DNA of 64,000 nt, taken from positions 248,001 through 312,000 of the forward strand of contig NOWV01000019.1 of NCBI GenBank assembly GCA_003344405.1, read 5' to 3'. Source of the DNA: Trichoplax sp. H2. Lineage: Eukaryota. The notes beneath the pieces are model-generated. The model searched no databases and was not told where the DNA came from. It worked only from the letters and a program-made list of their open reading frames with translations. Positions 1 to 64,000 of the stretch are shown here, piece after piece. Every line of letters starts with the position of its first letter. The stretch's first letter is position 1. The translations under genes were made by a program, and so were the position numbers.

Positions 1-487
1 CGATGGCTTGATGGCCGGCCATAAATACGGCAATGGATAAATCGAACGATCCTATGATTTCAGATATTCGTGCATATTGTGTTCTCTTTAATTGCATTCC
101 ACCATATTCTTGCGGAGCTTGCATACCAAGGGCACCAAGCTCCTTCAGTACTTCGATCGATTTCTTGGGCAATTTTTCATCCAGATCACATTGCGATGCA
201 TCATGAACTTCACGGAAATATTTCTCCAAGGGATCAATCATAAGTTTGACTGTGTCTTTGGATTCATCATCGAGTGCATCAGGGTAAGGGAATAGCTGTT
301 GTGTTTTCACATTACCACAGTAAACACCTAAAGCAAATGAAGAATCCATATGATGGATTGCTATTGGCTGATCTGATAGAAGACGTAGACGATTGATTGC
401 CATACCATGACGATGAATTTTAATGCCACTATGACAGTAGCGAAAAATTCTTGACGTTGAATTAATGGTAAATCGCAATTGAGACAT
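1..487 (-). CDS. ACADVL: Very long-chain acyl-CoA dehydrogenase (VLCAD/ACAD9 family), 5' part; runs off the window start
   Basis: Manual translation from ATG at 487: MSQLRFTINSTSRIFRYCHSG (basic, mitochondrial-presequence-like)...SSFALGVYCGNVKTQQLFPYPDAL...EVLKELGALGMQAPQEYGGMQLKRTQYARISEIIGSFDLSIAVFMAGHQAI. This matches the VLCAD N-terminal motifs (FPYP, LKELG.xG.Q.P..YGG, TQYAR, .HQ.IG). Not in the ORF track because its stop lies outside the window. Confidence 0.88.
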   Translation of the reverse strand, partial: MSQLRFTINSTSRIFRYCHSGIKIHRHGMAINRLRLLSDQPIAIHHMDSSFALGVYCGNVKTQQLFPYPDALDDESKDTVKLMIDPLEKYFREVHDASQCDLDEKLPKKSIEVLKELGALGMQAPQEYGGMQLKRTQYARISEIIGSFDLSIAVFMAGHQAI

Positions 488-1460
488 AATACTATCAAAT
501 AAGATAGAAAGAGGTATCATTAATTACTCAAGAAGCCAATCATTACTTCACAAAACCAATACAATATAATTGGTCATATTTATAGCAGCTTTTAACTTTC
601 CATAATTTACAGTACAGTCATCAGCCGTGTAAAACATGAAGATGACACTATCTTTCCACGTTACTTGATACTCACCATAAGGAATGGAAGTCGCAACGAA
701 GGATAGGAGAAAGATGAAAAGCCAACCGCTAGCGTTCTTGCTCACTTTTGACTACTGTAAAATAGTGTATAAGTTAACATATATATGACATATACACTAC
801 ACGTATGTTACGTTAACTGTTAACTAGTACAGTATCATAAATAAACAAATCCCGCCTTAAATCGCAAAAGGCTAATCGTGGAAGTTGTAGTGCTGCATAC
901 AGTACATACTGTCTGATGTCTACTGTGTACACATCATATGTTATGGAATGTAGGACCATTACTAATTACAATAACTGGTAGCATCCTGCTGGCGGTCTCC
1001 CTTATGTTTATTGTTCATCTACATTTTACTATATTAATTTACACTATATCCTGTATCCGTATAATTATGTTTTTCTTCAGATATGTATTATATTATAATT
1101 GTACAAGATGATGCTGATCATAACGTTAATGCATATTACTCGTTCATCCACAATGTCAAGCAAGATTGCAGACGTTCTTCCTTTAATGATGGCTGATTAG
1201 CATATTGACTTAATCTAGTGCAAACCCTGCTGTGCACAGTAATGTGATCGATGGCAGTCGATAGAATTGCATTTAGGAGATGATTGCAATTAAGCAATGA
1301 GAATACTGTAAATGGTTACCGATGTAAGACAGCATCATCCTGCTAGCACAAGATAATTTCTATCGCACCTCTGTACTAGGAACAAAGTGATATCAAGCGA
1401 CTCTTGTTTACTACAAAAAAAGTCAAGCCCGATGTAAACATCGAGCATACGCCTATATAG

Positions 1461-1963
1461 TAAATGGCTTCTAGAGTAATTCTTTGTTCGCAAAGATGAT
1501 TGCTGGTTAAAATAAAATCACTTGGTTTATCCTAATAGATGTAGAAATAATCAACGTGTTAATAAATGGCTTCTAGAGCAATTCTTTGCTGCCAAAGATG
1601 ACTACCAGTTAAAATAAAATCACTTGGTTTATCCTAATAGATGTAGAAATAATCAACGTGTTAATGAATGGCTTCTAGAGTAATTCTTTGTTCTCAAAGA
1701 TGACTGGTGGTTAAAATAAAATCGCTTGATTTATCCTAATGGATGTAGAAATAATCAACGTGTTAATGAATGGCTTCTAGAGTAATTCTTCGTTCTCAAA
1801 GACGACTACTAGTTAAAATAAAATCAATTGGTTTACCCTAATAGATGTAGAAACAATCAACGTGTTAATGAATGTTTTCTAAAGTAATTTCTTAGTTGTC
1901 AAAGATGACTACTAGTTAAAATAAAATTACTTGATTTATCCTAACAGATTTAGAAATAATCAA
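1461..1963. repeat. Tandem repeat, 102-bp unit, about 5 copies
   Basis: Unit T(A/G)AATGGCTTCTAGAGTAATTCTTTG...GTAGAAATAATCAACGTGTTAA starts at 1461, 1563, 1665, 1767 and 1869. Confidence 0.95.
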
Positions 1964-2988
1964 TGCGAAGAATTTACAAATGCGGTGACTTTACGCCTTA
2001 AAGTTAAATGAAAAGGCAAATCGCAAAAGAGACAGTTACCAGAAAGTAGCAAAATATCATAAATTAATGCGAAGACTAATGTATATGGAAAGGAATAGAT
2101 TCGAAAAATGGACATGGTTCATAATTTTTTGCATATAGTAACAATGGAACTGACTCATATGAGAGGACTAGTATGCATAATTGCATATGGAGATCTTGAT
2201 TTATAAACAGTTCAATGCACCTATAAAAATTACACATAGCCCTGAGATATGAATTTAGGGCAAACCTTGACTGCATCAATTTTAGACCTTAGTATATTTT
2301 AATTAATTTCTGAAATCAATCCCTTTGCCCAGTTGTCAATTTAATCAAGAGAACGAAAGCGTCCTTTCACTTTATTTAAGGCGATGCAAGTGTCGATAGA
2401 TTATCCTGAACTGCTATCTCTGGTCTAAAAGGCATTTAACCATTTACACAGCTCACTTATCACGAGCCAATTTCGATTCATTGCCTTAAACGCATGGCAT
2501 TAATATGTTATAAATGACGCAAATAGCAGATAAGATAGGACTAGCAAATCTAGCAATAATGATCGACCTGAGTTTCAATACCTTCTAGTGCTCCTACTTT
2601 AGCCATAAATCAACCTTTTTAACGAACCACTCTTGATATTAACCTTCCACTTGAGGGAATAATTATTTTCTAATGTAGTGATCAGCTGATTTCAAAGTGA
2701 GCTTGTCCTCAAACTACGTCAATAAAGGACATTTTGTAATTTAAAACTGTTCGATTCGATATGTAGTTATTTACTTTGTCTAAGAAAAAAGCTTTCGCAG
2801 TCTCATCAAAATAGTTTACTGTAGAAGAGTCATCAACCCCAAGCATGAAAATTGAGACGATAGTAACATATCATAAATAGCTATGATAATATTCATTTTG
2901 GATATTTGAATGCCTAATTCTAGTTTTCCGTAGCAGTTATATTCAATGCACTAGAGTAATATTGCAATCATATTGATACTGAACCAAA

Positions 2989-5132
2989 ATGCCGGATTCC
3001 TGCTGTGTGATAGGATGCAAAAATAGAAGAATAGGAAATCGTCTGAGTTTTTATCGAATACCGAGAGCATGCACTGCCAAAGAAATTCATCGTCGTCAAC
3101 TTTGGTTAAAAGCAATCAATCGATCCAATTGGTCTACCAAGAAGATTGCTAATGCTCGAATATGTAGCCAACATTTTACTACAGGTTTGTTCTCCCAGTG
3201 GAAATACTACAATATGCTCAACGCTGTACGCTGGAATAATAACCAGTAGGTCTGATCAGTTCTGACCTAATATCCGGTGTTAATTAGGGGTTGCATTATT
3301 TGGTCTTTCTACTATCTTACTAGGCACAGGTTTATCTTGTCCGTATCATGCAGCCTAATTTTAATTGTTGATGATATACAAGGTTATATTGTAAAGGGTA
3401 TCAGAAGATTTCATAACGATATCCTAACCGTATAGACTACAGTTACATGGTCAAACTTGAAGTATCAGCTATACTCGTATAAATAAGAAATTATATCCCA
3501 AATTATATCCCACAATAGTTATGAACACGATAAAGTGGATACATGGATTTTTTGATTACAACTAAACATCACTTTCTATCGTCGCTTAATTTAATACCGT
3601 GTTATCCATGAAATGACTAGCGATTATACTTTTCAACTAAAGATATTTTGCATTATTTCGCCAATTAGATAGTACTATCTCTGCCTAAAGCCATTGAGTA
3701 AGGCAAATAACACCCTATAATATGAATTATTATAACATTCAATCTAATTCTCATTTTGAATCTAATTTATTGCTAGGGAAGAGATCAGATAATCCCGATC
3801 ATCCAGATTATATTCCATCTATTTTTACATCTAATAAAGAGTTGAATATGACCGATCATCAGGAGATTCGTCAATCTGGAGGACTGACTGCTAATTCATC
3901 AATCAATCTTGGCAAAGAAACTCACTCCGAGGTTGGAAATAGAGTAATAAAGATAATAAAAATTATTGACTTTCAAGCTGGAGTACCACAGCAGCAATAC
4001 CATAGTAGACAAATCGGTGATTGATCTTTCTTACTTTGACTACTTTAATCCAATTGTTACATTTCCACTCCCATAAATAATGTCATTAATTTTCTTAGGT
4101 ATGCAAACGGAAAATAAAATATCTCTTTCTGTAGGAGTACAAACGCAAGACACTGATGGAGAATTGGAAACAAACTTAAAGCAAGCATATATAGAATTAA
4201 ATAACAAAAACGTAATAATAAGTGAACTACGACATGAAATTTTTGAATTAAACAGGAAATCAATCTTCTCTTGGCATTCAGTTAAATATAATTTTAAACT
4301 GTTTCGATTTCTGACTGGTTTACCCACAATTGAATCTTTTAATTGGCTGTTAGGGTTAGTTAGTAACCATGCTAAGATCATAAGAAAGACTCTAAGTTCC
4401 GAAGATCATTTATTAGCGGTATTAATGAAGCTAAAATTAGGTCTTACGAATGCTGATATTGCCTATCGTTTTGCAATTGAACCAGTATCTATTTCCTACA
4501 TTTACAATCATTGGCTTCCTAAGTTAGCAACTGCTGTTGGTCAATTAATTATCTGGCCAAATAAGGAAGCAATTGAAGAAAATATGCCAGCTTGCTTTAA
4601 ACGGAATTTTCCAAACTGTGTCGCGGTTATCGACTGTACAGATATTGCAATTGAAAGACCGAGTAACTTATCGGCTAAAGCTCAGACTTGGTCAAGCTAT
4701 CGGCATTCGAATACAATAAAATATTTAATCGGTATCACTCCGGCAGGAGCAGTTAGTTTTTTATCGTCAGGTTGGGGTGGTAAAGTATCCGATAATGAAA
4801 TTACATTACGATCTGGATTTCTGGAAAAATTAAATCAAAACGATGTTATCCTTGCTGACAAGGGATTCTTAGTGAAGAAAGAATTGGCTTTAAGAGGCGC
4901 TATATTAAAAATTCCTTCCTGCATAAGAGGTAAAAAGCAATTACCAGCAAGAGAAGTTGATCAGTCAAGGGAATTGTGCCATGTTAGAATTCATATTGAG
5001 CGTGTTATTGGTCGACTTAAAAGATTTAAACTGTTACAGACTACAATACCTATATCACAAGTGCAGTTATTAGATCATGTTATGATTGCTGTCGCAGGAA
5101 TAGTCAACATGAACCGCAGCATTATTACCTAG
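2989..5132 (+). CDS. THAP zinc finger + HTH + Harbinger-type DDE transposase (about 489 aa; exons 2989-3184, 3777-4016, 4099-5132)
   Basis: THAP: CCVIGC...FYRIP...W...ICSQHFTT|GKRSDNPDHPDYIPSIF, joined by a phase-1 GT-AG intron. HTH: LSSEDHLLAVLMKLKLGLTNADIAYRFAI. Catalytic motifs VIDCT (D at 4632), LADKGF (D at 4857) and RIHIERVIGRLK (E at 4998). The exon 2 donor (4016) is the least certain junction. Confidence 0.9.
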
Positions 5133-5509
5133 ATATATACATTGATATCTATTCCATTAATGGAGTCGAATTCTTAAGCACTCTTACTTTTTACTGCAGT
5201 AAAGATTATGTATCACACGATATGAATTTTATTAACCAACTTTTTGGCAATGAATTAATTAAGCGAAATACGCATGTAGCTATTAATATAATATAGAACG
5301 AGATGCCAGCATAACCAATATATATAAATCGGTGCTAACGTATTTATCTGGAAAAGTATGTATGAAGTGAGGAGGTAGCAATAAATAACAATCATAATCA
5401 GAGATAACATTGAACAATTAATAAATTCTTATAGGAAAGAGAAATTTAATATTTTATAGTAGGGTACACATGAAGTTGATAACCAAGGTAACAAACACTT
5501 CTTTAATTA

Positions 5510-5925
5510 ACAAGATTTTCTTACTTGTTTCTATTGAACCTTTTTTGGTAAAATAGCACTCTTTATTTACCTGATTTAAAATTATTGCAGGCATTAGCTT
5601 TTCAAGTAAAGTTCTTATTTCTTTAAATACTTATTCGACGGATTTTGCTCTCCAATATTGGCATCTTGAGTCCATATGAAAATAGTTGAAATAATTAGAC
5701 CCATCCACAAACTAGCAGTCATATTTGAATTGGATGTATTTGAAGGTTGATATTCAAAATTACGAACAACTACTCAGGAATCAGGGATTTTCTTTCTTGC
5801 TTTAGACTTGTAATTTCTGATAAAATAGCATTCTTAAATAATAGATTTAAATTACTGTAAGTCATGACTTTTCAATAAAGTTATCACTACTGCAAACCTT
5901 AATATTATTCCTCCAGCATTAATAT
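5510..5925 (-). pseudogene. Two degenerate tandem copies of the 3' end of the YqaJ gene
   Basis: About 5795-5920 resembles 6044-6168 (TCTTGCTTT.GACTT..ATTTCTG.TAAAATAGCATTCTTAAA...GATTTAAA...ACTTTTCAATAAA...CTCCAGCATT). About 5515-5735 carries TGGTAAAATAGCA, TGATTTAAA, CTTTTCAA, GTCCATATGAAAA and CAAACTA, as in 6067-6240. Confidence 0.75.
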
Positions 5926-6027
5926 TTTATATTCGTATGAAATAAATGATAATAGTTTAATTTGTAACAGTTAAAGGTAATCCTTTAGCTTGAAGATAGA
6001 TAAAGAAGGTAGCGAACACTTGTTTAA

Positions 6028-9000
6028 TTAAGAGGATTTCCTATCTTGCTTTCGACTTACGATTTCTGGTAAAATAGCATTCTTAAACACTTGATTTAAA
6101 CTAGGTAATAACTTTTCAATAAATCCATCGTTCCTCCAAACTCTTATTATAATTTTATCTCCAGCATTGTTACCTTGTGTCCATATGAAAAAATCACAAT
6201 AGTCCAACTCGCAAACTAACAGCAATCCTTGAACTTGATAAAAATATGGATGATTCTCTTTCAGTAACTTGCTTTCGGATATTGGGCAATCTTTATCCTT
6301 ATACCAATTAGTTAAGCCTTCCTTATATTTATAAGGGCAGATAACTTCTAAAGCACCTTTACCATGACATTCGCAATGGATAATACCATCTGGTGAGGCT
6401 GCAAATTGAGGAAATTTAGAATTGATGTGTAGACCTGTCGCTTTGAGCGTAAAATTGCCATGATTTTTACGCATGGTAACTAGGTAACAATTTAACGCGC
6501 TGTCTGTCATTTGCTTACTGTAAATAACTGCTGCATCATCATATTCGAGCTTATACTGCATTATACATTTAATTAAAGCTCTATTTGGATTATTTATGGA
6601 ATGAGCAATGCGATGAAACATGGAAGCGATAATTCGACCAGCACAGTGAACCTTCCACAAAGGTGATCGCTTGGGGAAGACTGTTACTGCGCATAGCTTA
6701 TCATAAGAATTTTGCGTATATAATTTTTTATATTCTTCAAAAGCATGATAGCTTATTGTTCGAAGATCTCGAGAGTTTAATTTTGCTTTTTCTGGATCGT
6801 ATAAACTTGTTATCGGCCTTGGAATAGAGCTCCAGTCATGCTGGATAATTCGCTTACCTTGCGATCCATTAGGAATGCCAAAATGGACTCTATTCGTCGT
6901 AAAACTTGTAAAAATAGCAGCATTTGGAGCAGCTACTTTTAAAGCGGTTAGCTGGATTTCTGATATACCTGCTGCACCAGCTGTTGGATCTGCGTAGCTA
7001 ATATTCATTTTCGTATCTTTAACACCATCTGTATGGGTGCTGTAAGGTAGTAAATCGCTACGCTTAGGTCTCTTAAAGCAAATCTTTTTGAGAGGTCGTG
7101 GCGATGTATGCGTTTTAGATTGATTCCAGGTACTTAATTTGCTCGACGATGTAGTTGTATGAAGTTCCAACTGAAAGTATGCTAGTAATTTGAATAAGAC
7201 AGCGGCTACATGATCACATGCAGACCCTAAGCTGTTTATACAAAAAGGTAAGAATTTCAATTTTTTGGTTTAGTTCTCAACAAGGATTTACTTATCGTCG
7301 TTACATTATATCGCAAAGAATATGGGAGAGATCAATCGGAGCATGGCTATTAACTAATTTTTTCAGCTATTTAACAGTAGCTAAAGCAATTATAAAGAAT
7401 TATTTTAATATAATATGCTAAAGCTTGTATATTATAGTTTTGTGATGATGTTAGGGTCCGTGAAATTTGTATAGTTTATCGTGAAGTAATCGAGGTAAAA
7501 AAATGATATAATTATATCTTTCTAATTATGCTAGGTTGACATATCAAAATTTTACTGTTTATAATTTATAAATGAGATCTGGCGTGGTTTAAAACCTAAA
7601 AATAAGGAATATTGGCGTGACTAAAACTACAATTTAGTTGAAATTTTAATATTAATCTAGGTATCGTCCGCAGCTTTCTTCTTCTTAGAGATTAGAATGT
7701 CTCAATATCGTCTACAGTACTAGACAAAATGACTTCATTGCATGGTAACTAGTACAAGTTTGCACCAACTGAAGATATTTTAACTTGAAATTTATTCTAA
7801 TCGCCGTATATTAATTAATTACTGACATAGCTCATGTTTTTAGTTACCCAATTTTTAGACGGATAAAAATTTATCCTTTCAGATAAAGACTTAAGACCTT
7901 TTTAGATAATATGCACGGAAGTAAAGCATTACCATTCTGCAACTAGATGGACGCATATTTACATGATGAATATTTACTTGTCAATGGAATTCGATCCGAT
8001 CTGGGATCGTCAAGGACTAAATTATGTAAAAGTCTCCTATATTATTCTCCAGAAATATCATCGATATCTACGAAACAAGTGATTTACAGTATAGTTTATT
8101 CACTGTCATCACTAGTCGAAATATTGAATATATCTAGAAAACAGTATTCTTGCTCATTTAAATAATTCTAAAATGGAACTAATCACTGCAGCTAATAATT
8201 AATTTGATTGTCGCTAATAGTGCAATGATTGAAAATGATCTTCATTTAGATCATAAATTGAGTGAGAAATTATTCTATACCACAGTTGTCCATAGATTTA
8301 GTTAGTAATGACTGTAAGGTGGTAGCAATTGGACTAGATAAGCAGCATGTATACGGCTAATTTAGTTTAATTTCGAGTCTTTTGAAAAGGGGTTTTAAGC
8401 TTATGTCGTCACATGTTCTGGAATACAACAGACATACGATGCTGTAGGTACTGCAGTATCTACTGTCATAAATAAAGACAGAATTTATAAGTAGCGCAAA
8501 CTAAGCATTTCCGACTCTGTAATAGCTTTTGAAATGAAAATTGTTTGATATTCCTAACTTTGCAAACTTTCTCGGCAGAAAGAGATAAAAATCGACTAGC
8601 AAAATTTCAATCACATTACACCTATACCTAATGTCTATTTCGAAGCACTTATTAGTATGTAGATAGTAAAACCTGATATAATTACTTACCCGGATTTACA
8701 AGTACAATTTGCAGTTAATATTGATCCTGATTTTTTGTTAGTACATATCCAGGCGTGGTAGAATTCTGCTTTTTTACCTTGCAGTGTACTGGACAGAATC
8801 TTTTTATTGATTTAAACAAATTGATGAAATTATTTATACAAAGTAAAGTAGTATGCGTAAGCCAGGACAAAAAAGAAAACATTATACGTTAGTACCTTTG
8901 ATTTCACAAAGCAGAATTGACATTCTACTTCGATGTCATGGTAATAGATGTCCTGTACATGTCCACAAAGGAAGTAACTATACGCTTTTAGAGATTTGTA

Positions 9001-9243
9001 TGCTTTGACAGTATCTTGCGTAAATTCACTTGTAGTATCTACAAGGTATTTATAGATATCAAGCCATGCTACATTAGGTAGCAGGTTGATATCGCGTTTC
9101 CAATTCTTTAAGGTAAAAGGATCAGGCAGACGTTCCTCCTTACTTGGAGTTAATTTCCGATCATATTGAAACTGTTGACTTATGTCCAAGGATTGATAAT
9201 AAGAAGATAAGTTAGAGGTAGCTACATCGATAGTACCTGCCAT
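6028..9243 (-). CDS. SWIM zinc finger + YqaJ/lambda-exonuclease-fold protein (about 553 aa; exons 9243-8896, 8799-8690, 7231-6028)
   Basis: Phase-compatible GT-AG junctions join LPDPF...WLDIYKYLV...KAYKSLKAYSYFLCGHV to ANCTCKSG|LGSACDHVAAVLF (SWIM CxC-x7-CxH split by the intron). This leads into YqaJ motifs W...GRIIAS, ASPDG, EVICPY, YFYQVQG, CDFFIW and LPE. Confidence 0.88.
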
Positions 9244-12200
9244 TATAGTATTGATTTGAGAAATGGGAAAGTATCTTGGCCACGTAATAGTAAATGTAAA
9301 ACACGACCTTGATATTGTACACGCATCAGTACTTTTGCCCTATCCGAATGAAATTATTTTGCTGAGATATTAGCTTTTAACGCATTCATATTCCTGCGAT
9401 TTGCAATTGTTATTTGTTAATTATTGATTTCATTTAATCTTAATATAATTAGATGGGAAAATTTTGCGATAAACGCGGTTACTCATTAGTTAGTGATTGT
9501 ATACTAGTCACATGCACTGTAACAAGTATTGGAATATAGAAAGTTGCCAGAATTTAAAACCGCAATATTTTTTTGAGCAGACTTTATTATCAATATCATT
9601 ACAGTAATGTCCTCCCCTGAGCCATGCCAGGTTCAATTCGATTTTATTGTGACATTGCTACTCTATTCGGAATGGTGCAAAGTCAACTAGCTGCAAGTAA
9701 ATCATAATTAATTAGTCCTTAATCACATCATCCACTGTATTTCTAATTAATTCTTTATAGATAGTCTACAAAATGGAAAAAAATTGTAGAAGAGATTCAT
9801 CCAGTTTTGCAATAAAATGTAGCCATGTAAAATTCCGGTTAATAGTGATTTTACACGTTTGAGCTCGATTCACCAAACAGCGACATAAAGTAGAAGTTTA
9901 CCTCTAGGCATATTTTATTATCTTATACTATTTCTCCCTAAATAGAAATAGAGAGATCGATCAAGTTTGTAAGGATGTACTATAATATTTCCCTTTTTGT
10001 TTTTGTATATAAGTGATAAATTTACGTTCGCTTGAAATATTAGCAAGATTACGCGTATGAGCCTATGAGGTCTAATCATATTGGGAATTTCAATCTCATA
10101 TGTTTAACTTTTGTCTGTTGCCTTCCTATTAACTTGGAAAATGATCCATCTAAAGATATCGTTCTCTTTTCCTGTCATTGTCCATAAGCAAACTGTACGA
10201 ATAAATTAATACGAGTTTAAAATACAGTTATATTATGATTTCTAACTCGCTAATTGAGAATAATAAAATTATTAATATAGAGAGAGTGGCACTTGTATTG
10301 GGTTCTATTGGTTCTTTATTAATTAATTATCAACGTATTCACAGATTTTATATGAACTGGTCAATTAAGTGATTGATGTTTACAGCGTTGTAATAAAGTT
10401 CTAAGATTTGTTACCCGAATAGTTACTTGGGGCTGGAGATAATACATTGGTTTATTAATTAATGTGGAACTACAACAGTGATCTGTTATAATTACTAAAT
10501 TAGCGACAATAAATAATAAGGATTTTAAAATGTTATTGGTTTTAATTTAGTAATTTACAGTACAGTATATCTAGATTGGTGCAGTTTATCACCTGTATTC
10601 ATGTCATGGCTAAGGGTTGAGATACACTTACGAGTGTTCCAGCGCTTCAATAAATATTCAATATCAAACGGAAATGCAAACTAGAACAGATCTCTACCTC
10701 AGAAATTATATCAGTGATTGAGCTATTCGACTTTGATCGCATGAGGTTTAATAAGAGTTATTAGAAGAAAATGGACGACTATTTCACTATGCTTTAACCT
10801 ATGCGCTCCTCATACATTAAACTACTTTACTGCCTGTGTTACGTATTCCGCCTATTGCCTTCTACATACATCTCGAATACTAGTGCATAAAAATGAGGGC
10901 AAAGCTTGTTACTGAGAGCTATTAATCCACAGTTGCAGCGTTGTATTTTATCTAACCTGAAATTGATTAATAACTCCTTCTACCTAATTTGGTTATAATT
11001 TTGTACCTTAGTGAATTACTTACAACGTACATCGCGATATCAGAGTTGTTGAAGTAAACCTCTTTGATTTGAACTATGGTGCGTAGTGTAGTCCACGCTG
11101 TAGTTATCGTAATGCTATTCCTGGATATTATATCATTCTCCTATTAGCTATGATTCTAATTATCTTATTGTTAATTTAATAAATTCATTCATTCATTGAG
11201 TACCGTAATTAGTAATCCGAAGGATAGGAGAAAATGAAATTATTTTTCTTATCCGTTTGTAAAACGCAACAATTCTAATTTTCGTGCCTCGTTCATGAAG
11301 TTGTTCAACTGCTAACTGCAATTATTAAAATAAACAATGATCATCCTGTCATTTATTGATGGAATATTGTATAGAACTTCTCCTTTCCCTTAGTGTTGTA
11401 ATTTAGTATTTGCAATCTGTTTTATGCAGTCAAGAACAGAAAGTTGCTAGTACTTGTATGGTACTACCGTGGTGTAAAAGGATTTAGCTTTGCTGTCCTC
11501 TCCGCAGTACCTTTCTAAGGCTTTTTATGTTGACCAGTTTGAGTGAATTATTCAGTTCAATAAGCTGTAAAATATGATGATCGTGTAAACCAACAGGTAT
11601 GGAGCAGAAGGAAATACAGTACTATGCTACCATCGACAACTAAATTGCATCTGGATGTCCATGGTACTACCCGTTGGTTCCGTCGTTCGTTATCTGAGTA
11701 ACTGTACAGAGCAGCAATTGGATTGTATCCATTAGTGGATTATGTTGATCTGCTGTTGGTGGACGATGAGTATCCAATAGGCGGATATGATATAGTTATT
11801 GCTGTCAGTGAATTCTGTATTGATGAAGTCAATAACCTGTAAGTTCATGTTTACCGGGTAAAGGGTATCGTGAAAAGTAGCGCTTTCCTCTCCAACTACT
11901 CTGCCACCCAAAGTATTGTGTCGATTCGACGTTGGAGTAGATTATAATGATTCACTGTCTATGTTTAACCGTAAATCATTCTCTCCGTATCTCACTTAGT
12001 GGCTTGACCTAGCATTTTTTACTTTTAGTACAGTTGTCTCTATACTGCCTTACAGCTCTGCCTGTTTATTAGGCTACAGTCCCTTTGTAACTTACTGCTA
12101 CTATGTATAACATATCCATATCGCTGAAAGTAATCTATAGGTTCAAAAATTCTGATGGTCTATCAGCATCACTATGAAGAAAAGGAACAATTATCCCTAT

Positions 12201-12590
12201 TTCAGCTGTCCTTCAACCGAAATTCGATTGCCTATCACCACCTTCTACACTTTTAATAAGCGCTTGTACAAACAGGAAGGTAGAAAAAGCTGCGGGCTGC
12301 TGTTGACCAAGACGACCACTTCTATCTTCCCTGATGAAGTGGACGTGTCCAATGTCCAACGTCCATAGTACAGTACTTTACTGTACAGTGTACAGTACAC
12401 AGTACACTGGCGTGTGAGCTACCGCATTTTGCTTAATCATACTGTAAGACAAACAGTACGCGTACAACGATACACAGTACAGTCCAAGTCTGCATTTTAA
12501 ATTTTCACTTACGTCATTCTACAGTCAGATTCAAGGCAGCCGGGTCACTCTGGTAGGGCTTGGTACTGTAACAAATTTGAGCGTAGAGGA

Positions 12591-12686
12591 TTGACAGCGT
12601 TTCTATGCGTTTCTATACAGTTTTATATGGGAATGATTGACAGCGTTTCTATGCGTTTGTAGAGAGTTTTGTATGGGAATGATTGC
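12591..12686. repeat. 46-bp tandem duplication upstream of ATE1
   Basis: TTGACAGCGTTTCTATGCGTTT.TA.A.AGTTTT.TATGGGAATGA at 12591 and 12637. Confidence 0.9.
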
Positions 12687-12941
12687 TCATCATTGGGCAC
12701 TCCACAATATCATACGCAACTGTACTCAGTGTACTACCGTACTTTGCACTGCAAACTACGATACAATGTCCTGTACTTGCATGGGTATATGGACATTGTC
12801 TGGCAGCTCCTTAAACCGGTAGTAGAATTCCTTCAGACCATAAGAATCTTACCACTAGGGTTGTGAAAAAAATTGTTTTTACTGTTCGTTGTCTCAATTT
12901 GAAAAGAACTTGAGCAGCCTCGACGAGTCAAGATTATCGCC

Positions 12942-18386
<5,445 letters not shown>

Positions 18387-20731
18387 CGTTAGGTCAACTC
18401 GAATATGATACTGCTCTTTGTGATGTCCGAAATACCAAATGTCAACTGTCCATTATTATTATAAAGTTATTGAACTGCTTCTTTTATCATTGGAAATAAT
18501 TTCCTAATTCTGTATTGTACATAAAGAGTGAGGATGTAGTCATGCATAATTAGGTAGTGGGTACCAATACTAACGTACATCTGTGTGTGAAGTACACGAT
18601 ATTTGTAAAAAATATTTATCTATCACTCTGTTGTAGTATTTACTAAAATTTTTTATGTTACTTTTGTTTGCATGGCATTTGGAATTGGGTGATAAAGCGC
18701 CTTATGTAGATAAAGTGTATTAAGCACACATAATATAATTGTGCTGTATTTTTCAAATTTTATTATTGGCGACGTTTACACGGCATCAATCTCATTTAGA
18801 ATGGTCTGGATTGTGTATAATTTTATCTCTTGACTGTTGTTTCAACGACAGGTTACTGGATAAATCTCAAAAAACTGTTAATTATATAATTTGGATGAAT
18901 TTTCTGTTTGTATGAGGCCGAGACTAGTGTATTTTTAAAGTACATGTATTTGTTCACGGTTTATAATTCCCCGATCTGGATGCTTTTATTTATAACTACT
19001 TTAACAATAAAATCTTAAAATCTTCTTTATATAATTTACCCTTATTTTATTAATTATATGTTGTGCAAAATTTATAACTACATGTTTCCGGATGAAGGCA
19101 TATGTTTTAACAAGATAAGCAGAAGTAGCGGTTTAGATGTACACAATTCTTATAGCATGAAGAATTGATAGGTAGAAATGAATATTTGCTACGTTGAAGT
19201 CCACCTATTCTGAAATAGTAGGGCAAGAAAGCTCTCGTGCAGTTCTCGCATGCAGAAAATTAGGAATAAAGCAGCCAACGAATGAAATTCTTCGTATTTA
19301 CCATGTAAATTTGATACTAACCACAAACGACTCTAATACTGTACTTTACTGCAGATGTATCATCGTAATATCCAGACTTAGTTGTGAATTCGGAATGATA
19401 ATTAAAATGAAGTTACTATAGTGCAAATATTATATCGAACTAATCAATCCATTGACAAAACGGCTAAAACTGTAGATCTATTGTAATTGATATTGTACTA
19501 GTTACAGTAATAATGCATATTAGATAGAGCTCTTTTCAATTCAGGTCAATCTTCAGTATTCAGTTATCTGTCTTTCAGTTGACAAAATCTACAGTCTCAT
19601 ATCGATGTGAAGTTATATGATAGATATTATCTGTCATTATTGAAGAACCGTATTAAGAAATAAACTTAAGTTATATCTATCACAAACTTTGCATTCAGGT
19701 AAAGGTAGTTCACCATTATAGGATTAAATGTAGAATGCTGTACAATAATCGGAGTACCTCATGAACTTTAGCAAGCTCAGTTGTATACGCATAAATTTTT
19801 TAGTCGTAACATTAAAGTTAACCCTTTCGTAGTGAGTTAAGTTAGCAGGTTCATTAAATACGAAATCGTTAGAGACTAGTATAAAATTTGCAACTAAAAT
19901 CTAAAATTGCTACAATTATATTTACATGACACATTCTGATTTCTAAATTGCGAAAAGATTTCATCTATAACTAAAATGATGACCTAAAAACTCTTTGATT
20001 TGGGGGTACAGATTAAATTTATGACATAGCTTGTTTGTATTTGATGTACACAACATCTGCCCCATTTATAGATTTACTGCACCAATGAAAAAGAAATATC
20101 AGCTTCTAGTTACCTAGTAGTGACCAGGTCAACTAAGCGTAACATTGAGCATATAGGTATTCAACTATGTGAAAATCTTAACACTTGAAATTGCTGATAT
20201 ACTTTTTTAATTAGAGGTGTCATCAAGTGGCCACCGATCGAGGGTACATAAATATATAATGCATATCTTTCAAAAAAAGAATTCCCTATTCGTGTCAAGT
20301 GATAAGAAAAATAATAGCAAAAGTAGCAACTTCAGCGTATCGACAAGAAAATTGCGTTCTAGAGGTATACAATCAAATCATCTAATTTTTAATTACGTAC
20401 TGTAGTTTCAATTTAATAGCTTTAATCGCAGTCATTACATTAATCTTAATAAAAATTAAATGCAAAAAAATAGAATTTTCGTTTACTAACGAAAAATAAC
20501 ACTGTAACAGATTGCCATGATTTATTTCAGTTCGAATAGTTATAGAACATTTCATACGAATTGTTGAATTAGTGTATATTGAAACTGCATAATATCTTAC
20601 ATGTATTCTTTTGCTTCCCATGACCAGTTTTTGTACATGAAATTATGACAAATTGACTAAATAGCTTTAAACATTTAACGATATGACATAACATTTACTA
20701 CATCCAATTTCGGTAATGTTACAGAAAACTA

Positions 20732-23700
20732 CTATAGCTCTTCTGATTTGATCTGAAAATAACAAGCCTGTGCAAGTAATAATTAAGCAATAGAAAGTTA
20801 CATAGTTATCGAATAGCATTGCAATCTAGTAGCCCTATCTGAATAAGCATGTCTACGGTACTTGCTAAATAAATAATTAATGGCATCTTACAAATATGTA
20901 ATCACAAAATTACCTGTAATGTTGTAAACATCATATCTAGCTCCCCTAGTAGAACACTATCGTCAACCATATTTTGTATAAATAATATTTCTGATCCTAA
21001 CTGGCTTATTCTTTGACGAAATGATGTAAAACATAAACAGAAAGACTTATGAAATATATACAAGCCCTATCGATGTAAATTGCCTGAAAGGTCTTTAATA
21101 ACCTCGGTATTTAATATATAATCGTTTAAACTACTGGCTTACTCTGCCCTTACAACCACGAAATGAAATACCGGTAAAATATCATCCATTGCTTTTAAGG
21201 TTCCAGAATCATTCCAGAAAGTATCTACTGCCTACAGTCATCACAATAAATCAAGAAATCAATTACAGCTGTAGCATTAAAAGTTGTACATATCTGTTAA
21301 ATTAAAAAAATGCATCTTGTAACAAACATGGCCTACCTTAAATATTTCCGAAAAGCAGTCCTTAACGACTAGAAGCTTCTGCATTGGGCTAAATTTGGTA
21401 CTATTGCATAATAGTAAAACAGTAAGGGGCAATTTTAATTTTTATAGGGTATTGTGCTATCACTGCGATTATGATAATATTCCAGACATATTTTTACAGA
21501 AACTTCGAAACCATAGAGGACAAGTTGCAATAACTCCAACGTATAATAGTACCTAATTTGTTGCAAAGTAGAGATAGCATCTGTGTAATGTAGACAATTT
21601 TCGCATTCGTTTGGTTCTCCGTTCTCATCCTTTTCAGGAATTAACCTGAACTTTCTACGTTTAAATAAAACGTTAAATAGATCGTATTTTTTAGTGTGCA
21701 AAATGTGCATAACAATACTATACCTACTAGCAGCAAAAGATTCAATCAAGGTTTACTAACTTGTTTATTCCTAGCTTTCGCATTAAAATCAGGTCGGTGT
21801 ACTTTGCCAGTCGTCGTAACTTTCTTTTATAAGATTCTTCCTCTGTCTCATTGTTTAAAGCATACAAAGTGAACAAGGGAGGGTATATTCGGGGTAAAAT
21901 TAATGGATGCAATAGGCTAATACTGCTGACAGTTTCTTGTGCTTCTAAAAGTTGTGGGTCATCGTCGGAATTTGACACTGCTAACTCACCATCAACAGGT
22001 AGATCTGGAAATAGTATCCTGGATTATCAAAGAAATGAGTCATTTAATCAATCTATTGTTCTTATCGCCTTACGGCTATAAATAATACCTTAAACTCTCG
22101 TACAATCTCCTAATCATTGATTTAGCTTCACCAATAGCATGGGGTAATAATAAACGATGATTAGCAGCAATCCCTAAGTAGCTGTATCGGAAAGCTTCAA
22201 CTAAAGAGTCAACAAGCCTTCCCAGTGGATGAGTACCATCATCGAAGGCCTGTAATTGCATAAAAATTAAATGATTTAATTCTAGTTACAAGTACTCAGA
22301 AATGGTGCTTCAGTCAAATACTTTGCATTTGAAATACTTTAGTAATTACAAGATAGTTGCATAAACTTATACCATGTATAAGTAAGTACCTTTGATAAAT
22401 AATGCATTAAAGCCTGCAAGTCTGTTCCTTTTATATCTGGTGCAACTGTTAAATCAACATCAGAGTCTAAAATATCACTTCCAATGCTTTGAGATGATCG
22501 CGAAATTGGAAGTGCTGGTACTGCAGCTGGCTTATTCTTTAATTTCTCCATTCCGTCAGTAATGTTTTGCCAGGCACTTTTTGAATCGATTTTACCTCGA
22601 TGAGCACCAATTACCAAACGAAACTGTAAAAATAATGATTCCCACTTCTTATCAGGATTAACGGCGTAATTATTTTCTTCGGATGATAATTCAGAAGGGC
22701 TAATACAGTAGTGCATATAAACAAATAAGGTGTGTTATAATTGCAGATCTATTTTTTAAGTTTTAAGTGTTCCATTATATATACATAACTTATGTATTTT
22801 TATTGCAGTATCGACAAATCGTATATGAATCTAACAATAAGCCTTACCTCGGAAGCATATCATAAAATGATCTCTCGCTATCGAGATCAGACATATTTTG
22901 CTTGTAGAAGGATCCATTAATTTTAATGCTATTGCCCCATTTTCCGTTGAAAGATCCTTCAATGTAATTTCCATTGGGAAGTGTTAAAACACCCTAAAAG
23001 GACACATCAGAAAGAACAATCAATATAAGTACAGAAGCCAAAGAATAAAGATTGATAAATCAATAAATAACATTAAAGATCTTGGTTTAGAATGTAATCA
23101 TCAAAATCAGCTGTGTTACAGCTACCTTTCCACTCAATATAGCATCAGATGAAAATTCACCAACAAATTTAGTTTTATCATCAGTCAATAGAATTCCGTT
23201 ACCCTATAAAAGTTAGAACGTTATTAAGTTTAGAACAATAGTCCTATAAAGGTAGGTTTATCGGCAAGCTCCACCTAACAACTCACAACGAGTCGATCAT
23301 TGCTGAAAGAACCTGCGAGAAATATACCATCCAATGTTATTACAACACCTTCACCATGGCGAGTATCATTTGACCAAATGCCCATATATCTTTTACCCCT
23401 ATACACGTAATTCACAGGATTCGGATCTTTAAAGCTATGCAAAATATCATGCAATATATGATGTTGTACTGACTTGTGGTCATAGATTCCATATCCAGCT
23501 TTATTATCGCAAAGCCATTCACCAATGTAAAAACTACTATTTACGTTGGTAACAGTTCCTTGCTTCATAATGCCATGTCCATGTCGCATATCTTGATACC
23601 AGAAGCCATTGTATTCATCACCATTGGCGTATCTAATTTCGTATTAAGTAGAAATTTACGTTTATAATACGAACATAAAGGAGTTCTAAAAGTGCTTGCT

Positions 23701-26700
23701 TACTTCATTGTTCCATATCCGTATTTTCTTCCGGTTCGCCACTCACCAACGAAAACATCATTTTGGTTATGATTAGATAGCGTGGTATACTGTCCAAGTC
23801 TATCCAATTTTTAATTGGTTACAAATTATATAATTTATCTTATCAGCATAAGCTACTAGTTATTTATAAAAATATTTGATAGAAGCAACTGCCATAAATT
23901 GATGATCAGTGTTACACATTACCCATGAAATAAATTCTTTTTGAACTGTCCTATGTAAACACTACCATCATTCCATTTCATTTCACCACTATCATGGAAC
24001 AGAAAATAGAACAGTGAACTAAAGTTATGCTAAACGATATAATTTATGACAAAACTTAGATAAATTTATACACTTACTGTCCATGCAATTTTCCAGCAAA
24101 CCACCAACCTAAGTACTTTGCATCTTTATAATCTCCTGAATTAAACAAGTATTCAGCGTACCGATACTGAGGCAAAAGACTACCACTCTGTTGCTTTTTT
24201 TGTATTCTGGCGAAAAATATTATAAAGTAATACGTTAACGAACACACCCCACAAGAAAGTACTGATTTAATTGAGATTCCTACTTTGCGTATGGGCTGGA
24301 GGCGATACTGCTAAGTACTGCCTGCTTGATATTTCTTAACCATTCTGACTAGTAATCGTTTGTATCAGGAGGTAGAAACGTGAGATTTATACGCAAATCA
24401 AAGATTACATTGTTTAAATTCATTTCAAGAATTATGGATACTTAATGATAATATAATATACAAATACTCCAGTTTACCTTAGCTATGGATGATGATGCAC
24501 TCAGTTCCAGTGTTTCTTCAGGTGTTATCAGTGTGAAGATATTGCTGCTGCTGTTATAGACAATTGTGAATGGCATACGTTTAATTTCGATTTTATAGTT
24601 GTAACGAAACACTAAAAATGACTATCCAAAGTAATTCTTACTTAGCAGAGTTTGTATCTTCATCAGGATCGATCCAAAGCGTTGTTAAAGGGCATATGAA
24701 GCAGCTATTGGTCTAAGTTTTGTTAGTCGGTTAAAACTTAATACAATATCGGTATTAAATATTTCTTCCGACAACTGATATAAATTATCACTCACGTGGT
24801 GTCGTACAAAGACTCTATTAAAGAGAATAAAGTTATAATTTGTAAATCGTCCGGACTTAGAATATTGCAAAGGATTCTTTTTTGACGTGCTAAGAATTAG
24901 TCGAAGTTGTGGAATGCAAAGATGCTCCTAGAATTCAAAATCGTCATTAGTACAGAAAAAATTTCGTTAGCCACTACGACGAGATTTTAAAATTACATGA
25001 TACCCTTAGCTTTGGACTACACTCTCTCCAGAATTGTTTAGTTATTTCAGCTCTAGGGTATTCATCATGTAATGAATTAGATAACGATTGCCAACGTGAA
25101 GATAAGTTTCTAACAAGTTTAAGCATTTTCTTGGTCTACCATATTAAGCAAACAGAATTTTATCAATAACATACAATTCATTTTATGCTTGTACAAGTTG
25201 TATTTTAAATCGTTAAGAAATACTACATTAAGAATTGGTTATGACAAGTAATTAAGGGCTTAAAATTGTAACTTACAAAGTCGGAACTAGGAATAGTACT
25301 GAATTTTTGAATCAAGCCACTCAGAACCGCTATAACATACTTTAAGCGATTTAAGGGTAAATAAAGGAATTGCTCTAAAAGCGTTTCGTGTGATTTCGCA
25401 GTCTGAATTGAGTAAAAATTGATAAATATATGTAAATTTTATCCAGCTACGAAGTATAGTAGAATGTAAAACAACCATACTTCCTTGGAACCACCGGAAC
25501 GTGTATTTGGCGCATTTTTGGATTTTGGGGATAGGCTATATGAAAACATAGACATAGAGGAATCATTTTTATTAAAAGATTGTTGTAGATATTTTATGAG
25601 TAGAAAGGCCGAAATTAAAGCATGACAACTTCTGATTAAGAAATGAAAAGGTTCTACGCATCATAACTTTCGAATTTATCCTATATTAATTAGTTATATA
25701 AGCTAATTATTACCATTATTAATTGAGGTTAGTTACCTGCTGCCGAATAATGATTTAGGCATGTACTCAGACACGAAAGATTTTAATGAAGTGGAAAGTT
25801 CAGAGAGCGGCAATGTTTTGTAATAGTTATTGATGATTTTCCATAATTCACTACTTGCTGCTAGACTTATCTCGTTGGATTGCCTTCGAAGCAACAAAAA
25901 TTTATTAGTTCAAGATTTTTAGTACATTAACGCGATTCCTTGGAAAAGAAGGGATTTTTCCTTATACCTGTAATGCCAACTACTAAATAAATCTTTTACA
26001 TAATCGGATTACATAATAATTAATAACATTAAGTTAATATAAAATGTAGTACTCGTTATAATGATTAGTGTGATTCGTATAGCGCCTGCAAAATTATATA
26101 TTGAACTGAATTTAATTATTTTCTGTGTATTTGCAACAGTGTAGTATCGTTAAAGAATCATCATCATACCATGCTGAGTTTGCACATCGGGTTATAATAT
26201 CAACAGAGACAGCATCAAGAAATATCGTGGCATATCTAAGCAAATGTAGAGTGGTTTCTTAATCAATTACTGTACGATTTTTAAGTAGGCTAGGTTACAC
26301 AAGAATAGCTCACCTAATATAGATACTTAACAGTGAATTCCGCTCAAGAAATTTTAAATCTAAATTTAAATATTCCTGAGTAATTATAACTTTTTCTAAG
26401 TCATCACTAAATTCATCTATATGCGTCATCAAAATTTCAAAAGTTTCAAAGAGTTTTCTAAGGCAATTTCCACCAATAACACCCCTAATATTTTTCCAGT
26501 ACTCTACGTCGTATTGAACAATGAAAATTACTCTAAGAAATACATAAGTCTCATCAATGTTATATGTAAGCCAAAAGTTTTTAGTTGGTAACACTTTATA
26601 TCAGTATCGATACACTCAATATGCTATATAAAATCAGAAAATAATTACCGGTTTGCTTTATCGGTGATAGTATACTCTTTTTAGCTGTAGTAATCTGACA

Positions 26701-29676
26701 GTATAAAATTCTATCTTGAATCAATAATTCATGTAAGATTTTTCGGATATCATCGTTTTCATTTCTATGAGATATTTTAAGATATTTAAATTGTAAGATT
26801 TTTAAGATACAAATATTGACCTTGAACGAAAACATTTTCAATAAGTGCCTTAACAATCGGAACATTTCTGTTATCGATAATTATTTACAATTTTTTAAGT
26901 GATTTACCTTGCAGACACAAAACAGCTTTGACCATAATTACTAGCAATGGCGCATATATAATCCTATACAATTCAATTTTTTGAGATAAATCTTTAAAGT
27001 ACTTTGTAATAACATCTTATTCAGTCTAACCTCTTTTGGAACTGTAATATTAGCATAGGTGGTTTTCTTATCCCTAAAATTGACATCAACTTAAAACGTT
27101 AGTTGGAAGAGTCATTAATCTTGTACAGCTATCACTCATGCTGCTTCTATCTGCTGTCGCTACAAACTAATTGACTTGAGGTTTCTTCGATAAATGCAAA
27201 TTACGGTACAGTAGGTTGATTGATATAATTACACCTGCTATGATATCGTTGCTATGCCCTCAATTATTAGTATATACAGTTATACGTACGTTACAATATT
27301 ACCAATACGATAGATTTGATTTTGCTGATTAGCTGCAAATGTTAACAGGGATGTATTATCTTCTCCAGTTGCAACACCTGAAACTCTTTGATCGACTCCA
27401 ATCGAAAGCTAAAGGTGGCAGAAAGTCAAACATTACAGTTATAAAATTATGTTTCTACGCTTATTACTTCTAACTACGATCTTCATTCCGGCGAAGAATG
27501 TTGCTTTCAATGAACAATACAGTGAGATAAGTCGTACTCATGCAATTTTATCACGTCTAAAGTTTATACCTCAACTTGTCGAGGTATCAGTGATATTTCG
27601 CCAGAAACTCCTAACTGTCCATTTGAATTTCGTCCCCAAGCATAGAGCTAGAAGGAAAAGAATATAAAACATAGGTTCTTATTTCAACGTATAAGACTCG
27701 ACAACTGTAAATGATCAGTTCAGATCAGACTACGAATTCTAGATAAATAATTAGTCCATATTAATGGACATGTACAATTAATAATTGTCAACAGTAAGTG
27801 TTTGACTACTATTGCGATAGCCTTTTGATATTCACAACCTGGCAATCGCTAGTAAATGCAATAGAATGGTAACCACCAGCGGAAACTTGTTTGATAGCCA
27901 ATCCTTTCATAGATTCAATACAGCAAGGAATGTGTCTGTTGGAGGTGATAACAATGTTATGATAATTGTGAAGCTAGCATCAATCCATCCATTTAAATAA
28001 GTATATATTAGACATGTCTGTTGAATAGATATCACTATTGGGTAACGCCTGATGATGATGATGGATTAATGACGTGATAGTAATGATATAGCATAAACGA
28101 TGACTTTATATACGACCAGCAAGTCCTAGAGAGCTGCATGAAATTGTCATGATAACAAATAATAAATGATAAAAATTATAAATAACTGAGTAGTAGAAGC
28201 TCTTTTACGGTTACGAAATGCCACGATGTGATTGCTGGTCAATAAAATGCCTAAAGTGTATTAATTTATTTTTCAATTTACTACCACTATTATCATGGTT
28301 GATGTAGAGTATTAGTATCGACGCATCTGTTGACGGTGGTAATTACTGTAATTGGTTAATTACCACCTAATGAGATGTCTATAGCACAATAACTGAAGTA
28401 ATAGAATTACATAAGGTTTAAAATACTGTATGCTAGAAAATGGGTCATTTTCATTTCTACACTTCATGCAAGTCTACATGATAGGAATCAACATTGATTA
28501 CCTTAACATTACAGAATCCGTCATAAAATTACATCATGGGATGTCAATATTACATTATCCTTTCAATTTACTGATTTCTGAATACCTTGCTGTTTTATCG
28601 CCAAGACCTAATTGGCCATAGTTATTATTACCCCAAGTCCAAACTTGTGTAATTTGCTGGCTATAGGTAAAGGTAGAAGATCGTGGTTTAGGCGAAATCA
28701 GAATAAAATCTTCATTGGCGTCTGTACTGTCACTGTTCTCATTTAATGGTGTCAAGGTATAATCGACTGAATAAGTATCAGGTGGTGTTATGAAAGCAGG
28801 AAATGGATTAATATTACTACTGGATCCACTTCGAGAGGTTTTCCTTTTGCTTTCGATTGGAGTTGTATTTCGCGTTGCATTGAAGGTGGAATCGACTTTA
28901 TTATTCTTTCGATTAGGAGGGGTGATCTTGGAAGGAGTCACTGGTGGCGAATCGACATCATGGCGTCGATAGGATACAAGAATATTATGAAATAACCCAC
29001 AATCAACTTGAGTGACAAATTCATCGCTTAATTCATTAACACATAACGGCTTGGCATTGGTACTAGCGTCGTCATCGGCAAGACCATAATCACATCCTTG
29101 GCCCCATGTCCAGCATTGGCCATTGGAAGAAACGGTAATCGTATGCGCTTTGCCACAAGCAACTTGAACTAATTCAATACGTGACGGATGATCACCACCA
29201 CAACTGCATATCTGCAAATCCGAAGGAGAACAAACTGAAACTTGAACAGGTGCTTGATAGAATAAATCATCTCCCACACCACATTGACCTTGTGCATTAT
29301 CGCCCCAACTATACAACTGGCCGCCATCATTGATACAACAACTATGTTGACTGCCAGCAGCGATGAAGGTTACGTGCATTTGTCGAAAAAGAGGCAATAA
29401 AGTAAAGCATTTTCTATCGCTTAAATCATCCAAACCTAATTGACCATAATTATTATTACCAAGAGCGAAAATTTGACCATCATTGGTCAACATTAGCGTA
29501 TGCTTTTGGCCTAAACTAATTCTTTCAATTCGCCTTGAAGAACGGAAAGAGGCAACCAGTCGAGGCGATGGTAGTCTTGGCCAATGATCCCATCGATACA
29601 CTTTCATTTCATCGTTTTGTTCGCCTTCCTCGTAGACTTGATAGCATTCTTCTTGTTCACTATCATTCCCTTCCAT
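20732..29676 (-). CDS. ALS2: Alsin (RCC1 repeats, DH/PH, MORN repeats, VPS9 domain), multi-exon
   Basis: RCC1 repeats in 29676-28586 (ISLGQKHTL, GNNNYGQLG, VACGKAHT, VWTWGNNNYGQLG). MORN repeats at about 22850-24200 (RHGHGIM, YIGEW, YMGIWSNDTRHGEG). HPLGRLVDSLVEAFRYSYLGIAANHRLLLPHAI, LILPRIYPPLFTLYAL, VPS9 MDDILPVFHFVVVRA, and C-terminus ACYFQIKSEEL* at 20732. Upstream exons cannot be excluded. Confidence 0.95.
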
Positions 29677-29980
29677 CCCTTCAATCTTTTTTTCTCAAAG
29701 CTCACCCAATTTTACGCCAACATGATAGTAGAAAAAGCAAAATAACAACTCTGTGAAAAATTTCACTGGTCCGCCATAAAAGTCCAATGGTAGAATGAAA
29801 TCAACAAGGCCAAGGGCAACACTTAGCCTATGGGGCCTGGTGATGGTGTTCGATATAACCGGGTGTTGAATACTTTCCTATACTGTAGACTAGTGGGCTG
29901 GATGGCCTGGGCTATGGCAAAGCCGGTAGCGTCCAATATAGTGTATCGTACTGGTATGCTAGTATAGTGTATCAGTATAG

Positions 29981-30872
29981 GATAGCTGTCTAAAGTGGGC
30001 TTTTGTAATGGACTATTCTACCTAGACCCTGGAGGGGAAATTGGCTCCAGCTGACGAAAGCCCTGCTGGCGCTGTTCTAGCTGCAACATTTCCTTGCAAG
30101 TGGCCAAGAATCGCCGGTTTTACGTCTTCGATCGATCATCTAGGTATGGAAACTGTTGATTTTATGACTTCTATGTATGTTATTCCATAGTCTACAGTAC
30201 TGTTTAGGATAGCAGTCTAAAGAAGGGTTTTGCAATGGACTATTCTACCTAGACCTTGGAGGGGAAATTGGCTCCAGCTGACAAAGCCTGCTGGTGCAGT
30301 TCTAGCTGCAACGTTTCCTTGTAAGTGGCCAAGAATCGCCGGTTTTGCGTCTTCGATCGATCATCTAGGTATGGAAACTGTTGATTTTATGACTTCTATG
30401 TATGTTATTCCATAGTCTACAGTACTGTTTAGGATAGCAGTCTAAAGAAGGGTTTTGTAATGGACTATTCTACCTAGACCCTGGAGAGGGGAATTGGCTC
30501 CAGCTGACGAAAGCCCCGCTGGTGCAGTTCTAGCTGCAACATTTCCTTGCAAGTGGCCAAGAATCGCCGGTTTTGCGTCTTCGATCGATCATCTAGGTAT
30601 GGAAACTGTTGATTTTATGACTTCTATGTATGTTATTCCATAGTCTACAGTACTGTTTAGGATAGCAGTCTAAAGAAGGGTTTTGCAATGGACTATTCTA
30701 CCTAGACCCTGGAGAGGGGAATTGGCTCCAGCTGACAAAGCCCCGCTGGCGCTGTTCTAGCTGCAACATTTCCTTGCAAGTGGCCAAGAATCACCGGTTT
30801 TGCGTCTTTGATCGATCATCTAAGTATGGAAACTGTTGATTTTATGACTTCAATGTATGTTATTCCATAGTC
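29981..30872. repeat. Tandem repeat, about 227-bp unit, about 4 near-identical copies
   Basis: Units starting GATAGC.GTCTAAAG at 29981, 30208, 30433 and 30661, each containing GGACTATTCTACCTAGACC and GTGGCCAAGAATC.CCGGTTT. Confidence 0.97.
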
Positions 30873-30924
30873 AATTCTGAAATAGTGTCGTGCACTTCAG
30901 GGTGAATAAGAAGTAACATGCAAA

Positions 30925-31600
30925 ACACTGCTATAAATCAATGAATTTGCATCATTGAATGAAGAGGAATAGCCATCAGCATAAACAAACATCATGCTAT
31001 GGATTTTCCCCTTCCATCAATCCGTTGTTGATGCAGGGACTTCTTAGAAAATGTTCTCTTACAAGTTCCTGTTGATGGCATGACTTGAAATGGGGATTTA
31101 TTCTACAGTCACTGCTGAAATGATGTCGAGAATTGGCATTGTATGCAGCAGTAGTATGCATGAATAGGTGACAAGAAAGCTTGCATATTTTCACTCGCTC
31201 TTGCGTTGTCCTGATGCATACCTTCACTTTTCGATCGGACTACTATAAGCCAATCAAATTCCATCACTCCATGGAGGGGAAATACAGTAAATACCATCGG
31301 CATAGAAAGCTTTCCAATGCAATTCGATAATGTTAAGCGTAGTGTTCTCTTCCATCAATTCTTCGTGTCGTTGATGTAGCGACTTGAAATGTGTGATAGC
31401 TAGTAATTATTAGCAATGCTGAAATGGTGTCGAAGATTGATATTGCAGTTCTTGCTGTATACTTGCATTTTTCAATCGGTCTACTGTAAATCAATGAAAT
31501 TCCATCATTCCATGAAGGGGAAATAGATACTATCAGCATAAAGAATGTTTTAATGCAACACGACATGATATTAATTTCCCCTTCAATAAATTCTTCGTGT
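30925..31600. repeat. Degenerate repeat, about 240-310-bp period, about 3 copies
   Basis: CTACT.TAA..CAAT.AAATTCCATCA.TCCATG.AGGGG at about 31240 and 31480, with a weaker copy at about 30927. CTTC.AT.AAT blocks at about 31010, 31348 and 31580. Confidence 0.7.
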
Positions 31601-32341
31601 TCTACACCAATTGCTCAGGCTTGGCACTTTCGGTATGGCTATTAATTTAAGTGAATTCAGTCAAACTGATCATTAGACGTGATAGGAAGGTTCTATTTGT
31701 GATGTATAAGCACCAATTTAATGAACTTGTTAAGCATCAAAGTACTATCCAACTCCACACGGAATCAAGAGTACATCTCTTATACATGCTATCTCTAAAT
31801 ACTGTACATGTTAGTCCATACTTAATACCAAGTTAGGTTACAGTGTTGTAGTTTAACATGATGGTAGCAATACGTATTAATTAGTTATGTATAATTACGC
31901 ACGTATATACGGATAAATATCCAATTAAGCACACCTTGACTATGCAACAAGACGTTAATTACTGATGCTGTATGTAGATTTTAATAACGTTATTCACTAC
32001 ACTACTGATACTATGTGATTAATTTTTGATATAGAGCATTACTCATTTAAGGTTGACTACTTGTACAAGCAGCAGTAAAGAAAGCCACTTCCAGGTATCG
32101 TGATTTCAAATGCAACGAAACTTGAAATGTTATTTTATTAAAATTCTACATTAATAAATCAATCGTGTCTTGTGCAATCCTTCAACCTTTGACCTTTTGT
32201 TGTTCTCTTAATTTAGTCAGATTGATTAGTAAACGTTTAGAAAAGGCTGAACAAGATCGCTCACTTAGGTGCTGAGGTCAAAGGCATAGAAGGAACCTGA
32301 CCAAATTTTTGCAAACAATTCTATCGGATGTTTTGGCAACC

Positions 32342-33352
32342 ATGCCCTCATTAAATTCATTAAAAAGGATCGCATTTTACGGTGGTATTGCAAGCTTAGG
32401 TGGTTCGCTATTTTTATTCTTCAGGATTCAATGTAGGTTTGCGCCAAGTGATATTGTATTTGTTTTGAATATCAACGCGCTGAATCAATGACAATATAGC
32501 GTGTTGAAGATGTATTGAAGAACATCCAATCTTATAATCCGATAGCAAATTTATCTAAAGGTGGATACTTTAAGAAATCCTTAGCATTATTACACGATGA
32601 CAAGCGTGCAATGGAAATACTTGGAGGTCCACCCATATCCGTCGGCTATATACATTTACTAGATTTGTTTAATTACATTGATGGAAAGAAAGCTCAGGTT
32701 TGTTTAAAAATTGAATGCAGGCATTTTAAGTACTCCATTTTTGTGCAATGCACTAACTGGAATGAAAGTGATATACTATACTGTACTTTGAAAAGATTTC
32801 ATTAAATCATGCTATTGATAGTAGCATGCAAGGTGCATTGTTTGTTAAATAGGCAAGCCTGTATTGAACTTGGATCATTCACCTGCTAGTTCTTGCTGTA
32901 GATGTATACTGTAGCATTATGAAGTGATCATATCTACTAGATTTGATGCAAGTGAATACTTATTCGCGTAAATGGCTAATACAAACTGCTGATAACTTAT
33001 TCACTGATTTTTATTACAAATGCAGCTGTCAATTCCAGTCACTGGTCGCGACAATTCCGGAAAATTGATCGCGAGAGCTAGCAGAGAATCAATTGCAGAA
33101 GGGTAAGACTTAACAGTAAGGCCATTGCTATGCGAATCCTCTATAATTAATAATACTCATAGACTACATGTTATTACTCGTATGATTATAATGAAACTGA
33201 TTAATGGATCAATTTGCATTTAATAGACCTAACACTTTTTCTACTTCTCCAGGTGGATCATCGATTCTCTAATTGTTGATATAGATCAGAAGGAGTCGAT
33301 CACTATTGTAGAAGGACCAACAGTAAATTACCGTAAATTAGCAAGTAGTTGA
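32342..33352 (+). CDS. COA1: Cytochrome c oxidase assembly factor 1 homolog (exons 32342-32432, 32546-32697, 33026-33102, 33253-33352)
   Basis: MPSLNSLKRIAFYGGIASLGGSLFLFFRIQ (TM)...YFKKSLALLHDDKRAMEILGGPPI...NYIDGKKAQLSIPVTGRDNSGKL...WIIDSL resembles the COA1 pattern (YY...L......A.E.LG.P...A.L.IPV.G...G.L...W). All junctions are phase-compatible. Confidence 0.85.
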
Positions 33353-34021
33353 TGACATTACGATGAACTATGAAGAAATTGGCTATTTTTAAAACTCCGA
33401 TTCATCCAGCTATGCTATTTTACTCATAGTTGCTTTAAAGAATTTACTAAAAATACTAGCTCTTTCTATAGATCAGATACATACTACACGCATTTTTTAT
33501 TTAAGAAACGACTGTATCTGCGTTCAAATAATCCCTAAATTGATTAAGCAACCACTGAAATAAAGTGTATTACTGTTTTCTTCACTATACGTATTCGCTT
33601 TTATCTGGAAGGCCGTTCTGAGGCTTTATTGCAGCTTGGCAATAGCCCTTAAGATGTAATTAAATTTAAAATTTTACTCCTTTTTATGCTATTTATACAT
33701 TTCTAAGCTGGCTTCTAGCGAAGTGCAAGCACCCCAAGGAATGTGACTTTTAGCTCTAAAATAGCGAGACCAGCTACTCTATCGACATTAGCAACGTTTT
33801 TTACATAAAAGTATTTTTTATTTTATTTAATGTTAATATGACAGAATTTATATGCAAATCGCTTTACAAAAGCATTTGTGTCGTTATAAAGGGTTTACGT
33901 AATACAGCAATTGAAATACAGTAAAAACAAAATTTCTGTAGCTACGTAAGCCACATAGGCAAAGGATTAAAGTACAATGGCATCAAAATAGTACAAGACT
34001 AGAGTCTATTCTTTCAATGCT

Positions 34022-37000
34022 TTACTTTTTTTTTTTCTTCTTTTCGCTGGAAACCTATAGAATAACAAGGGTAATTATTGAGTTAATTAGATTGCTGCTA
34101 GTCACTTATCCGAGATAATGAAACGGTCATACAGATAGTAATTATCCCTCACTTTTTCCGATGATTCTGCATCTTTCTTGGCCTTTTTTGTCTTTTTCTT
34201 AGCAGACCCCTACAGAAAGCAAGGGACTCGTTATTATTCATTCCTCATTAACAATTATCACTAAAAGTATTTAAATACTATATACCGCATCTGGAGATAT
34301 AGGAGTATCAGATTCCTTCTTCGCCTTTTTCTTTTTCTTATCTGAGCTAACGATCTAAGCAAAGAGGAACGTAATAAATTACCAAAGTGCATCGCTATGT
34401 ATCGTTGACAAACGTTAAGGAAGGCATATACGTATTCAGAAAAATTGGTTTTATACCATTTCAGGTTCTTCTACTATACTGGCAGTTTTCGATTTATCCT
34501 TTTTCTAATTAATATTTTCAATATAATGGAAAAGCCATTGAGAATACTGCAAACCGATATAAGGATAATGTTCTACCGACTTTGTGTTATATTGAAAGAC
34601 ACATACCTTATCCTTCTTCTTTTGCTTTTGTTCCGTTGGGGTCTACAAATAAAAAGATTACAAATTAAATACCGAGAATTTTACATATACGCGTACGTAA
34701 GTTAATGCACCTTCCAAAAACTACTATGTTATTTTGTAATTAGTAAAGTTTAAAACTGATGCATCGGAAAATATTACAATATAGTACCTCAACATTCATA
34801 GATTCTTCTTCTTTAGCTTTCTTGTCTTTCTTCTTCTTCTCTTTGACTGGAGTCTAATAAATAGACAACGTAAAATAGTTAAATACTTGCGATGTAATTA
34901 AGCCAACAAGCATTACGTCCAATAAGCATCTATCTTTCTACCGTTAATGTTTACAATGTAGGATATCAGTTATCAAGTACTCGTAATACCTGAAAACTTT
35001 CTGAAGCAGCTGCTTCACTGGAGCTTTTCGCTTTCTTTTCTTCAGACTATTGGAGAAAGATCGTAATTAATGAACAAGCTCTACAATGAATATCAGGGAT
35101 ACTATATCACACTAGAATTATCGCTACATTTCTAACCCAGTTAGCCTAACTCTAACCCTAGCTTCAGCTTAATATTTAGAATTTATATAAGGTCTAAAGG
35201 TTGCAGCAATAACGTACACTATCGTATATTGCTGTCTTAACTGAATGCAAATATTGTGTCCTAGAGTTTAAGAGCAAATGAAGAAACATCGTGATTACGT
35301 TTAAATAACCTTAGCTGAGGCAGCTCCAGATTTATCTAATTTTGCCTTCTTCTTTTTCTTCTTTGGGGTTTCTTCTAAAACTTCTATCAGCTTCTTTTTC
35401 TCACTAATGCTTTCTACGCAATCGGATCAATACAAAGTTGTTACTAAATTTTCTCAATCTCAGAAAACGAGTACTATATAACAGAAACAAGTAAAATAAC
35501 TTTACCATTAGCTTCCGCAATGACGGAAGTATCTTCCTCACGTTTACGTTTTTTACCAACAACGAAATCAGTATCAGGATTATAAGTGCGGACTTGACTA
35601 TTATGAAATGAAATCATATTAAGTTTCTGCAAGACAAATTCATGACTAGATCTAACATTGCTATCTCCGAAATGAAATTAGATGGCAGTCATGGTAGCTT
35701 ACCTCTGATTAGTATACTTGTCAAATTTGGCGCTGCTTTTGGCACTACCACTAATTTTCTTCATCTAACATTACCCAATAAATGATAGTCAGTACAACTA
35801 ATTTTACAAGATAAGAACAAAGACGTAATTAACGTTGCATACATGGCCTTCTTCTAAACTCTTTAGGCGTATCTCAAGTTTTGCTCTTCCATCAATTCCA
35901 ACATCAGTATTTGATTCTTCGCCTAGTGCATCGACTCGAGCAGCTAGTGAAGTTTTAGCAGCCAGCATACGTGATATCTACAAATAGTTTTTTTAGAGTA
36001 AATTGCGTAAGTAATTATTGCTTCGTAAAAGTTTCAATGGGTTTTATTACAAGATACATTAACGGCGTACCTTTCCTTTATTCTTAGGATTAGACTGACC
36101 AACTAGTGAAGCATGATAAATAAGACCATATTTTGGTGTGTCATGTTTGGTTTTTAAAGCTCTAATTTTGATCAATAAATTGGAATAAGTAAAAATGTTA
36201 TTGAGGTTCACTACGTATTAACTGTAAAAATTAACCGAAATAGTGCTTTTTCGGCGCCAAGAATTTGCACAGTTGAGGCTGGATATTTAGCAAGATTGAG
36301 CAAGGAACCTACAAGAGATTACAGAAGAAACTTTTAGTCAGTAAATGACCACAGCACCATTTCTACTCATTCATAATTACTATACCAGCATGTGCAATTA
36401 ATCTTGCTCCCACCAACTCGCCAACTAATAGTGTTAAATTAGGAGCAATAGCGGTCATGCGATTCTTAATATATTCGTACAGTTCTGTACGATAATTACT
36501 GACTTCAATGACCTATGATAGAGACACAGAGCAATCCTATTTATTCTCTAATTATCTCTACATTAAAAACTTTATTTTGACATTTTACTAACCTGATTGC
36601 ACAAATATTTGATGTTTTCAATATCATCTACAGATATCTATCAAAACAGAGATCATTAAGCTGAGTTAGCTTAAGCTACATGCACTATGTTAAAAAGTAC
36701 TATTTCGTAATAAGGGATGTAGTAGTACGAATTTTGTCTACCTCTGTACCCATGGAAATTTCTGCAGCTTCTTTAATCTCAGCCTCTACTTCTTCGGGAA
36801 GAATCGATGATAAATCTGTACTCGACGTATTGTTTCTCATACCTTATAATCATAGATAAACATTTATGATCAATATTCATTAATTTATACATGTCTATAT
36901 AATAAAATTGCTTAGTAATTAGCTGACATACCGATCGCATTGATTGTCTTGACAAAGACCAAGTGGTCCGATACAATTTTGCCCAATTCAGGGAAATGCC

Positions 37001-39033
37001 AACCATACCATTCACGGCAACGCATAACGTAATTGTTCAATTCTTTATCTAAATCATCTAGTAAGGCTATGGTTGGAATACAAAAGCATTTGTAAATTAC
37101 AGGTTTAGGAAAATAATATAACTTCAGAACGTCGATGAAAGTAAAGTACAGTAGTAATTTTATTACCATCTTCTAGTTATTTAGGTAGTCATTTCACTTA
37201 CATATAGCTTGAACGATCATTGTGTCGACTTTGTCTGGGCTAAATTTCAACTTGTAACGTGAGAGGCTATAGTATAAATTATAAATAGCAAATAGAGATG
37301 ATTTCACTTTCAAAATGCAATATAGAAATGGATAAAATTAAGATTATGTATAAGCAAGTGGCTACCTATGAGCTAGACCAAGAGCCATAGCACTCATTTC
37401 TTTTTCCGGCAAACCTTTCATAGAATAGGTGATTAGTCAATGTTTTTTAACTATTCAGAACTATGAAATTTCTTTAGAGAAAGAAAAAGTCTTACCGGTT
37501 ATCAATTCGTTCATTTGACTTCGTATTCCTCTAGTTAATTCATGTATGGCATTGTTACAAACACAAGCTATCCCAGTTTTTTCCTAAGTGCAAAATCGGG
37601 ATTTGTAGTAAAACAATAACCCCCAAATTGGTTTGTAAGGAAATTAAGCTATCTAAACGATTTATAAAGTAGTAGCAAGTGAAGATGACGAAACTAACTT
37701 TGATGGCATTGCCTAATTTAGCATCAGCTACGGCAAGTTCGTCGTGTATATCTTTGGCATAGGCCTTCTTCAAGATTTTTTTCAGTTTCTTACTGACTTT
37801 ACCTTCTACAACTGCCGTTGCAGCTATAATATGATTGAAAGGAAAAGAAGGCAACATTTACTCTAGCGTTCAGTCATTGTTGATTTTGGTATCTACGACT
37901 ATCTATCTCACAAGATGTTGCAAAAGGAGCTATGACCTATAAGATTGCTTATGATTGTTATTTGTATTCACCAGTAGAGTAACTTGTGCTTAAATCATGA
38001 ACAATTTACTATTTATACTCTATCTCTATGCACGTAAAACTCCAGATTTTATACAGGTGCAATGCATATTGCACAATCCAGAAGAGAATAGCGAAAGGAA
38101 AAAAATTACAAGTTGATATCATTTAATTTAAGATTGAAACTAACCAGCCAAAGCCTCAGTGGTATCTTCGAATTTCTGAAAGTGTTTTAGCTTGATGCTA
38201 TCACGAGTAGAAAAATTCATTATTTGTAAGGCTATTCGATTACGGTTTGTCTGATTGACTGGCTAAAGCAAAGACTCCAAGCTAGCAAGCTAGTCTATAC
38301 AGTTTATTATAACGTTGATGGTGGAAAAGGTGATGACTATCGCTACCCTTTAAGAGAGTCAGGTAAGACTTTCCAGGTAGTAAGATAATCCGTACACATT
38401 CTACTGTAGCTTTTGCTGAGAAATAGTAGCGGATTACCTGGAGAAAATAGTGCAACCTCTGTAGACACTACCTATTGTAAGATGCACAGTGTACAAGGCA
38501 TGATATTTCAACTGCATCCACTAGACTGTGGTTATTATTTTTGATTGCAGCAAGACAGTCCAATACGGCACAACTACTCATTTCAAACGCAATGGAAAGA
38601 TGTGCCTTGACTCATTGATTTCATGACATGACAGTACAGTAGTACACTGATTTATTGTATATGCAAATACAGTGATTACAAACTAAGGTACCAATGGTGC
38701 TAGCTTGGCAAGATAATCAGCCTACAGTAGGTATTTACAATTTGTTGGCTTCATCTGGTGAAATGAATTCCTTATACAAGTTGTCAGCCTGTTGTAATTT
38801 CTTCTCATTCAAGACCTAAAAAGTTACCAAAAAAAAAATGCTATGAGCTCTTGGATGCTTGCATTGTATATTGTTCATGGATCAGTCGGTTGCCGTAAGA
38901 CTATTCTAGGCAAAACCTATGGTATCCTTCAGTCTACGTTGTGCCTATCATGCTTGAAGACAAGCCGATTGATGAAGCATTGGAGTACCTTAAAGATTGC
39001 ATATCCAGACGATGTTTCAAATAGAACCAACAT
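34022..39033 (-). CDS. NOP58: Nucleolar protein 58 (box C/D snoRNP core protein), multi-exon
   Basis: [143 protein letters not shown], then a Lys-rich tail ending [10 protein letters not shown]. Confidence 0.97.
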
Positions 39034-39605
39034 CTTGTAGGATTACTCAATCGATTCAACTATTCAATTTACAAAGAAATGGCATTTAGTGTATCCTATT
39101 CTCATCATCGCATGGGCTAATCTCGCCCTTACTTTATCCATTTCAAATGATTGATTGGGTACTACAACGTGAACTACCTTGCAATAACGTTGGCAAAAAA
39201 TGACAGATCGTCCAGTGGTTGACGACGATGACTGGCTATAGCCTGTAGGATCTTGGCTGACCTCGTTGAGTGACAAGGGTGCTCCTTCTTCCTTTAGCGA
39301 TGGTTGAAGGTGTTTCTTTACTGCCAATCGTGCACGGCACTAATAATCTAGGCAGAATAACTTGTCTTTCCTTGCAGCAAGAATGGCGTGGCAGGCGTAC
39401 CTAGATGGCAAAAGTCCAGAATTGGCCGATCACGGAGGTTGAAAAAGCTGCAGATTGCCAATCCAGTAAAAACAACGTGGATGCGACGAGGACGGATGGC
39501 AGCCAGCCCTGACCCCTGGCTGCTACAGTACGGTACTGTAGACTACGGTGCAGACACTGTAGAGGTAGACTGTAGACTAGTACTGTCGAGGTGACACCGT
39601 CGGAC

Positions 39606-39870
39606 CGGTTGACGTTCATAGTAACACGTGAGCGCGTTTGACGTTACGAGTATGACATCTAATAATTGAAGAGTATAGTACAGTACTGTACACTACTAAA
39701 ATGTACTGTACAGTACTGTACACTGTAGGGTACTGTACTGTTCTGTATGATTGCAGTGTACAGTACAGTACTGTAGAGGTGATACAGTAGGACAGGTTGA
39801 CGTCAGGTCTAGGTTGATCATCATAGTAACACGTGTGCGCGCTTGACGTGACGCGTGTGACAACTAATTA
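39606..39870. promoter_or_regulatory. Duplicated E-box/CRE module upstream of NOP58
   Basis: CATAGTAACACGTG.GCGCG.TTGACGT.ACG.GT.TGACA.CTAA occurs twice, 205 bp apart. CACGTG at 39625 and 39830; perfect TGACGTCA at 39798. Confidence 0.6.
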
Positions 39871-40408
39871 GACTTGAGAAAGGTTCGGTTCGGTTCGGTA
39901 CCTGGATGATCGATATGATCGAATTGAAGTGTACTGTACAACACTAAAATATCGCGAGAAAACTGTACTGTTCTGTATGACTGTCGTCAGCAGTATGCAA
40001 CACTAAACCGAACCATGGACTGCATTCCGACTGCGGTACTGTACACTGTACACTGTACAGCCCCAACAGATCAGAGCTGGGAGATGGAGATTGGACGTAC
40101 AGAAAAGATGAATCGATGCTCAAAGCAGAGTCTGCCTCCTTGCTTTCCAACCCAGGTATCGCATCGTACTCGATACTCTATAGCTACAGATTGAAAAGGC
40201 ATCGCAGCTAAAATGGACGTTGCAGTCACACTGATGCCTACAGCCAGTTGCTAGCCTGCGATATTGATATTGGAAATTTTTACCTAGAGTTAGTCATCAT
40301 CATATTGATCTTGATGAACAAGATCGTTGTACAGGATATCCAATGGACCCGTGCAAAATCAACCAATGTTGTCATTCTACTGTGTCGGTATTCTGATGAC
40401 AAGAGTGT

Positions 40409-41100
40409 CCAACCCTAACATTCAACACAAGACAATATTCAAAATGAGCTCAAGTCATGCTGTTACTGTGTCAATATCCCAATGGCCAGAGTGGGATTAG
40501 ACATGATATCTGCTGATGGATTCAACAAAGTTATCATTTACTATGTCAATATCACCGATGACCACACAACGTTGCACATGATAGTTGTTCCAACCCTAAC
40601 ATTCAACACGAGACAATATTCAAAATGAGCTCAAGTCATGCTGTTACTGTGTCAATATCCCAATGGCCAGAGTAGGATTAGACATGATATCTGCTGATGG
40701 ATTCAACAAAGTTATCATTTACTATGTCAATATCACCAATGACCACACAACGTTGCACATGATAGTTGCTAGGCGCATTTTCAAAATGAGTTCCAGCCAT
40801 GATATTACTGCGTCAAGATTCTAATGGCCGCAGCAGCATTCGACATCATGTCTACTTTCATACAGTACTAGATGAGGTCAGGATTTTGACCGCGTTGGAC
40901 ATGATAATAACTAGACTCATTCAAAATGAACTCTAGTCATGCTGTTACTGTATCCATCATGGCCAGAGTATTCGACATAATATCTATTTGCTCATTAGGT
41001 TAAATTATAATTCCACTGTGATTATAATACTGAATTGAGCGCAGCGTGGGACATATCTGTTGCATTCATTCAAACTTGGCTGAAATCATACTGTCACGGT
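40409..41100. repeat. 181-bp near-perfect tandem duplication within a degenerate array of about 70-bp subunits
   Basis: CCAACCCTAACATTCAACAC.AGACAATATTCAAAATGAGCTC... at 40409 and 40590. The subunit TTCAAAATGA...CATG.T.TTACTG...ATGGCC...GACAT recurs at about 40780 and 40920. Confidence 0.9.
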
Positions 41101-42060
41101 TCACCATGAGCGTATTATAATTATTGGTTTATTAAAAATAAACTAAAGTATTGATTTTAGGTCTCTGATATCTACCAAGCTACGCATAATTAGCTCAAGT
41201 CTTGCTACTACCGTAGCGATATATTCTTTATCAGAGCATTATACATGACAACTGCAAATATATAATCATATACACGTTGCTTGCTCTGGCCAGTCAATTG
41301 AAAGGATGACTTGCAACCAATTATAATTATTATGATTGGAGTTGAGACTTATCACCGCTATAGTACTGTAATTTCCTACCAATGATAATTTAATGATGCT
41401 GTACAGTAAACAAATGAAGAAATGAAATTTCAATTTGAAAGCAAATTGAATCCTTCAAGCTTACTTTAACATTTGCATCACACAAATTTGTGTCTTATTC
41501 GTGAGCATCGTTTATTACTGAGTATCAGAGCAGATCGTATAATTATCTCGATAAATCAAGGAAGATGCTGTACGATTTTGTAGATTCGTCCGTAAATTAC
41601 CATTTCGCAACAAGGCTTGTGGTCGGTGGTCAACCAATACTGACTAATCACTACTTGAAACTTGATCATTTTGTTCCCTATGGAACACCTTGCATGCATT
41701 CGATTTGAACAATACAATGACGTTGCAAGGACGCACTTTGATAAAAGTAAATTAGAGACTAGGCTGTAAGACCGTTCGATTTAGTAACATTAATTCTGAT
41801 CTACTAAATTGCTTGTAAGCAGGCTATACACTTGCATTCGTAAAGTGATGGGATAAATTGAAGATCTATTAAACAAAAATATGATGTAGAATAGCAAAAA
41901 GAGTGTCATGCATACACTCACAATCTTACAGAAGTGCTTTGAATAAACATTCGCTGAAAGCAAAGTTATAGTAATGCATTTACAGTAAATCCAGTAGATG
42001 TATTGAGACGACGGGACGATCTCAATCAATTATCATTTCGCAAAGAGGAACCCGATAATT

Positions 42061-43668
42061 CTAATTTAACGATAACAGTTTTGTTGATCCTTGTATCAAT
42101 CGAATTTCTTCTTGACTCAGGACTTGTTCAGCGTGCTCTTGCATCCAAGCCGATACTGCTTCACTTCCGTAGTTGTTAATTAGTTCTTGTCTTTGCTGTT
42201 CGGCATTATTAACTTCTCCTTGCATTCTATAGACGAAATTCAAACATCCTATTTCATAGCTATCGTTGCATGGATATCTGGAGCAAGTAAGGCAAACTGC
42301 TACCCACTAGTCTTCCATTCTTATATTACGTAACCATGGGAAAATATCTGGTTGTAATAACTAACGTATTATCAATTATACACAGTAAAGATCGATGCAA
42401 TCAAGATATTGCCCTTAAAAGTTTAAACGCGATTCATTATTTTTAGCATCTTCATCTTTCAAATAGTTTTCGGCTAACAATCAATAATAAAGTGTGCGGG
42501 ATTGGGCACTGATTAATCTTATCATAGGCCTACAGTCACCTCTGAGATTAGTGAAAGTCTATATTCTATGATTAGATAGTCTTTGAAGTACCTAAGGTAT
42601 TCACTTCTCATTATACAGTAATAATACTGTAACCTTATGATAGATAGTCAATACAAGTTAACATTCTACCGTAATCCAACAATGTACCTATCTTAATAGA
42701 AATATGAGGTAACAATATTCTCACCGGTTACTTTCCGACAATGCTCTTGCCACGAATTGATTTAACCTTTCCTTGTCCAAGTTTGACTAATCCGTAAGAT
42801 TTTAAATAAAAGATATTAATATAAGGGCGTGAATTTCGTAAAATTCGGTAAATTTCGAAAACACACGGGTATAGCATACATCAGGCTGTTATGAGAAATC
42901 GTATAAATGAAATATCGAATACCACAGATTTAATTTATTTTTATGAGGTAAAACTAGCCATTTAGTTTATGTACAGTGTAAGTAATTTGAACTGCATCAT
43001 GACTAAATGAGTAGAAAATTGTAATGAATGGGTTTTAACTTTTTATGTCTATAGTGCGAATGTAAGTACCTCATTTCATCAGCCTAGCCATCCTCTATGA
43101 TTACTTTATTAAGCACCATTGATTATTCTATCTGGCTTAGTGCTTTGCTTCGTGATACTAACATACCTTGAAAACATATGACTACAGTAATTAGTTGAAA
43201 TTTGCCAATTAAGAATAACTCTACTCTACCACTATCGACGTCTACGGAAAATAGCATATTTACAAACAACTTCAACATATGCAGAAGTAGAAGTACGGTA
43301 CGTTACTGTCTGTGAGAAAACGTTGGGCTTTTAGCGATTCACATACACGTCTATAGCATAAGAATTGCCATAGATCATCATTAATTAAACGTTACTACGA
43401 CACAGCATAGACTAATTAATGATACTATACTATTTACGAATCAACCGGCCGCATTTCAACAGTTGAAAAATTTTTAAACATAAACAACAAATAAATTCTG
43501 GTTATTATTGCTATCATCATAATAAAGAAGCAATAATAATATCATTTCAGCGATGGATCCAAGAACGAACAAATAACTACCAATATACAATATACTATAA
43601 TGGCTGTATCTTCAAATAACTAATCAATCAGTCCAATTTCTAACCCATACCTCATCGGAGTTGTCCAT
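42061..43668 (-). CDS. Small hypothetical protein (about 81-86 aa; exons 43668-43651, possibly 43181-43167, 42786-42725, 42226-42061)
   Basis: Phase-compatible GT-AG junctions give MDNSDE|(SYVFK|)SNLDKERLNQFVARALSESNR|MQGEVNNAEQQRQELINNYGSEAVSAWMQEHAEQVLSQEEIRLIQGSTKLLSLN*. No family recognised. Confidence 0.5.
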
Positions 43669-44194
43669 TTTGTATCGCATTTTATCGAATCCTATCGAGG
43701 TTGCCTTGTCAACGACCTACTCGGAGTCAGTGAGTCACTGCCCAGTGTGCTCACATCTAGCGCCACTTTGGTAAGTATTAGACCATGAGCCTGGCTATTG
43801 TTACAGTACTATGACTGTAACAGGACCATCAAGCACTAGTATTTCACTACAAATAATCTGTGGTTTCGTAGACTACTATGGAATTTATACTGTACTGTAC
43901 CGTCCGTACAGTACAGCATAGTACTGTAGTTGCTTTACATAGACGTCTGTCTGTCTGGACGTAATGCGAAACCAACTGCGCAGTACAGTACTGCACAGAT
44001 AGATGACTGTAGGTGGATCTTCTGCGGCAAAGTCCAGTTGGATGGTTGGGATTTGCTTGCGAGTATCCTTGCCAGCCATTTTTGTAAACTTAAAGATCTT
44101 CTACAGCTATTAGCATCGTATACAAGAGTACTGAATGAGTTTTAGTCAAGGCTTGTAAAGTTTAAGCCGTAATTTATTTTACGATTGGAAAAAA

Positions 44195-46257
44195 ATGTCT
44201 TGCTCTAGTCAAGCGGATGCTGATGATTCCTCTGAAAAGCAAGCCATCCAAGATACAGATCCAAAGCCACTTCAGCCATCAACTTCTCAAACTGGTCAGG
44301 AATTAACTAAAAACCAAATAAAGAAAATAGCGAGAAGGCAAAGACTGCTAGAGAAAGTAAAATCCAATAGGTAAAGTTTGATAGCAGATTACGCACTTTA
44401 CTCATGTTTGTATGCTTGCATTGCTTGCTCTCTACTGTACATTCTCGTAAAGTAATGAGAGTAGCATGCAATCGTGCTGTTCTTATAAACAAACTTAGTA
44501 ATATTGAAATTCCTTTCGCCCTATCCTAGCGTAAGGAATACTGCTATTTACCGATACATCTATCCGTTTATTATATTTTATACCTATGCACTGTATAGTA
44601 TATCTGTTAATAAATAAAAAATGAAATCCAATGTGTATCATTCGTATATATTCAAAATCTTAATATGAAATAATAGTAATATTTGGTATTATAGAAAGCA
44701 GGAAAGGATAAAAAGAAAAGAACGAAGACGTCTTCGCATAGCAAATGGTGGTATGTATATATATGTGTATATCCTTACGACTGTACGAGCATATGTATCT
44801 TTAAATCTAATACAGTATAATATTTGATTTGCAAAGCAGCATCTTGAGTGATACTTGTACGTATTCAAATGTACGCTAGTTCTCACGTTTGGATATAGGT
44901 TATATAATAATTTTGTTTAAAACGTAATCTCTTGTTCAACAGATGTGCAACCTAGGGCTATCAAATCTATGAGTAGTAAATGTGCAAGCAACATTCGTGT
45001 GGCCATTGATATGAGCTTTGATCATCTAATGACGGATGGGGTTAGTCTTGGTGCAAGATGTTTATGAATACAGTACGCGTATCATTATACTCGTCTATAA
45101 TATACCATTAGTGTTTAAAAGCCTCTACAACGTTTGCTGAAATTACAGGACATTGCAAAATTACTAAAGCAGCTACAACGTTGCTATGCTGAAAATAGAC
45201 GAGCTGAACACGCTTTACAGGTAAAAATTTTTATTGCTTGTAAACCATCAACGCCTATTCTGAAAGATTCTGCAGAATTAAATGTGAATTCTACTACGTA
45301 ATATCAAAGTTACTAGCTTTGCAATGACTTATTACGGTATTTCATGTGGCTTTGGTAGTTTTATATAACCGGTTTAGGTGGTAGATCTGAGCAGAGGTTC
45401 AAAGACGCTGTTAGTGGATACGACAAATGGGATGTGAGTTATACTTTCACAGTATACTGTTTAGATACTGTTTTGTTTTATACTGGCCTAAATAACTATT
45501 ATCATAGGTTTACAGAAAATCGGAGTCATTCTTAGACATATTTAAGAAGGAAGAAATAGTATATTTAACGTCGGATTCATCCAATGTCTTAAAAGGTCTT
45601 GTGTGATAATGTTCATGCAGTTTTACTCCGATAGTATACAGTAAATGAAAATTTAATTTTTTAATCGTACCGGTGAGTACTTAATGCACGATTTATTTGA
45701 TCAACAATCATAACTTTGCCTTGTTATCATAGATCTGGATCCAAACTCTGTGTATATAATTGGAGGACTAGTTGACCATAATTTCCATAAGGTTACCTTC
45801 TGTACTATTATAAGATAGTAAATCTACAAAATGTAACTATGTGTCGCAATTCGCTCACTGATCGATTAATTACAAATGAATGGCATATTTATCATATAAA
45901 TTCTTGCAATAAATCATGATCAATTCACCATTATATTAAATAATAACGGACTTGTATTGAATTCACATCGTAAAGGGAATTTGCATGAAATTAGCTAACA
46001 AGTATGGCATTAAACATGCTCAATTACCTATAAAGAAATATATAAATTTGGCATCAAGGAGCGTCCTTTGTGTAAATCACGGTATAGCGAAAGATATTTG
46101 CGTTTAGCTTTTTATAGTTGAACCCTAATTTAAATGCAATCCTAATGTATCTTTTTTTATTAACGTAGTGTTTGAAATACTGCTGGCATATGCTGAATGC
46201 AAGAATTGGGCAAGCTCGCTAGAAAAAGTTATCCCACATCGGAAACGAATCAAATAG
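44195..46257 (+). CDS. TRMT10A: tRNA (guanine-N1) methyltransferase Trm10 homolog A, multi-exon
   Basis: LTKNQIKK, VAIDMSFDHLM, LLKQLQRCYAENRRA, IVYLTSDSSNVL, VYIIGGLVDHNFHKG, HAQLPI, VLCVNHVFEILL and W...LEKVIPHRK; stop TAG at 46255-46257. Confidence 0.95.
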
Positions 46258-48873
46258 AGAGAACGATTTATAAAACCTATTTTATGTAGCAAAATTATTT
46301 TTAATTTGCTCAATATTTTCAATCTATGTACCATAAATTTTTTTATAGCTTAATAAGCAGTAATTTTGCATGTGTCATTTGCGGAATGTTCTGCAGCTAT
46401 CCTTAAAAAAAATCCATACTAAGAAAATGTGATATTTTATCAGAACGAATATGCATCAAGTAAAGCATTGCACGACTACCGTGAGTTATCATTTAGTCAA
46501 CTATGAAGAAATCAGTCGGTACCGATCGATTTCAAAACTCATGCTATTTGAGGCTGTACCATTTATTGTATCGTTAAGTACTTGATAAAATGAGTTTTTG
46601 CTCAAAGGTGTAAGTTCCATAATGTTCAATATTTTTATTATCAGATTTACTTTAAAAAGTTCATCAATAAATAATTCGAATCAGCGGCTTGGTTATAACT
46701 GTAAAAGTTTGCAGCATTTCTGACATGGTATTATTACAACGCTCCATATATTCATGTTATTGGTGACGTTTAGATGTATAGGTTAATAATGGTAGGAATG
46801 CGTATGAAGGAAGATTTGCAGACAAGCATAATATTGTTGTAATAATTGTTTTTGTCAGACTTATCCTTATTACTAATGTAGGCTTGTTAAGTAATTCTTA
46901 CCAAATGTTGATATTAACTATGATCTTGATTAAGTACAGTATTTAAATGTTGGTTATATACGACTAGAAGGATTGCATTACAATGCCAAAATCACACGAT
47001 AGAGTAGCTTAACAGAGTAATCTTTTTTACCGGTGTATCAAACAAAATTGAAAGCCATAGATTTTTTATATCTCATTGATTATATTAATATTCTTAACGG
47101 AATTTTTAACTGTTAAGGAACCTTAATTGCCCCTAGATGGTAGTAAAATCTATTCTATTAACTTGTTGTTGTAATCTTATCTTAGTAATCTTGCTTGAAT
47201 GCTAAATTGCTAGCACTTACTATCCCTTGATGCTAGTTATATATTTATTACTAAATAATGAATTTTTTTTAATGCTATACATAGAAGGCTATAAATAAAA
47301 CGATTTTTTATTTATACCCGAGACTAGCCTGCACATGGGCATGAAGAACTTGTAAAATACTACGTGATCTGTAAAATGTTTTTGTCGTAAATGAATTTCT
47401 GTGGTCCTGATATAATTTTAGAAAGTATAAACCGATATTTAAATTTGTTAGAGGGACTACTGGAGCAGGTTTCTTTCTTGCAATATGAGTACTACGCATA
47501 TATATAGAATTCTTTGATACTTTTGGTAATCTTAAACCAAAAAGTAGAATTATAAGTATTTTATCCGGCCTATAATTTCTAAATGGATTGGTGCTTTAAA
47601 ATTATTTTGTACACACACAATATGTAATTGTAATAGGCAAAATAATTTCATTCTTATAAATACTGTAACTGTAATTCGAAATATCATATGATATACCAAT
47701 AAATCTGCATAAAAGCAGTGGCATGGATATTAGTAGCAGCATCAAGTGATATTACATCATAAATATGGTAGCACAACAAGAGAAATACAATAAATGAAAT
47801 ACATGAATAGATAAATTTATTGTCGGATAATATTGAAATCGATTTCATTTCTCTTCTAAATTAACTTTCCTATAGAATTTCCAGCCAATTAGTTAATATG
47901 TGGCGACATTGATACACCAAATGGCGAGTAGCCTGTACTCTATAAAATGATGAACCGTGTAAATATCGTATAGCGCAATTTGGACATAGTTAATAAAGAA
48001 ATTCAATTGATAGTCGTATCAGCTATAACAAGAGGATTTCAGAATCGCACTATATATCTGCGCCAGTCTATCTCATTCTACTTTGGCTTCCTCCTATAGC
48101 CTGCTTTCATTAAGATTACAAATAATTTTAAGTCGATCATTGTTGTATGGTTACAAGACCAAATTAATTTCAATAAAACTATATCGTCGAATTATAGTGT
48201 TCCTTTATTACTTTTGCGAATCAATTTTTTCCTCTTCAGATACTCTTTTTGTAGTACTAGAACAATCAGTTCGTTCTTTAAATTACTATTCAACAAATAC
48301 GTGAAAACACATATCAATTATCGAGATGGAATACTGAGTAAACCGTTTTTCGTAATTGAAATGTTTTTCTATCCCAATTTTACAAAATTAAACAGTTGAG
48401 AAAGAAATAGACCATTCCTGGATGAGGATGATGGCCATATACTATTCGCATATAATAAAAAAATAATTTAATCCTATATTGACTGAATCTCGTTTTAATT
48501 GTTTTTAATTAAGGTATTATAAAATTTTTTTCAATAAATTAATGGCAATATAAAGGATTTAATCAAAGTGTAAACTATGGCAATTTATCTATACCAAGGA
48601 CACTAGAACTTATTTATGACGAGATTTTGACAGCTTTCATTAGTTAAATATACTTAATTAAATCGATGATTTGAATTCAAGAAGAAGTCATAGAATAAAG
48701 GACCAAAATAGAAGTTTAATATCCTTTTACATAATGGTTGTATAAACTAATAAATAATCAAGAATAATTCTTATAATCATAGCAGCTATCCTGTTTCCTT
48801 AAACTAAGGTCATCCTCTTATTGTATTAAATTAAAGAATATATGGTAGTTAACGTTTGAATTCATTCTCAGCC

Positions 48874-49989
48874 TTATTTTGTACGTGTTATGATATATAA
48901 AACGAGAAATATAATTGGATTAGTTAAACCGTTCACTGTGAATAGTAGAATGGATATGGTACCAATTGGACGAGATTGTGATATATCTATAAGTTTGTTG
49001 TCTGATGTAAAAAAAATAACCCAAAATACGCTTGGTGTCCAGCATAAAATATTACTTAAGACAATTAATCCATTGCAAATAATGCTATATTCAGCATATC
49101 GATTAGAACGACGAAAGTTGGTCAAAGATGGGCTTTCTTGCTTCTGTGAATCTAATCGAGCTTTACGCAATCGTAAAGTAATTACGATATAGACAATTAG
49201 AGTAATCAAATATATAAGGGCAATATTCATGGTAATAAAAATAGCGAAACCAGCGACATTAGTATTTTGTAAATTATCAATTAAGCAAAGATTACTGTAC
49301 CAGCTAGGTAATATTGGATGTGATTGATTAAAATGACGATGAGAATAATACGAGATAGGTTCCGAAGTAGCCGTATTAATGACAATGATACAAGTAGCGC
49401 AACCCCAACCGATGGCAAGTAGCCAAATGCCGAAACAAATCATTAGGCCACCTTTGAAAGTTGAACGACGATTTAATTTGAGTGGATAAAGAAGGAGAAT
49501 TAAACGATCGGCAGTAATGGCCAATGTGAAACAAGCAGAAGCTAAACACCCTGCAATAGCAATAAACCGTAAAAAGTGGCAGAGACGACTTTGGCTCCAT
49601 CTTGATGGTCGATCATTCCAAACTGTAATGCATCCATTATAACTACCATTGCATTGCGTAATTTCATCTACCGTCAAGATAGAAATGTCACAAATAGCCA
49701 ATATAGTAATATACAAACATGAGAAGATATCAGCTAGACTTAAATTAAAAAAAAATAATGATGCTACTCGGCTTAATTTACGGTCTTTTTTCTTTACGAG
49801 TATAAATGCATAACTGAGATTTCTACGTTTTGAACTTGTATGAGTAGCATGATTAATTCTAACCGATGGTCGTATGTATTTCCATGTCATCTTAATAACA
49901 CCAATATTAGCTAGTAGACCAAGTGGTCCGCATAACCATGCAATAATTTTAGCAGTCAATACACGATTAAAAACATAAAGACTGATCAT
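48874..49989 (-). CDS. Single-exon rhodopsin-family (class A) GPCR with an LGR/RXFP-like 7TM region
   Basis: 371-aa ORF with seven hydrophobic segments: GLLAN (TM1), NLSLAD (TM2), W..S.LC (ECL1/TM3), ITADR, CWTP (TM6) and NGLTNPIIF (TM7). Confidence 0.88.
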   Translation of the reverse strand: MISLYVFNRVLTAKIIAWLCGPLGLLANIGVIKMTWKYIRPSVRINHATHTSSKRRNLSYAFILVKKKDRKLSRVASLFFFNLSLADIFSCLYITILAICDISILTVDEITQCNGSYNGCITVWNDRPSRWSQSRLCHFLRFIAIAGCLASACFTLAITADRLILLLYPLKLNRRSTFKGGLMICFGIWLLAIGWGCATCIIVINTATSEPISYYSHRHFNQSHPILPSWYSNLCLIDNLQNTNVAGFAIFITMNIALIYLITLIVYIVITLRLRKARLDSQKQESPSLTNFRRSNRYAEYSIICNGLIVLSNILCWTPSVFWVIFFTSDNKLIDISQSRPIGTISILLFTVNGLTNPIIFLVLYIITRTK

Positions 49990-52900
49990 GCTTTTACTTT
50001 CGAAATTAGTACGCAGTCGATGAAAGGGCGAAAATTGAGCATAGATTGATCGAAGCTATCTTGAGACAGATTATTCCCCAATTCTTAGTATGGCCATCCG
50101 TAAATGCAATCGATAATGGATATGAAACTCAATCTAGATTGTCGATATCACCTTTAAGTCATGATATTGAAGTTGAATATACTTTAGAAATTATAAATCT
50201 AGTTATATCTTTTTCTTTCGACAATTTATCTTTCGCCTGCGATAAAATTTTAAATATGTAAAAATCAGATAAATTTCATGGATATCAAAGTAATTTATAA
50301 TAGTAAGACATAATAGATCACAATTGAAGATCAAGTTGTTTTGATATAAAAATAAAAGGCCGATGCCAATGTAAATCATTGATGAATAGAAAACAGCGGT
50401 AATTGTAAAATATGCTGTTCTAATAGCGTGTGGGCCAACAGATATATTATTGAGTTAACTTTTGTTTGTCTTTAAGTTATTCATTGAAATATAAGCCTAT
50501 TCGTCTTACTCCTTTACCTAATTTGCAAACTTGCCTATTTGCGCGTAGACAGCAAGAATGACTTCAGGTAATAAATCTTTTGATAGCATGACGTAAAGGA
50601 ATAAAGCTGAATTCGGAATCAATTGTTGCTCTGTAAAATGTTGTGATAATAAGTTGATAAATGATATCTTGAACCGAAAATTAATTTAGTACGGAGGAAT
50701 AAATCAAGTCATTTATCTTCATTCCCTACTCTTGAATTAAACGAAAAGAATTGAATTGACTTGAAATTTTACCGGACGATTTTATATTTATTATTCTAAA
50801 TCTTTAACGCGCCTTAAATCTTGAATACCACGGTAGCCGACGTTAATATCGTCTATTATTTCTATTTTGAATAGAAATCAACAATGATTGTTATAAATCT
50901 GTCCTAGGTACGGGTGAATGGAAAAACGTTGCAGCTTAATTTGGTTGATAGTGTTGACATATTTTGCTTTGATTATTTATAATTATAAGAGGGTCATGTT
51001 CAAAAGACAAATCACTTCTTTATAGTTACGTTTTCAATCAAGTCTGGTGCAGTATCCATATTCAATGCCTACCGATTTGCTTACTTTGATCCTTTATTAT
51101 AATAGAATAACCCTTAGGTTTTAATTAATTGTGGAATTTTTTCTTTTTTATGGTGTTCCAGATAGATTATTAACCATTGATAAATATTACCGAAGAATAA
51201 GCGTCATCTACTCTACAGACAATAGTGTCTATTTTATATTCTATTGAGTGATGAGCACATAAGAGTGATTGAATAATATTTCTAATAGAGATATTAGATT
51301 ATATGCTATCATCAATATGGCTTATAGAAATTTAATAATATAGATAAAAAAAGCTTAATTTAATAAAAGCAATATGGAAAATGGATAAGAAAGTGGTGTG
51401 AATGATATTAAATAATATAAAAATCGACATTTTGGAGGAAAATTTTTAATCATTCACAATCTGCAATGGTTATGATAGATTTGCTTGTACTCTATATGTT
51501 ATCATTATACGTGTATGATTAAATTACGCCATTCCTCCGATATCAATACCAATAAAAATTTTAAATGCTGATTAATTTAAATAAATATCAGAAAAAGACC
51601 ATTTATAAATTAAATAAATTCATCTTCCTTTTGTGTTGTGATACTGACTATATTATCACGATTCACAGATTTGCTTTGTTGATCCAGTTTGATAATATAC
51701 GATAAGTAGTTTTTTCGCAAATTGTAAATTTATATCAATTTTGAATTTACGTTTGAGGATAGTCACGTTGACTATGACTAATACTGTATTGATGGCCACG
51801 TTTCAGAACAAAAAGGGGTAAAACAAGATCAGTTTTTAACCAAACAATAGCACCACCAACAATAGTACCATAAGGAAGCTTAGAATAATTCCGAGAACAT
51901 GGATCAGTGTAGGGTCAATCAATTCATGGAAACGTACTATCCCTAGATTGCTATCTATGGAACTTAAATATTAAACAGCTAATTTGGTTTTAGAACAAGA
52001 GGTTCGTCGCTAAACTTGTCAATATTGATAATATATCATGATTAATTTTTGTTTACTAGGAATGGAACAAGGGGATATTACTATTTTCAAGGTGAACTAC
52101 AATAAATAAAGGATGAAATTGAGAAGTATAAAATGTATGCAGTAATAATTAAATGAGATAGACTACGAGCTAAATGATTGAAAGTCAAATTTAATTTATA
52201 CTAAAAGTATTAATATTGCTTTGGATTATTTAGTAATAGTAAAAGTTATTTAGACTAAGTATTACTTCCGCCTAATTTTGTTAAAAATTTAGCGAAAAAT
52301 ATTATAAGCAGCTGATCGAGTTATTGCTTAACTTAAAATTGTTTTTATATAATTTTTTATAGTCAATTTTCAATGTTAGCTAAAATAGCGTGCTTAATGT
52401 GGGATTGATTTACGAAGCACGTCTATCCACTTTGATAGAGATATTATCACTTAATTATTTATTTTTTGCATCAGCAATTATTCAAGGATGAGGTGATTTA
52501 AAACTGCAGCATTAAAGAGATAGTAATAAAAGACTTTAATCTAAAATGTCAGATTTATTGAATTTTAGACAAGCTTAAATACGTACTGGTACAGGTCATC
52601 AAGAATCGACTGCAAAAAGGTCTCAATTTTTTAGGCTAATTATGTGTAGATTTCAATGTAAAGACGGATTTTATTTATTTATTTTGAGTTATGTTTAAAT
52701 ATAAATCGTTAAAGAATTAATTACATGAAGATTTCAATCTAATAATATGAGATTCATTGAATTTTAAAACAGGCTGAAATACAGAGTATTAGAGAATTAA
52801 GCGCATGAAATTTTAAGCCTATCGTCGATCACCCATCCAATGCAACTTTTTGTATTTTGATAGTTGATAACATGACGACAATGTCTTATTACGCAATTGA

Positions 52901-54040
52901 TCATCTTATAAAGTTATTGCTTCCTGAAAGATAAAAGGATGCGATCTTGACTCCGTTGAATAGGATGTTATTACTAGTGTAACTTATTTCACTAGTATTG
53001 TACATAATATTTACATATGTTTTCAAGTTTATTAGAGCATATTTTTCTTGTCTTCCACGCATTTCTTTGTTATTTTATATCTAAAATTTATGAACTTGTT
53101 TTGAATAGTATTTGTTATAAGCGTCAGTTGAAAAGATGGCAATGAGAGCTACTGAATAAAATAATGATAACGTCTAACTTTTTTGCTTAGTTAAAGGTAC
53201 AGTAGTAACTGCTATATATTAATTTTACTTAAACCACGCTTTACTATACATTTCAGCATTTGCCATATCTAATAGAAATTTTACACAAAGATACCTAAAG
53301 ACAAATGGGTAATCTTTTATATTTGTGACACAAAGTAGAGCACATTGACGAAGAGAATTTCTAGCCTATCAGGTTGTCTCTTAAAAATAGTCGATATATT
53401 AACTAGTTATATCGGTAAAAAGTTGGCTGTCATCGAATAAAGAAATGAAAATTCATGGAGTGCTGCTATTACTATACCTGCATTGAGCATTAATTAATGT
53501 ATTCAAAACAGAATATAAAAATGCCTGTAATTCCTTTAATAAAGCTGCAATAGATATCATGACTTTTATCTTGTTGATGGCTTTTTTTATTGCTAAATAA
53601 TTTCGAAGGTTGTAAATAAGAATAAAACTAATGAAATTTATTTGCTATTAGCCATGCCAGCGGAGCTGATCAATCAATTATTCCAATATATATCCTAATC
53701 TAATTTAACTGTAAAATTTTCTTTCAACGGTATAAAGCAATTAACAAGGTTTAAACTTAATAGTAGCAGATTCAATTTCTGAACGAAGTTTTTTATCGTA
53801 AGAATTAGTACGGTATAATTGAATTTAATAAGTAGTATAAGAACCTGTTTAATTAAGGCTATGCTTTCAATTCGTTTTCTATTTGCTGTCTAAATTTTAT
53901 TATTTTATCAATTAGAAATTATTCTTTACACTCTATCAGGTTTTCGGTCGACAGTTTATGACGGAAGATAACATATTTACCTAGGAGATAAGTCATTTTG
54001 AGAGAAAGTAGTGTCTGTACGCTATTAGAAATCATCAAAA

Positions 54041-54260
54041 GAATGTGATAGGATGATAAAGCGAACAAAATAAATCAATTTTTACGACTTTTAGAATAAT
54101 TCCTTGTGTTTAGAACAACGGTAATTACTACATATTTTTGTGGCCCTCTGTATCAACAGATGAAATGTGATAGGATGGTAAAGAGAAGAAAATAATTAAT
54201 TTTTATAACTTTAGAATAATTTATTGTATTTAGATCACCGATAATTACTATACATTCTTG
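54041..54260. repeat. Degenerate tandem duplication, about 121 bp
   Basis: AATGTGATAGGATG.TAAAG.GAA.AAAATAA...TTTAGAATAATT..TTGT.TTTAGA.CA.CG.TAATTACTA occurs twice (about 54042 and 54164). Confidence 0.85.
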
Positions 54261-55202
54261 AGATTCATTATATCAACTTAACTTGGTCCGAATAGTCAAA
54301 GTAGCCAAAATTAATTTTATTGATCAATTTTATGCTGTTTATTGCATGTAGAGCACTGGTAATAAATATATTGCAGGAAATCAAATGCTCAGTTTTACGA
54401 CGTGATCAATATATTCAATCTATCTTCATAAATAACAGCACTATATCGGCTTTCAGATAATAAATTTTCACCTCCTACTTTGGTTTTAGTCGCTGTAAAG
54501 TGACAATATGATTGTTTTATAGATTATACACTAACTGGCTATTTTTACACAGTTGATGGCAATATCGTGTATCATGTTCATATACACTATTCTAACATAT
54601 TTAGTATAACGAACAAGAAAATTTTAAACTAATTTCTATTGTAGCTTTGTCTATATCGACGGATGCCATGCCGTTTTCTACATTCATAACCTCAAGCATT
54701 GTATAGCATTTGCAGAATTAAAGTTGATATAATAATAAAGTCTAGGTCTACAGCATATATAAAATTGATATACACATATCCAGTAAACGGAAGCCTGGAA
54801 GAATAATGAAAATAATTAATGCTGAAAATTTCAGTGTTAAATATACAAAATTTCTGCATAAATTTATCATCACCCCATATGATACCATATGGTGGTAAAC
54901 TAAATTTATAACTTGGATGAGATCACCAGGATAGCATCACGCTTGCGTTGTTAACTTCTATGTATAGATATGGTATAAATACCGAATCAGTTACGTAGCC
55001 ATCTGCAAGGACGCTAATCTGAAGGCTAATAGAAAATATCAGATCGCTTACGTAGCCAATTATAGTTCAAGGACACCAAACTGACTGAGGGTAGCAATAG
55101 AATAAACTTTCAGTTTTAATATATAATATCGATATAGTGGAGAAATTATCGGGTATGTCGAAAAGTTAAAAATTTTAAACAAGTATTATCAGCTTACTCG
55201 CT

Positions 55203-58200
55203 ATGTCAGACCCTCAATATTTAAGATTTGGAGATCAGATTGCCCTATATTGCCAAGACTCTCGCGGTTATGTATTTTCTCAGCTAACTTGGTAAGAACG
55301 CTGCTACTTCATATAACGAAGTGCTAGACTACAGTATTGTTGATGGATACATAATTTTGAACTTATATAATAGCTAAAAATTCATTTGGCATTCTTCCTT
55401 CCATTTTGAATCAATTATTTATTTCTTTTAATGTACCGTGAACCAAATATCATGGATGTTAATAATAAATTCTAACTAGAAAGCACTTCCTAACTATCAA
55501 TGTCATTGTGTTTTCATTCCTAATTAATATCTTTAGTTTATGTATTGATCGAATTATTACATTTCATTATCCAATACTGTACGTTGTGTAAGGCAGCAAT
55601 CTAATTACAACAAGAATGAGATATCTAACGAAATCTATCAAATTTTACATTAATTTTGAACCGTATTTTTAGTTCCCAACATTCTCGAATCGCAATCGGT
55701 GCTAACGATAGACAAGGCCAGAATGTACCTGATTTAAAATGTAAGTATGCTCATAGATATGGTATAAATCACTGAGAAATTTTTAAAAGTTTTGATTGAT
55801 TATTAGAATTAAATGTATTCGAATTTTGCCAGCAGTAATATCATACTAAGATATGCTTTTTATACTATTAAGACTACATCTCTTTCGAAATTGATATTAT
55901 GGCCTTTTGCTACTTGTTGCGTTCTTCAATTCCATTACAAATAAACAGATCGCTATAAAACTACCATTAAATTATATGACATCTTCTTTGATTATATATA
56001 ATTAATTCAATAGGATCTACTTTGATTTAGATCATTTACTATTCTGCTTATGGCTAGATATGAAGGCTATATGTAGCTCGTGATGGTTATCATAATGATC
56101 TGTTACTTATTATGATGTCTAATCATATTACTGTAGAGATAAACTACCATACAGTTTTATTACTATCTTACTAAATGCTTTAACTTGGTTGTAATACTCA
56201 TATACTGATTATACTAGAGCATAATAAGTTACATTGTAGAAGCATATTTTGATAAATTAATATATTGATTACATAATATGAAGGTGCCTTGTTTCAACCT
56301 TTGCCACCAACTCGATTCAAGGCACAAGATAGATTAGCTGAGCTAAAATCGAGGTAACCTTGATCATGATCACGTATTCAATTGATTGCAGTCAGAGTCA
56401 GACAGATCGTAGATTTTATACTTGCAATATATTTAGCAACTAGTTTCATATAAACTATTGCAGTTATTCAAAGCTTGAAGCTAACCACAGTGTATCTTTG
56501 GCATTTAACAAAATTATGCTTTTTAAGACTATATAAATAGTACATATAATTCTATAACTTTACCGAAATAACATCGACGAGTTACTAATTTAAATTGCAC
56601 TTATATTTCAGATTTAACAATCAAAGTGGATTAGGTGTAAAGGATGTTGAAGAGTTAGAAGACGCTGAGGTTAGACATGTTTCATAAAATGTTTTCGCTA
56701 TTCAACTTTAGTTATTGCCATTATTAATCGTAGCAGTTTTTAGATTTTAATTGAAATAGCATTATGACTGATATCGCTTACAGGAAGCTGCAGTATCTGA
56801 AATAGAGGAAAATCGAAATGAATCTAAAAATCTAGCTGCAAGTATTCTGGTCTATGGTCAAATTATCCAGGTAGCATCTGCAGTAGCTGATCCCTAAAAT
56901 TTAGCTGTAATATTGGATTTTGATTATAATTTTCGGATTTGACAACAGTTTTATTATGCTACATAAAGAGTTTTCTCATACAATTAAAATGACCAATAAC
57001 GTAAAAATGAATTTGGTGATTAATTACAAATAACAACCACATCATGTAGTATAAACGGACTATAATTCTGCATTCTAAAATCAAGAATTCGCGTAATCGA
57101 GTAACTGTAATTCATTCATTTTTTAAATTAATTTTAAGATTATGCTCATGGTGCACATATAATCTTATAGCACTCAAATAGAATCAAATCGATGATAAAT
57201 CTAAAGCCATATCTTACTGAGTGCCTTCTCTTTCATAGTTATTTCATATATTTACAGCAAGATTTGTGGGAATCGATCCAAACACCCCTTCTTGTGTAGA
57301 AAGGTTAAATAAGAAGGTAGGCGTAGATAACATTTCGAAGATTGTTGTAATTTGTCGTGAAATTTCGTCGGCAAGCTCTGATTTTAATCGAATTATACCG
57401 TACACCTATGTCTTAAATGCAAGTATATGAAATAGATTAATTAAAATTTTCATTTGATGAAAGGTAAAATTATTTCAAACAAGCAATAGCCAATCTCTGT
57501 TTAAAATTGTACCAAGATCGAAAGTCAAACTGAACGGCGATAAGGTAGATAAAATCTGTAGCTCTCTATCCATGATGGAATGATTGTTATGCTAGTAAAG
57601 AATTAGCTTCGCATAAAGATAAATCATTCTGACCAGTCGTATAAATCTTGTAGTCAAAATATGCCTCAAAAATTAGATTGGGTATTAGCTTACAACAGAA
57701 TAAGGTGGATAACTGAAGACTATTTTGTAGCTATACTAATATAGCGTATTTTATTGTAGATATCTTTAAATGATCATGTCATCTTCGAAAGCATTGCATA
57801 TCCCGATTATTACCTACATTGTAGCCGGGGAACATACGGTTACAATGAAATCGAGAGAGGAAGGTTAGTATCAGATTACAATTAGGATATTTTAATTGAT
57901 TTGGCATTCTTTACTGTAGATGATTATATGATTATATGAACTTGTAATTCTTTTCTCTATCTTTAAAAAGCTATGAATTAGATCTTTCTGTTTTAAAAAC
58001 TGAATATACCCTTGGGCTTCATTTTCGACCATCCCTCTATCCGGAACACGATCAGTTTATAAAGGTATCTCTAAGCTTGAAGGTTATTGTAGTGAGTGGG
58101 CTTGTAGTAAAAATTAAATAAAAATTATGGACACCTTGCTTCTATCCCTCTAAATGGTAAAAACGGATAAAAGCCTAATATAGGAAGGATACACAAGTAT

Positions 58201-61200
58201 AGCATAATTTCATTATCAGAGTTGTAAGCAATGGTATTAAACCGCAGTTTAGTTTGTATGATCGGAAACGTAGACCTAATCATGCTGCCGTAGTTTCGTA
58301 CAATTCTATATATATATATTATATTGAAACTAATAAAGTGTTTACAAGTTCTAAGCATTGATCATTCTAATCAACTTTCTCTTTACTTAGCCTGGTAGTG
58401 TGCTACAGTTATTTCATCATGAAGTTAAGGGTTACCTTACAGCAGAAGGATCTTTCTTTGATAAGGAAATCATTGAAGAACGTAAGTTAATATCAGGGGT
58501 AAAATGTCGTAGAGGAAGAAATCGATCTATCGCCAGTTATCGTTTGCTCTGACAATTCTTATGTTAGTGATCAGTTAATGATCTTTGAATAAATTGAGTC
58601 TTTTCTGTACTGTTTCGTTTTTCATCTTAATGATACAAAGTTATTCTCAACGCCATAACCTGTAATGCTATATTGACTAACTAATCATCTAATTTGAAAT
58701 AACAGCCCATATAGGAATATGCAAAAATAAGTCAAATCTGTTACAATATCGCTTTCCAGTTAATTCTGCCCAGGTTTGTTGGCAAGTTGAATTCACCGAT
58801 GTTAATCAAAGTTACGAAGGTAAAATTGATTCTGCTTTATTGCATGCAAGAGTGACTATATTTTATGCTGTAGCAGCATTAGCTATACAGTAAAAGGATT
58901 AGTCGTGAACACGATCAAAACCATAAGATGATCACCGTATTTGTATCACTACTAGGCCATTACTTAACTTGGAATCAACCTTTCCGCTTGCGCCATTTAC
59001 CGTCCCGTCAATATTTACGGGTTCGACAAAATAATAATACTGGTCTGATGCAAGTATGTCTATATTTCTCCATCAGTATTGAAATTATAAGAATGATGCA
59101 TTTTCAGTTGAGAAGATGTTTAGCCTGTTTCTTGTATCCAAACTAGTTTATTATCGATCAATATTTTACTTAGCGGAATTTAGTTAAAAGATGATTGAAG
59201 TAGGGTGTTGACAATATTAATATCTAAGCTATGGACATTAATTGAAACTGATTCTTTGCAGTTCTAAGATCTTCGATGAAATCCTACAAACCAAATTACT
59301 TTACATCTACAACATTTTCAATCACCTTGACATGCCGACGGCACTTAAACACAAAATACAGTCATAATTGATAACAATTTAAATCAATATCGTGAGCAAC
59401 TATGAAAGCTTGACAATTACGGAAGGATAATGCATGAAAGTGCTTTATATGGCTTACAGAACAGTTAAAATTAGAATCGCTTGGCTTTATAAGTAAACTA
59501 CTTGATTACGATGGTAATTGACTGTAGATGAATTTCTACTTTCAAAATAATGTTAGATAGCATAAAAACCAGCAAGGACTGGAAATTCAATATTTGTAAC
59601 TTAAAATGCTATATCCAAGTCATTCCAACCAAGCTGGTATAGCATTGCAAAATTTCAATTGACTCATAGTATCTAGCTATAGTCAAAATCGGTTCCAGTG
59701 CTTCTCATTTAGAAGACGTAGTCGATAACAAAGCATAACTATAAAAATTGAACTGGCTATAAAGGATAGGAATGCTTCCTACGTATATGCAAGCATCAGT
59801 GCTTGTGCAATGTGCTTGTTATGATCATGCTACTCTACTACTACAGAAATCAAAGTAGACAGTACTAAGGACATATATGATGCAGCGTAATTATTTATAT
59901 CTCGGTTTGCTAACTATTTTAATATGCCTACTAGATTACAGCTGATATGATTACTGATGATAGTGAATATGAAGATTTTACTTTTTGCTTTCATTCTGTT
60001 ATCAAGGTAAGCAATATATGATAGTTATGGAAGCGCAGGAATCTAATCACTACCTGATAATTTTAAATATTAATCATCTATATCAAATTTAATAATTCAA
60101 ATATAAAACTAACAGTAATGACGTTGAATATTGGCCGTAGGAACCTTCGGAACATATTTTAAATGACAGTTACGTTAGAATGGAACACATAGCAAGTCAT
60201 TCTTGGCTACACGTTTGCAAAAGTAAGGGCAGAAAATGCTGTATTTTTGTGTGTTAGTCGAAATGGTAAAATGTATGGCTGCTTAATCTGATATATCTAA
60301 TGGAGTAACGCTCATACATCAATTAAGATCATTATATTCGCTCATCGAATGGTGGTAGCACTATTTCTGGATCTTCAGATCTAATGGACATAAAGTGGGA
60401 AGACAAGGAAACTTATCAAGTAATTCTTCTCATACGATATTAAACTGATGAAGCTTATATGATGCAAACTACATGTATATACTTAATGTTATTCTATTTT
60501 CTCTCTATGCAGGTGGACTTCGTCAAGATTTCCAAGTCTCACGACATATTTTGTGTTCAAGAGGTAATTTTATATTTAAAATTGCATTGAAAGTAAAATA
60601 TCAGTTCGAAGGATAGGAATTTTAACGTTTGAGTACAAGTTCTTCTTTAGTAACAACTTCCTAAATTATGTACACAGGTTGATGAACAGTTGATTACTAG
60701 ATTTAACTATGTCGCTGGATTTATTCCGTTACTAAAGAAATTTGTCAAGGAGGTTGGAATTTATTTGATCTGCCTCGTGAATGATCTATCACGATGGATT
60801 AATATCTACCACCTTAATGCGTATTTTAATTATATTATCAACATCCTTTCTAGAGAGAACAAGGTTTGCTGTGTACCGAAAAGGATAAAAATGCTGTCGT
60901 GGCTGTAAGTAAAAAGCATCATTTTTAAGAGATAAATTAAAAATATCGAAGAGGGCTCACTTAACTTTTGATTTAACACATTACGCTGTCTAACACGGAA
61001 CAATCTTGTAACAATTGTATCCTTAGGCCCTAAATGACTTGAAAGAATTTCAATATGAGCAAGGCGAAGTTAACTTAATAAATCAAAAGTGTTTGCGAGA
61101 TTACAAGGTATACATGGTATTGTTAGGACGAAAGTTACCGGTATATATTTGCAGTATTGATTTATTATGATATTCATAACCACCACGCAGATTGTTGATA

Positions 61201-63983
61201 TTGCAATTCGGTTGATGCGATTATGGGAACGACGATTTTCTCTTCCAGCAGATCAAAGAAAGTAATTGATTCTAATTTCGACATAAGTTTGGAGTTAGCC
61301 TCTCTTGTATCTGCTAGCTAGGCTAATAAATGCGATGATATCCATAACCATTTATGTCATGTTGGTAATATTAAATGATCTTTCGTAGATATTTGCAAGT
61401 AATCTGCGCAGAAACTTCTGACTTATTATTTTATTTCCTGGACAGCTATAAAGGATACCAGTTATGTTTCTAATAAAATAGCTTTCATACTATCTCATTA
61501 CGAAAGTCTATTATTTTACTCCGATATAGAACGCTAAAACTCCATCTTTATATAATTTATATTTCAGTAAAAATAAGTTATATCTTGCAAGATATATTCC
61601 AACTATACAAAAACAGGTACAATCTATATTTCATAGTTGCTATAGTTAGAAATCTAAAATTGTATGCGGTATTCTTCTCATGTGATCACAGATTGGTTCA
61701 GGAATTCAGTGTGAAAAATTACTAATCGAATTGATGAAGGATAATAAGTAATAAAGCATGTAAGATTGTGGAAACTTCCATTCAATAGATACATTATGTT
61801 TTTTTCTAATTCCTTTCAGATGTATTCTGAATCAAATAACAACAAACCATATCGATAATCTAATCGATACATTACGTAATAGCAAGGTCAGATATGTTCA
61901 TTAAATAATAATCGATTAAAAAAAACCTTAGATGGTTTATAATAGTTCATTTTAGATAGCTTTTAAATATTTTAAATAATCGTAGCCATTATTAGTGAAA
62001 GTTTTCTAATTTAATATAGAATATATATATTTAATATTTATTTTCTTTAGAACTATCTTTATCTTGACTTTTTGGCTGCTTTATGTGTTAGTGATGGCTG
62101 CTCTTTACCCAATAATCAAGGTTCATAGATGTAGCCATAAGCTTAATGATAAAGATTTATTTATTTCAAATGCTTTGAGATTGTTTATACCGATTTTATA
62201 CCATTTTGTGGTATACGTATTCCGAGGAATCGCTAAATTAATTTAATTGCATGCTAATACATTAAAACTATCTGAAAATACTTTAATTTATTGAGTAAAA
62301 ACGAATTAAGTGGAATATAACCATTTCTGACTATTTTCTTAAGAACAGGAGTACATGTTGTAGTAAGAATTAAAAATTTATCTTTCTAGAATATATTGCC
62401 AATGAATTATTCAAACATGAATCAACTATCTTACTATATCGTATCTACCTTGGAGAAGAAATATATTTAAAACACGGCGTCGTTTATATTGGTTATAAAG
62501 GAAGCAAAGAATGGAAGCCAATTCAACAATTTCTTGTAAGATACTCTCCAAGTTAAGATATTTAAAGAAGTCTTGATCGATATGGATATTCGGTCAATAA
62601 ATATATTCCTTCCGTTTACTAAACTAGCGAATAATAGTTGTTATATTCCTACCCTGTGCTAGGAATCACAAGCGAATGGCCAACTAAATAGTCGATACCT
62701 TTACCTTAAAAAGCAGCTGTACCTTTTTTGCAAGCTTTGCTGGGTTAGTCAGAAGAAAATTGAACAGATTGTCGAGCTCATAAGTTAATTTGTTCAGACT
62801 CACTTGCTTAGCTTATACATTAATATCGGAGTTTCAATTACACAATAGGGAAGAAATTGGCGGGTTTTTCGTATTTTGATTGATGTAAGTTTTCAAGAAT
62901 TTAGGAAGGCATGATCGATAACTAGATTGATAAGTATATTGGTATAGTTATCATATTATCCATGTATAACGTCATTCCTTAATAGACTTATTTTGAGCAA
63001 GAACCCTGAAAATGAGTATGGTATTACATAAAATTAAGACATTTTGTATATTATGCTTACTTTGCGAATATAGGAAAAGAAAATGTTTTCTCTATCTGCT
63101 GTTTGTGCTTGTGTACGTGACTGCCGTTTACCTCCCAGTCTTCGAGCACAATTTTGTTATATAATCCGTGGTAATTTTTTCATATTTATTCTCATAATAC
63201 TCAAAGTTACTTTGCCATTCCATTTGCACTTTGTTAATTGCTATTTATCTAATGTTATTATACCTGAAATGACACGCTAGAAAAGATTCTTGATGAATAC
63301 ATTAATTGATAGATTTTGTAGCTTACAACTATTTCAAATATTATAAGAAATATGTAATGTAAATTAAAAATATTAAGTACTTCCGATATCAAATAATAAA
63401 CTAATATAATTATAATTCATTCATCTTGTATGTATATATTATTTGTATCGTTAATATGAACATATGTTGATATTTAAAAATTACTATATTCTATATTTCT
63501 CTTACAGATATCTATATGTCCGGTAGAATCCGTTCTTCCATTGCAAGTTTATACAGCCTTTCCTTTGTTAGTTTTTAGCAGTAATAACGCTTCAAGTTGA
63601 TATTACTATAGATTAATTTAAGAATCTAAAATACCCTCAGATTTGACCTTCAGTCTTGATACGACTTTAAAACTAAATACTGACAGTTATAATTTATGAG
63701 TAACTATTTACCCTTTGACAACAGAACTACAACATCAGTGAAACAGATGATTTTCCGAATGATTTTGCAAAGGTACTCAGAAAAGATCATACCGAAACTT
63801 ACTAGAAGAAAATGTTAACTTAAATATTAGGCTACTGCTGATTTCCTATGACCCAGTTCCGATTTCTGAGCTATTTAATCAAAGATTCTATTTACTGCTT
63901 TTGTTTAGAATTTTACAGCGTGGGAATTATTCCAAATCAATGACTTAAAATTGTGGTGCTTGACATTTCTATCCAAGAAAACG
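55203..63983 (+). CDS. ITPR: Divergent inositol 1,4,5-trisphosphate receptor-like Ca2+ channel, 5' part (many short exons; continues beyond the window)
   Basis: MSDPQYLRFGDQIALY...GYV; YGQIIQLFH...FKIVPRSKVKLNGDKI; GSVLQLFHHEVKGYLT; WQVE...WNQPFRLRHLPSRQYL (MIR); SYVRMEHIASHSWLH; QKCLRD; KNKLYLA; YLDFLAALCVSDGCSLPNNQ (RIH); LPPSLRAQFC. The order is collinear with the IP3R N-terminus. Confidence 0.88.
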
Positions 63984-64000
63984 GTAAGCGTAATGGCTAT

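Follow-up and report, generated by a model that had tools for sequence, protein, structure and literature searches.

A convergent pair of genes in Trichoplax sp. H2 is probably a co-domesticated ISL2EU gene pair, immobilized and retained by its host, in which the second protein would be dead as a nuclease. The genes, called A and B here, lie in a window of 64,000 nucleotides (the whole stretch of DNA that was analyzed), and all coordinates refer to that window. A new job for the pair in the host is considered probable because no transposon ends were detectable around it and the DNA-cutting residues of its YqaJ protein have been lost.

Gene A (2989-5132, plus strand) comprises three exons with a 1470-nt open reading frame (489 amino acids, one terminal stop), separated by introns of 592 and 82 nt that both have GT..AG borders. 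Exon 1 (2989-3184) contains the start codon and most of a THAP zinc finger, the C2CH residues of which are encoded at 3001-3006 (CC) and 3163-3174 (C..H). Exon 2 (3777-4016) supplies the end of the THAP domain (IPSIF, 3812-3826) followed by a poorly conserved linker. A coiled-coil-like stretch, an HTH_Tnp_4 domain (about 4389-4532), and a DDE_Tnp_4 domain (about 4629-5108) are encoded by exon 3 (4099-5132, with the stop codon at 5130-5132). In Pfam searches of the exon translations, THAP scored 52.9 bits (cutoff 23.9) and HTH_Tnp_4 scored 48.1 bits (cutoff 27); DDE_Tnp_4 reached 150.7 bits with its whole profile matched (1-158 of 158). The catalytic triad is formed by the D in VIDCTD (4626-4643), the D in ILADKG (4848-4865), and the E in HIERVIG (4992-5012); it is among the invariant columns of a 15-sequence alignment, 61/61 of which are kept in gene A. 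Many fish and Hydra copies were 45-54% identical to this transposase, and the A1 junction (HFTTG|KRSDNP) was colinear with full-length THAP-DDE proteins from these animals (P0062, P0069, P0072). Among the four introns predicted by the initial annotation, A2 (4017-4098) was found spliced out in a single contig from RNA run X20 (join 4015->4098, GT..AG), which confirms the donor at 4016/4017; no RNA contig spanning A1, B1, or B2 was seen. X20 contigs also lay at 4814-4979 and 4969-5204. The same run also splices an intron of the adjacent gene (491->676).

Gene B (9243-6028, minus strand) likewise has three exons, with a 1662-nt open reading frame (553 amino acids) and GT..AG introns of 96 and 1458 nt. 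The gene model is letter-for-letter the database entry P0001, "hypothetical protein TrispH2_002946 [Trichoplax sp. H2]", and at junctions B1 and B2 it runs colinear with P0005, a homologue of the intronless type. Exon 1 (9243-8896) encodes an N-terminal alpha/beta domain (residues 1-116; AF2 pLDDT mostly 84-95) that has homologues of its own, e.g. P0177 (49% identical). Exon 2 (8799-8690) encodes beta strands and, from 8706, the first half of a SWIM motif (C148-x-C150). Exon 3 (7231-6028, stop codon 6030-6028) adds the second half (C158-x-H160, to 7210), two conserved linker motifs (residues 195-208 at 7107-7066, and residues 239-265 at 6975-6895), and a lambda-exonuclease-fold domain (residues ~290-553, 6822-6031). 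The SWIM motif (CxC..CxH) is thus divided by intron B2; its columns were conserved in 104/108 and 104/108 (C148 and C150) and in 110/113 and 109/113 family representatives. The domains named at the outset were recovered with two reservations: the Pfam match to YqaJ was weak (24.0 bits in P0001, cutoff 22) and restricted to positions 78-147 of the 150 in the profile, and SWIM (PF04434) scored 18.2 bits, under its cutoff of 19.6, with the motif itself present.

The AF2 model of protein B had a mean pLDDT of 82.8, with values above 90 across most of residues 290-545. Profile searches of the PDB with the protein B family matched 3syy (1.2e-23) and 1avq (9.6e-15), and Foldseek returned lambda exonuclease and LHK-Exo (3sm4, 3syy, 1avq at E 5e-9 to 6e-8; target-normalized TM 0.59-0.73 for matches at E 5e-9 to 1e-8). 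The lambda-exonuclease fold was confirmed for the modeled domain, and the best structural match was lambda exonuclease carrying the inactivating K131A mutation.

The two genes converge tail to tail, as the initial annotation had described (two spliced genes with stop codons about 0.9 kb apart): the stops are separated by an 895-nt spacer (5133-6027, not assigned to a strand) that holds the 3' UTRs, and 1042 codons are open over six exons with four GT..AG introns. The median spacer in TE-type loci was 207 nt. For comparison, 80 metagenome loci were fetched, 15 of which had too little room; among the 65 with at least 1200 nt downstream, the transposase gene was followed by a YqaJ gene on the opposite strand in 62, and 3/65 had none. 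Passages of PMC4482050 describe ISL2EU elements as having two ORFs, one for a THAP-HTH-DDE transposase and one for a YqaJ-domain protein, and this content is stated likewise in passages of PMC4122938 and PMC9179366. Given the domain set, the convergent layout in 62/65 loci, and this published structure, an ISL2EU origin of the pair is supported, in agreement with the type first assigned to it. That A and B are unrelated neighbors, adjacent by chance, had nothing in its favor and has a negligible probability, as 62 of the 65 testable loci of other organisms place a YqaJ gene directly downstream on the opposite strand and the literature cited above describes the same pairing. Gene A itself was absent from the database proteins of 188-601 amino acids, and proteome-based surveys may therefore have overlooked the pairing. 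Within the scope of the tests, the surroundings were as transposon-poor as first described: a further 64 ORFs, each 70 amino acids or longer, gave only host-type Pfam families.

The active site of protein B was compared, column by column, with 149 other family representatives. The family profile aligns R349, E395, D434, E448, and K450 with R28, E85, D119, E129, and K131 of lambda exonuclease, in that enzyme's native numbering. R349 is R in 125/131 others and C in both the window protein and its relative P0002; G391 is G in 136/137 others and S in both; E395 is E in 133/137 others, T in the window protein, and M in P0002; K450 is K in 134/136 others and I in both; and Q489 is Q in 119/126 others and L in both. 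In the minus-strand gene, the degenerate site is encoded at 6645-6643 (C349), 6519-6505 (S391..T395), and 6348-6340 (E448-V-I450). Protein B keeps D434 and E448, the equivalents of D119 and E129, while C, T, and I stand for R28, E85, and K131; the near-invariant residues W345, G351, R352, C451, P452, Q485, and Q487 are also kept. The Pfam YqaJ scores were 24 and 20 bits for P0001 and P0002, respectively, compared to 63-89 bits for three TE-type homologues; these homologues carry PHD-like matches, and protein B has no C-terminal PHD finger. Protein B has the fold of an active lambda-exonuclease/YqaJ nuclease but not the full set of catalytic residues. Because the residues for 5'-phosphate binding and hydrolysis are gone, it would no longer be able to digest DNA.

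P0002 shares the losses of protein B. It is identical to P0001 at 257/366 positions (70%), and the two align gap-free down to a matching C-terminus. This gap-free stretch of 366 residues and the shared C-terminus suggest that gene B has been under constraint after its nuclease loss. Gene A has relatives at a similar distance (P0016 and P0017, 72% and 69% identical to A and 89% to each other). P0001, P0002, and the gene A relatives are singletons or near-singletons (1-2 members), compared to 66-116 members in some TE-type clusters. On the co-domestication reading, the 70%-identical relatives would be orthologous to the A and B genes. The degenerate YqaJ active site would also fit a decaying, functionless relic with two frames open by chance, as would the RNA cover, which was low on gene A and, among the contigs listed, absent from gene B. 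Such a relic is considered very improbable: its 1042 open codons would be spread over six exons with correct GT..AG borders, P0001 and P0002 would have become 30% different over 366 residues with no gap or stop and with the same end residue, and W345, G351, R352, D434, E448, C451, P452, Q485, and Q487 would have been kept. In addition, 4/4 indels between two organism labels avoid the exons.

Those indels were found in DNA run X2, which carries the second organism label. A single contig of 7156 nt spans 2721-9876; it differs by 44 substitutions and 8 gap letters, making it ~99.4% identical over the whole module, like the flanks; flanking contigs were similarly close (11/1270, 7/903, and 5/673). 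The four indels (2769, 4036, 7457, and 9703) all lie outside exons, and among the 8 of 44 substitutions listed, one is exonic (I396V) and seven are intronic. Word depth over the module was 30.9, compared to 26-38 in the flanks; copy number is judged from this depth, which is not itself a copy number, and from the contig being unbroken. Because the two organism labels are only about 0.6% apart, the shared locus says little about age.

Transposon ends were sought by several routes. The best inverted local alignment of the flanks of the pair scored 26, a score reached by 82/100 shuffles; the corresponding values were 28 (30/100 shuffles) for gene A alone and 26 (75/100) for gene B alone, and the inner flanks scored 24 (shuffle mean, 23.2). 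Scanning 12-mers for AT+GG ends yielded one AT..GG/CC..AT candidate only, with 3/12 mismatches, and a GG 12-mer TIR scan of the pair gave only matches with 2-3 mismatches. As a positive control, the method used for the pair was applied to TE loci and was clear in only 2/10; around the two-gene modules of the TE-type loci L038 and L057, it found TIRs of 70-80 nt (65 vs. a shuffle maximum of 31, and 72 vs. 35, respectively). Published ISL2EU elements have TIRs of 6-259 bp, usually starting with GG, an AT target-site duplication (A|AT|T), and a mean length of 4.84 kb. The search, which reaches TIRs of about 12 bp and up, found none of ISL2EU type at the pair. A target-site duplication would need ends to anchor it. 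The "full two-protein module" of the initial annotation holds for the presence of both genes and fails for the nuclease residues and the PHD tail. With no TIR or target-site duplication beyond chance, and with residues and the PHD tail lost from protein B, the pair is probably not a working ISL2EU element.

A resident ISL2EU copy, autonomous or recently immobilized, whose lineage needs no nuclease in its second protein and whose 70% relatives would be copies from sister transposon families, is the main competing reading, and we consider it rather unlikely. It would account for two intact ORFs, a transposase with 61/61 invariant columns and its DDE triad, and the canonical transposon layout. 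According to passages of PMC4482050, TIRs of ISL2EU elements go down to 6 bp in length, and the positive control was clear in only 2/10 loci. The same source gives the part that YqaJ plays in ISL2EU transposition as unknown, and the nuclease activity might therefore be dispensable to a transposon lineage. P0002, P0016, and P0017 could be transposon copies. Against a resident copy stand ends no better than chance, the unbroken X2 contig with flank-like depth and divergence, and the scarcity of Trichoplax-named proteins (1 of 15 gene B matches, and none among the 120 gene A matches listed). Loss of K450 is rare (2/136 others) and is coupled with loss of the PHD tail, and the four introns and 6.25-kb span compare with 3.3-3.8 kb in L025, L038, and L057 and with the published mean of 4.84 kb. 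The evidence points to an immobile, host-retained derivative rather than an intact, resident transposon. Gene structures, domains, residue losses, a lack of long TIRs, a locus under two labels, and one spliced gene A transcript were observed directly; immobility and a host function of the pair, its binding, and the orthology of its relatives are what we infer. Counting against domestication, P0002, P0016, and P0017 could belong to a related transposon family that still moves, and the transposase has every catalytic residue, as that of an active element would.

Co-folding of the two proteins, suggested at the outset, predicted binding: the A-B score was 0.77, compared to 0.00 for the best of three controls. 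The co-folding mark was reached by 51/78 solved complexes and 2/108 mismatched pairs from microbes, by 39/65 solved pairs that had no like complex, and 2/126 unrelated pairs, from eukaryotes, and by 7/44 blind neighboring genes. Contact agreement between A-B runs was at least 63%, and the partner pLDDT was at least 70. The predicted interface on protein B comprises residues 195-208 and 239-265, in which I203, F205, L250, and A257-F260 are conserved family-wide; that on protein A was not enriched in invariant columns (11/66 vs. about 12 expected). The models support binding of A and B through the two linker motifs of the YqaJ protein.

The co-domesticated pair may be pictured as follows. Protein A is a complete transposase-type protein: its THAP domain would bind DNA sequence-specifically, an HTH follows, and its RNase-H-like DDE domain retains the three carboxylates. 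Protein B is the element's second protein, in which an N-terminal domain and a SWIM finger are joined by a linker to a lambda-exonuclease-fold domain with its nuclease function presumably gone; its two short linker motifs would contact protein A at the DDE domain and the C-terminal strand. A broader proposal is made tentatively: the pair would be the first case of ISL2EU co-domestication, kept tail-to-tail since an ancestor of several placozoan lineages, with a catalytically complete transposase and a nuclease-dead adaptor (R28, E85, K131, and PHD lost), and the predicted docking of the linker on the DDE domain would show how ISL2EU transposases in general recruit their partner protein. Literature searches turned up no ISL2EU-derived host gene pair.

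Among the cut-and-paste transposons of eukaryotes, the ISL2EU group is one of the less studied. The locus offers a natural separation-of-function variant, in which exonuclease chemistry would be lost and the fold, SWIM finger, and two linker motifs kept beside a catalytically complete transposase. It also supplies a testable hypothesis for the role of YqaJ, namely that the second protein may bind the transposase through its linker; if such docking is general, it would bear on the second protein's role, a question that dates back to the first description of the group.

The pair resembles the ISL2EU group of the PHIS (PIF/Harbinger-ISL2EU-Spy) superfamily in having both proteins, as described in passages of PMC4482050, and in its convergent layout. 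It differs in that no TIRs or AT duplication were found and it appears to occupy one locus only; its coding span, interrupted by four introns, is 6.25 kb (published mean element, 4.84 kb), and its YqaJ protein is without equivalents of R28, E85, and K131 and without the C-terminal PHD finger. Protein B shares with the PD-(D/E)XK 5'-3' exonucleases lambda exonuclease, LHK-Exo, and YqaJ (1avq, 3sm4, 3syy) the fold and the equivalents of D119 and E129; in protein B, this domain is fused to parts that phage enzymes do not have (linker, SWIM finger, and N-terminal domain). Domesticated PIF/Harbinger transposases with a partner include HARBI1/NAIF1 of vertebrates and HDP1/HDP2 or ALP1/ALP2 of Arabidopsis. 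As with HARBI1/NAIF1, both genes of a two-gene PHIS transposon would have been retained by the host, with the DDE-type domain kept and a partner proposed to bind the transposase; by analogy, the A-B pair may act as a heteromeric DNA-binding complex and not as a mobile element. In contrast to HARBI1/NAIF1, the Trichoplax partner is a SWIM protein with a putatively dead exonuclease, not a Myb/SANT protein, and domestication is here a proposal. If it is true, the pair is an ISL2EU counterpart of HARBI1/NAIF1 in an early-branching, transposon-poor animal, with the difference that the Trichoplax genes still lie side by side, arranged as they were in the transposon.

Gene models were built from stop-to-stop ORFs with hand-placed GT..AG borders. 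Two complete genes resulted: gene A (forward strand, exons 2989-3184, 3777-4016 and 4099-5132, 489 aa) and gene B (reverse strand, exons 9243-8896, 8799-8690 and 7231-6028, 553 aa). Their introns (A1, A2, B1 and B2) measure 592, 82, 96 and 1458 nt, respectively. The genes are arranged tail-to-tail, with 895 nt between the facing stop codons; the two intact, spliced, convergent genes with four introns described in the initial annotation were thus confirmed. The gene B product is letter-for-letter identical to a database entry of 553 aa (“hypothetical protein TrispH2_002946 [Trichoplax sp. H2]”; P0001). For the gene A protein, no identical entry was found among database proteins of 188-601 aa, and the best match was 72% identical. 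Public Trichoplax annotations may lack gene A, carry it in a wrong model, or list it at a length of <188 aa or >601 aa; the adjoining gene B is annotated.

Sequencing runs were searched for contigs matching the window. Run X20 was taken to be RNA because the intron of the neighboring acyl-CoA dehydrogenase gene is spliced there (491->676), and a contig from this run also joins 4015->4098 with GT..AG borders, removing intron A2. Of the four introns predicted earlier, A2 therefore has RNA splice support among the contigs listed, and A1, B1 and B2 are supported by colinearity with homologues: joining at A1 yields a THAP domain colinear with that of full-length THAP-DDE proteins from Hydra and fish, and a transposable-element (TE)-type gene B homologue, P0005, is colinear across B1 and B2. 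Among the RNA contigs listed, none covers gene B or introns A1, B1 and B2, which counts neither for nor against their expression; none of the runs is recorded as RNA. Runs X18 and X19 were rejected as RNA and left out of expression, as their contigs cover introns and intergenic DNA and resemble low-depth DNA. In all four runs, one contig joins 21-nt matches to 1143-1163 and 5513-5533, which lie 4349 nt apart in the window but are separated by 26 other letters in the contig; an acyl-CoA dehydrogenase-like exon contains the match at 1143-1163. This joint (1163->5513) was rejected as an empty site or splice, since the contig derives from elsewhere and touches the window in just these two 21-nt stretches, and since the joint is present in DNA runs, too. 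The probable explanation is a match by chance combined with a paralogous locus or transcript.

P0001 and the translated exons were compared with Pfam profiles. Gene A yielded THAP (52.9 bits), HTH_Tnp_4 (48.1 bits) and DDE_Tnp_4 (150.7 bits, over the full profile), and gene B yielded YqaJ (24.0 bits, cutoff 22) over the C-terminal half of the profile only. These four of the five domains named in the initial annotation exceeded their cutoffs; SWIM fell just short (18.2 bits, cutoff 19.6), although its CxC..CxH motif is present in gene B, split by intron B2. In the parts of PMC4482050, PMC4122938 and PMC9179366 that treat ISL2EU, ORF 1 is described as carrying DDE, HTH and THAP domains and ORF 2 a YqaJ exonuclease domain; what ORF 2 does is stated there to be unknown. 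The same parts list AT target-site duplications, TIRs 6-259 bp long with GG as their usual start, a mean length of ~4.84 kb, and 25 families in 14 animal species. Genes A and B match this description in the domain content of both ORFs.

Eighty metagenome loci encoding gene A relatives were fetched, of which 65 extend downstream by 1200 nt or more beyond the transposase. A YqaJ-type gene follows immediately downstream on the opposite strand in 62 of these 65 (median gap 207 nt); in the other three, the downstream sequence is long enough but contains none. Convergence is thus the canonical arrangement of the two genes, which excludes that genes A and B are neighbors by chance. On these grounds of domain content and layout, the ISL2EU-type two-component origin proposed earlier holds, and the locus is ISL2EU-derived. 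A search of the ESM Atlas returned only cnidarian-rich YqaJ clusters and nothing new. In the literature searched, no report was found of an ISL2EU-derived host gene or gene pair, or of the Trichoplax pair; the supplementary species lists of PMC4482050, outside that search, could name Trichoplax as a host. Two metagenome loci, L038 (7328-7399/11045-11125) and L057 (7390-7460/10677-10757), hold what appear to be complete ISL2EU elements, 3.4-3.8 kb long, with TIRs of 70-80 nt, the convergent layout and a YqaJ gene that seems to lack introns. A single assembly, whose contig names begin with WLWD01, contributes many related copies, and these elements are useful references of active-type ISL2EU.

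Relatives of P0001 numbered 6857 at E<=1e-3 among 1.84 billion representatives; the nearest, P0002, is 70% identical, and the next 40%. Columns were counted in an alignment of P0001, P0002 and 149 other representatives. At position 349, Arg (125/131 others) is replaced by Cys in both proteins; likewise, Gly391 (136/137) is Ser, Lys450 (134/136) is Ile and Gln489 (119/126) is Leu in both. Glu395 (133/137) is Thr in P0001 and Met in P0002, while Thr354 (127/131) is Ile in P0001 and is kept in P0002. Retained in both are W345, G351, R352, D434 (132/137), E448 (133/135), C451, P452, Q485 and Q487. Against solved structures, the family profile matched LHK-Exo (3syy, E 1.2e-23) and lambda exonuclease (1avq, E 9.6e-15). 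In the profile alignment (chain numbering offset by 2), positions R349, E395, D434, E448 and K450 fall on lambda R28, E85, D119, E129 and K131 in native numbering. The AlphaFold2 model of P0001 has a mean pLDDT of 82.8, with values >90 over most of residues 290-545. Its best Foldseek matches were lambda exonuclease and LHK-Exo (target-normalized TM 0.70-0.73), the top lambda exonuclease match being the K131A mutant 3sm4 (E 5.3e-9). The Pfam YqaJ scores were 24 and 20 bits for the placozoan-type P0001 and P0002, compared to 63-89 bits for the TE-type P0003, P0005 and P0006; TE-type homologues carry a PHD-like finger, and the placozoan-type proteins stop before it. Judged from its sequence, the gene B protein is a putative dead nuclease: the catalytic Lys of an active YqaJ nuclease is missing.

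P0001 and P0002 share 257 of 366 residues with zero gaps and have the same C-terminal residues. Because the losses are common to both, the inactivation of gene B would be older than their split, with frames intact since, which fits selection for a possible non-catalytic role. In a 15-sequence alignment, gene A retains 61/61 invariant columns, including the DDE triad, and the sole coding difference listed for the second organism label is I396V, adjoining the second catalytic Asp. Two gene A relatives, P0016 (72% identical) and P0017 (69%), are 89% identical to each other and have derived motifs in common with the gene A protein. By sequence likeness, P0002, P0016 and P0017 are putative orthologues of the placozoan pair. 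Database labels name Trichoplax for one of 15 gene B matches (P0001 only) and for none of the 120 gene A matches listed.

The gene A exon 3 product (343 aa) was co-folded with P0001 alongside three controls. This check, suggested in the initial annotation, gave a predicted complex with a score of 0.77 vs. 0.00 for the best control (n = 3). The score mark is attained by 51/78 solved complexes vs. 2/108 mismatched pairs; on eukaryotes, by 39/65 solved pairs without a like complex vs. 2/126 unrelated pairs; and by 7/44 blind neighboring genes. Contacts agreed by at least 63% among runs, and partner pLDDT was at least 70. Solved complexes of this type are not known to us, which makes it unlikely that the model merely reproduced a structure from its training. 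The modeling supports, as a prediction, binding of the two proteins. On protein B, the predicted interface comprises residues 195-208 and 239-265 of the linker, a region that the monomer model shows as disordered or with low confidence; I203, F205, L250 and A257-F260 are conserved family-wide and in P0002. On protein A, it comprises the DDE domain and a conserved C-terminal strand, and is not enriched in invariant columns (11/66 vs. ~12 expected).

The main rival is a resident or recently immobilized transposon in a lineage without need of the nuclease, which we regard as rather unlikely. No convincing inverted repeats flank the pair, gene A alone or gene B alone. When 12-mers were scanned for AT+GG...CC+AT ends, a single candidate emerged, with 3 mismatches, and the best inverted local alignments of the flanks (scores 24-28) were equalled in 30-82 of 100 shuffles. 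As a positive control, the same procedure was applied to TE-type loci: in L038 and L057, it recovered TIRs of 70-80 nt enclosing both genes (scores of 65 and 72 vs. shuffle maxima of 31 and 35, respectively), and it was marginal in a third locus, L025 (34 vs. 33). Seven of ten TE-type loci were negative; TIR sensitivity is therefore limited, and very short TIRs may have been missed. Against it also stands a single 7156-nt contig of X2, a DNA run under the second organism label, which covers 2721-9876 unbroken with 44 substitutions and 8 gap letters. Its four indels are all outside exons, its divergence and word depth over the module are those of flanking contigs, and no hidden TIRs were found at its breaks (~2665-2720 and 9877-9928).

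The description of the window as otherwise transposon-poor was borne out as far as 64 other ORFs of >=70 aa show: they contain no other transposase or reverse-transcriptase domain. Host-type domains occur in ORFs 2-523 (-), 23278-23643 (-), 28558-29694 (-), 36915-37172 (-), 48877-50055 (-) and 58883-59143 (+), namely Acyl-CoA_dh_N, MORN, RCC1, Nop and 7tm_1, plus a MIR match just under the Pfam cutoff. A GTACAG/TACTGTAC-rich stretch at 12330-12430 (core ~12368-12399) has a word depth of 2995 in X2 vs. ~31 around it, and in all four runs dozens of contigs extend from it on both sides into unlike sequence; the stretch is thus a short repeat, or a satellite unit, that is highly dispersed.

The full two-protein ISL2EU module claimed initially stands as regards the completeness of both genes; with no ends found and the catalytic Lys of gene B missing, the locus is classed neither as a mobile ISL2EU element nor as encoding an active YqaJ nuclease. 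The best-supported reading, which we hold with some confidence, is a host-retained pair in which a nuclease-dead SWIM/exonuclease-fold adaptor, the gene B protein, would dock through its linker onto the THAP-DDE protein. HARBI1 and NAIF1 form a Harbinger-derived gene pair, to which the proposed host-retained pair may be functionally comparable.
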